Shown here in pieces: positions 1-64,000 of a stretch of 64,000 nucleotides of DNA. A model generated the notes under the pieces. The model saw only the letters and a program-made list of their open reading frames with translations. It was not told the origin of the DNA and ran no database searches. A program made the position numbers and the translations under genes. Source of the stretch: a virus (lineage: Duplodnaviria; Caudoviricetes). Every line of letters begins with the position of its first letter. Within the stretch, counting starts at the first letter, position 1. The stretch is from the IMG/VR virus record IMGVR_UViG_3300038608_000011, positions 1-64,000 of that record, one strand, 5' to 3'.

Positions 1-299
1 TTCTGAGATGTTGTTATAACCAGAATCAAAGTCTATGTCCGCATCTGTACCATATTTTTGGATAACTCTATAATTCAGGATGTTAAATACGATCCAAGAG
101 CTTAACATTCAATATAATGAACTTATAATGAATGTACTCAGTAACCTTTATTCCTACTCCACATATCAACTTAGCCATTTATTTAGCCTCAATACCATGT
201 GTACGACCCACATCCACACCCGTAAGTTCTGCTTCGATCTTACCGATGATTGTATAGAATGTCAATTCGTCTGTTTGGGTGGTGTTCATTCAGTTTCTC

Positions 300-1625
300 C
301 TATTTCTTAGAAATCTTGCAATATTTATCAGAGCCTAGGACTTCTTTCCAAGCCTGCTGCATCGCTGCATACAACAAATCTACGATAGACTCACGACAGC
401 AGAAAGAATCGTGGTAGCACAGAGCCACTTCACCGCTTTGTATCATAAGATCAATCACACGTAAAGCAATTTCACTATCTAGATTTTGAAGCCAAATCCC
501 TCTGTCATTGTAAAACTCCTTTTCAATCACATAGTTATGATCTGCAAGCGCTTGGATGATCTTACCTGTATCCGGCTTGATAATACCAAAGAATTCACGA
601 TCCTTTTCTTCTCTGAGATTATCCTTGAACAGTTCATTACCAAGTGTCCGTTTGGTTTGTGCAAAATCTACACAATTGATAGACAAAAGTAAAGCGCGTT
701 TGTAAAGATTCCGCACAGGATCATATTTTGTTAGTGTGTGTTTCATTTTATGCTTGGCAATTGCAATTGTGTCCACTTGCAAAAACGAACTGTCTGCATT
801 ATACGGATCAAAATCTTCTGTAATAAGCTCTGAAATCCCCTTATTTTCGTCTAAATACAGTGAGTAAAGCATATATGGGTGATTTGCTTTATAATCGAGT
901 TCTATAATCTTCTCACCGTTTATAGTAATATGTTCTAGGCGGTATTCTTCTGGTAATAGTTGGATACCACCACCATGCACAAACAGCCGACCACCATGAA
1001 ACAAATCCCCACTAAAAGAACGCTTGTACTCAACCAAGGGCAGCGGTTCACCCATAAACTCAATCTGCACTGAACTCAAGCTTTGATTGTAGTCATTCAT
1101 TTTACTAACCATTTTTAAAAACTCCTCGGTGTTCTCTGTAAATATTTGTTCTTTTGTCTTGCGGTCTTTTACCACAACATACTCCAACAGGCAACCTTTT
1201 GCTACGTGTAAGGACACTTGTTCATTGTCAAACAAGGCTAGCAGCTTAGGTTCAAACCTGATAATTGTGGGGAATGACAACCACTCGGCTCTTGTGTCCT
1301 TATTACCAAGGAAGATTGTAATATAACCATCTGTCTCTAGGTTGTCAAGCACCGATTTCACTTGTCTAGCACCAATTCCACAGATGTTACCAGACCAGTA
1401 GTCAGCCTTCAGCCTAACACTGAAACCTCTATAGCCATTACGCAAAGCTTTACTGGTGTTGGTGAAGAACCATTGCAGAGCATTGTATTTCTTTTCTCCA
1501 TAGACTTTACACATAGCTTCCACTATGGTGTCATAAGCTTTATTCTCCTCTCGAAATGGTCTACCCTTCATTGTAGACAACAACATCTTATACCTCTCTA
1601 CACCCTCTATTTCTCTTACTTTCAT
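300..1625 (-). CDS. Divergent, compact family-A polymerase-like protein (PolA / single-subunit RNAP superfamily palm and fingers)
   Basis: Motifs in the expected order: GGRLF, motif A ELDYKANHP, motif B-like RNLYKRALL, LQNLDSEIA, motif C YHDSF. No exonuclease domain seen. Confidence 0.6.
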   Translation of the reverse strand: MKVREIEGVERYKMLLSTMKGRPFREENKAYDTIVEAMCKVYGEKKYNALQWFFTNTSKALRNGYRGFSVRLKADYWSGNICGIGARQVKSVLDNLETDGYITIFLGNKDTRAEWLSFPTIIRFEPKLLALFDNEQVSLHVAKGCLLEYVVVKDRKTKEQIFTENTEEFLKMVSKMNDYNQSLSSVQIEFMGEPLPLVEYKRSFSGDLFHGGRLFVHGGGIQLLPEEYRLEHITINGEKIIELDYKANHPYMLYSLYLDENKGISELITEDFDPYNADSSFLQVDTIAIAKHKMKHTLTKYDPVRNLYKRALLLSINCVDFAQTKRTLGNELFKDNLREEKDREFFGIIKPDTGKIIQALADHNYVIEKEFYNDRGIWLQNLDSEIALRVIDLMIQSGEVALCYHDSFCCRESIVDLLYAAMQQAWKEVLGSDKYCKISKK

Positions 1626-1835
1626 TCACTTCCCTCTTACCATATCCTCTATTCTCCTATATGGGAAACATTTCTCCACGAAGGCATTCAACCCAACAAT
1701 CTTAGCACACATCTCAGAGAACACAAGCCTCTGTATGAAAATAAATTTATAGAAATTCCCTTGACTCTCCCTTGCATTGCTGTAGAATCAAACCCTCGAA
1801 TGATTGAGTATCAACCACAAACGTAGGAGATTGAG

Positions 1836-2102
1836 ATGAAATTCCCAAAAGAACGTGATGTAGGGCGTTATGGTGATATGAGTCAGACAGCGCATCTTCG
1901 TGTTGGCCTTGATGGTGACAGCGACGTTTATGTGAGCATCTATGATGACCAAGGTGGAGCCAGTATTGAATTCTGTACGCAATATGCTGGAGGTGGTAAG
2001 TCTCCACGTACACGAGAGGCTTTGATAGCCCTGATGACTGCTATAGAGGAAGATAATGCAGAAACCCCAAGCTTTGATTGGTGGAAGCGTAGAGCTATTT
2101 AG
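1836..2102 (+). CDS. Hypothetical phage protein (88 aa)
   Basis: ATG with upstream AGGAG; start of the + strand block. Confidence 0.7.
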   Translation: MKFPKERDVGRYGDMSQTAHLRVGLDGDSDVYVSIYDDQGGASIEFCTQYAGGGKSPRTREALIALMTAIEEDNAETPSFDWWKRRAI

Positions 2103-2196
2103 TATCCCACAAGACACACAAACGTGACATTTGGTTGAAAATGTAGCCTATGTGAGACATTCTATTAGCAAGCAGTTCATGATAGGAATAATCAAC

Positions 2197-2224
2197 TAGA
2201 CGACAGAGAAAGTTGTGGTAGAAT
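2197..2224 (+). promoter_or_regulatory. Sigma70-like promoter
   Basis: TAGACG-16 nt-TAGAAT with TGTGG extended -10, upstream of ORF 2259. Confidence 0.55.
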
Positions 2225-2258
2225 TGTTGGCATGTAAACAAACCGAAGGAGAAATCTA

Positions 2259-2849
2259 ATGCAAGACAAAATCAAAGTTTATAAAGATATTCTTAAGGTT
2301 GCAAAGAAGTATTCTAGCATTGTAGACGCTGATCGTCTTACTCTAGACGTGAAGTCTCTAGAAAGTGCAATTAAAGCTCTTGAAGTTTCTGAACGCTTTG
2401 GTATTCCGATTAAGTACCTTTCTTTCAGCAATTATCTTCAAGTAAAAGATTCTTATGATGAATGGACAGGTATCGCTTTCTTTTCTGAAACAGCAGATCA
2501 ACCTATTGGTTGCTCAGATACAGGTCAGCAACCTAAAAACGAGTGGTTGTACACTATTCGATTTACTTGCGGGGCTTATATCTTTGGTGACTCTTATCCA
2601 ACACAGACTTTCAGTGCATTCTTTAACGAGTTGAAATCTTTTGAGCCTAAGTACATTGACTCTACAAACAAAGCTCTATATTTTACAGAGGATAAAGCTA
2701 AAGCTGTCTATGGGGCATTCTGGCCTATCTTTAAGAAGTATGAAGCTCTGGTTGCAGATGAGGTGAAAGCTAAACGTAAGGCTGAGCTTGAAGCTGAATT
2801 GGCAGCGCTTGCCGAGGCAGAAACAATTGAAAAAGCAATGGAAATATAA
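2259..2849 (+). CDS. Hypothetical phage protein (196 aa)
   Basis: Long ORF, AAGGAG RBS. Confidence 0.8.
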   Translation: MQDKIKVYKDILKVAKKYSSIVDADRLTLDVKSLESAIKALEVSERFGIPIKYLSFSNYLQVKDSYDEWTGIAFFSETADQPIGCSDTGQQPKNEWLYTIRFTCGAYIFGDSYPTQTFSAFFNELKSFEPKYIDSTNKALYFTEDKAKAVYGAFWPIFKKYEALVADEVKAKRKAELEAELAALAEAETIEKAMEI

Positions 2850-2863
2850 ATAGGAGAATTTAG

Positions 2864-3073
2864 ATGGAAAAGAAATATTGCTGGAAGGTGTTGAGTGAGG
2901 ATGGTTTGTTAAAATACCATTGCCCCCTTGGCCCATACTACAGTCAGGATACCCTTGATGATGTTTATGACACTGAATACGAAGCTGTCAGCGCCCTTGC
3001 TAATTTCCGCGCAAGGCACGAATATGGTGTAGACTGGAGACTGGTCTTGGTTACAATGTACCAAAGAGCTTAG
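2864..3073 (+). CDS. Hypothetical protein (69 aa)
   Basis: AGGAG RBS, tight packing. Confidence 0.7.
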   Translation: MEKKYCWKVLSEDGLLKYHCPLGPYYSQDTLDDVYDTEYEAVSALANFRARHEYGVDWRLVLVTMYQRA

Positions 3074-3118
3074 AATTTGTAGAAATCAAGCCGAAAGGCC
3101 TTACATAGGAGAATTGAG

Positions 3119-3283
3119 ATGGACAACAGCGATTATGTTGAGTGGACCAAAACCTTGACTAAGGAACAGCTTCTTGATGAGGTTATGGAGAATACTGAGT
3201 ATTTGACAGACAGCTATTATTTTTATCCTTTAGGTAAAGCTTTAGTCAGTCGCTACGAAGAACTTAAAAATGAAGATTCGTAG
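3119..3283 (+). CDS. Small hypothetical protein (54 aa, MDNSDYVEWTK...), not in ORF track
   Basis: AGGAG RBS, ATG 3119, TAG 3281-3283; fills the gap between neighbours. Confidence 0.65.
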   Translation: MDNSDYVEWTKTLTKEQLLDEVMENTEYLTDSYYFYPLGKALVSRYEELKNEDS

Positions 3284-3491
3284 CCCTGTTGCAAAACACT
3301 TGCACAAATCCTGTAAATCTTCTATAGTGCTCTGCAAGAAGCGTTCTCTGTTAAGTGATGCCATAGCATTAGAAACACAAGAAAGCCTCTCTGAGGGGCT
3401 TGTGGAGGGGTATCCCTGGCGGGATGAGAGCTGTTATGATGAGCCTGACTGCGACACAGAGATAAATTTAAACAAAGGAGAAACAATATGA
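3270..3491 (+). CDS. Hypothetical protein (73 aa)
   Basis: ATGA overlap with the next gene. Confidence 0.65.
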   Translation: MKIRSPVAKHLHKSCKSSIVLCKKRSLLSDAIALETQESLSEGLVEGYPWRDESCYDEPDCDTEINLNKGETI

Positions 3492-5500
3492 GTGGATTTG
3501 CACCATTTGGCAGTGCCGTACACGTAGCCTTCAATTCTATTCTTGAGAAAGATAACAAGACGCGAGAAAATGTCTTTGTTGTTGATGTTACTGGAGATGA
3601 GTTGTGGGAACATTATCTTGCATCGTTTCCACAGGGAACCAACCCAATCTTCCGTGAACGTACAGAGCATGATTGCTCTTGCTGCAAGAATTTCGTAAGG
3701 AACATTGGTGATGTTGTCTACGTTAAAGGAGATGAATTCTTTAGTGTTTGGGATGTCGCGCTATCGGATGAAACATATTCTGTTGTTGCTAAAGCAATGT
3801 CTGAATTCGTTAAGAGTAAGCCGATTAAAGCTCATTTCTTGGTGACTGAGCCATCTTATGGTGCTGAATCCACCAATACTAAAGGTGAGGTGTGGAAGCA
3901 TTTTCATGCAAAGATTCCCTCAATCTTCATTAGTAAGAACAATGACAGCAATTATGTCGGCCAACGTAAAGACGATGTAAATATTCTTCGTCGCTCGATT
4001 CTTGAAATTACCGATGAATCTGTTGATATTATCTCTGAACTAATTGACCAGAATTCTCTGTATCGTGGGGAAGAGCATAAAAACACTGTGAGCCTTCTGA
4101 AAACGTTGAAGCGGGAATACAACAAACTGACAACTGAACGTCAGAAAGAGTTCTTCCTTTGGACCAAGGCGAAGCCAAACACACGAGTACGCAACACTGT
4201 TATTGGTACACTACTAACTGATATTTCTGAAGGTGTTGAGCTTGAACGTGCTGTAGCAAGCTTTGAAGCTAAAGTAGCACCTACAAACTACAAGCGGCCT
4301 AAAGCGCTCGTCACTCAGCGGATGATTGATGAAGCTAAAAAGCAAGTAGAGGCTCTAGGTATTGAAGATTCTCTTTCTCGTCGATACGCTGTACGAGAAG
4401 ATATTTCTGTCAATGATGTGCTGTTTGTTGATGGGAGTGTGAAACCTAAGCTTCTTGGTGGTGCATTTGATTCGATAAAGCCGACGAAGAAGTCTGTACC
4501 TGAATTTACAAACGTAGAAGATATTAGCATCAAGGACTTCCTTACTAACGTTCTACCAAAAGCAACTGAAATTGAAGCATTTATTAAGAACCAGCACCTG
4601 AGCAACTTTGTAAGCTTGGTGGCCCCTATGCACGGTGAATCACCAGCATTGTTTAAATGGGACAACGGTTTCTCTTGGTCATATGATGGTGAAGTGACAG
4701 ACTCCATCAAAGAGCGTGTCAAGAAAGCGGGCGGTAAGGTTGATGGTGATGTTCGTGTGTCTCTGTCCTGGCATAACAGTGATGATCTTGATTTAGGTGT
4801 AATTTGCAAAAGAACTGACCGGCGCATGTACTTTAGTAATCGCTACAGTAAGCTGTTTGGTTGTATTCTTGATGTGGATATGAATGGCGGTAGTGGGATG
4901 AATGCTGTTGATCCTGTTGAAAACATTGTTTGGAGTCGTTCTGCTGAAATGCCAGTTGGGGAATACAGTATTTATGTAAACAACTACAATAAACGTGGGA
5001 CTGCTAATGTCGGGTTTGAAGTAGAGGTAGAGATTGAAGGGCAAGTGTTCAGCTTTACTCACCCTAAAGACCTAAGTAGCCGAGCAACTATTGAGGTTGG
5101 AGTGATTACCAAGGACAAACAAGGCAACATCACAGTAAGTAATATGGTAAAGGGTTCGTCTTCTAGTGAGAAATGGAATATCAAAACTGAAGATTGGGCA
5201 CCTGTAGACCTCATCACCCGCTCCCCTAACTTCTGGGAAAGTAAGAAGGTAGGTAACGAGCACGTATTCTTTATGCTGAAAGGTTGCGTCAATGAAGAAG
5301 GTACACGCGGCTTCTACAATGAATTCCTCCGTGATGACCTCACTGCACATCGTAAGACGTTTGAACTGCTTGCATCAAGTATGAAGGTAGGCTACAATGA
5401 AAATCAGTTGAGCGGGATTGGCTTCTCAACCACCAAACGAGAAGAAATTCTTGTACGTGTGAAAGGTTCTATCAATCGTGTATTGAATGTTAAGTTTTAA
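3488..5500 (+). CDS. Large phage protein of unknown function with C-terminal YfaP/DUF2135-like domain
   Basis: 670 aa. N-terminal HDCSCC motif. C-terminal VRVSLSWHNSDDLDL...LDVDMNGG...PVENIVW...GEYSIYV resembles the YfaP-type beta domain. Confidence 0.6.
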   Translation: MSGFAPFGSAVHVAFNSILEKDNKTRENVFVVDVTGDELWEHYLASFPQGTNPIFRERTEHDCSCCKNFVRNIGDVVYVKGDEFFSVWDVALSDETYSVVAKAMSEFVKSKPIKAHFLVTEPSYGAESTNTKGEVWKHFHAKIPSIFISKNNDSNYVGQRKDDVNILRRSILEITDESVDIISELIDQNSLYRGEEHKNTVSLLKTLKREYNKLTTERQKEFFLWTKAKPNTRVRNTVIGTLLTDISEGVELERAVASFEAKVAPTNYKRPKALVTQRMIDEAKKQVEALGIEDSLSRRYAVREDISVNDVLFVDGSVKPKLLGGAFDSIKPTKKSVPEFTNVEDISIKDFLTNVLPKATEIEAFIKNQHLSNFVSLVAPMHGESPALFKWDNGFSWSYDGEVTDSIKERVKKAGGKVDGDVRVSLSWHNSDDLDLGVICKRTDRRMYFSNRYSKLFGCILDVDMNGGSGMNAVDPVENIVWSRSAEMPVGEYSIYVNNYNKRGTANVGFEVEVEIEGQVFSFTHPKDLSSRATIEVGVITKDKQGNITVSNMVKGSSSSEKWNIKTEDWAPVDLITRSPNFWESKKVGNEHVFFMLKGCVNEEGTRGFYNEFLRDDLTAHRKTFELLASSMKVGYNENQLSGIGFSTTKREEILVRVKGSINRVLNVKF

Positions 5501-5536
5501 CCTGAACATTAAATTCTAAATTAAGAGGAAATAAAT

Positions 5537-5938
5537 ATGACTACTGAAACTACAAACATCTTTGAAATTGCATCCCGTCAGAAACTACGCTTTGAAACAG
5601 CGGTTGGAATGATCAGCACAGAAGACCTCTGGTCACTACCACTAACTTCCAACAGCAAGGTTTCTCTTGATTCTTTAGCTGTTGCTTTGAACAAGGAACT
5701 GAAGGGTTCCGAAGAAAGCTTTGTAACAAGCACCAAGAAAGATGAAGTGCTGAAGCTCAAGTTTGATCTTGTAAAGCATGTGATTGATGTACGCATGGAA
5801 GAGAACAAGAAGAAAACTGAAGAACTTCAACGTAAAGCTAAGCTTGAGAACATTGATAGTCTCATTGTACAGAAACAGAATGAGAAACTGGCTAACCTTT
5901 CTCTTGAAGAGCTTGAGGCATTGAAAGCCAGCGTCTAA
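5537..5938 (+). CDS. Hypothetical coiled-coil protein (133 aa), probable partner of the 670-aa ORF
   Basis: GAGGA RBS; followed by a terminator. Confidence 0.8.
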   Translation: MTTETTNIFEIASRQKLRFETAVGMISTEDLWSLPLTSNSKVSLDSLAVALNKELKGSEESFVTSTKKDEVLKLKFDLVKHVIDVRMEENKKKTEELQRKAKLENIDSLIVQKQNEKLANLSLEELEALKASV

Positions 5939-5952
5939 TCCAGCAATAAATT

Positions 5953-5980
5953 GAAGGGGGTGAAAGCCCCTTCTCTGTTT
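5953..5980 (+). terminator. Rho-independent terminator
   Basis: GAAGGGG...CCCCTTC stem followed by T-rich tract. Confidence 0.6.
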
Positions 5981-5993
5981 AGGGGACTAACTA

Positions 5994-6236
5994 ATGAGCA
6001 CAATAAACCTAGCAAAAGAATATCGCCAGTACAGCCCAGAAGAGCTTCGTGATCTAGCCTATCGTGGGGTACTTGAAGTTAATGGGTTTGATATGACTGA
6101 TGTACTTGAATATATGTTTCAGGATTGTTCCTTTACAGCTGAGGAAGATCAAGATACCATAGAACATCTTCGAGGAGAGCTTTATGATTTGAAACGAAGC
6201 ATTGATAATGCTATTCGGGAGTTAGACTATGAATAA
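5994..6236 (+). CDS. Hypothetical protein (80 aa)
   Basis: ORF in a packed operon. Confidence 0.7.
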   Translation: MSTINLAKEYRQYSPEELRDLAYRGVLEVNGFDMTDVLEYMFQDCSFTAEEDQDTIEHLRGELYDLKRSIDNAIRELDYE

Positions 6237-6456
6237 TTTTGATCAAGAGCTTCTTGGAATAGAAGCAAACCTTTATGCTACACCTAGCTGGTTTGTTACA
6301 GCTGTACAATCTATCTGTGAAACTATCCTACGAGAACGAGATAAGGGGTATACTATTTTCTTGGAGGAATACGCCTCAATTGAGGCTGAAGAGCTTCGTA
6401 ATGCTGATGAGAAGAAGCGGCCTAATCTTCAGCTCATACAGGGCGACAAAGAATGA
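6229..6456 (+). CDS. Hypothetical protein (75 aa)
   Basis: Overlapping start/stop with neighbours. Confidence 0.65.
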   Translation: MNNFDQELLGIEANLYATPSWFVTAVQSICETILRERDKGYTIFLEEYASIEAEELRNADEKKRPNLQLIQGDKE

Positions 6457-6752
6457 GTGGTGGATATTTTGATTATGATCAGTATAAAATAGCAAATATT
6501 GCTTCCACTATTGATGATTTAATCTTTCACAATGGAAGTGAAGAGAAAGATAGTTATGGAGATAATCGTTATAGAAGCTATCCTGAAGATATGATTGAAG
6601 AATTTAAGAAGGCCGTTAATATTCTCAGAGAAGCTGAGGTGTATGTTCAGAGAATTGATTGGCTTGTTTCTGATGATGATGGGGAAGAATCGTTTAGAAG
6701 TAGGTTGAAGAGTGATTTGGGAAAGTTGGACTTTTATGAATTGAAGTTGTAA
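6453..6752 (+). CDS. Hypothetical protein (99 aa)
   Basis: ATGA overlap with upstream gene. Confidence 0.7.
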   Translation: MSGGYFDYDQYKIANIASTIDDLIFHNGSEEKDSYGDNRYRSYPEDMIEEFKKAVNILREAEVYVQRIDWLVSDDDGEESFRSRLKSDLGKLDFYELKL

Positions 6753-6767
6753 GATTAGGAGGGGAGA

Positions 6768-8516
6768 TTGAGTAAACAAGAGCGACCAGATGGAGAACTT
6801 CTATATCATGCAGCTTGTATTGGGGAAGATTGTTCCTCGTCTGATGGTATGGCAGTTTATATAAAAGAAATTGATGGAAAGCAAATCAATGATGCTTTCT
6901 GTTTTGTCTGTAGTAATTATTTCAATCATTCTCAGCTTGAAGAAGTGGGGGTTAAGATTAAAGAGGGGAAAAGTAAATTGACAGAAGCTGTAGATTTTTC
7001 AACTATTGAAACTATTCCTTTCCGAGGCTGGAAAGATCGGGGTATCGGGCAACCCGTAAGTGTTAAATATGGAGTACACACTGAAGTAGAAAATAGCTTT
7101 GATGTAATAGCCCGCTACTACCCATCAACCTCAGATGGTAAGATTGTTGGTTATAAAAAACGTGTGACACCAAAAGATTTTATTGGTATCGGTAGTACAA
7201 AAGCAACTAATGAACTATTTGGCCAATCTGTATTTGAAGCTGGACAGAAATATCTTGTTGTTACTACAGGGGAAGAGGATGCGCTAGCTTTTGCTCAAGC
7301 TCTTTATTCAAAGAAAGACAACACCGAATATTGGACACCTGTTGTTAGCGTAACTTGTGGTGATGGTAGTATTATCAAACAGTTCAAGGCTAATTTTGAA
7401 TACATCAATTCCTTTGATAAAGTAGTTCTGGCATTTGACAACGATGATTCAGCACAGAAATATGTAGAGGAGGCTGCACGTCTACTGAGTCCCGGTAAAG
7501 GATTTATTGTCAAATTCCCACAAGGAATTAAAGATGCATCTGACATGGTTAAAGCTGGGCGATCCGCTGAACTAAAGCAATTATTTTGGAAAGCTACGCC
7601 TTTTAGTCGGGTCGATGTTCTGCATTTGAGTCAGATGTGGGATGATTTTGAAAGCGAGGATAACAATGTAAAAATTCCATTCCCTGCATCATGGTCGCAC
7701 TTGAATGAAATGATGAATGGTGGTATGGAAAAAGGTGAAATTACTATAATCGGAGCATTGACTTCCATTGGTAAGTCCTCTATTATCAACAATGTTGTAT
7801 ATTCGTTGATTGAGAATACACAATTTAAAGTTGGTGCAATGTATCTAGAGGGTACTAAACGAGAGGTGGTACGTGATTTGTTGTCACTTGATGCTGGGAT
7901 GAATCTGCGGACTGTAAATCGTAACAATGTAGACATTGAGGCTCTAAAGTATCGATTCTTTGAAAATCTTGCAAAGAAGGATCAATTCGTTTATGTTGAC
8001 CATCAGGGTAGTATTTCAACATCAGAGATTTTTGATAAACTGAATTATCTAGCAAAAGCTGAAAATTGCGATGTCATCATTATTGATCCAGTCCAAGCTG
8101 GTGTGAACAGTAGTGATAATGGTGCAATTATTGAGTTTATGGATACTCTGTTGAAGTTTGCAAAGGAAACAGATACTTGCGTGGTTGCAGTGAGTCACAT
8201 GCGCAAGCCTTCTGAAGAAAACCCACACGCTGTAACTGAATATTCTCTCATGGGTTCTTCTAGTCTGAATCAAATTGCATTCAATACTATTCTATTGAGT
8301 CGAGACAAAATGAACGAGTGCCCCATCAAGAAATCAGCAACCAAGTTACAATTGGTTAAATGTCGTCGGACTGGTAACACTGGTGAAGCCGGTTGGTTGC
8401 GATATGACCACAGCACAACCCATTTGTTTGCTACATCTGATCCGTATGCAGAAGAGTTCCTTGAGCCACCTTCTGCTGAGTCACTTGAAGTACCAGCACA
8501 CATGGTTGACTTTTGA
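6768..8516 (+). CDS. T7 gp4-like DNA primase-helicase
   Basis: N-terminal Cys Zn-binding region, TOPRIM (GEEDA, AFDND, KDASD), Walker A GALTSIGKS, IIIDP, VSHMRK, KCRRTG; TTG start behind AGGAGG. Confidence 0.93.
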   Translation: MSKQERPDGELLYHAACIGEDCSSSDGMAVYIKEIDGKQINDAFCFVCSNYFNHSQLEEVGVKIKEGKSKLTEAVDFSTIETIPFRGWKDRGIGQPVSVKYGVHTEVENSFDVIARYYPSTSDGKIVGYKKRVTPKDFIGIGSTKATNELFGQSVFEAGQKYLVVTTGEEDALAFAQALYSKKDNTEYWTPVVSVTCGDGSIIKQFKANFEYINSFDKVVLAFDNDDSAQKYVEEAARLLSPGKGFIVKFPQGIKDASDMVKAGRSAELKQLFWKATPFSRVDVLHLSQMWDDFESEDNNVKIPFPASWSHLNEMMNGGMEKGEITIIGALTSIGKSSIINNVVYSLIENTQFKVGAMYLEGTKREVVRDLLSLDAGMNLRTVNRNNVDIEALKYRFFENLAKKDQFVYVDHQGSISTSEIFDKLNYLAKAENCDVIIIDPVQAGVNSSDNGAIIEFMDTLLKFAKETDTCVVAVSHMRKPSEENPHAVTEYSLMGSSSLNQIAFNTILLSRDKMNECPIKKSATKLQLVKCRRTGNTGEAGWLRYDHSTTHLFATSDPYAEEFLEPPSAESLEVPAHMVDF

Positions 8517-8561
8517 AATAAGGAGGGGTAAAATCCTCCGTTCAATTTGGGAGGGGTTGTT

Positions 8562-10721
8562 TTGGAGAAGAAATGGTTCAAAACTGATTTCATTTGGGAC
8601 TTGGAAACTTTCCCAAACTGTTTTACCGCATGTTTTGTTTATGCTAACGGACAAGGGATACGTGTATTTGAAATCAGTGATAGGAAGAATGAAACTGAAG
8701 GGTTATTAGAGTTCCTTCGGAAAGTGAAGGTTGGGGACTATCGTCTCGTAGGGTTTAACTCGGTTGGGTTTGATTACCCCATCCTTCATCACATTCTGAC
8801 TAAAGCAAAGAAGGCATTTAAGAAAGGTGAACCAGTAAAACTGACAGCAAAAGAGCTTTACAAAGTCGCCATGGATTTGATTAATGCTCAGGATGATGAA
8901 AAGTTTGGTAAAATGATCAAACAAGATGATGTTATTATTCGTCAGGTTGATTTGTATAAGATTCACCATTTCGATAACCGAGCAAAGGCTACTTCGTTGA
9001 AGGTTTTAGAATTCAATATGAGGAGTAAAAACATTGAGGATTTACCATTTCCGGTAGGGACTATCCTTGATGACAAACAGAAAGACACGTTGATCAAGTA
9101 CAACAAACACGACGTCATGGAGACTCTGAAGTTCTATTGGTACTCTTATGATGCTCTCAAGCTTCGGGATGAACTTAGTATCCAGTTTGGTTTTGACTGT
9201 ACGAACTACAACGACACTAAAATAGGCTCAGAGCTTTTTATTAATTCCCTTGAGAAAGCACAAAAGGGATTGTGCTACATTCAAAGTGATCGCGGTAGGA
9301 AAATGCGTCAAACTAAACGGGATAGGATTGTCATTAAAGATTGTTTGTTTGATTACCTGAAGTTTAAGCGACCTGAATTCCAAGCAGTTCATAACTGGTT
9401 CAAGTCACAAGTGATTACAGAAACCAAAGGTGCATTCAGCGACTACCTAGAACACCAATTAGGTGATGTTGCAAAGTATGCGGAGATGGTAGTCAAGAAG
9501 AAAAAGCTTTCTGATCCTATTGACAAGAAAAACAAACGATATGTACCATCGGAAGATTTGATTGAAGTATTAAAGAAAGAACAACCTTTAGGTTGGATTG
9601 AAGAGAAAGAACTGAAGAGTCCTAAAGGAGCGATTAGTTATTATTGGTGTTATAACGTTGTTGAGACAATTAACGTTATAATTGATGGGTTGCGTTTCGA
9701 TTTTGGCACGGGAGGTATTCACGCATCTTTGAGTTCCGTGACTGTATCATCAGATGATGATTACCAGATTATTGATGCTGACGTGGCATCAATGTACCCA
9801 AATATCAGTATCAGTAATAACGCTCACCCTGAGCATTTGGGATTAACCTTCTGTAAGGTGTACAAACATCTATATGAGGAACGTAAGAAATACCCGAAAG
9901 GAAGTGGTGCAAACGCGGCGATTAAGCTAGCTTTGAACGGTGTTTACGGGAAATCCAACTCAGAGTATTCACCGTTCTTTGATCCGGCTTACACCATGAA
10001 AATTACCATCAATGGACAGCTTTCGTTGTGCATGTTGGCTGAAATGTACCTAGAGATTGGGTGTAAGCTAATTCAGTGCAACACCGATGGTGTGACAGCT
10101 CTTGTACCTAAAGATAAGGTCGAGGACTATTACAGAGTATCTAAGGAGTGGGAGCAGATTGTAAAACTTGACCTTGAATACGCTGAATACAGTAAAATGT
10201 ATCTTTCAGACGTCAATAATTACCTTGCCGTTTATATGGATGGGAAAGTTAAGAGTAAAGGTCGTTATGAAGTAGCTCATTTTGAGAAGTTGGGGTGGTC
10301 AAAGAACCACTCTGCGATGATTATTCCAATTGCAGCTTTGAAATATTTAACTGAAGGTGAGGATTTTAGGCAGACCATCTTTAATCATGAAGATCCTTTT
10401 GATATGATGCTCCGCGTTAAGGTGCCTCGTAACAGTCGATTGGTATTAACAGATTCAGAAGGCAACGACACACCACAACAAAATATCTGCCGTTATTATC
10501 CTTGTGAGGATGGTGGGGATATGATTAAAATTATGCCTCCCTTGGAAGGTAAAGAAGAAGCAGGTGAGCGAAGAATGAGTATTGAAAGTGATTGGAAGGT
10601 TGCAACATGTAACGATATGGCTGATTTTAAATGGAAAAATGTAAATTATTCATATTACATCAATGAAGCCAGAAAACTTATTGAGGGTGTAGGTGCAGAG
10701 GTTCCAGAATGGGAAGGTTAG
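8562..10721 (+). CDS. DNA polymerase, family B-like, with 3'-5' exonuclease
   Basis: ExoI WDLETF, ExoII FNSVGFD, ExoIII YNKHDV; polymerase motifs DADVASMYPN, KLALNGVYGK, NTDG; TTG start at 8562 behind GGAGGG. Confidence 0.92.
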   Translation: MEKKWFKTDFIWDLETFPNCFTACFVYANGQGIRVFEISDRKNETEGLLEFLRKVKVGDYRLVGFNSVGFDYPILHHILTKAKKAFKKGEPVKLTAKELYKVAMDLINAQDDEKFGKMIKQDDVIIRQVDLYKIHHFDNRAKATSLKVLEFNMRSKNIEDLPFPVGTILDDKQKDTLIKYNKHDVMETLKFYWYSYDALKLRDELSIQFGFDCTNYNDTKIGSELFINSLEKAQKGLCYIQSDRGRKMRQTKRDRIVIKDCLFDYLKFKRPEFQAVHNWFKSQVITETKGAFSDYLEHQLGDVAKYAEMVVKKKKLSDPIDKKNKRYVPSEDLIEVLKKEQPLGWIEEKELKSPKGAISYYWCYNVVETINVIIDGLRFDFGTGGIHASLSSVTVSSDDDYQIIDADVASMYPNISISNNAHPEHLGLTFCKVYKHLYEERKKYPKGSGANAAIKLALNGVYGKSNSEYSPFFDPAYTMKITINGQLSLCMLAEMYLEIGCKLIQCNTDGVTALVPKDKVEDYYRVSKEWEQIVKLDLEYAEYSKMYLSDVNNYLAVYMDGKVKSKGRYEVAHFEKLGWSKNHSAMIIPIAALKYLTEGEDFRQTIFNHEDPFDMMLRVKVPRNSRLVLTDSEGNDTPQQNICRYYPCEDGGDMIKIMPPLEGKEEAGERRMSIESDWKVATCNDMADFKWKNVNYSYYINEARKLIEGVGAEVPEWEG

Positions 10722-11272
10722 GATCAGAAAAAGATTCAGATTTGACGCTAGAGGAACTTAAGAGGAGCCTAGATTATAATCCTGTTTCAGGATTCTTTTC
10801 ATGGAAAATTCCAAAACGAGGGTTGCATGTAGGTGATAAGGCTGGTAGTATTAATGACCAAGGTTATATTATATTAACTATTAATCTGCGCAGATATAGA
10901 GGTCACAGACTCGCTTGGTTTTATATGACAGGTAGTTGGCCTGTGGGAGAAATTGATCACGAGGACGGTGTACGTTCAAATAATAGTTGGTCAAACCTGC
11001 GAGATGTACCGCGTTTAGAAAATAAACGTAACCAAGGAAGAATTACTACAAATACTTCTGGATATAATGGTGTAATGTGGTATAAAGCAGGTCAGAAATG
11101 GCATGCTCAAATCAGCATCAGCGGTGAGAAGATTCACCTTGGATATTTTGAAGACATCGAGGATGCAATTAAGGCCCGAAAAGATGCTGAGGATCTATAT
11201 GGGTTCCACGAAACACACGGAGAGAAAGATTCATGGAATCGTAAAAATAACGCTAGACAATCCACAACGTAG
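10709..11272 (+). CDS. HNH endonuclease with AP2 DNA-binding domain (putative free-standing homing endonuclease)
   Basis: HRLAW...IDHEDGVRSNN...NLR and NTSGYNGV.W...W.AQI...HLGYF; overlaps the end of the pol gene. Confidence 0.88.
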   Translation: MGRLGSEKDSDLTLEELKRSLDYNPVSGFFSWKIPKRGLHVGDKAGSINDQGYIILTINLRRYRGHRLAWFYMTGSWPVGEIDHEDGVRSNNSWSNLRDVPRLENKRNQGRITTNTSGYNGVMWYKAGQKWHAQISISGEKIHLGYFEDIEDAIKARKDAEDLYGFHETHGEKDSWNRKNNARQSTT

Positions 11273-11321
11273 ATACACGTAAACATACAAAGCACACTGT
11301 GCAAATTGGAGGAGATATAGA

Positions 11322-11723
11322 ATGGGTTATGATTTGATTACTGGTGGTACGGACGACTATTCAACGGAAGATTTCTTTACAATTGGTAAGTTGATTGAAG
11401 TTCTTAAACAAAACTCTCAGTATCCAGTACGGTTCCTAGGTTCAGATTTTACAATCAATTCTCTTGGTAGTTGGAGAGGTTCTTATGATATTCCAGCAAT
11501 CTCCTACTTTTATGTAGAGGGTGGCCGTCTTGCTGGTGCTATCGCAGCTCAACTGGAAAGTGATCTAGGGGAGGTTCACCACGGCTGGAAAGGTGGGGAA
11601 TATAAATATCATCGAGACGAAGAGTTCTTTGTTGCTCAAAGTGGTTGCAGTTCTGAGCACAAAGTAGTAAAATTTCAAATTGAAGACGGAGAACTGATTC
11701 TTTACACTAAACTTGCATATTAA
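11322..11723 (+). CDS. Hypothetical protein (133 aa)
   Basis: GGAGG RBS. Confidence 0.75.
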   Translation: MGYDLITGGTDDYSTEDFFTIGKLIEVLKQNSQYPVRFLGSDFTINSLGSWRGSYDIPAISYFYVEGGRLAGAIAAQLESDLGEVHHGWKGGEYKYHRDEEFFVAQSGCSSEHKVVKFQIEDGELILYTKLAY

Positions 11724-11732
11724 GAGGAACTA

Positions 11733-11912
11733 ATGATCACCCGTTCAGATTTTGAAGAACAATGCTATTACATTCTCTATGAAGACTTCGGCTACTCAAA
11801 GCACGAAGCCCTAAAAGAAAGTAAAGCATTAACACGACAATGGCATAACAATTCTGAGGATTGTCTTAGTCCTCAAGAGGTTATAGAATATATGATTAGT
11901 GAAGGAGAGTAA
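11733..11912 (+). CDS. Small hypothetical protein (59 aa, MITRSDFEEQ...), not in ORF track
   Basis: GAGGA RBS, fills gap. Confidence 0.6.
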   Translation: MITRSDFEEQCYYILYEDFGYSKHEALKESKALTRQWHNNSEDCLSPQEVIEYMISEGE

Positions 11913-11913
11913 A

Positions 11914-12171
11914 ATGAAAGTTTATGCGCTTATTGCTGTACTGGGTATTTCGCTTGTTGGTTGCACCGATGCACAAATGGGTAAATTCTCAGCTCTGGGT
12001 GGTTCTGCAAAAGTAGATTGTTACTCTGGCGAACGTCTTATTTATAGCGGGGAGTCTACAGGTAAAGTTTCTAACTCAGAAAGTTCAGATGGTTATTATT
12101 TTATTGACAAATCCGATAATAAACTTAAAGAAGTTAGCGGTAACTGCATTATCACATATAATAATTACTGA
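11914..12171 (+). CDS. Putative lipoprotein
   Basis: Signal peptide with lipobox LVG-C; ATG 11914 behind AAGGAG. Confidence 0.7.
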   Translation: MKVYALIAVLGISLVGCTDAQMGKFSALGGSAKVDCYSGERLIYSGESTGKVSNSESSDGYYFIDKSDNKLKEVSGNCIITYNNY

Positions 12172-12182
12172 GGGAGATTGAA

Positions 12183-12350
12183 ATGAAAAACAAATTCATA
12201 TACACTTGCATCATCAAATCTTCAGGCCTCCCCATTCAAGATATTGCCTATTCACGAGAAGAAGCCAGAGAGTGCAGACGTCTGTATGAAGGTATGTATA
12301 AAGAGAAAGTGAGTATTTTGCGTTATAATTTGGATAAGAAAATCAGATAA
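12183..12350 (+). CDS. Small hypothetical protein (55 aa)
   Basis: GAGGGAG RBS, ATG 12183, TAA 12348-12350. Confidence 0.55.
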   Translation: MKNKFIYTCIIKSSGLPIQDIAYSREEARECRRLYEGMYKEKVSILRYNLDKKIR

Positions 12351-12619
12351 GGGAGAAACAATATACGCAACAAACGAGCAAAACAGCTACGAAAGGAAGC
12401 TCTAGCGATAGGACTTCAAGTAGAAAATAATTATGAGAAGCTACAATCTATACGGAACGGGGAACTGAAAACTACTATTGTTCTTGCAGAATGTGTACGA
12501 GCGACTTATCTTCAAATGAAAAAGAATTCTGGTATTAATGCTTGAATAACACAGTCTCAAAACTATGTGACTAAATAATGTAAATATCAGGCCACAGGAG
12601 GCGTATAGATGTGAGATTA

Positions 12620-13222
12620 ATGACAAAAACTAAGCTTGTCTGCGGTGTTGGTATAAATGATGCTGATTACAATGTGTGTAGGAGGGAGGTTGTAGGGGGG
12701 AAATACAAGATAGTGTGGGCGTGTCCTTTCTACTTAACTTGGAAAGAAATGCTACGAAGGTGTTATGATCCTCTGTTACACAAAAGACAGCCCACATACT
12801 CTGAATGTTCAGTTTGCAACGAATGGATTTACTTTTCTAAATTCAAAGCTTGGATGGAGAATCAGGATTGGCAGGGTAAGGAATTAGATAAAGATATTCT
12901 AGTTTCAGATAATAAATTTTATAGCCCTGAAACTTGTGTCTTCGTGCTTTCAAAAGTTAATCTGTTTCTTTCAGAGAAGTTTAAATCTATTGATCACCTT
13001 CCTACTGGTGTGTGGTTAGAGAAAAATAGTAAGTACAGGGCGACAGGGAATGGTGAAACTCTGGGGAGGTATAATACTCCAGAACAGGCGCATCAAGTTT
13101 GGCTTGACTTTAAAATTCAACAGGCGTATATATTGGCTGCCGAACAGACTGATGAACGTGTAGCAAAAGCTTTAATTAACCGATATGAAAACTATCAAAT
13201 AAACTTAAATAGAGAAAATTAA
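12620..13222 (+). CDS. Putative homing endonuclease (HNH-like LDKDIL family)
   Basis: KLVCGVGINDADY...W.EML.RCY...Y..C.V...W..FS.FKAWME.Q...LDKDIL; paralogous to 17465, 62245 and 53079. Confidence 0.75.
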   Translation: MTKTKLVCGVGINDADYNVCRREVVGGKYKIVWACPFYLTWKEMLRRCYDPLLHKRQPTYSECSVCNEWIYFSKFKAWMENQDWQGKELDKDILVSDNKFYSPETCVFVLSKVNLFLSEKFKSIDHLPTGVWLEKNSKYRATGNGETLGRYNTPEQAHQVWLDFKIQQAYILAAEQTDERVAKALINRYENYQINLNREN

Positions 13223-13224
13223 AT

Positions 13225-13926
13225 ATGAAAACTAGTATCATCGTAAAAGAACTTCCTAAGTCTGGTACTCTGGAAACCTGCAATCTGTACATCAAAAACG
13301 CTACTGTGTTTTATGCAGCAGTGCATGAACCTAAGAAGAAGTATCAAGCAGAGGAGAAAGAATTTAGTCTTACTGCATTCGTAGACGAAGAAACTAAAGA
13401 TAAGCTGCTGGATGAAGTGATGGTGAACAAAACCTTTGCTCTGGTTGGTAAGGATAAAACCAGCAAGCCACCACGTCGAATTAAGTACCCGCTGTCTTCT
13501 CAAGTTGAAGAGGGTAAGGTTAATTATGATGTAGTAGATGGTATGTATGGCTTCACCGTCGCCAAGCCTGAGTTCAGCAAGAAAGGCAACCTCATGAATG
13601 TCAACGTGATTGACACTGAAGGTAATGCATTTGCTGAGAACATCGGCAATGGCTCTGTATGTACCCTGAAGCTCTTTGCTTATCGTAACCAAGACAATCA
13701 GCTTGTTGTTACTCTGGATACTGTTCAAGTGATTGAGCATATTCCGTATGAGGGGAAGACAGCTGCTGATAGCGTAGAAGATGATGTTTTGGGGGTGAGC
13801 TACAAGGTTAAGAAAGTGGAGAGTAAGTCTGCTGAAGAGGAGCCTGAAGCACCTAAGCCAAAAGCTAAAGTTGCTCCACAACCTGAACCGGAAGAGTTTG
13901 ATGAATCAGGTTCACTACCTTTCTGA
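13225..13926 (+). CDS. Single-stranded DNA-binding protein (T7 gp2.5-like)
   Basis: Replication cluster, OB-like core, acidic tail ending EEFDESGSLPF. Confidence 0.75.
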   Translation: MKTSIIVKELPKSGTLETCNLYIKNATVFYAAVHEPKKKYQAEEKEFSLTAFVDEETKDKLLDEVMVNKTFALVGKDKTSKPPRRIKYPLSSQVEEGKVNYDVVDGMYGFTVAKPEFSKKGNLMNVNVIDTEGNAFAENIGNGSVCTLKLFAYRNQDNQLVVTLDTVQVIEHIPYEGKTAADSVEDDVLGVSYKVKKVESKSAEEEPEAPKPKAKVAPQPEPEEFDESGSLPF

Positions 13927-13937
13927 TCTAACACTAA

Positions 13938-13959
13938 GGCACAAGGATGTGCCACTTTT
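13938..13959 (+). terminator. Probable terminator after ssb
   Basis: GGCAC-aaggat-GTGCC followed by actttt. Confidence 0.45.
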
Positions 13960-13989
13960 AAGTGATACCTTATTTAAGGAGATACAAGC

Positions 13990-14445
13990 ATGAGTGGACA
14001 AACGACATACAGCCCACCAATTAGTTGCACTGACCACACAAATAGTTTAGAATCAATTTCTAATGAGTGTCCCTCAAAAGATAAATTCGACTTTATTTAT
14101 TTGAAGACAATTCTATTTGAAAAAGATGGTGAATACTACGAAACAAAATGTTATCCTTTGGGTGATGTAATTCTCCCCTCTGACCCTCCAGTATCGGAGG
14201 ATGATTACGAGGCGTTGCTTGACTGTAAGCTAGAAAGACTTCGTAATTGTCACATACAGAGTTTAGAGCATCGTATGCAGACTTATCTGGAAGATAATCC
14301 TAACAAACGAGGGACTGTATACTTTAGCCCAGCTAATAGGCTTGAATTTGTAAATACAGAAGCAAAAGAATTGTATGTGTTTGGCTTCAAAGACTCTTCT
14401 GGTAAACTTGAGATACAATCTGAAAGTAATTTTATAATTTTGTAA
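13990..14445 (+). CDS. Hypothetical protein (151 aa)
   Basis: AAGGAG RBS. Confidence 0.7.
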   Translation: MSGQTTYSPPISCTDHTNSLESISNECPSKDKFDFIYLKTILFEKDGEYYETKCYPLGDVILPSDPPVSEDDYEALLDCKLERLRNCHIQSLEHRMQTYLEDNPNKRGTVYFSPANRLEFVNTEAKELYVFGFKDSSGKLEIQSESNFIIL

Positions 14446-14534
14446 GGAGAAAAATAAATGAAAGAGAAGCAAAATTTGTTTGATCGGGCATACCAACTAG
14501 CTCAAGAAGCAATCACCAATAAGGAATTCAAATA

Positions 14535-14762
14535 ATGAGTCAGTACACCGAAAAAGAATACTTCAATAATCTTGTCCGCCTTTTTGAGCAGCAAATTAGC
14601 ACTCGTGAGGCAATCAAGGGAGAAACTGAGCGGGCTAAAGAAAACGAACTTGATTTTAAAGTTATCAAGAAAGTTGCAAAGTTTTATGCAGATAATAATT
14701 TTGAAGAGGTTAGCGGGGAGTTTGCTTTAATCAAAGAGGCATATCAGCAGTTAACTGATTAA
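14535..14762 (+). CDS. Small helical DNA-binding protein, T4 DsbA / DUF2312(GapR)-like
   Basis: Pattern IKGETERAKENELDFKVIKKVAKFY...FEEV resembles T4 DsbA. Confidence 0.45.
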   Translation: MSQYTEKEYFNNLVRLFEQQISTREAIKGETERAKENELDFKVIKKVAKFYADNNFEEVSGEFALIKEAYQQLTD

Positions 14763-14781
14763 CAGATACAGGGGGAATATT

Positions 14782-15783
14782 TTGGATCTATTAGACGTGA
14801 TAGATCCAAACTTTGGATTAGTAGAGAATCAAAATACTGGTAGGAAGTTTGGTAAAGACGGGCAAATTGAAATTATTGGCTGGAGTGGTAAATACAGGTC
14901 AGCTAAAAAGTATGTGCTTATTTGTAAGGAATGTGCAAAGGATCAGGAGATGTTTGGTGAAGGATACTTCAGTGCAACACTGACCAACTTGACATCTGGG
15001 CGTATACCATGTGGTTGCGCAAAAAGTCATAAAAGAACAATAGCACAGTATGCTATTGAAGCAACTAGAACTTGTGAATTCTTAGGGTTAAAATTCATCG
15101 ATTGGGAAGGGGAGTTCAAGGATACACGTGTTAAGTGTAAGATTGAGTGCCCCGTTCATGGTATTTATGCGACAACATCACTTAACAGCCTTATAAACCA
15201 GCAATCAGGTTGTCGGAAGTGCGCCGATGTGTATATTGCCAAGAGATTTACAAAACCGGACAATCAGATGGCAGATAAATTTATGAGCACTGGAATGTTC
15301 CAGAGTGGAACTATATTTACAAGGTCAGACTTACAAAACAAGAGTGGACATAAAACTTTCTGGAATATAGAATGTCCCCAATGTGGGTTTAGTGGAACAT
15401 CACATCAGTCAAATCTTTCAGTAGGGAAAGTACCTTGCGAGTGCTCATATACAACAAAAATGACTGAAGCCTATATAAATATAATTTCAGACTCGGGTAA
15501 TGACATTGCGATTAAGTTTGGAATATCTTCGTTGAGCCATAGAAGATTGAAAACACAGGGGAGGTATTCTGTCTATGACATCAGGAAGTTTGGAGTTTGG
15601 ACCTTCCCAAACTTTATTCAGTGTAGAGAAGCTGAGAATGAAGTTAAACAATGTGTTGTTAGTGGGATTTTAGGTAAAGAGGAAATGCCAGATGGCTTTA
15701 CCGAAACTACCTACACATACAATGTAGATAAGGTTATTCAAATTTATGAAAGTAACGGAGGAGTTAGAATGAATGACAAGTGA
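14782..15783 (+). CDS. Putative endonuclease: Cys-rich Zn-finger-like modules plus C-terminal GIY-YIG/T5orf172-like domain
   Basis: CKEC, CPVHG, CRKC, CPQC, PCEC; C-terminal AYINII...IKFGIS...RRLKTQ...EAENEVK. Confidence 0.55.
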   Translation: MDLLDVIDPNFGLVENQNTGRKFGKDGQIEIIGWSGKYRSAKKYVLICKECAKDQEMFGEGYFSATLTNLTSGRIPCGCAKSHKRTIAQYAIEATRTCEFLGLKFIDWEGEFKDTRVKCKIECPVHGIYATTSLNSLINQQSGCRKCADVYIAKRFTKPDNQMADKFMSTGMFQSGTIFTRSDLQNKSGHKTFWNIECPQCGFSGTSHQSNLSVGKVPCECSYTTKMTEAYINIISDSGNDIAIKFGISSLSHRRLKTQGRYSVYDIRKFGVWTFPNFIQCREAENEVKQCVVSGILGKEEMPDGFTETTYTYNVDKVIQIYESNGGVRMNDK

Positions 15784-16000
15784 TGAAATGCAGTGGTTAA
15801 AACAACTTTACCAAGCCAACGATCTTGATGCCACTGTAGCCAACTTCTATCTAAATACTGATTCTCGTTCTACCCATGTTGGCTTATTGCGAGCAATGGT
15901 GATTCAGCTACTAGCAGACAAGGGCGGATTGCAAGAGGAAAACAAGAAGATGGCTAGTATTCTTAAGAATCATAATTTGTATCATGAATTATTGGAGTGA
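15773..16000 (+). CDS. Hypothetical protein (75 aa)
   Basis: Overlapping starts/stops. Confidence 0.65.
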   Translation: MTSDEMQWLKQLYQANDLDATVANFYLNTDSRSTHVGLLRAMVIQLLADKGGLQEENKKMASILKNHNLYHELLE

Positions 16001-16009
16001 GGAGGTATT

Positions 16010-16942
16010 ATGGGTAAACTTTTAGTTTTAGATTGTGATACGATTTTGTACAGCTCAGCTGCAATGCACCAAGAAAATAAATGCAATGTAATCCATAAAT
16101 CATCTGGACGTGAAAAACTCTTTGATTCAAAAACATCATTTAATGATTGGATCAAGTCTCAAGATAAGTGGACTAAAGATGAATTTGATTTTCAAGTTGT
16201 AAGTTCTATTGTTGGTGAAACTCGATTTGCTTTTCAATCAATCAAACAAAAGATTGAAAACATTCTTGAAGCAACTAAATGTACAGATTATAAAATTTGT
16301 ATTGAAGGGGAGGGGAACTTCCGTAAAGACTTTGAATCCAAATATGTCCAATATAAATCTCATAGACCACCTAAACCACTGTTGTTTGAAGAGTGCAGAG
16401 AGTTTGTAGTTAAGAAATACAAGAAGCAATTAGTAGAATCTGTACAGCGGGAAACTGACGATTCATGTAATATTTACGCTTGGGAAAGTTATGAAAAAGC
16501 TTTGAAGTCTAAGAATAAAGATGGTGCAAATGTCATACTCGCGGCCTGCGACAAGGACTTGTTTGCAAATAGCCGAGGCTGGATGTTCAACTACTTCAAA
16601 CCAGAGAAGGGGGTGTTCTGGAACGATGCCTTTCAACAGTCCTACAACTTCGCTACGCAGCTTTTGACTGGGGATAATGCAGATGCTATCCCTGGTATTG
16701 AAAAGCTCTCAGACATCACTAGGGAACGTTTTAGCATCAAGACGAAGGGTGTTGGTCCTGCTACAGCTACAAAGATTCTTGCTGAATGTAAAACTGAAAG
16801 GGATTTAGCACAAAGAGTTTATGAATGCTATTCAGCAGCTTGGGAAGAAGATTGGGATGATAGGTTGAATGAGAATGGATTCTTTCTTTATTTGCTACGT
16901 AGTGAAAAGGATAAGTGGAATATGGATAGGTATTTGGAATGA
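16010..16942 (+). CDS. 5'-3' exonuclease (T7 gp6 / FEN-PIN-like)
   Basis: LVLDCDTILY, NFRK, ETDD, DKDL, LLTGDNADAIPGI. Confidence 0.85.
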   Translation: MGKLLVLDCDTILYSSAAMHQENKCNVIHKSSGREKLFDSKTSFNDWIKSQDKWTKDEFDFQVVSSIVGETRFAFQSIKQKIENILEATKCTDYKICIEGEGNFRKDFESKYVQYKSHRPPKPLLFEECREFVVKKYKKQLVESVQRETDDSCNIYAWESYEKALKSKNKDGANVILAACDKDLFANSRGWMFNYFKPEKGVFWNDAFQQSYNFATQLLTGDNADAIPGIEKLSDITRERFSIKTKGVGPATATKILAECKTERDLAQRVYECYSAAWEEDWDDRLNENGFFLYLLRSEKDKWNMDRYLE

Positions 16943-17472
16943 AAGAGCCATGGATAGAATTTAATCACATTTGGGGAACAAAAGCAGCTTTCTTCAACTA
17001 CCTACGCGGGGCACTACGACAAGCTGTGTGGAATCGCTGGCCTGGGAAGATTGAATTTAAAAACTCTGTTGTAGACGTCCCCCCAGAAGATTACACTGGA
17101 AGGGCTAAATCTGGTGCATATTGTGCATTAAGTGGTGAGTGGGTGGGGAAGTCAGCCGCTGAAATTGACCATATTATAGGTAACGTTTCTTTACAAGACT
17201 GGGAAGACCTGCTACCATTCGTTCAACATCTATGTGCTTCTAAAGAGAATTTACAATATGTGTCTCGTGAAGCCCATAAAATTAAATCTTACGCTGAAAA
17301 ACAAAAAATAAGCTTTGAAGAAGCTGTAGCTCAAAAGGCAGCAATTGCTATTTGTAAAGCTAAGAAGGATGTGGAATGGCTTAAGGAGAAAGGGATTCGC
17401 CCAGAGAAGAATGGTCTTAAGCGTAGAGGGCAGATTGTTAATAAACTTTTAGAGGAACAACTAAATGAATGA
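16939..17472 (+). CDS. HNH-type endonuclease (possible resolvase)
   Basis: CALSGEW...EIDHIIG...NLQ...H..K; coupled to the exonuclease. Confidence 0.65.
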   Translation: MKEPWIEFNHIWGTKAAFFNYLRGALRQAVWNRWPGKIEFKNSVVDVPPEDYTGRAKSGAYCALSGEWVGKSAAEIDHIIGNVSLQDWEDLLPFVQHLCASKENLQYVSREAHKIKSYAEKQKISFEEAVAQKAAIAICKAKKDVEWLKEKGIRPEKNGLKRRGQIVNKLLEEQLNE

Positions 17473-18109
17473 CAAGAAAATAAGATTATGCAAGAGCCGA
17501 AAACTTGTTGCTGGTTTTGGTATAAATGACGCTGGTTACACTACAGCAATCAGCGAGAGTCGTAAAAATGAGAGCGGTAAATATGTAAAGAAAGTCCTCT
17601 GGACGTGCCCTTATTTTTCAAGGTGGACTTCAATGCTTCACCGAGCATATAACCATTTAGACCGCCCAACTTACGAAGGATGCTCTGTGGCCGATGATTG
17701 GTTGACATTTTCAAACTTCAAAGCTTGGATGGAGAATCAGTATTGGGAAGGACTTCAGCTTGATAAGGATATATTAGTGGAAGGTAATAAAGTTTATTCC
17801 GCGTCAACCTGTGCCTTTGTGCCAAACTATCTTAATGTGGTTGTCTCAATTGCCAGAATGGGGTCTAAATATGGCCCAGGCGTGTATGTGGTAGGTAAGA
17901 AGTTTGTAGCTAAGATGACTATTGAGGGGTCTTCTGTAGAGATAGGTAGGTTCAAGACACAAGAGGAGGCCACTAATGCGTACAGGGCAGCCAAGGCTGA
18001 AGCCCTTGAAAAGGCTCTCCGTAGATACAAAGAAGAAAGTTTCTTTAATAAGGGTGTCGAATCTGCTATCCTAATGAAAATTAGGAATATGAGGGGTGAT
18101 AATGTCTAA
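17465..18109 (+). CDS. Putative homing endonuclease (LDKDIL family)
   Basis: GFGINDAGY, FSNFKAWMENQ, LDKDIL, AP2-like C-terminus. Confidence 0.75.
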   Translation: MNDKKIRLCKSRKLVAGFGINDAGYTTAISESRKNESGKYVKKVLWTCPYFSRWTSMLHRAYNHLDRPTYEGCSVADDWLTFSNFKAWMENQYWEGLQLDKDILVEGNKVYSASTCAFVPNYLNVVVSIARMGSKYGPGVYVVGKKFVAKMTIEGSSVEIGRFKTQEEATNAYRAAKAEALEKALRRYKEESFFNKGVESAILMKIRNMRGDNV

Positions 18110-18449
18110 GTTATCCAAAGAAACAATGTTCACAGAACTTTCAATCCAACTTGCACGAATTGAAGCCAAGCTGGACAAGCTTCTTGAACAAAAGGTTGTT
18201 AAAATTAATCCACCAACTATTGGTTGGAAAGACCCTTTCTTAAGGGATTACAAGCAATCTGTTCAGACTAAATCAGATTGCTTGTGGGATAATCTGCCTC
18301 CAGAATATAGACTGAAACCAATATCGATGAGTTGTCCTTGTCTGAAGTGCTCTGCTTATTGTGCTAGCGGTTCTGTAGTTGAGGCGTTGAATAAAGAATA
18401 TTTCACACAAGATGGTAAACGAGTCACTGACTTTGGAGTGGAAGAATGA
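18102..18449 (+). CDS. Hypothetical protein with Cys cluster
   Basis: ATG 18102; CPCLKC. Confidence 0.65.
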   Translation: MSKLSKETMFTELSIQLARIEAKLDKLLEQKVVKINPPTIGWKDPFLRDYKQSVQTKSDCLWDNLPPEYRLKPISMSCPCLKCSAYCASGSVVEALNKEYFTQDGKRVTDFGVEE

Positions 18450-18561
18450 ATGACTCACCAACCGTAGAAGAATCGTACTGGGGCTTCTATTACTGGAGCC
18501 TTCTCCTAGAATTCGGTGTATATAGTAGTGTGTGGCAATGGCAAGTTTGGGGAGGTGGGTT

Positions 18562-19491
18562 TTGAAAGATTGGAAAACAGAAGCTTTACTAATGAAGTCA
18601 GAGGGGTTTTCTAGCAGATACATTGCTAGTGTACTTGGTAAAGGTAAATCAACAATTAATGATTTGGTGAAGAAGTTTTACTCAGGCCAAGGTATTAGTG
18701 TTATCATCCCTGTCGTACAAAACGCTCCAAAGATTCTCTTCATCGATATAGAAACAAAACCGATCCTTGCCCATGTGTGGCGGTTGTTTGATCAGAATGT
18801 TGGGCTGAACCAAATACAAGAAGACTGGTCTATACTGTCCTATTGCGCTAAATGGAAAGGCTGTGATGATGTTATTTATGAAGACCTCCAAGGAGCCGAA
18901 GACTTTGAAGATGATAGCAAGCTTCTAGGTAACCTTTGGAAATTAATGAATGAAGCCGATATTATTATCGGTCAAAATAGCAAACGATTTGATGTGAAGA
19001 AAATCAATGCACGGCTTATTCTTAATGGATACCCTAAGCCGAGTACATTTCGTCAGATTGATACATTGAATATTGCCAAGGCTCAGTTTGGATTCACTTC
19101 GAATAAGTTAGCCTATATGACAGACCAACTATGTACTAAGTATAAGAAGCTTGAACACGGTAAGTTTGCAGGCCATTTGCTCTGGTCTGAGTGTATGAAG
19201 AATAATCCTGAAGCTTGGGCTGAGATGAAGCTTTACAACATCAATGATGTGTTGAGTCTGGAAGAGCTTTACGACCTACTTAGCAGTTGGGATAACACTC
19301 TTCCTAACTTTGATGTTTATGTAGATGAAATTCTAGATATGAGTGTTTGGGAAGAAGATGGTTTCCACTACAGTAATCTAGGGAAATATAAACGCTATCG
19401 TAATAAAATCACTGGTGTTCAGCGTAGATCACGAGTAAACTTGTTGACGAAAGCCAAAAGAGATTCACTGTTATCTAATATCACAAGTTAA
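18562..19491 (+). CDS. DEDD / RNase H-like 3'-5' exonuclease with N-terminal HTH
   Basis: FIDIET, GQNSKRFD, YNINDV; TTG start at 18562 behind GGAGG. Confidence 0.8.
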   Translation: MKDWKTEALLMKSEGFSSRYIASVLGKGKSTINDLVKKFYSGQGISVIIPVVQNAPKILFIDIETKPILAHVWRLFDQNVGLNQIQEDWSILSYCAKWKGCDDVIYEDLQGAEDFEDDSKLLGNLWKLMNEADIIIGQNSKRFDVKKINARLILNGYPKPSTFRQIDTLNIAKAQFGFTSNKLAYMTDQLCTKYKKLEHGKFAGHLLWSECMKNNPEAWAEMKLYNINDVLSLEELYDLLSSWDNTLPNFDVYVDEILDMSVWEEDGFHYSNLGKYKRYRNKITGVQRRSRVNLLTKAKRDSLLSNITS

Positions 19492-19503
19492 GAAGGAATA
19501 TAG

Positions 19504-19794
19504 TTGAAATACGAACAGGAAGTGATAAGCTGGGCAACAGCCAGAGGCATCTTCGACAAGGCCACTAAAGACACTCAATGGGACAAAACTCAAGAAGAGG
19601 TGATTGAGCTAGTTTTAGCCATTGATCGTAACTCTGCGCACGAAGCCAAAGATGCCATTGGAGACATTATTGTAACGTTAGTGATCCAAGCAAAGATGTG
19701 GGGATTTTCTATTGACGAATGCGTAGAGGCGGCCTACAATGAGATCAAGGGTCGTACAGGCATTATGCAGAACGGGATTTTTATTAAAGATTAG
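19504..19794 (+). CDS. MazG-like nucleotide pyrophosphohydrolase
   Basis: QEEVIEL...KDAIGD...AYNEIKGRTG. Confidence 0.8.
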   Translation: MKYEQEVISWATARGIFDKATKDTQWDKTQEEVIELVLAIDRNSAHEAKDAIGDIIVTLVIQAKMWGFSIDECVEAAYNEIKGRTGIMQNGIFIKD

Positions 19795-19802
19795 GAGGTG
19801 TT

Positions 19803-20303
19803 ATGGTGATGTCACCGCTTGACGATGGGGATGTTTGTTTAATGAAAGTGGGCTTAAATTATCCGTTTAGAATAAACGATCAGATAGTTGTAATTGGGCA
19901 ACCTAACTACGTTAAAGGTACAGTACAAATTTGTAGTTATCCTTTTGAAGACAACTGGAAAATGAACATTCACACTGTTTCTTTTGGAGATATTGGTCCT
20001 GTACTTTGGAATAGGTTTGAAGAGGTTGTGGAGAAAACAAAAACAAAGGATATGATCAATTCACCCAACCATTATATTCTCTTCAATAAAGATGAGATTG
20101 AGGGAGATTCGATTGAAGTGAAGCATGTAGTGAAGGCTATTCTTGAGCGTTGGGAAAGCCAAGAAAATATTTCATTTGATTTCTATCAAGCAGGTTGTTA
20201 CAAGGAACTTCTTCAATATCTTCTACGTGCTCCTTTGAAGAATAATATTGAAGATGTACAGAAAGCTGAATACTACTTGAAAGAGATTATCAATGAGTGG
20301 TAA
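19803..20303 (+). CDS. Protein with C-terminal DUF3310 (SaV-like) domain
   Basis: DMINSPNHY...KNNIEDVQKAEYYL. Confidence 0.65.
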   Translation: MVMSPLDDGDVCLMKVGLNYPFRINDQIVVIGQPNYVKGTVQICSYPFEDNWKMNIHTVSFGDIGPVLWNRFEEVVEKTKTKDMINSPNHYILFNKDEIEGDSIEVKHVVKAILERWESQENISFDFYQAGCYKELLQYLLRAPLKNNIEDVQKAEYYLKEIINEW

Positions 20304-20844
20304 AAGACAGCTTGCGATTGATGTAGACAACACAGTAATTGATACAAACCAAGGATGGTATGACTATTTGAAGTATTACAATGGTCTCGCGAAGATGGTT
20401 AAACGGGAAGATGGGATGCTTCCTTACAATCTAGCTGAAATATTTCCGTCTGTACAGGAACCTATGTTATACTGGAAACAGCTTGATTACTTCCAATTTG
20501 AGCCAATAGAGGGTAGTGTACGAGTACTGGAAATGCTTTCGCAATATTTTGATATTGTATTCTTGAGCCAACAAAGCGGGACACATGGACGTTCTAAATA
20601 CTATTGGCTTGAGGAGTGGTTTCCGTTCAAGAAGGCTGTTGTACTTACGCATGAGAAGTTTGTATTCAACGATGCTGTTGTAGCGCTTGTAGATGATAGG
20701 AAAGAGCATCTGAAAGGCTTCGACCTTAACAAGCGGATATTGTTTGACACACCGTATGATCAAAGTGTAGAGTGTGATGTAAATATGGTGATTAATAAAT
20801 GGAGTGATGAAGTTGTTGAAAGAATTTGCAAGGAGTATCTATGA
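20293..20844 (+). CDS. 5'(3')-deoxyribonucleotidase (NT5C, HAD superfamily)
   Basis: IDVDNTV motif I, LVDDR motif IV. Confidence 0.8.
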   Translation: MSGKRQLAIDVDNTVIDTNQGWYDYLKYYNGLAKMVKREDGMLPYNLAEIFPSVQEPMLYWKQLDYFQFEPIEGSVRVLEMLSQYFDIVFLSQQSGTHGRSKYYWLEEWFPFKKAVVLTHEKFVFNDAVVALVDDRKEHLKGFDLNKRILFDTPYDQSVECDVNMVINKWSDEVVERICKEYL

Positions 20845-21017
20845 ATCTACCATCTGAAAGGTACTTTGAGCTAGTGAAAACAGAAGAAGATTATGCTATG
20901 TTTATATCCAGCGGAATGAGTTTTGAGGTTGAATCATTTTGCCCATTCTCTTGGCAAGAACACTTGAGTATGGTAGAGTATAAACAGAATTTAGAATTGA
21001 ATAAGGAGGAAGAATGA
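20841..21017 (+). CDS. Small hypothetical protein (58 aa)
   Basis: ATGA overlaps at both ends. Confidence 0.6.
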   Translation: MNLPSERYFELVKTEEDYAMFISSGMSFEVESFCPFSWQEHLSMVEYKQNLELNKEEE

Positions 21018-22072
21018 TACAGATTAAAGTTGAATACCTGCGACATAGCGGGGATGACCTTGCTGTAGTAGATGCTGCGAGAACTTCTTTTGATAAGCAG
21101 AGTGAGTGGGACTACTCTTGTGATGAGATGTGCTTCACTTGTGTTTGTGGTGGACGAAATAAGAAACTGAAATCTTCGGATGAAAAACTTATCAAGTACC
21201 TCGCAAACCACAAGCATTATTCACCATTTAATCATAGCTTCATTAGTGTTCGTGTTACAGCTCCGGTATTTGTAGCACGACAACTTGTCAAGCACAAGTT
21301 TATGCCATTTAACGAGGTGTCACGTCGTTATGTTACTGATACGCCAGAATTCTACAAGCCTGACCGCTGGCGCAAGGCAGCCCCAAATGTAAAACAAGGA
21401 TCTTCTGCAACAGAGTTTGTAGATATTATTAACAGTAAATGGAAGCGTGATGAAGGTACACCAAGTGAACGACGCAACCCTTGCACTATCAAGTTTGCAC
21501 GTCTGGGGTGGAGAGTAAAGGCAGAAGGTCTTCCGTTTGATCTAAACATTGAAGATGTTGAGTGGAATGAAGTTTGCCCTTTGATGAATATCCCACTAAA
21601 CTATGATGTTTCACGAGGTGGTATTTTTGATGATACCCCTACCTTTGACAAAATTTACCCTGACAAGGGGTATGTAAAGGGGAACGTTCGAGTTATTAGT
21701 GATTTGGCTAACCGAATGAAAAGCTCAGCCACGCCAGAACAACTAGAAACATTTGCACGGGCTACATTGTTGGAGTGGAAAGGTGAAGTGGGTTGTGGTC
21801 AAAGTCCTGAGAAGTTGGCTCAAGCAAGCCTTAAAGAATATGAACGGCTTTTGTCTTTAGGCGTGTGTGCCGAACAAGCCAGACAAGTTCTTCCACAATC
21901 GATGATGACGACATGGATTTGGAGCGGTACATTGGGGGCCTTCTGTGATATGCTTGTTCTTCGTCTTGATGAACATACTCAATATGAAACACGAGTAGTT
22001 GCACAACAAGTGGCAGAGATTGTTAAAGAGTTGTTTCCTGTAAGTTATGTGGCTTTAGTAGAGGATAAATAA
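21014..22072 (+). CDS. thyX: Flavin-dependent thymidylate synthase with in-frame endonuclease-domain insertion
   Basis: HYSPF, ARQLVKHK...NEVSRRYV, EQARQVLP, Q.ETR; about 120 extra residues between KQGSS and the EQAR helix. Confidence 0.9.
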   Translation: MIQIKVEYLRHSGDDLAVVDAARTSFDKQSEWDYSCDEMCFTCVCGGRNKKLKSSDEKLIKYLANHKHYSPFNHSFISVRVTAPVFVARQLVKHKFMPFNEVSRRYVTDTPEFYKPDRWRKAAPNVKQGSSATEFVDIINSKWKRDEGTPSERRNPCTIKFARLGWRVKAEGLPFDLNIEDVEWNEVCPLMNIPLNYDVSRGGIFDDTPTFDKIYPDKGYVKGNVRVISDLANRMKSSATPEQLETFARATLLEWKGEVGCGQSPEKLAQASLKEYERLLSLGVCAEQARQVLPQSMMTTWIWSGTLGAFCDMLVLRLDEHTQYETRVVAQQVAEIVKELFPVSYVALVEDK

Positions 22073-22073
22073 A

Positions 22074-22283
22074 ATGTTTGATCAACACGGTAACATAGAA
22101 GAACGAGATGATTATTCTCTTCCTGCTTGGGCAATGGATACAGTAAACATAATCAAACAAAGGGAGTTTCTTCCAGATAAGTCAGGAGCCTTTCTGATCT
22201 TTATTGAGAATCTTACAGAGTTTCTAGATTGTTATTACTCTGGCCAAAGTCCATACGAATCGTATCGTGAAATGAAAGAATAA
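22074..22283 (+). CDS. Hypothetical protein (69 aa)
   Basis: GAGG RBS. Confidence 0.65.
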   Translation: MFDQHGNIEERDDYSLPAWAMDTVNIIKQREFLPDKSGAFLIFIENLTEFLDCYYSGQSPYESYREMKE

Positions 22284-22292
22284 GGGGAATAT

Positions 22293-22664
22293 ATGAGTAG
22301 TACAGGTTTTTCGCTCTCGCTCTATGATCTAATTCAAATAGATAAATTCAAACAAGCTATTAAGGACGGGGACCAGAAGAAAGCAGAAGAAGTGTTGCAT
22401 GAGAATGGCCTGGCCGTTGGCCTCGGCTACGAGCAAGTAGTATGTACACATCGTTGTCTTACTAGAAAGGAACCGTGGTACGGCGTACGATATGAAGGGT
22501 CAGAGCGCACAGATAAAGAATTCTTAGCCACAGGATCGGCTAGTCTTGACGCTCATATTGCAAGCTCTGGGGATATGACTCTTCGTAAAGAATTGAAGAA
22601 TATGAGCAAGACAAGTGAAAGCGTTTCAACAAACGAATTTAAGGAATGGGGAGAAGAGGATTGA
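22293..22664 (+). CDS. Hypothetical protein (123 aa)
   Basis: AGGGG RBS; TTGA overlap with nrdB. Confidence 0.75.
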   Translation: MSSTGFSLSLYDLIQIDKFKQAIKDGDQKKAEEVLHENGLAVGLGYEQVVCTHRCLTRKEPWYGVRYEGSERTDKEFLATGSASLDAHIASSGDMTLRKELKNMSKTSESVSTNEFKEWGEED

Positions 22665-23653
22665 CGGATGTAAAGACAAGAATTCAAACACCTAAGTCAA
22701 CCTTCACAGTGGATTATCCCGAAGCTGTAGAGTTTATGAACAAACAACAAGCTGTCTTCTGGCCACACTTTGAGGTTAAGGTTGGGAAGGATAAACAAGA
22801 CATTTTAGTCAACATGACAGAGGCAGAGAGTCACGGGACAATTGAAACCTTAAAGCTGTTTAGTAAATATGAGCAGATTATTGGGAATGAATTCTGGATT
22901 AACTTTGTAATGAAGAAGTTCCCACGTCCTGCTGATATTCAACCGATGGCTGCAATGTTCGGTGCAATGGAGCTGGCGGTCCACCAGAAGTTTTATAGTA
23001 CGTTGAATGAGGAGCTTGGGATTGCGACTGACAGTTTCTACAACGAATACTTGGAAGACCCTGAATTGAAGCAGCGCATTGAGTTTATGGAAAACACCTT
23101 GTCTGCTAAAGATGATTTACGTGCTTTGGGTTGTTTCGTGTTTGGTGAAGGTGCAATTCTTTACTCTAGCTTTGCTTTCTTGAAGCACTTCCAGAGTCAA
23201 GGGAAGAATAAACTTTTGAATGTTGTAAGTGGAATCAACTTCTCTGCCCGTGATGAACATTTGCACTCGGAAGCAGCAGCGTGGTTATTTCGTACGCTTC
23301 TTCAAGAGAAGATTGAAGCTGGGTTGATTAGTGAACAAGAGCAAGAAGAGCTTAAACAAGATATTTATGAAGCTGCACATACTGTAGATTTACACGAAAA
23401 AGCTATCATCAAGAAGATTTTTCAGAAAGGTAAAATCGATGGTATTACAGATGTACAACTAGAGTACTTTGAACAGAGTCGTATTAATCTTTGTTTGCGA
23501 ATGCTTGGGTATGACAATTTGTTTAAGGTGGAGTATAACCCAATTGCTGAATACTTCTATAAAGGGATCAATGGTTATTCATCGATAGACTTCTTTAATA
23601 GCCAAGGTAATCAGTACCAAAGAGATTGGGATTCTGAAGGGTTTAAATTTTAA
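22661..23653 (+). CDS. nrdB: Ribonucleotide reductase class Ia beta subunit
   Basis: ELAVHQKFY, GEGAILYSSF, RDEHLH di-iron ligands; TTG start 22661. Confidence 0.92.
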   Translation: MTDVKTRIQTPKSTFTVDYPEAVEFMNKQQAVFWPHFEVKVGKDKQDILVNMTEAESHGTIETLKLFSKYEQIIGNEFWINFVMKKFPRPADIQPMAAMFGAMELAVHQKFYSTLNEELGIATDSFYNEYLEDPELKQRIEFMENTLSAKDDLRALGCFVFGEGAILYSSFAFLKHFQSQGKNKLLNVVSGINFSARDEHLHSEAAAWLFRTLLQEKIEAGLISEQEQEELKQDIYEAAHTVDLHEKAIIKKIFQKGKIDGITDVQLEYFEQSRINLCLRMLGYDNLFKVEYNPIAEYFYKGINGYSSIDFFNSQGNQYQRDWDSEGFKF

Positions 23654-23664
23654 AGGGGAATTGA

Positions 23665-25353
23665 GTGACAAACAGTTATCGTGTTTTGAGTGATGAACGT
23701 AAGAAGCTACAAGAAGAGGGGTTGATGCCTGCTCACTGGTCTACGGGATCGTGGCAGCTATTTAAGAATAAATATTTATACCAAGCCTCTAATCCAAGAG
23801 AACAATATCAACGTATCGCAGCTACATTGGCAGTACATACACCAGACCCATCTCATTGGAAGGAGAAGTTCTTTGATATTATGTGGAAAGGGTGGCTAAG
23901 TCCAAGTACACCGATTCTTGCTAATACAGGGACGAATCGTGGTCTACCAGTTAGTTGTGCTGGTAGTTATGTTCCAGACAGTATTGATGGTATTTATAAA
24001 GCAAAGCATGAAACTGCAATGCTTACTAAGATGGGGTTTGGTACAGCAGGTTATTTAGGGGATGTTCGGCCACGAGGTACACCAATCACTGTAGGTGGTA
24101 AGTCTACAGGCGTTCTGCAAGTGATTGAGGGCTTCCAAAGTGATATGGAGTATGTAGCCCAGGGGACAGCTCGACGTGGCTCCTGGGCAGGTTATCTGCC
24201 TATTGATCACGGAGACTTTGATGAAGTGTGTACCTATCTGGAACAACACCCAGATGGTAACAATATAGGCTGGAACATCTCAGATGAGTTTATTGAACGT
24301 CTAAAGTCTGGAGATGCCGATGCAATCAAACGTTATGGTAAAGCTCTAAAGACTAAGATGGTTACGGGGAAGGGATACTTCTTCTTCCCTCAAAAGGTAG
24401 AACGTAAACGTCCACAGTGGTATGTTGATCAGAACCTTGATGTTAAGTCGCCTCAGTTGTGTAATGAGGTTATGCTTCATTCAAGTAAAATCTTTACTTA
24501 CACTTGTGTACTTGCTTCAATGAATGATGAATTGTTCGATGAGTGGTGCGGTACAGATGCTGTGTTTACAGCCATTGTGTTTCTAGATGCTGTTTGTCAG
24601 GAATTCATTGAACGGGCTAAGAACATCCCTGGCCTTGAGAAAGCTGTAGCGTTTACAAAGAATAGTCGTGCTTTGGGGTTAGGTCAGTGTGGTCTTCATT
24701 CATACATGCAAAAGAATATGATTGCATTTGAAAGCTTTGAAGCTCATATGATCAACAACAAGATTGCTAAATATATTCAAGATGAAGCGATTAAAGCATC
24801 TGAATGGCTTGCAAGTGTTTGGGGTGAACCGAAGTGGATGAAAGGCTATGGACGTGCTAACACTCACCTAATTGCAATCGCACCAACTAAATCAACCGCA
24901 CTTATCATGGGTGGTGTTAGTGAAGGTATTAACCCAGACACAGCTATGGTTTATAATCAGAAGAGTGCAGGCGGCGAGGTTGATCGAGTTAACCCTTACC
25001 TTCTAAAACTGATGAAAGAGAAAGGTGTATTCACTAAAGCCAATGTAGAAGATATTCGTGACAAGATGGGCAGCGTGCAACACGTTGAGTGGCTCACCGA
25101 TGATGAGAAGCTTGTATTCCGTACGGCATTTGAAATCAATCAACATACAATCATTCGCATGGCTGCTGCTCGCGGCAAGTTTATGGATCAGTGGCAATCA
25201 TTGAACTTGTTCTTTGCTGCTGGTGAAGATGAGGCCTATATTAACGAGGTGCATAAGGAAGCCTTCTTGAATCCTGACATTCTTGGCTTGTACTACGTTT
25301 ACAGCATGGCAGGTGTGCAAGCCAGCAAGGACGAGTGCCTAGCTTGTCAATAA
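23665..25353 (+). CDS. nrdA: Ribonucleotide reductase class I alpha subunit (short, no ATP cone)
   Basis: PSTPILAN, SC, PQLCNE, IAPT.ST, LYY, C-terminal CLAC. Confidence 0.92.
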   Translation: MTNSYRVLSDERKKLQEEGLMPAHWSTGSWQLFKNKYLYQASNPREQYQRIAATLAVHTPDPSHWKEKFFDIMWKGWLSPSTPILANTGTNRGLPVSCAGSYVPDSIDGIYKAKHETAMLTKMGFGTAGYLGDVRPRGTPITVGGKSTGVLQVIEGFQSDMEYVAQGTARRGSWAGYLPIDHGDFDEVCTYLEQHPDGNNIGWNISDEFIERLKSGDADAIKRYGKALKTKMVTGKGYFFFPQKVERKRPQWYVDQNLDVKSPQLCNEVMLHSSKIFTYTCVLASMNDELFDEWCGTDAVFTAIVFLDAVCQEFIERAKNIPGLEKAVAFTKNSRALGLGQCGLHSYMQKNMIAFESFEAHMINNKIAKYIQDEAIKASEWLASVWGEPKWMKGYGRANTHLIAIAPTKSTALIMGGVSEGINPDTAMVYNQKSAGGEVDRVNPYLLKLMKEKGVFTKANVEDIRDKMGSVQHVEWLTDDEKLVFRTAFEINQHTIIRMAAARGKFMDQWQSLNLFFAAGEDEAYINEVHKEAFLNPDILGLYYVYSMAGVQASKDECLACQ

Positions 25354-25359
25354 CTTTTA

Positions 25360-25387
25360 AAGCCCCTTAATTGGGGCTATTTTTATT
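25360..25387 (+). terminator. Rho-independent terminator
   Basis: AGCCCC-ttaatt-GGGGCT followed by atttttattt. Confidence 0.7.
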
Positions 25388-25398
25388 TAAGGTTTAAA

Positions 25399-25872
25399 AT
25401 GGAATTAATAAAGAATAGAGAAGGTTGGCTAGTAAATGAAACACACAGACAATGTACAAATTGTTTAGTTATTTATGAAAGAACAAGTCCAACAGTCACT
25501 TTATGTAATATTTGTAATTCAGGTAGGGTTAAGAGTCAATCTCCTGAAATCAGGATGTGGAGACGTGCTAAAGCCAGGGTTGTGAAATCTGGAGTGCCTT
25601 TTGATATTGAAGTATCTGATATTATCATTCCTAAACTCTGCCCTATTCTAGGGATACCTCTCGTGGTCTACAGAGGCAGGCCTGGGGGAGAAAACAATTC
25701 CCCAGCACTTGATAGGATTGACAACACGCTGGGATATGTGAAAGGGAATATTCAAGTGATTAGCCACTTAGCCAACTGCATGAAAAGCTCTGCTTCACCT
25801 GAACAATTGGTGAAATTCGCACAGTGGGTGCTTGAGACCTATGAGACACATGCCTCTGCAAGAAATGTTTAA
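25399..25872 (+). CDS. Free-standing His-Me finger/HNH-like endonuclease (LDRID...GY..GN family)
   Basis: CxxC...CxxC N-terminus, CPILGIPL, PALDRIDNTLGYVKGNIQVISHLANCMK. Confidence 0.75.
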   Translation: MELIKNREGWLVNETHRQCTNCLVIYERTSPTVTLCNICNSGRVKSQSPEIRMWRRAKARVVKSGVPFDIEVSDIIIPKLCPILGIPLVVYRGRPGGENNSPALDRIDNTLGYVKGNIQVISHLANCMKSSASPEQLVKFAQWVLETYETHASARNV

Positions 25873-25879
25873 AAGAACC

Positions 25880-25908
25880 TTGACGAATCTCTAAACGTCT
25901 GCAATACT
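25880..25908 (+). promoter_or_regulatory. Sigma70-like promoter
   Basis: TTGACG-17 nt-AATACT with TG extension. Confidence 0.55.
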
Positions 25909-25966
25909 AGCCCTGTGTCCTAATCAGACCAGGGCATTTTTCTACATAAATTTTAGGAGAAACAAA

Positions 25967-26483
25967 ATGAATCTAGTACAATGGTTGGCTGTTGAGTTTG
26001 AAGAGAAGAAAATTGATTTTACCCAGTGGCCTGAAGATGCTGAGACAATCTCACAGGACAACTATGAAGTGACTATTGAGGGTTGTGCTTGCATATGTAC
26101 AGAAACTCTATGATACTATCAAAGACAAAGAGACTATCGGAATTCCGATGTACTATGTTGAGAAACAAGCTCTGGTTCAAGGGATTGATGATAGATACTC
26201 AGATGATGTTGACCTAGATGCAGCTCATCAGCTACGCTTGCGAGACTTGGAAGAGTTGCTTTGGGTATTCTCAGATAACGAACCAAATATCAAGGATTAT
26301 GACTTTCATATGGGCTTTGTTTTCGGGGAGAAAGAAGAGGGTGCTGTAGGAGTACCTTGTACTATCACCTGTACAAATGATACAGAGAGGGATCGTTACC
26401 ATGTAGACCAAGAAGTTTACTGGGAACGTAAAATTGCAGGGTACGAATTGAGTGGAAAGTTGTGGCGAGAATTGCAGTGGTAA
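25967..26483 (+). other. Hypothetical gene, possibly frameshifted (48-aa ORF 25967-26113 plus overlapping frame to 26483)
   Basis: Strong TAGGAG RBS only at 25967; downstream frame is open but has no clear RBS. Confidence 0.4.
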
Positions 26484-26512
26484 TTCGTTAAATTATCAGG
26501 AGGAATAGTAAG

Positions 26513-27439
26513 GTGGAATTTCGCAGATTTAGTAGCCTAGAAAACACGTACAGAGGGAACTTGATTGACAAGGTTCAATATGAAGGAAAAGATGGTGGTT
26601 TGTGGATGGCCACGGAGAAGCTGCACGGTGCCAATTTCAGCTTCTGGTGTGATGGTACAGAAGTAAAGGTTGCATCTCGTACACAGTTTGTTGATGGGAC
26701 ATTCTATAATTGTCAGGCTGTGATTAATTGTTATTCTCAAGGTATCCTTGATTGGTGTATTGAGAAGGGTGTTAAGAGTTTTATTGCATACGGTGAACTA
26801 TTTGGCGGTAATGTTCAGAAAGAAGTCAAATACGGGGAGAAAGATTTTTACGCTTTTGATCTTGTAGTTGATGGTAAAGTTCTAGATAAGCATACTGCTC
26901 AAAGCGTAGCTGATGATTGCGGCCTATTCTTTGTACCTGTCCTTAAAGTGGGTACATTTGCCGAGTGCTTAGCTCTATCAAACACGTTTAAATCAACACT
27001 GACACCAGAGGGTTACGAAGAAGAGAACACGTCAGAAGGTCTTGTAATTGAGCCTGTAGAACCAGCTTGGTTTAACAACGGAAGCCGTATCTACTTCAAG
27101 AATAAGACTGAAGGGTTTAGTGAGAAGAATCGTCAACCAAAAGAGAAACAAGTATTTGAGTTGTCAGAGGAAGAGTCTGATTTAATGAATGTGCTTCTTG
27201 AGTACAACACAGAACAACGGGTTTCTAACGTAATCAGTAAGATTGGTCAGATCACTAACAAAGACTTCGGTAAGATTCTTGGCCTTACTGTGCAGGATAT
27301 ACTGGAAGATTTTACTAAAGACAATGATTACGATGCTAAAGCACACGCAGAAGGGAACTGGAAACAATTCCATAAGCTGTTGTCTGCTGAAGTTGGTAAA
27401 ACAGTTCGTGTTGAGTTTCTAAAGCAACTGGAGGAATAA
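26513..27439 (+). CDS. RNA ligase, T4 Rnl2 family
   Basis: Motif I EKLHGAN, YGELFG, FYAFD, SEGLVI, FKNK. Confidence 0.9.
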   Translation: MEFRRFSSLENTYRGNLIDKVQYEGKDGGLWMATEKLHGANFSFWCDGTEVKVASRTQFVDGTFYNCQAVINCYSQGILDWCIEKGVKSFIAYGELFGGNVQKEVKYGEKDFYAFDLVVDGKVLDKHTAQSVADDCGLFFVPVLKVGTFAECLALSNTFKSTLTPEGYEEENTSEGLVIEPVEPAWFNNGSRIYFKNKTEGFSEKNRQPKEKQVFELSEEESDLMNVLLEYNTEQRVSNVISKIGQITNKDFGKILGLTVQDILEDFTKDNDYDAKAHAEGNWKQFHKLLSAEVGKTVRVEFLKQLEE

Positions 27440-27607
27440 TGCCTAAAAGCTTTTTATTCATAGCTCTTGTAGCTTTCCTTGTACTAGGAGTATCTGCAAT
27501 ACCCTCTTATGACAAATACAAAGCAGGAGGTTATAAAGAATCTGTAAGAGTGAAGGAAATAAAGTAGTTTGTTGGTGGGTTAAATTGGAATATAAGGAGA
27601 GCATAGA

Positions 27608-27820
27608 ATGAAAGTGTCTTGTGAGAAAATACCATTTATACCTGTTGTAATAACTCTTGAAAGTCAGTTTGAGGTTGATGTACTTAAGCAGTTAGTAGGT
27701 TCTGTTGGAGGTGACCGTAATAAAGTTCGTGCTTTTACAACTGAAATATATACCGCACTAGATGCATTTTCTGAAGGTGGAGGTGCATATTTTGAGGGGT
27801 ATTTGACAGCTACAGAGTAA
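27608..27820 (+). CDS. Hypothetical protein (70 aa)
   Basis: AAGGAG RBS; last gene before the terminator. Confidence 0.7.
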   Translation: MKVSCEKIPFIPVVITLESQFEVDVLKQLVGSVGGDRNKVRAFTTEIYTALDAFSEGGGAYFEGYLTATE

Positions 27821-27834
27821 ATTTTAGACAAACA

Positions 27835-27860
27835 AAAGCCCGCCTATCTTGGCGGGCTTT
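27835..27860. terminator. Bidirectional Rho-independent terminator between convergent gene blocks
   Basis: AAAGCCCGCC-tatctt-GGCGGGCTTT. Confidence 0.85.
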
Positions 27861-27893
27861 CTCATAATTATAGATTGATGAATCTACAGCTTA

Positions 27894-28271
27894 TTATTTT
27901 TTAGAGTTATTTTTATTCTCTTCATCTCCATTGACAACTACATTTTGACTGTTGAATTGTCTTTGGGTGATTCTGGCATATCTATTCTGCTTTTCCTGCA
28001 TCGCCATTCTTTCTTCAATAATCTCCACCTTACGAGACATGCTAAGTTGGTATGAGTCTGATAGTTCAGAAACCTTATTGATCTTGCTTTCTAAATAGTA
28101 TGTTCTATTATCCAGAACATCTAGAATAACCTTCTTCTCTGCCACAACTTGAGAAGAAACCTTGTCATCATTCCATTGCTTCGATAAAATAACGATTGCT
28201 AGTAGAAGGAAAACAAGGTTGGTACTTCTTTCTACAATCTTCCAAAACAAGCTGTCTTTCCTTCTATCCAT
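27894..28271 (-). CDS. Single-TM membrane protein, lysis-associated?
   Basis: TMD LVFLLLAIVIL followed by coiled coil; end of the lysis cassette. Confidence 0.6.
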   Translation of the reverse strand: MDRRKDSLFWKIVERSTNLVFLLLAIVILSKQWNDDKVSSQVVAEKKVILDVLDNRTYYLESKINKVSELSDSYQLSMSRKVEIIEERMAMQEKQNRYARITQRQFNSQNVVVNGDEENKNNSKK

Positions 28272-28274
28272 GAT

Positions 28275-28541
28275 TTATTTAGAACGTCTATCAGAGACGT
28301 AGTTTAGAATTAACCCAAGCTTAGAATCCATATTGGAAAATCTGGCATCCATGTTTTGTGTAATACGCTCTTCAAGCACCTTGGCTTTAGCCTCAGTGAA
28401 CATCTCACCTTGCATATTAAACACACGTTCTTCTAGTCGGTTAATCGAGTTATATTGCCAAGTGACGATCAGACAAAGTGCTCCAACAGCCACCTTCTCC
28501 AAAATACCCACTAAACGGATGTTTTCAGTTGGTGTTGCCAT
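28275..28541 (-). CDS. Single-TM membrane protein (holin/antiholin candidate)
   Basis: TMD VAVGALCLIVTW followed by soluble C-terminus. Confidence 0.55.
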   Translation of the reverse strand: MATPTENIRLVGILEKVAVGALCLIVTWQYNSINRLEERVFNMQGEMFTEAKAKVLEERITQNMDARFSNMDSKLGLILNYVSDRRSK

Positions 28542-28803
28542 TGTAAAGCTCCTCCTGCCTTTTCTTGAATTTTCTCTGTCTCTCTAGAAGCGCTCTGTAA
28601 GCCCCTATACAAGACGTATTCTTTACATAGCCCTTAGCTAACGACCCTACTGTTTCCCCCGCTCCTACAGCCTTACAGGGGTCTTGTAGAAGGCTATCGG
28701 GCATCATGATCACAATCTCCACTGGCTGCTTTACAATTTGCTGAGAGCAAGCGGATAAGACTGCTAGGAAGCTTGCTATCAAGATCAACTGTACTATTTT
28801 CAT
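28525..28803 (-). CDS. o-spanin (Rz1-like lipoprotein)
   Basis: Signal peptide with LSA-C lipobox, Cys/Pro-containing; overlaps the i-spanin end. Confidence 0.8.
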   Translation of the reverse strand: MKIVQLILIASFLAVLSACSQQIVKQPVEIVIMMPDSLLQDPCKAVGAGETVGSLAKGYVKNTSCIGAYRALLERQRKFKKRQEELYNGNTN

Positions 28804-29131
28804 TAGACACATTCTCATTAGCTGTAGTCTTTTTAGATATGATTGGTTTAGTCACAGCTTCTAGTTTGTCTATTTCTTTAAGAGAATAGGCCATAGAAGA
28901 TTCTATGGCTTGTTTATCTTTCTGATATTCAGCGACAACAGAGTCAACTATTTTGCAAGATTCTTTTTTCTTTTCTATGGATTTTTCTAGGCTAGAATTG
29001 CTTTCAAGGGCTATCTTGAATGCTTGCTCAGCTTCTTGTTTTGCTCCATAAAAAGAGTAAGAAAGATAGCCAAACAACCCATTGAAGGCTAAGGAGACAA
29101 GAAGAACAATAATTAGATTCTTAGTTATCAT
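28694..29131 (-). CDS. i-spanin (Rz-like)
   Basis: ATG 29131 behind GGAG; N-terminal TMD, coiled coil, C-terminal Cys. Confidence 0.8.
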   Translation of the reverse strand: MITKNLIIVLLVSLAFNGLFGYLSYSFYGAKQEAEQAFKIALESNSSLEKSIEKKKESCKIVDSVVAEYQKDKQAIESSMAYSLKEIDKLEAVTKPIISKKTTANENVSNENSTVDLDSKLPSSLIRLLSANCKAASGDCDHDAR

Positions 29132-29351
29132 TTTGATTGTCTCCATCAATAGCCTGATCAAGAATGCGCCCAATAAGACCAAATACACCAAAGGTAGTAG
29201 CAAGAGAAGCCAGAATTGGAAGCGTAAGCTCACTTGTTAATACCCCCAATACAGACAATCCAGATACGGAAAGAGCAACAAGAATATTAGCAATCAGAGA
29301 TAGAGATGAATAAGATTTAAGGCGTTTCTTCCAATTCTTTGCTAATCGCAT
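29121..29351 (-). CDS. Putative holin (2 TMD)
   Basis: ATG 29351 behind GAGGAGG; two hydrophobic segments; lies between endolysin and spanins. Confidence 0.65.
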   Translation of the reverse strand: MRLAKNWKKRLKSYSSLSLIANILVALSVSGLSVLGVLTSELTLPILASLATTFGVFGLIGRILDQAIDGDNQNDN

Positions 29352-29895
29352 TCCATTCCTCCTCAAATTGTTTATATGCTTGTTGTTTATCCCAAGAGAG
29401 TTCGCTGAGGCAATACGGCATTGTGTTTTTACGTCTAATGACAAGACCTTTTAAAGTCTTCCCCTTAGCCTTCACCCAACGGGATAGTTGCTTACAAGCC
29501 TCTACATGTTTACCTTGTTTGATTAGGGCAATCAGCGTAGAAGGACCAATCAGTCCTGCACCATTATTGAAGGTCATGTCTGTAACAGCTACCCTTTGCC
29601 ACTCAGAAGCAAACCTGTCCTTACCACCAACCATCTTGTCTGTTTCTAATTGATGTTTCTTGAAATCCTTGGTAAAAAGAGTTAGACATTCTTCCTCAGA
29701 ATATTTGTCTTTAATCTTCTCACCTCTCAAGGCAAGATGCCCAACACAATAAGTAGTTAAACCCACCGGATCAGGATAAGGAGAATAAACAAGACCTTCA
29801 GAGGGTAATGTCAAATCATAGGCAACAAAAGCAGCAGGGGCCGAAAGCCCCGCTGTAATAAAAGATACTATCAGTTTCTGTTTAAGACTCTTCAT
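29317..29895 (-). CDS. SAR endolysin (GH24 lysozyme)
   Basis: N-terminal SAR segment; catalytic E-8aa-D-5aa-T (SEGLVYSPYPDPVGLTT); WVKAKG...GL..RR. Confidence 0.88.
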   Translation of the reverse strand: MKSLKQKLIVSFITAGLSAPAAFVAYDLTLPSEGLVYSPYPDPVGLTTYCVGHLALRGEKIKDKYSEEECLTLFTKDFKKHQLETDKMVGGKDRFASEWQRVAVTDMTFNNGAGLIGPSTLIALIKQGKHVEACKQLSRWVKAKGKTLKGLVIRRKNTMPYCLSELSWDKQQAYKQFEEEWNAISKELEETP

Positions 29896-29922
29896 TTTAT
29901 TTGCCTAGCATACTCAAATTAA

Positions 29923-32085
29923 TCAAAGATTACGAGTGATTCCAATATAGTTAGAAGCTGCATCCGTATCAAGAGTTACAGCGCCGCCTTGGTTATGAAT
30001 AACCCGCACATCCAATGTATCGGTTGTACCATTTAACAATATTGGAGGTGTCGATATGGAACTAGAAAGCTGGCCAGTAAATGCGGCTTGGGCTGCACTC
30101 CACTCACCTTTTGAAACCTCACTGCCATTCTTATAAACCCTTAATTCAAATCTTGATCCAAGAGGCCAAGCAACCGACGCTGTTTGAGTCCTCGCCACAA
30201 CTGTGTAATACCCAGCATTTTTAGCAGTGAATACACCAGTACCATTTGAAAATTCCGACAGCGTGTCTGTTGTTTCCGTGTTCCACGTAACAGTAGTAAC
30301 AGTTGCATTACTGATTGACTGCGCATCGGTTGCAGAGGCGTAAACTTTAGTAGTTGGCGGACCAATAAGATATTGATTTTGCGGGTAGGTGCCACCAGTG
30401 GTAAAACCGCCGTCTAATATTTCCCATACGTTTGTAGCAGTTACAGCTACGCCGCCGTTATAGGCTCGTGTAACCGCATCTATTACCATGCTAAAATGAT
30501 TTTGTCTTAGGGCACCTACTACATGATTGAAAGCATTTGTTCCTGTTTCAAAATAACCAGCAAATACGTTGGCATCAGCGGCCAATTGACCATCATTAGT
30601 GATGGCAGATTGGAAGTCTTGGTAGTAGGCGGTAGAGCGCCCACCAATGTTATTAGCATTGAAGACTTGAGTGCTATTCCCAGAAATACGGATAGGATAA
30701 TCTAGTTTGATTTTAAAATGATTAACATTGTTGAAATAGATACTAGCTATTGTTGTATCAAACTCTATTGCAACCTGCCCTGTTGCTGCACCAATTTTCT
30801 CTGCACGGAAGTTTGTACAGGCAAAAAAACTCATGCCGGGATTACGGATAAACACCAGATTATTGACAGCAGACTTGATAAGAAAGTTATCGAATTTCGC
30901 GTGGAAATCCCCAATAACAAATTGCCCTGTGCCCGTTAGTGTAAATGCCGTTTGACCGTCATCTGCACCAGAACACTGGAATATTTGAGCTATTGTAATC
31001 GGACTATTTATTGTGAAGTTGCCATAACCTGCACGCAGGGATTTGCCGGTAGTAGCAGCGCTTTTAATTGCGAACGTACTATCGGTAGAATCTTTTGCTC
31101 CAAACTGCTCAATAGTATAAAAGCCCTGGAATACTAGTTTCCATCGTCCACCATCATTAGCCACGATCAATGACCCACCGTTGTCAGCGGAAATGGGGGT
31201 GCTTGATACTGTTTGCGATATGCTGACAGTATATGTTCCAGTACCACCGGTACCCGTTCCAAGTGCAGTGATATAGGTGCTATCAGTCACCCCTGTACCG
31301 CTAATACGTTGGCCAACTGCTAGCGTGCCATTTGTGACTGAAGTGACAGTGAGGGTAGTAGTAGATATTGATCCGGTTACATAGGCCCCAGAGGTTGTAT
31401 CAGCAGAGTCGTGTAAATAATCACCACCACCGCCATCTAGAGCTGCATAGTATCCAGTGACAAAAGCTCTAGTATATTTAGTTTTATCTAAGGCTTTAAG
31501 GGATACAATAGAATCTACAACTCGATTAAGCTTTAATTTAATTTGTTGATCTAGTGTTGTACTATCAAAACCAATTAAAGCCGCACCCTTGGTGGCTAGG
31601 GAATTATTTGCAACATCCGTTCTAAGAGTATCTGTATATGTATTGGCTTGGGCACTTGCAACATCTAGCCCTGCTTGTGTAGCAAAAAATGCAATATTTT
31701 GAAAAGCAGCAGTACCAAGAGTTGATACGGTTAATTCAACAGCATCTAAACGTGAATCTAACTGAGCAGGGGAGTCAACCTGAGCAAGAGAAGTTCCATT
31801 GAACTGGTGTGTCTGACCTGTTGTCCTTACAACCACTGTAAACCATTTAGGGACAGGGGAGCTAAAATAAGTAGTTCCTACGGCAAAGTATAGACGATTA
31901 TCCGTAGTTAAGTAGTGGGCTTGTCCATTTACAGCAGCAGGAAGAGAAGCAACAATGCTGTCTATATTTCTATCAAACATGAAAGAGAATTTAAGCATAT
32001 TCTCATCCATTCCTGTGTTCCAGAAAGATTCCCCAAAATTCCAACCGTACTTACTTTCCAGAAAAGGGCTGGTTTGTTGTGCCAT
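29923..32085 (-). CDS. Tail spike / receptor-binding protein
   Basis: GAALIG head-binding-type linker, [11 protein letters not shown]...DNGG...GGRWK module, beta-helix-like middle, C1q-like C-terminus. Confidence 0.75.
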
Positions 32086-32089
32086 CTAA

Positions 32090-32509
32090 TTACTCCTTAT
32101 AATCTGGCGCAATAGGCCGGTATTCTATGTGGGGGAAATTTTCATGTGAAGACCATTGCCGTAGTAACTTCCTATAATTTCTCCAATCCGTTACAGAGCC
32201 TGTAGAAGAAGGGTCGGAGTCTTGAACTTTCTCTAATTCCTCTCTTACCCTGTATATCTCAGAGGAAATCCATTCGTTCTCAAAAAAGACACGATCTTTT
32301 TCCGACAATTCCACGACCACCCAACAAACCTGATTGAGACTATCCACACCCCGCTGTTTCCCCACTGGTGCTGGGGTCAGGGCAAACTCTTTAAAAACAC
32401 TTTCGGAAATTTTAAAACAATCTTGTGGCCATGTCTGAGTTTTTAGGTAGTCGTTTTTAAACTCTTCTGGGTAAAACCCCAGTGTAGTGGGGCTAAAATA
32501 ATAGCTCAT
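32090..32509 (-). CDS. Tail fibre assembly chaperone (Tfa-like)
   Basis: YYFSPTTLGFY...PVGKQRG...W; YRKLLRQW. Confidence 0.75.
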   Translation of the reverse strand: MSYYFSPTTLGFYPEEFKNDYLKTQTWPQDCFKISESVFKEFALTPAPVGKQRGVDSLNQVCWVVVELSEKDRVFFENEWISSEIYRVREELEKVQDSDPSSTGSVTDWRNYRKLLRQWSSHENFPHIEYRPIAPDYKE

Positions 32510-32512
32510 ATA

Positions 32513-33376
32513 TTAATTCCCTATTGCAATCCAGTAAGCACTGCTGGCAGCTGAAGCAACAATCCTGAAGGTGGATGTTGTAAAATTTTGTGTACCAACA
32601 GCAGTCGTATGGAGTCCAGTGGCACTATCAAATGCAATATCGGCCACCACTACAGAAAAAATATTATTTGGAAATGTGATGGGTAAGCTAACCAAAGTAC
32701 CACTACCTGTACCGGATGCTGAAGTACCCCACTGTATAATTAACCCACCTGGAAGTTTTTGATAACCATTGGCAGCAAAACTTTGGTTTGAACCACCGAA
32801 GGCATCGGCCAAGCGTAGTGGAGTGATAATTGTGGTATTTGATGCAAGGGCTTGCGCTTGTGCGGTAGACGCTACTGTAGTTTTAGCATCCACTTCTGTT
32901 TTATTATGAACATCAGCGATAGCATATACACTAAGATTTGTACGTGCTGTTGCGGCATTAGTAAGATCAGATAGATTAGATGCTTTGGCTAGATAATTAG
33001 CGTCCGACTGTGTTTTGGTGTAGAAATCACCAGCATTCGCAAACGCAATTTCCCAGTGAGTACCTACCGTAGTGGTGGGGTTTTGGTTTGTATTAGTAGT
33101 AAGAGTACGATAAATAGTACCATTACTGCCCATTACAATAGACTTAGCACCACTTACAGCGTATTGATATTCTGTAACTGAATCCCATAGGGGAATACCA
33201 TGTTGGTTTGCGTGAGCTATGTACTGATCTTGTTTACCATCAATCTGATTGAAGTATTGACGTGGCGGAATCTCAACTAGCCAACCTTGACTATATTTTG
33301 TATCCCCGGGGTAAATCTTATCCCCACCAGCGGCCCATACGTTATTTACGTTACTGGGTTTTGTAAATGCTACCAT
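32513..33376 (-). CDS. Tail fibre protein
   Basis: NLSDLTNAATARTNL, GYQKLPGGLIIQWG (gp53-like C-terminus). Confidence 0.85.
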   Translation of the reverse strand: MVAFTKPSNVNNVWAAGGDKIYPGDTKYSQGWLVEIPPRQYFNQIDGKQDQYIAHANQHGIPLWDSVTEYQYAVSGAKSIVMGSNGTIYRTLTTNTNQNPTTTVGTHWEIAFANAGDFYTKTQSDANYLAKASNLSDLTNAATARTNLSVYAIADVHNKTEVDAKTTVASTAQAQALASNTTIITPLRLADAFGGSNQSFAANGYQKLPGGLIIQWGTSASGTGSGTLVSLPITFPNNIFSVVVADIAFDSATGLHTTAVGTQNFTTSTFRIVASAASSAYWIAIGN

Positions 33377-33389
33377 TTAAATTGTTTCC

Positions 33390-34184
33390 TTAGTAAAGAG
33401 TTGCAAAGAATCCACCAGCAACAAGAGAATAATCGCTATCACCATAACCAACCCCGTAACCAAGGCCATATCCGAAAGTGCCATTGAATTCACCGAAGCC
33501 ATCAGCACCAGGAGCACCCTGAAAACCAAAATAATTTCCAGCTACAAACTCACCATAATTAGCCCTTACTCCTACAGTCTTAGGGATAAGTCTTGAAGGA
33601 AAACCTTGTGATGTTGATACATAAGTTAGAAGAACTTTTTCAAAGTTTGTTAATGGTCTGCCAAACAGCAGGGTGAATGCAGCCTCACCATCTGCGATTA
33701 AAGCAGAAGAAGTTGTCCCGAAGATTAGATTTATTACAGCGAGAAATTCTTCTGGAGTAGAGGCTGTAGTGTTTTTGAATATTTTTGCTTTGATAAACTT
33801 ACGATAAGTAGCATCATCAAGTAAGATGTTTCCACCGAGAGGATTACCAAAACTATAAAACAAACCACCAACTGTAGTATCACCAACCTCTCCGAAAGAT
33901 TGAGCATTCAATGCACTCTGCATACCGAAGTATTCATATAAGTCTGCTTGAATAAGTTCTCTTGGCTGGCCTACAATCTCTCCAATATTATCTAATTGAA
34001 CACCTTCTGCTGTATCAATGCTTCTTAACTGCATTAGTTGCTTTAGTGTTTCTTGAACCTCAGCTTGTCCAAAAACTAGGAGTTGGAGGTAACGATCAAA
34101 TATATCTTTACCAACAAACTGTTGAGTTACTCGATCCCTAGCCTCTGTGAGATAATCCGTTATTTGAAAAGGATTAGTTGCCAT
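33390..34184 (-). CDS. Baseplate wedge protein (DUF2612-like)
   Basis: AEGVQLDNIGEIVG, LDDATYRKFIKAKI. Confidence 0.8.
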   Translation of the reverse strand: MATNPFQITDYLTEARDRVTQQFVGKDIFDRYLQLLVFGQAEVQETLKQLMQLRSIDTAEGVQLDNIGEIVGQPRELIQADLYEYFGMQSALNAQSFGEVGDTTVGGLFYSFGNPLGGNILLDDATYRKFIKAKIFKNTTASTPEEFLAVINLIFGTTSSALIADGEAAFTLLFGRPLTNFEKVLLTYVSTSQGFPSRLIPKTVGVRANYGEFVAGNYFGFQGAPGADGFGEFNGTFGYGLGYGVGYGDSDYSLVAGGFFATLY

Positions 34185-34194
34185 AATACCCTCC

Positions 34195-35637
34195 TTAAAC
34201 GGTTATAATAATATTCGCAGAGCTTAGGCTTGCAATTTGATCAAAATTAATGACAATATTTGAAGTTCCAACAGGAGAAGGAGAGGTTCCAATTGTAAGA
34301 CTGTTTACTTGATGACCAGGAATAGAGTTGATAGGGGTATATAATCGACTGTAAATAACATCGTCCCCAATACCAAAATTAGCTTTAAAATAATCAATCA
34401 AAGCTGTTTTAATCTTAGTTTGACCATCCTGTGGAAAGTTAGCATCTGTAGTTAAAGTCATACTGATATAGATAGTTACGGCAGTTGGGATCTTGTACCC
34501 TATAGGATGAGGAAAGCCTTGACTGTCTGTAATATTTACAACAGTAGTTCCTTGACTTCTAATACCTAGAGGCTTATTTTCCCATATAGTTTCTGCAATG
34601 TTTGTACTGATTCCACCAAGGACAATAGGCATAAAGCTATGAGGTAGCACACCGTTGCTGTCTGTTACATCAGTGTCATTCTCATAGATCACCACTTCCT
34701 CTGTACCGTCTAGATTGATCAGTGCAGAGTGCAAAGCCTCAAGAATATTAGAAGCTCTTTCAAATTTAGCATTCCTGAACCGAACGCGGAGTTCTTCATC
34801 AGTTTCTTTGTTCCTGCCAGTTGTGGCTGAAAGAGGGTTTGTTATACTATCCCAACCAAGAATTGGTGTGGCAATTGTAGTGATTGTATTAGCCGCCTGA
34901 GCAATGGGACCAGTCTTCTGTGCAAGCACTTGTCCAATCTTCTTGCACTTAGTAATACCAAGATTGGGCGTTGTTGAAAAAGTGACAGCTTGGAATACAT
35001 CAACACGATCAACAACTAAAGTTGTACCAACTACGCTGGAAGATAGTGTGGGGTGGCTTGCTACAATTGCAGCTTGTAATCCTGCAAGAATCTCAGCAGC
35101 GGTTGCAGTAGCATCTGAAGTGAAACTTATGTTTAATGTTGTTGTACTTGTTGCATAAGTTATCGTGTATAGGGTACTGTTAACCACTGTAGTAACAGTG
35201 AAGGTAGCACCAGAAGCTTGGGAAGGTGATAAAGCTACAGGAGCAACCACATTAAACTTCTCACTAGTAGTAGGCGAGCTTACTATACTGTTCTGAGTAA
35301 CTAATACACCGTTGTCACCAGCAAATAAAACCTGAGCATTGGTTGCAGTAGCAGCAAATCGAGTAATACCCCCAATAGCGACGATGTTGTCTAAGGGAAT
35401 ACCTACTGCACTATTTGGATCAAAGGCTGAGTAATCTTCTTGTACTGCTTCCCAGAGGTCTGTTAAACTTGGGGCAGCTAGAGCCGTTAATCTCCCCAAT
35501 GTAGAGCTATCAGAAGTATCTACAACCTCACCTGGAACTACAAGGTCGGAAAACAGTTCTACAGCTTTAGCTCTTAAATTTACTAATACTTCATCTAGGC
35601 GGCGAATCACCAACCCTTCGGGTGTAATACCTGCCAT
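34195..35637 (-). CDS. Baseplate J-like wedge protein
   Basis: AVGIPLD, GRNKETDEELR.R, IGDDVIYSRL. Confidence 0.85.
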   Translation of the reverse strand: MAGITPEGLVIRRLDEVLVNLRAKAVELFSDLVVPGEVVDTSDSSTLGRLTALAAPSLTDLWEAVQEDYSAFDPNSAVGIPLDNIVAIGGITRFAATATNAQVLFAGDNGVLVTQNSIVSSPTTSEKFNVVAPVALSPSQASGATFTVTTVVNSTLYTITYATSTTTLNISFTSDATATAAEILAGLQAAIVASHPTLSSSVVGTTLVVDRVDVFQAVTFSTTPNLGITKCKKIGQVLAQKTGPIAQAANTITTIATPILGWDSITNPLSATTGRNKETDEELRVRFRNAKFERASNILEALHSALINLDGTEEVVIYENDTDVTDSNGVLPHSFMPIVLGGISTNIAETIWENKPLGIRSQGTTVVNITDSQGFPHPIGYKIPTAVTIYISMTLTTDANFPQDGQTKIKTALIDYFKANFGIGDDVIYSRLYTPINSIPGHQVNSLTIGTSPSPVGTSNIVINFDQIASLSSANIIITV

Positions 35638-35653
35638 CAATAGCTCCTAATGA

Positions 35654-36016
35654 TCACACGTTTGGCGTGATTGTAATTAACTGTGTCTCATCTCCTGTTG
35701 TGACTCTCACACGGAAACTGACACTATAAATCCTATTTGCAAATGTAGAGCTATAGAAAGTGATTTCTTTTACACCTTGCTCTTCAAGAATAGCTGTTTG
35801 AAAGATTAAATCTAAATCTTCTTTGCGTGCTTTGTGGCCTAATATTCTTTGCCAATAAGGGATGCCGTAAAGAGTGTTAATGAACCATTCACCTAAGAAA
35901 GAACGAAGTTTGATACCAAGTCTTTGGGAAACAACATCAACACGATCCCCCGTTACTGGTGTTTTACCATTAATCCAAATACAGTCATGTGTGTCTTTTG
36001 ATAAGAGTATGTCCAC
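35654..36016 (-). CDS. Baseplate protein (gp25/W-like)
   Basis: QRLGIKLRSFLGEWF...GIPY. Confidence 0.7.
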   Translation of the reverse strand: MDILLSKDTHDCIWINGKTPVTGDRVDVVSQRLGIKLRSFLGEWFINTLYGIPYWQRILGHKARKEDLDLIFQTAILEEQGVKEITFYSSTFANRIYSVSFRVRVTTGDETQLITITPNV

Positions 36017-36028
36017 TGTATTTCTCCG

Positions 36029-36814
36029 TCAGGGATTGGATGGGCCTGGCCCAGGTATATGGTCGTGTGTTCCGAAGATAATTCCATTAAAAGTCACCGT
36101 ACCAGTAGAAGTATAACTACCAGTCTGAATTATATTACCCATGAGAGTTATGTTACCTATCCACGTAGTCTCGGGCACTTCAACTGTCATTGTTTCTGCT
36201 GTTATATCTACATGGCTTGTATCCACAATAACACTCGTATTGGCAGTTACAACCGCGTTATTACAGTTAATATCAACATCTCTCTGAGTATTTATAATTA
36301 GGTCACCAGTAGGCTTCATTCTAATCTCTACTTCAGATGGACCACCTATATTGTGAACAACAACAGCATCTTTGGTATCGTGGGGCCAGAGTCTTTTAGC
36401 TGGATTATTCACAGCAGAACTCATAGGCTGGAGACCAGGGATAAAGACAGCATCGCTTTTATCCATTTTAGCGAAATTCATTGGTGAGGCTGATCCACCA
36501 TTACCGCTTTTCCAAGCATCTATGTTTCTCATAGAGAACACAGCAAGTCCTGTATCTCCTACATTTATAGGGAATGTAAAACCTGACGTCTTAGACACAG
36601 GGAAGACTACTGGAACCCCGAGGATCACAGCTCTTTCTTTAATTGTCCCATCTTTCAACTTTTGGTTGATTGTGGGTTGAATATCAACCATCTGTGTGTT
36701 TAAATTATCTCTAATGGCAACAACAATACACGGAAGAGCTGTATATACATTATTCATTTGGCTTTGGAAGGCTGCAATTAAACCTTCCTGTGGTCCGCCT
36801 GCTCTATTACTCAT
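36029..36814 (-). CDS. Baseplate central spike (Gp138-like)
   Basis: VDIQP, VPVVFP, GDTGLAVF, C-terminal H.H iron-binding motif (THDH). Confidence 0.8.
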   Translation of the reverse strand: MSNRAGGPQEGLIAAFQSQMNNVYTALPCIVVAIRDNLNTQMVDIQPTINQKLKDGTIKERAVILGVPVVFPVSKTSGFTFPINVGDTGLAVFSMRNIDAWKSGNGGSASPMNFAKMDKSDAVFIPGLQPMSSAVNNPAKRLWPHDTKDAVVVHNIGGPSEVEIRMKPTGDLIINTQRDVDINCNNAVVTANTSVIVDTSHVDITAETMTVEVPETTWIGNITLMGNIIQTGSYTSTGTVTFNGIIFGTHDHIPGPGPSNP

Positions 36815-37701
36815 GCTTTATTCACCTTCTCTATTGCTGTACAACGAAGTTCCGTATACCAATTTGATCCTCGGAAATCTCCCGAGTGCCGTAGATCACT
36901 CACTTTATACCAGCCAGAAATAAAGGTATCTTCAAGTTTGACAATATCGCCAGCTTGAATGTCAGGATTAAGAAGGATTTTCATTTGAACGCCTTGTTTC
37001 TTTGCTTTGTCTTTCTTACTACGCCGTCTATCACCAGTGACGCGGTAGGCGTTTTCAATTAAGCCTGTGTATTTAGAAAGAACATAAGCTTCTTCAAAGT
37101 TTTCCCTGTTACCTCTATCATTATCATGTATATAGAGGACGTTATCTTCTAGCTGCCATTCAAGTGCGTGCTTATCACAGAACTCATCGAGCATTTCTTT
37201 AGGGGTTCCTGTCATGGGATACCCGTATAACAATGTACTATTCATGTTAGTGCCACTAAACACACCACGATCTGCACCAATAGCTTTGACGAACGACTGT
37301 GCAGCTTCTTTTAGATTACTTCCAGGGGGAACTAATTCACTCATTAGCTCGTGATTCAAATTAGTATAACCGCTACCCATTGTAATCTGTGTTACTCTAT
37401 CAGTGCCTGATTTTCTTGTTGTGACATTGTTAACTTGTCCACTGAACAAAAGTTTCATTCCTATGCCAACATATCCGGCAGAGAAATAGGCAGCAGGGTA
37501 ATCAGTGTCTAACACTTTAAGGCTTTCGTCTGACAGGTTGTAGATTTCTATTGCTGCGCTATTTGTTTTGTTTTTGTTATCACTGGTTTTGCTTATATCA
37601 AAAGTTACTTGTAAACTGTTATTTATTAAAAGGCCATCACCAGACTGAGCATCACCAATTCTCAATTCATACTGTCGATTTATTTGTAGTGGCTCAGTCA
37701 T
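36811..37701 (-). CDS. Baseplate hub protein
   Basis: AIEIYNLS, LLFSGQV, LLNPDIQAG, Y.V..L.HSGD. Confidence 0.75.
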   Translation of the reverse strand: MTEPLQINRQYELRIGDAQSGDGLLINNSLQVTFDISKTSDNKNKTNSAAIEIYNLSDESLKVLDTDYPAAYFSAGYVGIGMKLLFSGQVNNVTTRKSGTDRVTQITMGSGYTNLNHELMSELVPPGSNLKEAAQSFVKAIGADRGVFSGTNMNSTLLYGYPMTGTPKEMLDEFCDKHALEWQLEDNVLYIHDNDRGNRENFEEAYVLSKYTGLIENAYRVTGDRRRSKKDKAKKQGVQMKILLNPDIQAGDIVKLEDTFISGWYKVSDLRHSGDFRGSNWYTELRCTAIEKVNKA

Positions 37702-37710
37702 AGGTAATCC

Positions 37711-38046
37711 TTAATCCTCTGTTTGAAATAAGTAAAAGAGATTGTAATATTCATTGATTTTGTCTGGAAACTTTTTATAAGGCTCCCCAGCTATGGTTGC
37801 TTTTTCCTGCAACCAAAAATATCCAGTTAAATCAGTAATAGCATAATCAATGAATATTGGATAACTTGGAACAAGGGCTTCACCAAGAACAATAGGAACT
37901 CTCTCTGCTGTCAGAAGGTTCATAAAGTAAAGCTTTGCTCTTTCATTGAACACAAACTGTAAAATATAAGAGTTGCCTTCAAGAGATACGGAGTATTCAT
38001 AAAAAGCTTCATCAGATAAGACAAGAGAAACGTATTTTTCAGCCAT
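37711..38046 (-). CDS. Baseplate/tail protein
   Basis: Synteny; L.G..Y.L...FN.R pattern; ATG 38046. Confidence 0.6.
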   Translation of the reverse strand: MAEKYVSLVLSDEAFYEYSVSLEGNSYILQFVFNERAKLYFMNLLTAERVPIVLGEALVPSYPIFIDYAITDLTGYFWLQEKATIAGEPYKKFPDKINEYYNLFYLFQTED

Positions 38047-38047
38047 A

Positions 38048-38854
38048 TTAGGTACTCGCTGCCTGTCTTTTTGGGTCAACGTCAGTGGCAGCTTTGTTAG
38101 GTGCTGTCTCCCCTTTTGGAGGATTACTAGCGTCTTTCACTGTACTGTCTGCTTTACTTAGTGTCTTTTTAGAAGATGCTTTCTTACTCAAACCGCTCAC
38201 TGTTTTTGGTATAGCTACTTTCTTGAGTGTGACGAAACTAACTTGTTCAAAAGACATATTACAATAAAGAGCATCACCAGTTTCCGGTTTCTCATCAAAA
38301 GTTATATTTGTCAGAACAAGATTGTTTAATATGCGGACTAGGGAAGTTTGTTCAAACTCATACAAAGCAACAATCTGAACATTACTATCAAACTGCTGGG
38401 TCTTCTCATTAAACTTAACGCCAGACATAAGATTTATCAAAAGATTTCTAACTTGACCTAGAGAATTTTCTCTAGAAGCATCCATTGTAATTTCTGGTGC
38501 CGAGTCAGGGAAGAATTGACCAATACTGGTTGGGATAAATTTACTCAGAACACTATTATTAGTAGACTCAACAGAAACAGCATTCGGGGCTGTTTTTACA
38601 TTGAATGGGATATTATCATCCAAATCTCTAATGATATAGCTGCTGATAGAAATATCAGCAGCTGTAATCACTGCCTGGATAGTGAATTTACTGTTATCTT
38701 TCACAAAATGATCAGTGATTACGCCACCAGTATCTATAGGGTGCTTTGTAACTTGCCCCACATAGTTTTGAGTGTACGATGTCACAGCATCAAAATAGAT
38801 CAATCCTTGCTCTTCATCTTCGGGAGTAGTTCCCCAAGCTATTGCCAGTGTCAT
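38048..38854 (-). CDS. Tail tube initiator / Dit-like baseplate protein
   Basis: FDAV...VTKHPIDTG..ITDH. Confidence 0.7.
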   Translation of the reverse strand: MTLAIAWGTTPEDEEQGLIYFDAVTSYTQNYVGQVTKHPIDTGGVITDHFVKDNSKFTIQAVITAADISISSYIIRDLDDNIPFNVKTAPNAVSVESTNNSVLSKFIPTSIGQFFPDSAPEITMDASRENSLGQVRNLLINLMSGVKFNEKTQQFDSNVQIVALYEFEQTSLVRILNNLVLTNITFDEKPETGDALYCNMSFEQVSFVTLKKVAIPKTVSGLSKKASSKKTLSKADSTVKDASNPPKGETAPNKAATDVDPKRQAAST

Positions 38855-38856
38855 AC

Positions 38857-40833
38857 CTACTCCTTAACAGGGAATTGAAGCATAGCTCTTTCCCATATTT
38901 CTTGTGTTTTAGCTTCAATAGCAGCACCAAAATCTTCTGGTTCAGCAGATGCAACATTCACTGTCATCTCCACTTTAACATCAGGCACCCTTGGTTGTTC
39001 TCTGTTAGCTATCGGGTAAGGAGAGACAAGAGGAAAGTTATCACGTCTTAAGTCTGCAAGAGCTTGTGCTTGCGTTCCCCTTACTTGACTTTCAAACTCA
39101 GCAGGATTACTAAGACTTTTGGTTGTTCTGTCATATAAAGAAGATAACCGTCCACCCGATACCGTGTCTACAGCACCATACATGGGGAGCATACCGAGCC
39201 CAGCTTTACCAGCAGAGGCAAGCGTGCCTTGAACTTGTTCTCCAACCTTAGAGTAATCTCCCTTGGCGAGAGAATTAAACACACCGGCGGCATTTGAGAT
39301 TGTATTTAAAGCATTGGTCAACTTAGTTAAACTTTCTGACTTGTCCATTAAACCTATCAGTCGTGACCATCCATTACCAATGTTGTCAACAAGAGTATTA
39401 ATTTCAAACATTGAAGTCTTAAAAGCACCCAGGAATTCAAAAACTTTTTGTCTGTCTTCCTCTGATGGGAAAAGACTATCTGCAACAAGACTATCTCTGC
39501 CCTCAAGCATCCTCATAAAGGATTGTGGGAAAAGAAGTAAATCGTCAGCAAATTTTGTAGCTTCGTTGAAGCCATTAGCTAAAGACTTAACCAAACCACC
39601 AGATTCATTTAACCCTTGATTTAGTGTACGGAAGATACGAGCAAAGCCCTCTTCTACTCCGGACTGACTAGCAACAATAGCCATATCACTAACTACGTTT
39701 TGAAATCTTGCCTGTTCTGCTTGAGAGGCTTTACCCGCTGCCCCAAGGGATGGTTGTGCCCTTTCTGAAGCTAGTTGTCCAGCGAAGGTAAGAATATCGC
39801 TCTTCACTTGCCCCTTCTTCATAGCTTCCATTAGAGCAGATGTTGCCTCTTTACCTGTTAGCTTACCGCCAATTTGTCTTTGGTAGGCCTGGGCAAACAA
39901 GGCTGTACCTCCAGGCAAGGCTTCTGCTATCTGGCCTGTAAGTTCTTCTGCCTGTAATTTACCTTTACCTGCTACCTGACTCAATGCTCTGAACAATCTG
40001 TTCTGAGTGGTCTTATCAAGCTTGTTTACACGGGCAAGTTCAGCAAACCCGGTAAATACTTTCTGACTTTCTTCTAACCCAACACCAGCACCTGTAAGGC
40101 CAGCTAGTAATTTGTTGTAATCAGGAGCAGCTTCTAAATAATTAAATCCAACTCTATTTGCTTGTTGTCTAAGGTATTCAAAAGAACCTTTACCTTGTTC
40201 AACCGTACCGCCTGCTTGTTGCACAACCGCTTGGGTTTGTAGCTGGGCACTAACCACCTGTTGGTTTCGTTGGTTTAGTTGAGAGAGGCCATAACCACCA
40301 GCAGCAAGAGCTAACGCTGGAGCATACGCCCTAGCTAAACCACCGCCGAGGGCACCACCTATCCCACCACCAAGAGCAGCAGATTGTCTAGTACTCCCAC
40401 CACCCCTCCCCATTCGCATAGTTGCTAATTGGAGTCTTTCAGCTTGTCTAGCTTCAGCTTCTTGTCTGCGAAGTCTTGAGGATGTTAATGTTCTTCTATT
40501 CCACTCTTCGGGGGATAGCTGTTGTCGCCCTCCAAAACCTCCACCAACAGAACCCCCCATACCAGCAACAGCTCTATTTAAAGCCCCTCTGTTCACAACA
40601 AAATTACTAATCTCAAAGGTCACTCTTCGACTGGCAGCATCTAAGGCATTACCTAAAGATGTCTCTAACTTCTTCTGATTAACAGAAAAGTTGTTAATTT
40701 CAAAAGTGAGTTTCTTATCAGAGAAAGATTTGAACTTCTTTTCAAGGGCTTTAAGGTGGGAATCAAGTTGGCGTTGCTCGCGTTTATCAAATCTGAACGC
40801 AACAGATACCGTATACTTTGCAATATCTACCAA
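38857..40833 (-). CDS. Tape measure protein
   Basis: Ala/Gly/Gln-rich; ALSQVAGKGKLQAEELTGQIAEALP tape-measure domain; follows the chaperones. Confidence 0.88.
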   Translation of the reverse strand: MVDIAKYTVSVAFRFDKREQRQLDSHLKALEKKFKSFSDKKLTFEINNFSVNQKKLETSLGNALDAASRRVTFEISNFVVNRGALNRAVAGMGGSVGGGFGGRQQLSPEEWNRRTLTSSRLRRQEAEARQAERLQLATMRMGRGGGSTRQSAALGGGIGGALGGGLARAYAPALALAAGGYGLSQLNQRNQQVVSAQLQTQAVVQQAGGTVEQGKGSFEYLRQQANRVGFNYLEAAPDYNKLLAGLTGAGVGLEESQKVFTGFAELARVNKLDKTTQNRLFRALSQVAGKGKLQAEELTGQIAEALPGGTALFAQAYQRQIGGKLTGKEATSALMEAMKKGQVKSDILTFAGQLASERAQPSLGAAGKASQAEQARFQNVVSDMAIVASQSGVEEGFARIFRTLNQGLNESGGLVKSLANGFNEATKFADDLLLFPQSFMRMLEGRDSLVADSLFPSEEDRQKVFEFLGAFKTSMFEINTLVDNIGNGWSRLIGLMDKSESLTKLTNALNTISNAAGVFNSLAKGDYSKVGEQVQGTLASAGKAGLGMLPMYGAVDTVSGGRLSSLYDRTTKSLSNPAEFESQVRGTQAQALADLRRDNFPLVSPYPIANREQPRVPDVKVEMTVNVASAEPEDFGAAIEAKTQEIWERAMLQFPVKE

Positions 40834-40844
40834 TATAAAGCCCT

Positions 40845-41063
40845 CTATTTTTTATTCTGTTCGGCTATTCTTCTGTCATCAGCCATTTTACGGGCAGCAT
40901 CGTATACATCACATATCTCTGCCATCTTATATAGGTCTTTGATTGTCAAATAGCGATCAAGCTCCCATAGTTGACATTGCTTTGTTTCGTGTGTAACTAC
41001 CTTATAAACAAGCCAATCTTGTGAAAACTCATCTTGAATCTGCTGCTCTTCCTTTGACATCAA
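40845..41063 (-). CDS. Tail assembly chaperone C-terminal extension (gpT-like, probable -1 frameshift)
   Basis: Its frame stays open back into the 3' end of the upstream chaperone. Confidence 0.65.
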   Translation of the reverse strand: MMSKEEQQIQDEFSQDWLVYKVVTHETKQCQLWELDRYLTIKDLYKMAEICDVYDAARKMADDRRIAEQNKK

Positions 41064-41083
41064 TCGCGATTCAGGAACACTCT

Positions 41084-41401
41084 TTAGTCCTCTGAATCGC
41101 TTTCCATAAAAACATCTTCAAAGTTGTACTTAAGAACAGCATCGAACAGCTTTTGTAGATGTCCAGTTTTACGAGAGAAGATAATATCAAAAGTCTTCTC
41201 AGTGATTTGCATATTATCTTTCTGAACGTATTTACAGACAATCTGTTTAATAACAGAAAGATCAATCTTACCTTCGTTAATATCGGTAAGATGTTTTTCC
41301 ATAAACTTTAGTGCATCTGTCGCGCTCATTGCAGTGACGAAGTATGTTACATCGCCCACTACTAGTTCCTGTTGTGGAAGAGCTAGAATCTGTGTAGCCA
41401 T
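41084..41401 (-). CDS. Tail assembly chaperone (gpG-like)
   Basis: Between tube genes and TMP; ends KYNFEDVF. Confidence 0.75.
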   Translation of the reverse strand: MATQILALPQQELVVGDVTYFVTAMSATDALKFMEKHLTDINEGKIDLSVIKQIVCKYVQKDNMQITEKTFDIIFSRKTGHLQKLFDAVLKYNFEDVFMESDSED

Positions 41402-41439
41402 TTATGTGCCCTCGAAAATATAAGCCCACTTAAGGCTGG

Positions 41440-41928
41440 TTAAAATATGTTTGAAACAAAATCTTTAGCTCCGCTAATAATAGAGCTAAATGGTGAATTA
41501 CCTGGATTGGAATTACCACTAACAGAGTAGTTACCAGTAGATTGACAGAAGATTCGCCACTCTCTGTATTCAAAATCACCAGAGAATACAACAGCAGGAT
41601 AAGAGACAATCCAAGCTTCAGCACTATCAAACACGCTTTGACCTGTTGTATCTTTGAGAGTTAAAGACAGTCTTCCTGTCCCCCTAGATAAATCTTGATC
41701 GTGGATAGTTGAAAACACATCGTTAGATGGGGATGTTTGTATTATTCTGATTGTAATATTTGCAGAAGTGTCTAGGTTTCTTACTCTGGTGTTCTTACCG
41801 CGAATTCCTTTAATGGTTTGAAAACCATCTGTACCTCTGGCGATAGATATACTATCCCAACCTGTAACTATATAGCCACCAACTGTAAATAATACATCTG
41901 TAGGGCTGTAGGAATATATGTTTGACAT
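41440..41928 (-). CDS. Tail tube-like protein (DUF3277 paralog 3)
   Basis: YSP.DV...GG..VTGW, I.QTSPSN. Confidence 0.7.
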   Translation of the reverse strand: MSNIYSYSPTDVLFTVGGYIVTGWDSISIARGTDGFQTIKGIRGKNTRVRNLDTSANITIRIIQTSPSNDVFSTIHDQDLSRGTGRLSLTLKDTTGQSVFDSAEAWIVSYPAVVFSGDFEYREWRIFCQSTGNYSVSGNSNPGNSPFSSIISGAKDFVSNIF

Positions 41929-42428
41929 TAGAATATCCCCCCAAGCCCAGGCAGGGCACCAATAGCAAGGTTGGTGATGTCTTCAAGTAAACCACTTGGT
42001 TCACCATTGCCGCCAATGTTTATTACAGCCTGAGTGGCTTTGAATACCCAAGTTCTGGAGTCAATTCCAGTGCTTTTAACGATAGGGGGAATACCCTCGA
42101 TCCATGCTGTTGCAGAAAAGAATAAATCACTACCACTATGGTCTTTAATCATAAGTGGTAATTTTCCCATGCCAGTAATATCATCCAATTGCCAGAGCTT
42201 TGTTAAAACTTCATTGGAATCACTACCACTTGCTAGAGTGATTTCTACTGTATAGTTTTTATCGTTATTTTTAAGTCTTGTGATAGTTCCATCTGTTGTT
42301 CTTCTGGACGAATAACTTGGCATATCTTTTGTAACACTAACAAAAGTCCCATCTACAAACCCATCCATATGGATAAAGCCAGCCACAAGAACATTTACTA
42401 CGTCTGGGTTATAATTAAAAACTCCCAT
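41928..42428 (-). CDS. Tail tube-like protein (DUF3277 paralog 2)
   Basis: YNPDVV...GFVDGTFVSV. Confidence 0.7.
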   Translation of the reverse strand: MGVFNYNPDVVNVLVAGFIHMDGFVDGTFVSVTKDMPSYSSRRTTDGTITRLKNNDKNYTVEITLASGSDSNEVLTKLWQLDDITGMGKLPLMIKDHSGSDLFFSATAWIEGIPPIVKSTGIDSRTWVFKATQAVINIGGNGEPSGLLEDITNLAIGALPGLGGIF

Positions 42429-42444
42429 CTTAGCTCCTTAGAAA

Positions 42445-42478
42445 AGAGAGGGAGGGGGTTTATTCTCCTCCTCCCCCA
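42445..42478 (-). terminator. Probable terminator after the major tail tube gene
   Basis: Minus-strand GGGGGAGGAGGAG...CCCCCTCCCTCTC stem followed by TTTT. Confidence 0.5.
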
Positions 42479-42482
42479 TTAG

Positions 42483-43007
42483 TTAGCTAAGAATCCAGCG
42501 AGGATCAACAGTACCACCAGTGGCTTGAATAGCTGCTACGTTAGCTGCATCCAGTTGCATGTTGCCGCCAATGAATAGATCACTACCAAACATATAGATA
42601 CTCCATTCACGAGTTTCAGTAGTTGTACTGAAGGCAGCAGATGGGGGAGCTTGAATGATAGCAGAGGTTGAAGACGCAATAGTCTGACCGCTCAGGTCTT
42701 TCATAGTGCAGCTAAATACCCACTCATTACCGGGGGAGTTAGCATCAGCCAATTGCAGCTGTTGTAGGACACTATTAGAAGGGCTATACTGCGACAGAGT
42801 AATAGCCACGTTCATGGTGGTAATCTTGCGTTTTACACGACCTTGTGCGTTTTCTCCTGCGCCCTGATAAGGTTCGCTAGAAGGAACTAGGCGATCCATG
42901 CTAACAAATGTACCATCAGCAAAGCCTGTAATTTTATGAATGAAGTTACCCTTGGATAGGATGATAGTGAAATCATCCGGGGCGTAGTTACCGATTATAT
43001 TAGCCAT
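42483..43007 (-). CDS. Major tail tube protein (DUF3277-like)
   Basis: Directly after sheath; YAPDD...GFADGTFVSM, SQYSPSN. Confidence 0.8.
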   Translation of the reverse strand: MANIIGNYAPDDFTIILSKGNFIHKITGFADGTFVSMDRLVPSSEPYQGAGENAQGRVKRKITTMNVAITLSQYSPSNSVLQQLQLADANSPGNEWVFSCTMKDLSGQTIASSTSAIIQAPPSAAFSTTTETREWSIYMFGSDLFIGGNMQLDAANVAAIQATGGTVDPRWILS

Positions 43008-43040
43008 TTAAATTGTTTTTCCTTTAAAATCAAGTAGTTA

Positions 43041-44665
43041 CTAGACCGATAAAAAGACTTCTAGGTCAACGAAGCGCACACTTCCCTGTAGACGTGCTTT
43101 AATCACGAATACACCAGCGGCACGTTGAGCACGAAGAGTTTCTGGAATAGACAATACAGGAGGAGTTTGCACGGTCCACCCTTGATCTACTAGGCCATTA
43201 GCTTGTGCTTGAGATAGCACACTACGAATTTCATTCTCTACAATCAAAAGACCAGCATCGGTCATGGGAATTTTGAGGGTGTTAATGATTCGGAAATAAA
43301 TACCTTCTTGAAGGCGTGCTTTCAACCAATCCTTGCCAATTTGAACCGTTTATGTTCGCGTAAGGGCGTTAACCTTACACCGCTCTCCTGAGCTGCTTAC
43401 ACTTTAATGTAAGACCAGACTATATCACCCTCTACAGCATTATCTGTTTAGAGGCTCCCCATTTCGGGTCACTTGACCCTACGGCATTCCTGCCTAGTCG
43501 TTGAACATTCTCTTTCGAGCTTTGCTGCTGATTTACCAATATTTATTGTTTTTAACATTCACGCTCAAACCACACATTATAGTAAGGTTTCACGTTGTAG
43601 TCAATAAATCTCTAAGGTAGTTCCAGCAATTAGAGGAGTTATTCGAAAGCCATTTCTGACTTAAGCGACCTTCATTTGATCGATAGGTTTTTTATCAAAC
43701 ATATTACCGTCTTGGAAAATATCAACGCCTGCTTTACGACGATAATAGTTCCAGCTCTTATTCTTAAGATTGGTAACTTGAGTAGAAGTGAGCATAGAGC
43801 GAGTAACGCCATTAGCGCGCTTGAAATCCCAGTCGTTAGCACCAGGGGTTACTGCAAGTTGGCTGCCCATCCAAGCAGCTTCTGGGAACTCAGTGGCAGC
43901 GGTTGGGAGATAAACACCAAAAGTCCGTGCTGCTGATTTAGCATTTAGTTCATAGCCAATGTCAGTTGTACCTGTAGTTGGAGCTACAATATCGGCAGAA
44001 CTAATACCATAAATCTTTTCACGGGCTTGGATAGCGTCAGAGAGGGCTTCTTGCTCTGCGTTTACTTGCGTTTCAGCAACCAGACCATACCAAGTATCGT
44101 TCTCTGCTTCTACAGCAGTCAGAGCATCGGGCCAAGTTTCAGTGGCAGCAGCATCAACTTTAACCAAATTACTTGATACTTTAATGCTCCAAGCTGTACC
44201 CGGAGTTGTGACAGCAACGGTAAGAGTACCGATGTTATCAGTGGCTGTGACACCTGTTGGGGAACCAATAGCGGCGTCAAGACCAGCAGTAATTTCAGCA
44301 GCAGTTGCAGTAGCATCTGAGGTAAAGTTATAAGCAATGCCGTTGATGGTTACAGTATAAGTTGAGCTGTTTGCAACTGTTGGGGTGATGGTAACGCTAT
44401 TTACTTGCCGACGACCAATAACAATGCTTGGAGGTTGTGCACCAAGTACACCAGACTGACCAAACAACTTACTTGCCAGTATGTATGCTTTATCAGTTGA
44501 AACAAAGTCTGAGCCTACACCAGCAATACTTGTGTAAGTACGGGTACGTTCAGAAAAGTTTGTAAATGTAGCGAGGACCAAGGGGATTTGGAAGCTTGCT
44601 GTTGCAATAGCAGTAGTCTGGTCAAAAATGACTACGCGGACTACGTCATTTAATTCTGAGGACAT
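43041..44665 (-). CDS. Tail sheath protein (DUF3383-like), two exons: 44665-43679 and 43346-43041; 430 aa spliced
   Basis: Splicing restores ...DKKPID|VQIGKDWLKARLQE...; IVIGRR, WDFKRANGV, KIPMTDAG. Confidence 0.88.
43347..43678 (-). ncRNA. Group I intron (IA-like, ORF-less, 332 nt) in tail sheath gene
   Basis: P AATTGCTGGAA, Q AATCAGCAGC, R GTTCAACGACTA, S GATATAGTCT; 5' exon ends in U, intron ends in G; P1 CGAU|C / GGUCG with U-G pair; P10 UUCA/UGAA. Confidence 0.9.
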
Positions 44666-44700
44666 ATTTTATATGTTTCCTTATTGTAATGTAGCCACTG

Positions 44701-45258
44701 CTACGGATATGTAATTGTTTTTGGAATCTTTTGTGTTGAAGTCACACCGTTTATAACGTGATCTACTACAATACCATCAACCCAATCAATAGTTTGCATC
44801 TCATTTGCAACATAGTTATATGTTACATCAATATTGAAATTTTCAATCCAAGTGGTATCCCGTTTCTGAGGGGCACGTCTTACAGTGCTTTTCCTCATAA
44901 AAGCGAGCTTACTTGTTTCTTGTTCTTGGAAAACAATAGGGCTATTACTGACTTTGTGGGAGAAGTCATGTGCCATACTTCCAGCAGTAGAACCAGAAAA
45001 ACTGTATTGAACCATCACTTCATAAAAAGCAGCCACTGAAAGTTGCTTAGCAGTGCTTGTGAGAGTTGAGGTTGAATGATGCCCTTGTTGCTCTATACTC
45101 AATATATTGATTACAACATATGGAATAGAAGGCTCTGCACCTGATAGATGGCTGAAAATTATTCCAGCATCTTGATCTGCAACTGTTGGGAAATAAGAGA
45201 TTAAAGATTGTATAATTGAATTACGAGAGGCTGTTCTAACATCTGTATAAATTGACAT
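44701..45258 (-). CDS. Tail terminator / neck protein
   Basis: Synteny upstream of sheath; P..PYVVINIL. Confidence 0.65.
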   Translation of the reverse strand: MSIYTDVRTASRNSIIQSLISYFPTVADQDAGIIFSHLSGAEPSIPYVVINILSIEQQGHHSTSTLTSTAKQLSVAAFYEVMVQYSFSGSTAGSMAHDFSHKVSNSPIVFQEQETSKLAFMRKSTVRRAPQKRDTTWIENFNIDVTYNYVANEMQTIDWVDGIVVDHVINGVTSTQKIPKTITYP

Positions 45259-45267
45259 AAGCCTTCC

Positions 45268-45642
45268 TTAATTCGGAGTAAGTTCTTTACGAACACACTG
45301 ACTTTTGCTATGTTCCAATATACCCATGGTTGCTGTATAATCTTCAACTTTCATCACTTTATAACGATGACCTTTGAAATCAAACTCATCGGAGTCATAA
45401 CCGCCTACTCCCTCCTTTTGAGCCCTCAACAGAACATCTGTGTAAACAGTGAACCATTGTTTACTTCTCTCTGCTTCTGGGAGCATTAGAATTTCATGGT
45501 ATCGCATTGGTTGTATGTTGGCTTGAATTACAAGATTAGTTGTTGTCCCTTCCACCCAATCCCCGGCAATGTAAGAACCAGCAGCACGTCTGATAATTGT
45601 TATAGGGATTTTCTTAGTGAGAAGGAAGTTAGGTTTTAGCAT
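45268..45642 (-). CDS. Head closure / head-tail connector
   Basis: ANIQP...LPEAER...D.F.F.G.RYKV. Confidence 0.65.
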   Translation of the reverse strand: MLKPNFLLTKKIPITIIRRAAGSYIAGDWVEGTTTNLVIQANIQPMRYHEILMLPEAERSKQWFTVYTDVLLRAQKEGVGGYDSDEFDFKGHRYKVMKVEDYTATMGILEHSKSQCVRKELTPN

Positions 45643-46124
45643 TATCCTTTCTCCACTTTAAAATCTACACTATCCCTCATCAACCCTGTGTCGATAAGTG
45701 GGTCATTAAAAGTTTTAATGTCCACAGTTGCAGGACTGTTTGGTGGTGTTGTCCACTCATCAATTACTTGCTTCAAATCAGAAACAGCTGTGGGACCGAT
45801 TCTTTTGTATTCAGAGGTGAAAGTAGACTCACCTTCAAGAATTCTTTTTATGCTGGTTTTAAATATTTTTTCATATTTACTACTTTTGATGGCTGATTTA
45901 AAACCAACCCGCATAAACGGTCTGGGTGGTGTATAGGCATCCGGGAAAACTGCCCCAGGGCCATTCTTATGACCATCCTCGTTCAATGCAGCCACAAGAG
46001 CAACTTGTGTGCCATCGGGATAAACAGCATCTTCAAAAAACCCAATCTTAAGCTCAAGACTAGAACCTTTCCCTAAACTCTTCTTTATATTTTCCCAAAC
46101 TTTCTTATCCACTTGTACTGACAT
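45642..46124 (-). CDS. Neck / tail completion protein (HK97 gp10-like)
   Basis: VAALNEDG, PPRPFMR, PPNSPAT...PLIDTGLMR. Confidence 0.7.
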   Translation of the reverse strand: MSVQVDKKVWENIKKSLGKGSSLELKIGFFEDAVYPDGTQVALVAALNEDGHKNGPGAVFPDAYTPPRPFMRVGFKSAIKSSKYEKIFKTSIKRILEGESTFTSEYKRIGPTAVSDLKQVIDEWTTPPNSPATVDIKTFNDPLIDTGLMRDSVDFKVEKG

Positions 46125-46126
46125 GA

Positions 46127-46591
46127 TCAGCAACCACAATTATTAATGTTGAATGGATCGTCTGTTACTGCTGAATTGCAGTTACATTGACTGTCACATC
46201 CACACACTTTAATCTTAGTAAGAGGACTTCTTACATTATCTGAATTGGCATTATTTGCACACATATCTGCCCAAGAAATACCTGAAGCATATGGCATCAA
46301 ACCATTTGGGAGAGTTGATGCGGATGCATCATTTATAAAATTCTCAAGAGCTTTTAAATAAGCTGTTGATAGATTTGACCATATTTCAATGTCTCCTGTA
46401 CGTTCCCTTGAGGAATAACCGGCAAGTTGCATTGAAGCTGCGATTGCAGCCATTCGGGCTGCTTGTAAAACATTTTGTCCATTTAGGTCTAGGAATTGCT
46501 GAATTTCAGCCGAACTAAACAGTTGATAGAATGGACTAGTAGGCACGTCACCAATAAGTAGACGAACCGTTTCAATAGGGGTTAAAGCCAT
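46127..46591 (-). CDS. Head-tail adaptor
   Basis: VRLLIGD...FSSAEIQQFL; follows the capsid gene. Confidence 0.65.
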   Translation of the reverse strand: MALTPIETVRLLIGDVPTSPFYQLFSSAEIQQFLDLNGQNVLQAARMAAIAASMQLAGYSSRERTGDIEIWSNLSTAYLKALENFINDASASTLPNGLMPYASGISWADMCANNANSDNVRSPLTKIKVCGCDSQCNCNSAVTDDPFNINNCGC

Positions 46592-46663
46592 AGGGATACT
46601 CCTTAAAATAAAGGAAGGGGAGAAAATCCTCCCCTCTCCCTATATTACTTCTTAGTATTATTA

Positions 46664-47692
46664 TCAGTTGCTTGAGAAAGCGCGAGCAACAATTGCAGGG
46701 CGACGCATTACGTTCAGGAAGTTAGACTCGGACTGAAGAAGAATCTCAGTATCAGTTTGGTTTTTAAACTCAAACACATAAGCTTCTTGACCTACGGTGT
46801 TAGTGAATTCAAAACGGTCAGCTGGGCCGAAGTAGGTTTTGAATACATCAGCAGTACCCATAGGGACGAAGTAGCAATCGCCGCTAGGAACGAAAGCAGT
46901 ACCATCTGGAGCAAAGCCACGGTATTCAATGTAACGGATGTTACCGAGTACAAACTCACGATCCACACCATTACCACCAACACGATTACGCAGAGGCTCT
47001 TGGGTGCTAGAATAGAACTTATAAGCATCCTTAATAGTAGGGTGAGTACTCAGCTTGTTCATGAAGGTTGGGGAAGCCAGACCTACAATCTCAGTGATAA
47101 CGTCACCAGTGAAGGCGTTATCCTGAATATGAGCAGTGATTTCTTCTTGCTTCAGCAGAATCTCAGTAGTAGAAGTACCAAGCAGGAAGTCTACTTCTTT
47201 ACGGGTAACACCGAAGTCGGTATAGAAGTTACCAGCAATGGTGCCATTAGGTGCATACAGATCACCAGTGGTCAGCAGCTTCATACGAGCAGTTTCTAGG
47301 GTTTGTGCATGCATACGGCGAATACGCTCTAGCTTGCGAGCACGAACCAGATCAAGTTGCTCAGGGATACCTTGGCCAGAACCACCATAGGCAGCCTTGC
47401 CTTGAATATCACCGGGCTTGATTGCATCATCAAGTGGGAAGTGAGGAACAGGATAAGAACGAATCTTACGGGTGTAATCCTTACTTACGTTGTTGCGCTC
47501 ACCACGAATACGGTCGCCAATCAAACCAATATTTTGGTTGATTTCTTCAAAGGTGATTGTGTTAGTAGCAACACCCTCAACATCGAAAAGACCCATACGT
47601 TGAATCTTGCCATACATGTTAGGTACAACAAGCAGCTCTTGGGTCCAATCCTCAATCTTGAAAGGACTATCAAATGAACGAATAATAGGCAC
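46664..47692 (-). CDS. Major capsid protein (lambda gpE-like family)
   Basis: PHFPLDDAIKP.DIQG, E..R...L.TG, FKTYFGPAD, SESNFL. Confidence 0.88.
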   Translation of the reverse strand: MPIIRSFDSPFKIEDWTQELLVVPNMYGKIQRMGLFDVEGVATNTITFEEINQNIGLIGDRIRGERNNVSKDYTRKIRSYPVPHFPLDDAIKPGDIQGKAAYGGSGQGIPEQLDLVRARKLERIRRMHAQTLETARMKLLTTGDLYAPNGTIAGNFYTDFGVTRKEVDFLLGTSTTEILLKQEEITAHIQDNAFTGDVITEIVGLASPTFMNKLSTHPTIKDAYKFYSSTQEPLRNRVGGNGVDREFVLGNIRYIEYRGFAPDGTAFVPSGDCYFVPMGTADVFKTYFGPADRFEFTNTVGQEAYVFEFKNQTDTEILLQSESNFLNVMRRPAIVARAFSSN

Positions 47693-47710
47693 GAATAATT
47701 ATCCTTTATC

Positions 47711-48109
47711 TTAGTTAGTGGTCAATACGTTAATGTTCAGGGCCTCAAGGGAAGCGTATACAACAGCTTTCTCGGCATCGAGGTCATAAGTAGCATCGAG
47801 TACAAGGGCACCCTTAGAAACTTCAGCAGGGCCTTTAACTAGAACAAGAACTTTGGTGTCAGTAGTAGCGGCGATGCTGTAGTCATCTAGGACAATAGCA
47901 GCAGCTGTCTGAGAACCATCAACAGCAGTTTGAACTGCAATTTTATATTTACCATCAGCGGTTACTTTACCGAGGACAGTACCTACTTGATAGGTTTTAG
48001 CAGAAGCTTCGTTTACAGTTACAGCGAGGCGGCAAAAGCCAGTTTCTGGCCAGTGCTCGTGTTTAACTAGGTGAGATACGCGGGGGGTGTCAACTTTTAC
48101 AGTCGCCAT
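47711..48109 (-). CDS. Head decoration protein (gpD-like)
   Basis: GTVLGKVTADGKY...DGSQTAAAI. Confidence 0.75.
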   Translation of the reverse strand: MATVKVDTPRVSHLVKHEHWPETGFCRLAVTVNEASAKTYQVGTVLGKVTADGKYKIAVQTAVDGSQTAAAIVLDDYSIAATTDTKVLVLVKGPAEVSKGALVLDATYDLDAEKAVVYASLEALNINVLTTN

Positions 48110-48126
48110 TTATAGATTCTCCAATC

Positions 48127-49116
48127 TTATTGTTTTTGGTATTTAGCTTTAAGGATTGCAGCAGTAGCGCTTTCCTCTTGTACATCATCTACTTCGGTAT
48201 TTTTGCTCTTTTGAACAAAAAGATCGGAAGATTCTACTTTCTCTTCTTTTTCTTTCAGAGATTTCAGAACAACGTCAAAAGCTTCTTGTGGCGTAGTTTC
48301 GAGAGCTTTGAAAAGCTCTTCAGCTTTAGCAACATCTTTCTCTACAACAGCAATAGCTTCTTTGCGGGATTTGGAAACAGCTTCTGCTTTAGCTTTATCA
48401 GCTTCTGCAATTTGCTCTTTAGCTTTCTTTAGTTCTTCTTGTACAGGAGCAAGAGCATCCTCTACGGCTTTAGTGATTGCTGCTTCAAGTGCAGCCTTAG
48501 AAATAAACTCAGACATTAAGTCCTCTTCTTTTTTAATATCCACGGAGGGAGAAGGCGTGACACTTTTTAGGGTCACTGTTACGCCCTCGGCAGGTTTGCC
48601 AGAGGACTTCTTGAGAGCAACTGCTTTCGCAGTTGCGTTCTCAAAATTCTTTTCAAATATTTGTTGTACTTCTAGAATTTTCAAATAGTCTTGAGGAGAT
48701 AATTCGCCAACAGATTTCTTGATTTCATCTTGATCTTTGTCTAGAACAACAGACTTCATTACCTTGAATGCTGAAGCTCGTTCTTTAATGTTTTCTTCGT
48801 ATTCATCCATATAATCCATATGTGAAGAACTATCAAAAGCATCTGTTTCATAGCCAAAGATCATTGCAAGAACAATTGCATCTTCATACCAAAGATTGAA
48901 GAAACGAGTAAGGAAATCAACTATATTCAGTGTTACTTGAACTTCAGAAGCTTTACTTACTTCTTCTTCAGTTACATCTTTAAGACTCTTGGTTAGCAAT
49001 GTAGTATGACCATTAGCTGCACCTCCTACGCTGGGGCCGACCAGTGCTACAGCGGCACCTTCATAATCAAAATTGAAATCTGAAAGTTTACGTTTTGCTT
49101 TAATTTTTTCAGTCAT
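48127..49116 (-). CDS. Scaffold / prohead assembly protein
   Basis: VALVGPSVGGAAN N-terminus plus charged coiled-coil C-terminus. Confidence 0.65.
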   Translation of the reverse strand: MTEKIKAKRKLSDFNFDYEGAAVALVGPSVGGAANGHTTLLTKSLKDVTEEEVSKASEVQVTLNIVDFLTRFFNLWYEDAIVLAMIFGYETDAFDSSSHMDYMDEYEENIKERASAFKVMKSVVLDKDQDEIKKSVGELSPQDYLKILEVQQIFEKNFENATAKAVALKKSSGKPAEGVTVTLKSVTPSPSVDIKKEEDLMSEFISKAALEAAITKAVEDALAPVQEELKKAKEQIAEADKAKAEAVSKSRKEAIAVVEKDVAKAEELFKALETTPQEAFDVVLKSLKEKEEKVESSDLFVQKSKNTEVDDVQEESATAAILKAKYQKQ

Positions 49117-49579
49117 TTAATTTCTCCGGGCTGGCACGACATTGCACGCTAACTCCATTTATTTCATTAGATTTAACAGCTTGCCAAAGAACTTCCCCGA
49201 CTTCAGTTTCAGGGAAATACCAACTTTGAAGCCATGTCCCCTTTTTGATAATCTTATCATCAAGCATGAAATCAACAGGAGCTGTGTAGTTTTCAACTAT
49301 CTGAGCTTCTTCGGTTTCTACTTTATGAAATAGATTAGCTTTCATACAGTGTTGTCCGAAGTTATGGCAGGCCTTCTCTACTTCTTCAGCAGTATAAGTG
49401 TCGCCATGTAGATCGGTAGTTTCATCACCTTCTTGCGGCTCTAATACTACAAACAAGGCTAGGCGCTGTTCCTCATTGACCGATTTGGTAATTTGTTCAA
49501 TTGGCAAAGCTTCTTGTTCGCTAGCACCAAAATATTTCTCTATCAATTCGCCAAGAGAATCATCGAAGCTTTTCTTCAT
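49109..49579 (-). CDS. Putative prohead protease (XkdF-like)
   Basis: DLHGD.Y..EEV.KA, N..H, KGTW, INGVS. Confidence 0.7.
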   Translation of the reverse strand: MKKSFDDSLGELIEKYFGASEQEALPIEQITKSVNEEQRLALFVVLEPQEGDETTDLHGDTYTAEEVEKACHNFGQHCMKANLFHKVETEEAQIVENYTAPVDFMLDDKIIKKGTWLQSWYFPETEVGEVLWQAVKSNEINGVSVQCRASPEKLND

Positions 49580-49624
49580 ATCTTTTTCCTTCTTCGTTGC
49601 TGCTAATCCAATAAACTATAGCCA

Positions 49625-51097
49625 TCAGGAATTCTCCGTGTTACCCACCGAAGCATCGTCACTACCAACAGGGCTCGTGCTCGTACCTTCTCCAGCAGTA
49701 GTTAGTCCGTCAGCAGCGCGAGAATCATTACCTGTCAATAAACTTTCAAATTTCTCTTGATCTTCATCTGGTTCAAACTGAGCTGTCATGCCCATTTGTT
49801 CAGTAAGATAATTAACAACTTCAGGAGTCTTGGGAAGTAGACCAACACTAGCTACACGTTGTGCATACTTGGAGAGTACGTCCAGATCAACTTGTTTAAT
49901 TTCCCCAAAATCAAAATATGGTGTGACTGTTGTATCCCACCCATTTAATTGGAAAATTTGATTTACAAAATCGTGATTCAGCACATCTCGAATTTCAATC
50001 AACTTACTCTCAATCGCCATGTCTGAAATACCTTGAAGGCTTTCAGCAAGGGAGAAGCTACCACCACCACCTTGACCAAGAATCAACTGAGAAGCCATAA
50101 GGCTAGAAATTATTTCATTCTTGTATCTCTGGATGATAGAATCTACATCGTGAGCCTTTTGGCCTGAGATACTAATTACATCAAACTTGAAATATTGCTC
50201 ACCTTGATCATCCAATACTTGAGGAAGAATAAGACCAGATTGCTCATTCATGTGAAGATTGCGCATAATCTCTTTATAGTAAGCGTAAACCTGGGCATCT
50301 TCAGGACTAGCATCAGCAGCCATGTACCGAGGAGGAATATAAAGAACTTTAAGCCCCCTTAAATCTGAACTGACACCCATTGCTTCAAATTCTTCAAGGG
50401 ATGTTTTATATTTCCAAGCAGCCCAGCAACTCTTAAGAGGAGATTCACCTTCAGGGTTATCTTTTAAAAGATTATTTCTAAAAAGAATAAACTTCTTACG
50501 AGGAATGAATTCATCTTTTGAGGAACTATTTACAATGAGTTGGTCTTTACCAGAAGGCTCTACAATGTATTGCAATAGTCCTTTTAGTTTCCGTCCTTTC
50601 TCTTCCCATTGCCAACTAGAGATAGTATCTTGAGCAATGATAGGGAGGGCAGCTAGACCAACAAGACCATCATCATATTTACTGCCATTGCGTTTAAACC
50701 GTTTGCGATAAACTTTCTCATGAGCAGCAAAGCCATAACGATTAAATGTAACAGCTTGGCGAATGAAGGAGCCCCAGGTGTGGTCCATATCATTCATGCA
50801 CTGACGAAGAAATTCAGCCTTATCTTTCAGAGCATCCTCATGACCTTCTGGAATTTTAACTGTCCAGGGAACACGAGCCATAGACATTTCTACTAAGGAA
50901 AGAGCAGGTGCAATAGTTGCATCCTTTGCCATTTTCTTATAAGTACTGATGGCTTGTGGCCACCTCAATTCATGCTGACACTCTTCAAAGATACTTCCAC
51001 CAAGAGTCCAAAGACCATTGTAACTAGATTGGCCAAGTTTTAATCGAGGAATACTAGCTTCAGTCCCTTGTTGAAGAGGGGCTTGTTCGTCTGGCAT
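49625..51097 (-). CDS. Portal protein (DUF935-like)
   Basis: GFAAHEKVY, NPEGESPL, follows terL. Confidence 0.85.
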   Translation of the reverse strand: MPDEQAPLQQGTEASIPRLKLGQSSYNGLWTLGGSIFEECQHELRWPQAISTYKKMAKDATIAPALSLVEMSMARVPWTVKIPEGHEDALKDKAEFLRQCMNDMDHTWGSFIRQAVTFNRYGFAAHEKVYRKRFKRNGSKYDDGLVGLAALPIIAQDTISSWQWEEKGRKLKGLLQYIVEPSGKDQLIVNSSSKDEFIPRKKFILFRNNLLKDNPEGESPLKSCWAAWKYKTSLEEFEAMGVSSDLRGLKVLYIPPRYMAADASPEDAQVYAYYKEIMRNLHMNEQSGLILPQVLDDQGEQYFKFDVISISGQKAHDVDSIIQRYKNEIISSLMASQLILGQGGGGSFSLAESLQGISDMAIESKLIEIRDVLNHDFVNQIFQLNGWDTTVTPYFDFGEIKQVDLDVLSKYAQRVASVGLLPKTPEVVNYLTEQMGMTAQFEPDEDQEKFESLLTGNDSRAADGLTTAGEGTSTSPVGSDDASVGNTENS

Positions 51098-51144
51098 TCA
51101 AGCCTCCTTGTTTGTAATGTAATGGAGAATAAGGAATCCTCCTG

Positions 51145-53082
51145 TTAATTTCTAAAGGGATTAGGTGTTGAAAGGTCTACGGATTTGAGGCCGTGGAGGA
51201 AGTTGGGGATGTTTATTTTTTGGGCTAAAGTGATAAATGAATCACTCGTGGCGTCCACTTGCATAAAAATCTTCAACAGTGTTCGTTAATCACTGCCCGT
51301 TCACTTAGGAACTGCTGCATGTCACCATGCAGATGAGACTATATCTTCACTCTTTTCAGAGGCTCACCGCTTCGCCTCACTTGAGGCTACTCTACTCGCT
51401 TCCGTCTTTGACGTGCTTTCGATAGTCGTTACGCTTTCATGCTAATTTAATAGCAGGCTTAGCTCGGTATTGTCTACTAGAGAGGTTCACCGAGTTCAAT
51501 GAGTTTATAGACAACCAAGTTTAAAAATCGTCTTTGTTTTTGCGGCTTCCATCAAAAGACTCCAACTCCGAGAAGTATTCGTCGTTCCAAGGGCCAGTTA
51601 CATATCTAACAAGACCAGCTTCTGTTGCTGCTGCGAAAGGCTGAAATCTTATGACCTTAGATTTATTCGAAGGGCGCATTCTCGCGTAAAATCCTTCAGA
51701 AATAAGCTCTTTAATCATCATTTGACCAGCAGCTTTACCAGCTTGCCCCGGCTCTTGCGGAAGTATAATTTGAGTGCCATCAGGGTCAGAAGCAGCTGTT
51801 TCAATAATCTTCTGTAGAACTTCACCGAACCTTGCCCTAAACCTAACTACATCCTCAATGATGTAAATACCGCCTTTGGTCTTAGAGATAAGAACTCCAG
51901 CAGTCCAGTCAGGATTTGGTAGACTTTCAGATGGTAAAGAACCAGCTATATCCCATGCGCGGCAATAAGAAACAACTTCTTGTTCAAAAGGATTTATAGG
52001 TTCCCCTAGCCAGTCAGCTTTCCAATAACCGCTGGTATCCTCTCTTATATCCCAATTACCCCAAAGATCGCGTTCTTGTTTTACGCGCTTAAGGCCTTGC
52101 AAGTTTGCAAGATAACCGGGGTTGGATTTAATTAGTGGTGGATTGTCGTAGATTGTTGCTGAAATAAATTGCAAGGAAAGGGGGAGTACATGACTACCAT
52201 AAGTATCAAGAAGTTCTTGTCTACTATCAGCCCAAATCATTTCATTATTTTGACGAATAAACCAACGAATTTTACCATCCCTTTCAGGATTAGATCGGCC
52301 GGCATTTTCCTCCCCTTTGGGAATTATCCACCAGTCAATCCACTTACGAATGAAACTATCCGGGGATGGGTTGCAAGTTAGAAAGAGGTTGGGTTTCATC
52401 TTTGCTTTAGAACGCAGACGTGACAGAATAACCAAAACATGGTCTTCTATGAGCTGGGTAGCTTCGTCTATCATACAAGCCGATACCTGTCTTCCCCTCC
52501 ACTTCTCGGCGTCTTCATTTGTTTCACAGTGTCCCATGGCTACAATAGCGCCAGATGAGAATGTGAAAGTCATTGCTTTTTTATTTGGTTTTACTTTTGG
52601 ATCAAATGCTCTATATAGTCCGTATGCCTCATCAAAAAGACCACCAGCAACCATAATGCTAGTTTGTTGCTTACGAACAACATACCCCCTGTAATGAGGG
52701 TCATTAATCCATCGTAGATGTCGGAGCAGGCCGCAGTAAGATTTACCGCCACCCATTGCCTTTAAGTTATGAAGTTCGCTAAACTTCTCCACCCTTTCGG
52801 TGTGGTGTCGGACCAGCTCTTAATTCCTAAGAATTCTCTCTGTTTCAGAATCGCTTGATTCTTACTCTACTCACTTCCATCTTATGATGTGTTTTCGATG
52901 GCCTCTACGCACTGTCTTTAAACATTGGCACGGGATTGGCATAGACGTTGCCCTTAGCTTTCCCCGTTTAAAAGAGTTTTGAATGGAGGCGCAAGTTCAC
53001 CACCATATACAATTATATCTGCATCACTAGATAAGAACCATTCTTGTTTGAGGGATGCGGGTGAAAACGAATACTCGCTCAT
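51145..53082 (-). CDS. terL: Terminase large subunit, three exons: 53082-52999, 52759-51527, 51261-51145; 477 aa spliced
   Basis: Splicing restores Walker A VYGG|AMGGGKS and nuclease motif KDD|QVDA; Walker B MIDEA, LTCNP, AWDIA. Confidence 0.92.
51262..51526 (-). ncRNA. Group I intron terL-I2 (ORF-less, 265 nt)
   Basis: P GAACTCGGTGAA, Q AATACCGAGC, R GTAACGACTA, S GAAGATATAGTCT; P1 GACGAU/GUUGUC; terminal G. Confidence 0.9.
52760..52998 (-). ncRNA. Group I intron terL-I1 (ORF-less, 239 nt)
   Basis: P AAACGGGGAA, Q AATCCCGTGC, variant P7 GAGGCCA/TGGTCC; P1 AUGGUGGU/GCCUCCAU; P10 GCAA/UUGC; terminal G. Confidence 0.85.
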
Positions 53083-53816
53083 TTGTATCTCCCGTTGATC
53101 TTATCTAATGCTCTGGCATTAACTGCCCCAGCTGATTTGTTCTCATATTCTGTGACAAAAGAGCACATTTCTTTAGAGTATGTTTTGTTTCCACTGGTTT
53201 TTAGGTCTTTATCTAAGTTGTATAATGGACCGCCATTTTTACCTTCCAACCACTTTTCAAAGTTTTCAAGGGCTGGTAGATCAATGAGGAAACTTGCAAA
53301 ACAATGCCAGTTTTCAGCCACAAATGCTTCACCGTAATAACCCATATAATCTTTAGGATTATAACAACGCTTCATCATATTTGACCAAAGTTGTTTGGCA
53401 GGTTTCCAGTAAGAAACTTTATCAAATTCTCCTAGGTATCCGATATTAAGAAAACTACGTTCGTATGGATCACGAATTTTACCTTTCTTAATATTCTCAA
53501 TATAGGCTTCAGTTTCATATCCAGTATTAACAAATCTGACTTTAACTTTACCGCCACGCTTGGCAAATGCAACTAGCTTGTGGCCTGCATTACTTTCATA
53601 TTCTGCATGATATGGCTTCCATTCTCCAAGTTTCTTTTTCTTATAAATTGGATCGAGGACTTTACCAGCCACAATATTATCTATATAAGCTACCGCTTCA
53701 TGCCCTGTTTCAAGAAATTTGACTTTGAATTTCTTACCATCAACTCTTTCAATTAACTCAAGAGTACCACTTGTATTAGTTTCGAACAATTGTCCAGCTT
53801 CATATTTCTGATTCAT
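53079..53816 (-). CDS. Free-standing putative homing endonuclease coupled to terL (ATGA overlap)
   Basis: Two N-terminal KV.F..TG.E..AYI.NI..GK..DP repeats; WSNMMKRCY...W.CFASF...LDKDL core. Confidence 0.75.
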   Translation of the reverse strand: MNQKYEAGQLFETNTSGTLELIERVDGKKFKVKFLETGHEAVAYIDNIVAGKVLDPIYKKKKLGEWKPYHAEYESNAGHKLVAFAKRGGKVKVRFVNTGYETEAYIENIKKGKIRDPYERSFLNIGYLGEFDKVSYWKPAKQLWSNMMKRCYNPKDYMGYYGEAFVAENWHCFASFLIDLPALENFEKWLEGKNGGPLYNLDKDLKTSGNKTYSKEMCSFVTEYENKSAGAVNARALDKINGRYK

Positions 53817-53838
53817 AGAAATTCTCCTATGCTTTATA

Positions 53839-54048
53839 TTATTTAATAATTGCAATTACAGCTTCAGTGACCCATTCGGGGATGAAATCAAAATCAACAA
53901 GTTCTTCAGACTCTCCAATAATCTTGGTACAGAAACCAGGAGTATCAACCAAATAACAATATGTTTCTTCTTCACCGTTCGGTTGCACCAAAGAAACAAT
54001 GAGTTTTCTTGAATTTGCAATCATTTCTTCTATATCTATTTCTTTCAT
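53839..54048 (-). CDS. Hypothetical protein
   Basis: GAGAGG RBS before MKEIDI. Confidence 0.6.
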   Translation of the reverse strand: MKEIDIEEMIANSRKLIVSLVQPNGEEETYCYLVDTPGFCTKIIGESEELVDFDFIPEWVTEAVIAIIK

Positions 54049-54200
54049 TTTACATCCTCTCACTAGGGGAAACCCTTTCGGGTATAAAGGTGCACACTAT
54101 CACACTGAGTAAGCAATGTGAAGCTCTTGCAAAAGCTTTTCATGTGCATAATTTGCCTTTCGGCCAACTTTCTAGAATACTCTCTCAACTCAATAAACAA

Positions 54201-54228
54201 ATTATACCACGGAACTTCCCACTGTCAA
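54201..54228 (-). promoter_or_regulatory. Consensus sigma70 promoter upstream of the endonuclease-terL unit
   Basis: TTGACA-16 nt-TATAAT with TG extension. Confidence 0.7.
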
Positions 54229-54471
54229 GTGTTTATATAGATAAAAGTTATAAATAGTTTACTAAAAAGCTCTAATGCTCCCTTGTAAGTAAACAAATAA
54301 AGCTTTTGATAAGCTAATTAATAATAGATGCCTGCTGCTGTATTCCTGGCAGACGCAAGAAGGAGGAGACGTGACATTCCTGTCACAGCGTTACAGCTAC
54401 GCTTGAGGGAAGAACTTTCCAAAGAAAAACACTTGGCAGGAAAAGTCCCAAGTCCTCGATTTATACTGTTG

Positions 54472-56280
54472 TTAGGAGTTAGCTCTTATATCGCCCCAGT
54501 ACAGACCAGTTAAGAACGCACCATTGTTACCATTGCGCTGCACGGTAATACTCCAACGGCTGTTTTCAGTGTTACGGATGCTGAACTCAAACGACAAACG
54601 CTCATACGAGCCTGTTATGTTGAACGGAGCAGACGCTGCGTTCACGTATGTACCACCTGTACCGATGCTCTCGATGTTCAGAGTAGTTGTTCCTGTGATT
54701 AACCCAGAGCCGTTAATCTTGATAGCATCTGCATACAGTTGTGTTGGACTACCTGCTGTCGCTCGGGACACTTGCAGCACTACGCTACTTTCAGCACCTT
54801 CGATGCGGAACAGGAACCCACCCAGAGTTATCGGGGCAGATGTCACTACCGTAGCACCATTCATGGTCATACGGCGGGAGTCGGTCTCGAAGGTGCTTGC
54901 TACTGCCGAGCCATGCGAGCCGAGGGAGCGCCAGGTAGCGCCGGTAGCACCATGGGAGAACGCAGTACCAGCAGGAATAGCACTGTTCGCTATGAACAAC
55001 CCACGACCGTACAGAGGGTTACGCACGAGTGCTCCACTGTAGTATGCATCAGCCTGTACCCAATCCGACGCAGGGGCACCCCATGCACCACTACCACGTA
55101 AGACAGCGGTGTTATCACCTATGGCTGGTTTAGGAACAGCCCCAGAACGTCCGGCTGTTGTAGCTGTAGCTGCATTGAATGCTGAAAGACTGGCTCCACC
55201 ATAAAGCCTCTGTGTCCAACTCGATGCATCTGTACCTACAGGACCACCACTGGATGCGGCTGATGTATGGGCTGTTTCACAAATATACAGCCCAATATTA
55301 GCAGAGCCAATTGCAACCAAATCGTTAACAGCATATGCAGTGCTGTTAGCATATACACCACGGAAATTTAGCGGCCCTGTTGGCTCAGGCTTCCAAGTAG
55401 CCCCTGTTGTACCCCAAGCAAAGGCTGTACCTGCTGGGATAGCACCATTAGCTATTACGTTAATACCAAACCAAACTGACTTAGCTCCAGCGGGGTATTC
55501 GTAGGAAGTGTTGTAATCAACAGGGACATTACTATCAGAGAAAACTCTAACAGTAAGTTCACGCCAAGGTTGTGTAGGCTGTGAAGATGAAGCTCTTACT
55601 TTAAAGAAAGAAGCATCTTCTTTTGTAATCTTTACATTAACTACTGCACCAGTTCTTGCATCAAGAGGGTACTTGAAAGGAACATCGATAATATCCCCAG
55701 GAATACAGTTTACATCGAAAGTAAAAGAGCTAATTTCTTTACCGTCTGTATATGATGCAACCCAGCGAGCTTTACCTGTATAAGTTTCAGCAGATACAAT
55801 CTTCACACCAAATACAGAAGTGTTTGAAGCAAAAGTTGTTTGGAATGAATAATCAATCTGACCACTTGAGGCTGCTGTAGCTCCTACTGGTTGTGATGCT
55901 ATTTTGGCTTGGTATATTCTAGAAGCTGGTTGTACTACTGTAACGCCATCTGTGCTAACACCTTGCCACACAGGGAACCAATTGACACCTGTTTCTTCAT
56001 TCTTGAGGATTACATTTTCACCAGCACTACCAATGCTGTGTATTGCACCTAAGTGCAAACTGCCAACACCAGTCATGACAGATTCAGAAACTAGAGTTTG
56101 GTCAACATCAGATGTTATGAGTGAAACCCAAACACCATCAACTCTTTTCTGTACTTTAAATTTATCTTCATGAGCTGTAATACGGATAGAACCGTCTGTT
56201 AGAGCATCTCCGACTAAATATTTATCGCTGGGAGATATTCCTGACCCACCAGAACCACCGCCACCATAATGAATTGCCAT
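54472..56280 (-). CDS. Putative virion fibre/decoration protein (602 aa, mosaic)
   Basis: Ser/Thr/Gly/Ala-rich beta character; internal repeat AIPAGTAF..G.TGATW; G.GAVPKP..GD...VLRG.G.W linker. Confidence 0.55.
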   Translation of the reverse strand: MAIHYGGGGSGGSGISPSDKYLVGDALTDGSIRITAHEDKFKVQKRVDGVWVSLITSDVDQTLVSESVMTGVGSLHLGAIHSIGSAGENVILKNEETGVNWFPVWQGVSTDGVTVVQPASRIYQAKIASQPVGATAASSGQIDYSFQTTFASNTSVFGVKIVSAETYTGKARWVASYTDGKEISSFTFDVNCIPGDIIDVPFKYPLDARTGAVVNVKITKEDASFFKVRASSSQPTQPWRELTVRVFSDSNVPVDYNTSYEYPAGAKSVWFGINVIANGAIPAGTAFAWGTTGATWKPEPTGPLNFRGVYANSTAYAVNDLVAIGSANIGLYICETAHTSAASSGGPVGTDASSWTQRLYGGASLSAFNAATATTAGRSGAVPKPAIGDNTAVLRGSGAWGAPASDWVQADAYYSGALVRNPLYGRGLFIANSAIPAGTAFSHGATGATWRSLGSHGSAVASTFETDSRRMTMNGATVVTSAPITLGGFLFRIEGAESSVVLQVSRATAGSPTQLYADAIKINGSGLITGTTTLNIESIGTGGTYVNAASAPFNITGSYERLSFEFSIRNTENSRWSITVQRNGNNGAFLTGLYWGDIRANS

Positions 56281-56292
56281 GTCTCTTTCTCC

Positions 56293-56565
56293 TTAAGCTG
56301 TCTGAACACTTAGTTTGCAGCTAAAAGCAGCAGCTCTTGCAAACAAGCCTGCTTCACCAGCGTCAACTGTAAGTATTTCTAAAGGAGAAACAACCACACC
56401 ATCCTCACTTGTGGCAGAAGGTAGGGTGGCTGTAGTTTGGAGAAAGACTGAAAAGTTACCTTTGTTTTGCAAAACTACCGATGTTCCTACTGCAATCCCC
56501 GTTGCTGTGTAGACGTTAGTATATGCTGTGTTTTGTACTGTAATGTCAGGTATGGTCGTTGCCAT
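56293..56565 (-). CDS. Small putative virion decoration protein (90 aa)
   Basis: Resembles the N-terminus of ORF 57247-58083. Confidence 0.5.
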   Translation of the reverse strand: MATTIPDITVQNTAYTNVYTATGIAVGTSVVLQNKGNFSVFLQTTATLPSATSEDGVVVSPLEILTVDAGEAGLFARAAAFSCKLSVQTA

Positions 56566-56678
56566 GGAACACCTTTATTTTTAATTGTTATGAGGTGTCT
56601 TTTTCAAGGTTGCTTTAAGACAGGTAGACTTTCCTGTCTACTTATTAGCTAGCCTTGGTCTAGCGTTTTACTTGTGTA

Positions 56679-57254
56679 CTAAGCTACGCGCTTGTTAGCG
56701 CGTACATACCAACCATTAACTACTACAGTAGCTGCTGCATCAGATTTTATCTTAAACAGGGCTGGATTATTATAGGTGTTTGTGTCGCCCATATAGATGC
56801 TATTAAATTCTATGAATCGTCTTGTACCAGAAGCCTTGAATACTTTCTCTACGGCCCATGGTATTTGATACTCACCGCCTGTTCCAGCAGCCAAGAATAG
56901 AGCAATATCAAAAGCTTGGTTTGCTGTTGTGCTGGTAAGAACCAGATCAAGACGTATATCTACAGTATCACCCAGAGCAAGGGATGTCCAGTTAAAACGC
57001 TGTGTGCCGGTAAACCAAAGATTGGGAACGCCGGGAAGTGAATAAGTGGTATTAGTAAAAGAACCAGCAGCATCATTTGTAAGATTAACAAATGTGCCGG
57101 GGGTTGGAAGGCTGATAGGTGTAGTTGTTGTAGCCAAGTCATTATAATCATATACACCAGCTTGTACCTTATCGTACAATTCTGTGTAATTTGAATTATG
57201 AAGAGCTGCAATAGAGGACCATAGTCCACTGTTTGGAACTGTCTGTTTAGCCAA
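56679..57254 (-). CDS. Putative virion protein (191 aa)
   Basis: Beta-rich jelly-roll-like composition. Confidence 0.55.
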   Translation of the reverse strand: MAKQTVPNSGLWSSIAALHNSNYTELYDKVQAGVYDYNDLATTTTPISLPTPGTFVNLTNDAAGSFTNTTYSLPGVPNLWFTGTQRFNWTSLALGDTVDIRLDLVLTSTTANQAFDIALFLAAGTGGEYQIPWAVEKVFKASGTRRFIEFNSIYMGDTNTYNNPALFKIKSDAAATVVVNGWYVRANKRVA

Positions 57255-58083
57255 AGGTACTCATCTCCGTAGTAGCGAATAGTTCTGTAGATGCTGTTAA
57301 TCCGAAAGAAGATGCCCTTGGACCAATTTCCTCAAACGTCACCGTTAATCTCATAACAGTAGTTACTGCTGAAGTGTTCTTTACTAGAATGGCCGGTTTT
57401 TTATTAAAGCCTGCAACTACATATGGCTCTAAAACACCAACACCTGCCGATATTAACTTACCAACAGGAACAGCATCTGAAAATAATTGACCCTGTGTTG
57501 GGGAAGAATCTACTGACAGTAGATTCATATTGGCAGAAGTAAAGATGCCATCAGCTACACCTGTAGCAAGTGCATCATAAACTTCTATAGGAAATCCTGC
57601 ATTTGTCACAACCTTGTGTACTATAATGTCTGAGGCTGGGCTTAGATTTAGGGCTAGGTAATCTCCAGCATCAACAGAGAACGTTCCGCTTATCGTATAA
57701 GCAAAGCCATTGAACACTGCTGCGCCGATAGATGGCTCAGAGCTTACCTTATACCTACGTTGGTCCTCTACGTTGTTTGTATAAACATCGTGAGGAAAAT
57801 CAACACTAGTAAATGGGGTGATTGTCTCTGTTGTAGATTGAACAACAATAGGACCAGTACCACCCCTAATCCAAATAGGGACATCACTACCTGTAATTAG
57901 AATAGTCTTGCCAGCGATTAAAGGAAATTGATCAGATTCAGCAAGAGGGGGTAAAGAAGCTTGTATTAAGAAGGCAGGGGAAGAACTATTACTTGTTACT
58001 AACAGGCTGGTTCCCTGTGGATAGCCAGAAAGAACATAGAGGTTACTGTAAGTAAAAGGACTAGGTATACTAATTACTTGCAC
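57247..58083 (-). CDS. Putative virion protein (278 aa)
   Basis: GAGG RBS; beta-rich. Confidence 0.55.
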   Translation of the reverse strand: MQVISIPSPFTYSNLYVLSGYPQGTSLLVTSNSSSPAFLIQASLPPLAESDQFPLIAGKTILITGSDVPIWIRGGTGPIVVQSTTETITPFTSVDFPHDVYTNNVEDQRRYKVSSEPSIGAAVFNGFAYTISGTFSVDAGDYLALNLSPASDIIVHKVVTNAGFPIEVYDALATGVADGIFTSANMNLLSVDSSPTQGQLFSDAVPVGKLISAGVGVLEPYVVAGFNKKPAILVKNTSAVTTVMRLTVTFEEIGPRASSFGLTASTELFATTEMSTFG

Positions 58084-58317
58084 ATAGGCATCCTCTAGGA
58101 TTTCTTATTGTAATGTCTGATAAACTAGACATAGAGCTTTGGATGTAATGTTTGTTAAACATTAGCTATTTGAATAGAACACACGACATTTCAGCTCTGA
58201 TTGCTTGGTGTGGGATGTGTTCTTAAAGATGGTGCTCCGTAAAAACGAATTTGAGCATTGTTAAGAGGCTTGTTTTGTTCCGAAGGCTTTGTAGAGGATA
58301 TCACGTCTACTTCTGTA

Positions 58318-58394
58318 TGGTGCCGGAAGGTGAGATTTGCACTCACGGCTTATAACTTACAAGGTTATCCACTTAACTACTAGCGTACTCCGGC
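58318..58394 (-). tRNA. tRNA-Thr(UGU), slightly atypical, encoded CCA
   Basis: Acceptor GCCGGAG/CTTCCGGC, D-stem CGCT/AGTG, anticodon arm ATAAC-CTTGTAA-GTTAT, T-arm GTGAG-TGCAAAT-CTCAC. Confidence 0.75.
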
Positions 58395-58778
58395 AAAATA
58401 AATAGTTGAAATTGCAGCCACACTTCCTGCCCAATTTACTCTCAGAGACTAAGATTATCTCTGCCTCACCACATTTTGGTTACGATAACGAGGAACCACT
58501 ACGGCTAGTTTCTAACCTAGCTTAAGATTTATCAGAATTAACTCTTACGTGCACACTGGCTACAGCCTTGTTAGAGGAGAGTGCATCACCTATTGCTAGG
58601 TTTCTGGTCAGATGCTCTATTTGTTTTTCCGATCTTCTTTAGCTCGTTTCTTCTTAGTAGCTCCAGTACGAGGACGTGGATGTTGTCCTGTAGCTTTGCT
58701 AACATCGAATGGAGTGAACTCTTTTGTTGCGTCGTAGTATTTCATATCTTCTCCTAATGTTTTGTACTTGCATTAGAG

Positions 58779-58806
58779 ATTATAACACCGAAAGTCTAGA
58801 ATGCAA
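58779..58806 (-). promoter_or_regulatory. Sigma70-like promoter upstream of small ORF, structured RNA and tRNA
   Basis: TTGCAT-16 nt-TATAAT with TG extension. Confidence 0.6.
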
Positions 58807-58830
58807 GCCCTAATTTGAAATTTATTTCAA

Positions 58831-59184
58831 TTATTTCTTAGAAGAATTATCTACAGTGAGACGAAGAACAGCACCAGTTGATTGTTCTGGTTCGTCTTCG
58901 TCTGCACGAGTCTGACTTTCTTTCTCTACTTTTAGTGTTTCGTTAACAAGCTCGGCTGTTTTGTCTGGGAAATACTTAGCAGCTTGTAGTCGAGTGTTAG
59001 CAGCAGCTTCTTTATCACGCATAATTTCAGCAATCACATCAATTGCTTCAACTACATGTGGTTCAATATAGCGCAATAGTGCTGATTTTAGCTTCTGCTG
59101 ACGAGCAGATGCTTTACTTACTGAGCCTTTTGGTCTTCCGCCTTTGGGATGCCCCGAGGCACTTAAATCTTTTTTAGTAGTCAT
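58831..59184 (-). CDS. Terminase small subunit (probable)
   Basis: KGGRPKGS N-terminus, AANTRLQAAKY helix motif. Confidence 0.6.
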   Translation of the reverse strand: MTTKKDLSASGHPKGGRPKGSVSKASARQQKLKSALLRYIEPHVVEAIDVIAEIMRDKEAAANTRLQAAKYFPDKTAELVNETLKVEKESQTRADEDEPEQSTGAVLRLTVDNSSKK

Positions 59185-59235
59185 TTATTGTTTCCAAAAT
59201 TCTGACGCCAATCTGTGGCGGTGATCTATAATAGT

Positions 59236-59264
59236 ATTATACCAAAAATGTTACAATATAGCAA
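59236..59264 (-). promoter_or_regulatory. Sigma70-like promoter upstream of terS
   Basis: TTGCTA-17 nt-TATAAT. Confidence 0.55.
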
Positions 59265-59268
59265 ATAC

Positions 59269-59463
59269 TTATTCAGAATATTTTTCTGGGACGTAAAAAG
59301 GATCAGAATATTGTTCCATCTGATATGACCTAGAATCACAAGCCTCTGGATTCATACCAACATTTCTACAAGTTTTACACAAATCCTCCTCAATACCTGG
59401 GGCTTGTTCAAACTTAATATCCATCATTGTCATTGGGGTATTGCATGCATAACATCTACTCAT
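59269..59463 (-). CDS. Small Zn-finger-like protein
   Basis: CYAC...CKTC. Confidence 0.6.
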   Translation of the reverse strand: MSRCYACNTPMTMMDIKFEQAPGIEEDLCKTCRNVGMNPEACDSRSYQMEQYSDPFYVPEKYSE

Positions 59464-59472
59464 ATTTGTTCC

Positions 59473-59700
59473 TTATTTTAATTTTCTCAGTACATCTTCA
59501 CGGTAGCTTATATAATCCAAAACCCCTCCAACCCTTTCGCTGTATTTAAGAGGGACTCCTAGCTGGCATGCACCTTTTACAAACCACACATAATTACTTG
59601 TAAAATCATTGTAGTCGGGTACATAACCTTCCATGAATATTTGCTCGGCTTCCTTGAATCCGTACCACCATGTGTTTGTGCTGTCAGAGATGCATTTCAT
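59473..59700 (-). CDS. Hypothetical protein (75 aa)
   Basis: Packed - strand operon. Confidence 0.6.
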   Translation of the reverse strand: MKCISDSTNTWWYGFKEAEQIFMEGYVPDYNDFTSNYVWFVKGACQLGVPLKYSERVGGVLDYISYREDVLRKLK

Positions 59701-59911
59701 TATAAACTTCCTTAATAATTGTGGGGTTTACTTTACCCCTTGTCAACCACATCATTCCTCGTAGGAATTCCTCCTCTGTAATGTCAGGGGGAAGGACCAT
59801 CAGGCACTTCTTAATAGCGTATATGGTCTCACCTGCGTAGCCATCATCCCACATGCATAATGACTGCTCATAGACGACCTTGTACCCGCAAATATAGCCT
59901 TCGTGGAACAT
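59684..59911 (-). CDS. Hypothetical protein (75 aa)
   Basis: GAGGT RBS. Confidence 0.6.
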   Translation of the reverse strand: MFHEGYICGYKVVYEQSLCMWDDGYAGETIYAIKKCLMVLPPDITEEEFLRGMMWLTRGKVNPTIIKEVYNEMHL

Positions 59912-59912
59912 C

Positions 59913-60125
59913 CTACCTTACCTCTAGCTCATTAGTTAGTCTTTCTATGGTTGAATATAGGGCATCAATTTCTGTTTTGTCAATCAAGGCCAGTTCTTTC
60001 TCTAACTCTTGAATCCGCTTACGGGAGTGGGAAAGCTGCTGTTCTTGACTGTATATTAAAGTACGGGCTGCTCTCCATTGTTTCTCAGCGCATTGTCTGT
60101 CTTCGTGTAAGTCAGGAAGTTTCAT
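59913..60125 (-). CDS. Hypothetical coiled-coil protein (70 aa)
   Basis: ATGA coupling. Confidence 0.6.
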   Translation of the reverse strand: MKLPDLHEDRQCAEKQWRAARTLIYSQEQQLSHSRKRIQELEKELALIDKTEIDALYSTIERLTNELEVR

Positions 60126-60386
60126 TTAACTTCCCACTCATCTACCCAATAATACGTGTGCAAGGGGTCAAAGCAATTCTTTGTCATGTTACCTTTATAC
60201 AATTCTGCCAAGTACTTGTTTTGGAATATCTCATGAATACAGACATCCCCATAATACTCTTTCATCACAACAAATACTGTTTTCATTTCTTATCCACCTT
60301 ACAGAATGTTGTATCGCCCAACACCGTCTTCCAAGCATTAATCATTGCTTCATACAAATCCTGTTCAGCTGACTCTTTAAGGCGCT

Positions 60387-61058
60387 TCATCTTCCGCAAG
60401 ACCCCACAACACTACAGTTTGGGAAGTTAGGACATCCAGCATGCAGATAGGAGAACGCATCAGAGTATCTTTTATCTAAGACCAAGGCTTTATTACTCCC
60501 TATTGATGCTAAATGTATTGTCAGTCCACACTTATGCAGCCAATGGGCTAAATTCTCATATGAATACTCATCTATATCCGGGGAAACTTTAGCAAGCTGT
60601 TTGTAGAAGTCCACATGACTTGCCTCTTGATCTATCACAATACCTTTTATTTTTGAAATTATTGGTTGGGAAGCTGCACTTGGATAAAGTTGCTTATTGT
60701 AAATGCCATTATCTTTCTCCTCCCATATCATATCTGTTTCGATTGCTTGTGCATCTGCACGGGTCAGTTTCTCAGCTACCTTCGTCACGACTAACTCTTT
60801 ACCGTCATGAAAATCTTTGTTCAATTGTGAGCAAGAACTTTTACCACTTACACAATGACTGAATCTGCTACCTTTACCCATCCCAATATATCTTAGTACA
60901 CCATCAACGTGACAAACATATACATAGTATATATTCTGGTGTTCTGGAGAAACAGGTGTTTGCATTTTAATCCTTTCTTCTTCGGTTGTCCTGCGGTCAG
61001 GACGTTTTATTTTTCGTTTAGTTGGGTCCATAAAATCTTTACTAATTTTCATATTCAT
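60387..61058 (-). CDS. GIY-YIG-like nuclease
   Basis: YYVY...LRYIGMG...RF..H...EAQAIE; probable start near 61058/61052. Confidence 0.65.
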   Translation of the reverse strand: MNMKISKDFMDPTKRKIKRPDRRTTEEERIKMQTPVSPEHQNIYYVYVCHVDGVLRYIGMGKGSRFSHCVSGKSSCSQLNKDFHDGKELVVTKVAEKLTRADAQAIETDMIWEEKDNGIYNKQLYPSAASQPIISKIKGIVIDQEASHVDFYKQLAKVSPDIDEYSYENLAHWLHKCGLTIHLASIGSNKALVLDKRYSDAFSYLHAGCPNFPNCSVVGSCGR

Positions 61059-61059
61059 C

Positions 61060-61542
61060 CTAAAAAGGTAGCTGAGAATCATCCCAGTCATCAACTGGCT
61101 GGTAAGTGTGTGCCTTTGGCACTTGTACAGGCTTAACTACTACTTTCTCCACGTATTTAGGCTTTTCTTCCTCAATCAATTTGAAGTCTGTAACACTACC
61201 TTCCCACAGCACCAAATCAGAATGTACTTTATAATAAAACCATCTCCACTGTCCAGTGTCAGGTTTTAGCTTCTTACCTTCCAAAACACCATGATCTAGA
61301 AACGATCTTAGGATTGTCCCAGCTGCTTTATACTCTACACCACAACATTGAGCTATTGTCGCTTGAGCTTCATAATGTTGACCTTTTAAGGTTTCAGTAA
61401 AAAACTCATTCTTACTGAGCATGTAGGCATAAATAATCTTACCGCTTGCAGTAAGCTTTATAGCTTCGCCTGTTGTCCTGCTGATATACCCATCTGCCAT
61501 TGCTAGGCTTTTGGGTAATTTATAGAATTCGTCTATGTTCAC
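61060..61542 (-). CDS. Winged-HTH DNA-binding protein (replication-initiator-like) with SSB-type acidic tail
   Basis: LTASGKIIYAYML...AQATIAQCCGV...ILRSFLDHGVL; ends DDWDDSQLPF. Confidence 0.55.
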   Translation of the reverse strand: MNIDEFYKLPKSLAMADGYISRTTGEAIKLTASGKIIYAYMLSKNEFFTETLKGQHYEAQATIAQCCGVEYKAAGTILRSFLDHGVLEGKKLKPDTGQWRWFYYKVHSDLVLWEGSVTDFKLIEEEKPKYVEKVVVKPVQVPKAHTYQPVDDWDDSQLPF

Positions 61543-61600
61543 ATTTTGTACCTTAGTTATTTAAGTGTTTTTGAATCTAGAGTTTTTATGTATCTGTTTG

Positions 61601-61726
61601 TTATTTATTCATATCTTGAATCTCCTTTAACTTGAACATGCACTTCAGGATAAAAGATTGTCGGCTCATCTCACCACGATTCTCATCAATCCAAGAAAGC
61701 AGTGGTCGAGGGATAATCAAACTCAT
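61601..61726 (-). CDS. CopG/ribbon-helix-helix-like small protein (41 aa), not in ORF track
   Basis: AGGAG RBS; MSLIIPRPLLSWIDENRGEMSRQSFI fits the strand-helix-helix RHH pattern. Confidence 0.6.
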   Translation of the reverse strand: MSLIIPRPLLSWIDENRGEMSRQSFILKCMFKLKEIQDMNK

Positions 61727-61736
61727 TTTGTCACTC

Positions 61737-62038
61737 CTACTTAATTTATCTCATAGGTATAGGTCAATTTGTCCCATACACGGTTCTTTCTTCTTCACTT
61801 CGTTCTTGCACCAACAAATGATAAAAGAACAAAAGCCTTTGCACTCAGTAAAATCAAAATCTTGCTGGATACCGCAAATCTACGCCCTAAAGGGCTGTTT
61901 GTCTAGTGTGGGTCATTTTATCCTATAAAGCTTTTAAAATCTATATTTTCTTTCTATTTTAATCATTCTATATAATGAGACATTTTATCCTATACATATG
62001 ACCTCAAATGTCCTATACATATGGGATAAATTAAGTAG
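61737..62038. repeat. 27-bp inverted repeat (61737-61763 / 62012-62038) with internal direct repeats
   Basis: CCTATAC(C/A)TATG(A/G)GATAAATTAAGTAG, 25/27 identical; CATTTTATCCTATA at 61914 and 61981; TCCTATACATATG at 61988 and 62011. Confidence 0.85.
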
Positions 62039-62149
62039 CTCTTATCTCCGCCTTTATTTCTCTTAATTCATTCACTAAGTCTAACCCCTAAAATCCATCC
62101 TGTCAACCACTTTATGCCAAACAAATCTAAATAAATTTTCAACATCTAG

Positions 62150-62178
62150 TTGACATCCTACCAAACACATGCGACAAT
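62150..62178 (+). promoter_or_regulatory. Sigma70-like promoter
   Basis: TTGACA-17 nt-GACAAT with TG extension. Confidence 0.55.
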
Positions 62179-62244
62179 CTGTTCACTGTCCCTTTAACCT
62201 AAACGTGGGGTGAAATTTAATTGAACGGGGAGGGGTTGAGAGAA

Positions 62245-62871
62245 ATGAAATTGTTATATGGGTTTGGTATTAACGATGCTAATTATGTTGTGCAAGTAAA
62301 AGAAACAATAGGTTATGTTGAGGGTGAACGCAGGCAGCGGTCAATATGGAGATGTCACTTCTACCAGAAGTGGGTGAGTATGCTAGAGCGTTGTTATAGC
62401 AAGAAGTACCAAGAAAGATCCCCCACTTATATAGGTTGCACTGTATGCGAAGACTGGTTAACTTTTTCTAATTTTAAAGTTTGGATGGAAAAACAAGATT
62501 GGGAAGACAAACAATTGGACAAGGACATACTGTTTCCTGGGAATAAGGAATATGGCCCAGAGACTTGTGTGTTTGTTAGTCAACAAGTCAACTCGTTTGT
62601 CATAGACAGAGCACCGGGTAGAGGTAATTGGCCAACTGGGGTGAGTTGGAACAAGGCAATGCAGAAATTCAAGGCCTCGTGTTGTAATCCCTTCACTAGA
62701 AAGCAAGAACATCTTGGCTACTTTGCACGTCCTGATGAAGCACATCAAGTCTGGTTGACACGTAAACGCGAGCTTGTTAAAATGCTGGCTGAAGAGCAGA
62801 GTGACTCAAGGGTATCAAAAGCTTTGCTTGAGCGTTATGTAAATCCTCTTGACAACACCGTTTTTCCATAG
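62245..62871 (+). CDS. Putative homing endonuclease (LDKDIL family)
   Basis: LYGFGINDANY, MLERCY, FSNFKVWME, LDKDIL, HLGYF. Confidence 0.75.
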   Translation: MKLLYGFGINDANYVVQVKETIGYVEGERRQRSIWRCHFYQKWVSMLERCYSKKYQERSPTYIGCTVCEDWLTFSNFKVWMEKQDWEDKQLDKDILFPGNKEYGPETCVFVSQQVNSFVIDRAPGRGNWPTGVSWNKAMQKFKASCCNPFTRKQEHLGYFARPDEAHQVWLTRKRELVKMLAEEQSDSRVSKALLERYVNPLDNTVFP

Positions 62872-62877
62872 TATACT
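62849..62877 (+). promoter_or_regulatory. Consensus sigma70 promoter
   Basis: TTGACA-17 nt-TATACT, embedded in the end of the endonuclease ORF. Confidence 0.7.
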
Positions 62878-62911
62878 GTTTGTACATGACTTAACAAAAG
62901 GAGAGAAGAGG

Positions 62912-63265
62912 ATGAAAGAGATAACAAACGCATCTGAGCACTACAGCCAGCACATGGCTTGGGTATTTGATGATGGAATCCCTGCGTGGGAGCGTTATAA
63001 TGTGCAACGAGTAGTTAGTATGGCAGCTTGTATTGTTGATGGTCATCTGATTGTAGGTAATCGGCACTTCTGCCCTATTATGCAAATGACTATTGAAAAT
63101 CTCGGGATAGACCCTGAAGGTGAAATGAAGAATGGCCATCAAGGCTTTGTAGATCAATACGGTGTGTTCATGACTCGCAAGGAAGCTTGGGTTGTTGCTA
63201 AGGCAGCAGGACAGATCAAGCAAGTCTTTCAAGAAGGTGTTCTTTACTCCGAGTGCTATCTGTGA
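62912..63265 (+). CDS. Hypothetical phage protein
   Basis: ATG 62912 behind AGGAGAG; GF.DQYG.F.TR.EAW motif. Confidence 0.7.
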   Translation: MKEITNASEHYSQHMAWVFDDGIPAWERYNVQRVVSMAACIVDGHLIVGNRHFCPIMQMTIENLGIDPEGEMKNGHQGFVDQYGVFMTRKEAWVVAKAAGQIKQVFQEGVLYSECYL

Positions 63266-63419
63266 AAGAACCCATTTACCCTCTAAATAGCTGGGTAGGG
63301 TACTTAAACCACATAAAGCAATCCCTATCACGCCCTATAGAAGAACATGAAATTAAATTAGCTTTACAGAGATACATCCACTCTGTTAAAGTAGAAGAAA
63401 CGATAAAGGAGCTTAGAAA

Positions 63420-63704
63420 ATGAATAAACATTTTACATTTAAAGATGTCAGTTGGTGGGATAATCCTCCGTGTGATTGTTGTGAAAGCTGTCTGTATGAT
63501 AGCTATAATTGCATATCACACGAAGAGATTTATCGGAGTCTTAGTTCTTGGACTGACATTTATCAAACTATTCTATTTGTAGTAACAGGAGTTGATCTTG
63601 ATGATCGCCATACACAAGAAGCTAGTCCATACTACAACATGAATTTTGATCAACTTGAAGCAGAATGCACTAAGCTAGGAATCACTGTGGAGATAATTGA
63701 ATGA
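63420..63704 (+). CDS. Hypothetical protein (94 aa)
   Basis: AAGGAG RBS; CDCCESC. Confidence 0.65.
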   Translation: MNKHFTFKDVSWWDNPPCDCCESCLYDSYNCISHEEIYRSLSSWTDIYQTILFVVTGVDLDDRHTQEASPYYNMNFDQLEAECTKLGITVEIIE

Positions 63705-63919
63705 AAATCATCCTATACAAAAACCTGTCTTGGATGTTCTACTACATCGGAGACTTCCTTGGAAATATGCTAGACAAAGAATATTTCTCTTGGCTGTATC
63801 GCCCTTACAATTTATGTATGACACTCTCTGTTGATTTCCAAGATAAAGCTGTTAAACTAGGAACACCGTCAGAGCTGATGCCCTGGCTTGATGAAATGAA
63901 CGAGGAGTTTAAGGAGTGA
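63701..63919 (+). CDS. Hypothetical protein (72 aa)
   Basis: ATGA coupling. Confidence 0.6.
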   Translation: MKIILYKNLSWMFYYIGDFLGNMLDKEYFSWLYRPYNLCMTLSVDFQDKAVKLGTPSELMPWLDEMNEEFKE

Positions 63920-64000
63920 TAAAATACAAGAAGGGGGATTTGATTAAAGCTGCCCTATCAGGTGAAGTTGATGTTATCATGCATCAGTGTAACTGCTTCA
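63916..64000 (+). CDS. Macro-domain protein, N-terminal fragment (runs off the window)
   Basis: GTG start; IKYKKGDLI...DVIMHQCNCF matches a macrodomain N-terminus. Confidence 0.6.
   Translation, partial: MIKYKKGDLIKAALSGEVDVIMHQCNCF

Follow-up and report, generated by a model that had tools for sequence, protein, structure and literature searches.

A divergent member of the divPolA2 family of phage proteins, with a winged-helix-like domain and a conserved gene-linked cis element

P0001, a 441-residue protein encoded at the left end of a phage genome, is a new and divergent member of divPolA2, a class of protein that is already in the literature. Its sequence and predicted structure point to an enzyme that is very probably an active, template-dependent nucleotidyl transferase of low processivity, made early from promoters read by the host RNA polymerase and operating beside a PolB replisome. 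A conserved cis element linked to the gene is newly described here; judging by its sequence and placement, it is likeliest to be an operator or the enzyme's site of action, that is, the start of a primer or transcript, or an origin. The window, meaning the whole stretch of DNA analyzed, comprises bases 1-64000 of a 77,677-bp IMG/VR virus record that is an estimated 89% complete. The gene and its parts lie within the window as follows.

300-1625, minus strand: divPolA2-family gene, 441 aa (P0001), stop codon at 300-302
303-1025, minus strand: compact palm and fingers, residues 201-441
402-416, minus strand: motif C, YHDSF (residues 404-408), with D406 invariant and H405 at 99%
465-491, minus strand: LQNLDSEIA (residues 379-387), start of the long helix that precedes motif C
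675-713, minus strand: motif B / O-helix, RNLYKRALLLSIN (residues 305-317), with K309 invariant and R305 at 98%
876-902, minus strand: motif A, ELDYKANHP (residues 242-250), with D244 invariant
981-995, minus strand: T/DxxGR-type motif, GGRLF (residues 211-215), followed by Q222, P225 and R229
1026-1193, minus strand: short linker and first palm strands, in the thumb's place, residues 145-200
1206-1538, minus strand: N-terminal winged-helix-like domain, residues about 30-140

The open reading frame is the sole long frame in its interval and is preceded by an AGAGGGA ribosome-binding site. A first-pass annotation, made from the letters of the DNA, had quoted GGRLF, ELDYKANHP, RNLYK (residues 305-309), LQNLDSEIA and YHDSF from this ORF, and all five are found at the positions given. 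Over its full length P0001 matches phrog_4756 ('unknown function') with an E-value of 1.2e-75. Homologues, all below 60% identity, were found by tblastn in 128 phage records, chiefly from phages of Vibrio, Aeromonas, Pseudoalteromonas and Shewanella. The homologue in the cholera phage ICP1 is located between GP99 and GP101, and nothing on it was found in the ICP1 literature. A search with HMMER that exhaustively covered 1.84 billion representatives gave at least 2,265 clusters (50% identity level, E<=1e-3), the majority of them 400-550 aa in length. On these sequence comparisons, the ORF is a real and widely conserved phage gene, far beyond chance. A search of the ESM Atlas gave only unnamed clusters, apart from one that was auto-named 'DNA-directed RNA polymerase family protein', which is a lead and not evidence.

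In the relative L022 (IMGVR_UViG_3300011154_000001, 83.8 kb), the gene is reduced at 5352-6195 to its last 64 codons, which are 84% identical and form an ORF of 69 aa that follows an unrelated one of 221 aa; the P0001-type gene is replaced or lost there. Within the window, a 31-aa stretch at 60286-60378 on the minus strand shares 52% identity with the P0001 C-terminus (E 0.001) and may be, by its sequence, what is left of a second copy. On the Palleronia sp. chromosome CP136759.1 (L027, 4203-12216), a distant homologue of bacterial origin, P0062, is encoded in a small island whose other genes include those for a phage integrase, a resolvase and an RVT_1 reverse transcriptase. Therefore, the family is found on integrative elements as well. 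A role like that of a plasmid Rep protein finds no support, given that P0001 has no plasmid matches and P0062 has only three weak ones.

The divPolA2 family was described computationally in 2024 (Virol J 2024;21:200, PMC11348598; preprint title 'Jumping DNA polymerases in bacteriophages'). That paper presents divPolA2 as a thumb-less, exonuclease-less PolA-like protein of 80-85 kb phages with PolB; no similarity is given there for its N-terminal domain, two to three paralogues are reported per genome, and the proposed function is that of a repair DNA polymerase or an RNA polymerase. Profile A1 matches gp041 of Barba19A (24273-25532) with an E-value of 8.7e-36, the ICP1 protein with 2.6e-70, and the paper's own representative, AUR84708 (MG592441), with 2e-25, or 2e-8 by BLASTP. 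Full-length matches to P0001 are also present in BFVD, Barba31A among them (E 2.6e-22). Beside this homology, P0001 has a PolA palm and fingers with motifs A-C and a separate N-terminal globular domain, and a regular replicative DNA polymerase, the PolB-like protein at 8547-10721, is encoded by the same phage. By sequence, then, P0001 belongs to divPolA2, and the published description fits it point by point.

Although P0001 is a member, its identity to the barbavirus and AUR84708 proteins is only about 22-23%, its motif C reads HDS where that of AUR84708 reads FDE, and its N-terminus looks winged-helix-like, whereas PMC11348598 found no similarity for this domain. The upstream element and the His/Asn substitutions described below are absent from the passages of that paper that name divPolA2. 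The winged-helix assignment, the cluster count, the residue pattern, the early promoters and the cis element are the additions made here to the 2024 paper.

An AlphaFold2 model of P0001, built from 34 homologues, was confident (pLDDT 90.4, pTM 0.84). A Foldseek search of the model against the PDB, a check that had been proposed with the first-pass annotation, returned Pol I-type DNA polymerase chains throughout the matches listed, with a best E-value of 8e-6 and 101 matches at E<=1e-3. In VIA-align, a structural search independent of Foldseek, the scores were 13.3 for the apicoplast Pol, 13.1 for Aquifex Pol I, 12.3 for the yeast mitochondrial RNAP (6ymv), 11.5 for Pol nu, 11.3 for both T7 DNAP and Klenow, 11.2 for T7 RNAP, 9.9 for Pol theta, 7.6 for N4 vRNAP and 7.5 for N4 RNAPII. 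These matches to DNA polymerases of the Pol I type and RNA polymerases of the T7 type bear out the earlier placement of the protein in the PolA / T7-RNAP superfamily, and by the predicted structure the divPolA2 family lies between the two. The earlier reading of a stripped-down nucleotidyltransferase is supported as well, although it had already been published in 2024.

Searches by sequence did not pick up this relationship. Pfam returned no family at E<=10 for P0001, neither DNA_pol_A (PF00476) nor PF00940, and likewise none for longer or divergent relatives, and a search of NCBIfam gave no match for the polymerase part. Among PDB sequences, no PolA or RNAP match was obtained with the single protein or with profiles of 34 or 140 sequences. 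Alignment by hhalign of the 140-sequence family profile to the single sequences of T7 RNAP, T7 DNAP and N4 gp15/gp16 did not reach significance; with T7 RNAP, motifs B and C line up, but with an E-value of 0.27.

In the model, residues about 30-140 fold as a separate winged-helix-like domain, with a putative recognition helix at 86-98 and wing strands at 102-106 and 120-124. The domain is probably a winged helix, in keeping with the wHTH-like segment that had been noticed ahead of the polymerase. Structural alignments of P0001 to PolA enzymes start only at residues 145-165, and the secondary structure of residues 145-200 has one helix (167-184) instead of the PolA thumb hairpin. As modeled, P0001 is without a 3'-5' exonuclease and without a canonical thumb, and the predicted palm and fingers have the right-hand fold of Family A with both catalytic Asp residues.

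Conservation was assessed across 140 representatives that are 20-43% identical to P0001. R213, R229, D244, Y275, K309 and D406 are invariant, and conservation is 90% or higher at G212, Q222, H249, R305, N317, H405 and the LQNLDSEIA residues Q380, D383 and S384. Equivalences to residues of the T7 enzymes were drawn from spacing and secondary structure, not from a measured superposition, and they place GGR213 at the T/DxxGR motif (TGR429 in T7 DNAP, RGR425 in T7 RNAP), the counterparts of GGRLF being TGRATHAFPNLAQIPGVR in T7 DNAP and DWRGRVY in T7 RNAP. In look, the P0001 segment GGRLF-x6-IQLLP-x3-R is closer to the TGR...LQIP..R segment of the DNA polymerases. In motif A, D244 corresponds to D475 of T7 DNAP and D537 of T7 RNAP, and at the +5 position H249 (97%) stands where T7 DNAP has its steric-gate E480 and T7 RNAP has G542. 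The invariant DPY275 lies 31 residues past the motif A Asp, the same spacing as DIH506 of T7 DNAP, but has the Tyr of DIY571 of T7 RNAP rather than the His of the DNA polymerase.

In motif B, R305-x3-K309 corresponds to R518/K522 of T7 DNAP and R627/K631 of T7 RNAP, and N317 takes the place of the Tyr that the two classes have in common (Y530 and Y639, respectively). This alignment is backed by the members in which position 317 is Tyr (8/140) or Phe (3/140). The earlier remark that RNLYK lacks the usual Tyr holds for the family at large, in which Asn stands there in 91%. In motif C, H405-D406 corresponds to H653-D654 of T7 DNAP and H811-D812 of T7 RNAP, and S407 replaces the Glu of the DNA polymerase HDE (E655 of T7 DNAP) to give an RNAP-like HDSF. 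Position 407 is Ser in 85% of members, Gly in 10/140, Ala in 6/140 and Glu in only 3/140. YHDSF had been likened to the IHDSF of T7 RNAP, with which it does share HDSF; N4 gp16 has VHDCF.

The surroundings of the gene include the following features.

1654-1669, minus strand: GTTTCCCATATAGGAG, the conserved cis element linked to the gene, which starts 44 nt ahead of the ATG and is present once in the genome
1699-1707, minus strand: sigma-70 extended -10-like sequence, TGCTAAGAT, picked out by eye and not listed by a stricter scan
1761-1788: promoter-like site TTGACT-16-TAGAAT, ahead of the 88-aa ORF
1836-2102, plus strand: 88-aa ORF with an AGGAG ribosome-binding site, first gene of the divergent plus-strand unit
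6768-8516, plus strand: Toprim and DnaB-type primase-helicase
8547-10721, plus strand: replicative DNA polymerase, PolB-like, 724 aa (PHROG 'DNA polymerase', E 7.7e-184)

The P0001 gene is the sole minus-strand gene at the window's left end, and the replication block is on the plus strand. The gene had been described as divergently transcribed from this block, which is correct; the two are not directly adjacent, as the 88-aa ORF intervenes. By sequence, the block is T7-like in make-up. Together with the PolB-like replicase and the primase-helicase, which had been noted earlier as a PolB replicase and a primase, it encodes a gp2.5-like SSB, an exonuclease, HNH endonucleases, an RNR, a thymidylate synthase and an RNA ligase. 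The polymerase is 47% identical to the Barba19A DNA polymerase, and its only PDB sequence match is Sulfolobus PolB 1s5j (E 1.8e-4).

Several other features of the window were recorded. The 88-aa ORF is 85% identical in nucleotides to Pseudomonas phage vB_PsaM_M1, and since this is the only near-identical DNA match for the window's first 12 kb, a recent exchange is suggested. The replication block opens with a 670-aa protein (3488-5500, plus strand) that has no Pfam domain and belongs to phrog_1735 (E 5e-257), a conserved phage family whose function is unannotated. At 10709-11272, 12611-13222, 14782-15783 and 21014-22072 on the plus strand, the replication and nucleotide block is rich in genes of the homing-endonuclease type, which include an HNH_3 ORF right after PolB, a second HNH ORF and a protein with CapR and DUF723 domains. 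An endonuclease VII/HNH-like segment is inserted in the thymidylate synthase ORF at residues about 130-255. Two group I introns (Rfam RF00028, 61 bits each) lie on the minus strand at 43396-43688 and 51315-51568, the latter at the 3' end of the large-terminase ORF (51521-52792). This ORF covers only positions 174-588 of a 642-position PHROG profile, and the terminase is thus apparently split. The minus strand also has a gene for tRNA-Thr (TGT) at 58318-58394.

The TG-extended -10 ahead of P0001 in the window is weaker than the promoters of relatives; L019 and vB_PsaM_M1 have a strong sigma-70-type TTGACA-17-TAGAAT at the same place. In the relatives L014-L018, L020, L022 and L028-L030, the gene leads a long run of ORFs of 50-130 aa, or lies close to its start, and is mostly divergent from the replication block. 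The Barba19A homologue is the second gene of an operon that continues into those for the primase and PolB. In a barbavirus transcriptome, in which the homologue was placed as 'gp034' from gene order alone, all of the candidate genes of that block peak at the first time point. The sigma-70-like promoters, the position at the head of operons and the peak at the first time point indicate that this is an early gene transcribed by the host RNA polymerase.

In eight lineages, the divPolA2 start codon is preceded, at a distance of 28-88 nt, by an element of 13-16 nt, and the element, GTTTCCCATATAG(GAG), is always in the orientation of the gene. Exact copies are found in the window, in L014 (5956-5971) and in L017 and L018 (about 5924-5936), and copies with one or two mismatches in L019 (5955-5970), L028 (1469-1484) and L029 (1473-1488). 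L015 has a co-varying form, GTTCTGCATATAGGAGG, in two copies 149 nt apart, and L020 has a degenerate form; the element is absent from L022, in which the gene is truncated, and from the distant homologues of L030, ICP1 and Barba. The proteins of the element-bearing lineages are just 44-79% identical, and the flanking intergenic sequence is unconserved. In the window, matches to a 14-mer of the element with up to three mismatches are about as many as chance would give. Five related genomes, four of them at least 92% complete, have no more than one copy each within one mismatch, and their matches with two mismatches are about as frequent as those of a reversed-pattern control. The element forms a near-palindrome, CCnATATnGG, downstream of the sigma-70-like promoter and before the ribosome-binding site. 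Searches for a conserved RNA structure in the leader that holds it, and for iterons or AT-rich origin features at 1500-2400, were negative. The recognition helix differs among lineages that have an identical element, so that a link between winged helix and element is conjectural.

Arg213, Asp244, Arg305/Lys309 and His405-Asp406, set on a compact palm and fingers of the PolA / T7-RNAP type, make up a complete catalytic kit. Given that PolB, primase-helicase, SSB and exonuclease are all present, P0001 would have an accessory role, working alongside the PolB replisome without replacing it. The winged helix could position the enzyme on a specific DNA site, where a short RNA or primer would be made; short products are implied by the missing thumb. 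GTTTCCCATATAGGAG, upstream of the enzyme's own gene, may be that site or an autoregulatory operator. Analogues would be the priming by T7 RNAP at the T7 primary origin and the origin-specific initiator primases. Synthesis of RNA or primers at a specific site, whether for origin priming as in T7 or for transcription of its own operon, is offered as a tentative reading. What leans toward it is a motif C HDS(F) as in T7 RNAP (HDSF) and N4 RNAPII (HDCF) and not HDE, the lack of a Glu at the steric-gate position, the parallel of DPY275 to DIY571 of T7 RNAP and not to DIH506 of T7 DNAP, and a winged helix with a single-copy, gene-linked site, which fits an initiator-plus-cis-site pattern.

A specialized DNA polymerase for repair, gap filling or translesion synthesis is a possible but rather doubtful alternative, in which short extensions of DNA primers would be made with dNTPs and the winged helix would stand in for the thumb as a generic clamp on the duplex. 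DNA polymerases do head the list of structural matches, and the T/DxxGR segment is DNAP-like; however, at least 85% of the family has His for the motif A +5 Glu, Asn for the motif B Tyr and Ser for the Glu of HDE, and neither the gene-linked single-copy element nor the two to three paralogues per genome reported in PMC11348598 would be explained. Site-specific RNA or primer synthesis is thus favored over repair, with due reserve about both. The fold and the early timing are also what would be expected of a general transcriptase, a T7-like RNA polymerase that would use phage-specific promoters to take charge of middle and late transcription. This is improbable, as no k-mer of at least 14 nt recurs three times in the 77.7 kb genome and no family of promoter-like repeats was found in it, so that a T7-style transcription program is not supported. 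Moreover, the upstream element is single-copy here and in five related genomes, the early genes are preceded by sigma-70-like promoters, and P0001 is without a thumb, a T7-like N-terminal domain and an equivalent of Tyr639.

It is most improbable that the fold is exapted and catalytically dead, leaving only a winged-helix DNA-binding regulator such as an autorepressor at the upstream element. The winged-helix-like domain and the near-palindrome between promoter and ribosome-binding site would suit such a regulator, but across 140 very divergent members there is no variation in either catalytic Asp, in the motif B Lys or in the T/DxxGR Arg, and dead enzymes seldom keep such residues. Building on the reading of RNA or primer synthesis, it could further be proposed, though this too is rather doubtful, that no known single-subunit DNA-directed synthase of RNA or primers is smaller than the divPolA2 proteins (~50 kDa). 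Site specificity would be given by a plug-in winged helix instead of a T7-type N-terminal domain, with one site per genome in this clade (GTTTCCCATATAGGAG), and the enzyme would prime PolB replication or drive its own early operon.

The family of polymerases is very large and includes that of the cholera phage ICP1, and the candidate cis element is concrete and testable. If RNA or primers are made at a defined site, then divPolA2 would be a half-size programmable polymerase, would bear on the origin of T7-like RNA polymerases from PolA, and would supply the missing replication initiation for phages that have a T7-like replisome without a phage RNA polymerase. If the protein is instead a repair DNA polymerase, then it would show the extent to which a PolA core can be pared down, with no thumb, no exonuclease and altered sugar-gate residues.

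With the Family A DNA polymerases (Klenow, Taq, T7 gp5, apicoplast Pol), P0001 has in common the fold of palm and fingers as well as T/DxxGR, the motif A Asp, the motif B R-x3-K and the motif C His-Asp, with matching spacings. It differs from them in being half their size, without exonuclease and thumb, and in having His for the steric-gate Glu, Asn for the motif B Tyr and HDS for HDE. As in the T7-like RNA polymerases, which include the mitochondrial RNAP and N4 RNAPII (gp16, 404 aa), its motif C, YHDSF, has the form HDS/C-aromatic. In contrast to these enzymes, P0001 is without a Tyr639 equivalent, a promoter-binding N-terminal domain, a specificity loop and a thumb, and the genome-wide set of conserved promoters is missing from its phage; N4 RNAPII, for its part, requires a second subunit, gp15. 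ColE2 Rep, P4 alpha and pRN1 ORF904 are origin-specific initiator primases with winged-helix domains, the catalytic domains of which are of the AEP or DnaG type and not a PolA palm. In these initiators, a sequence-reading winged helix is combined with a nucleotide polymerase and the cis site lies beside the protein's own gene, an arrangement to which that of P0001 appears alike.
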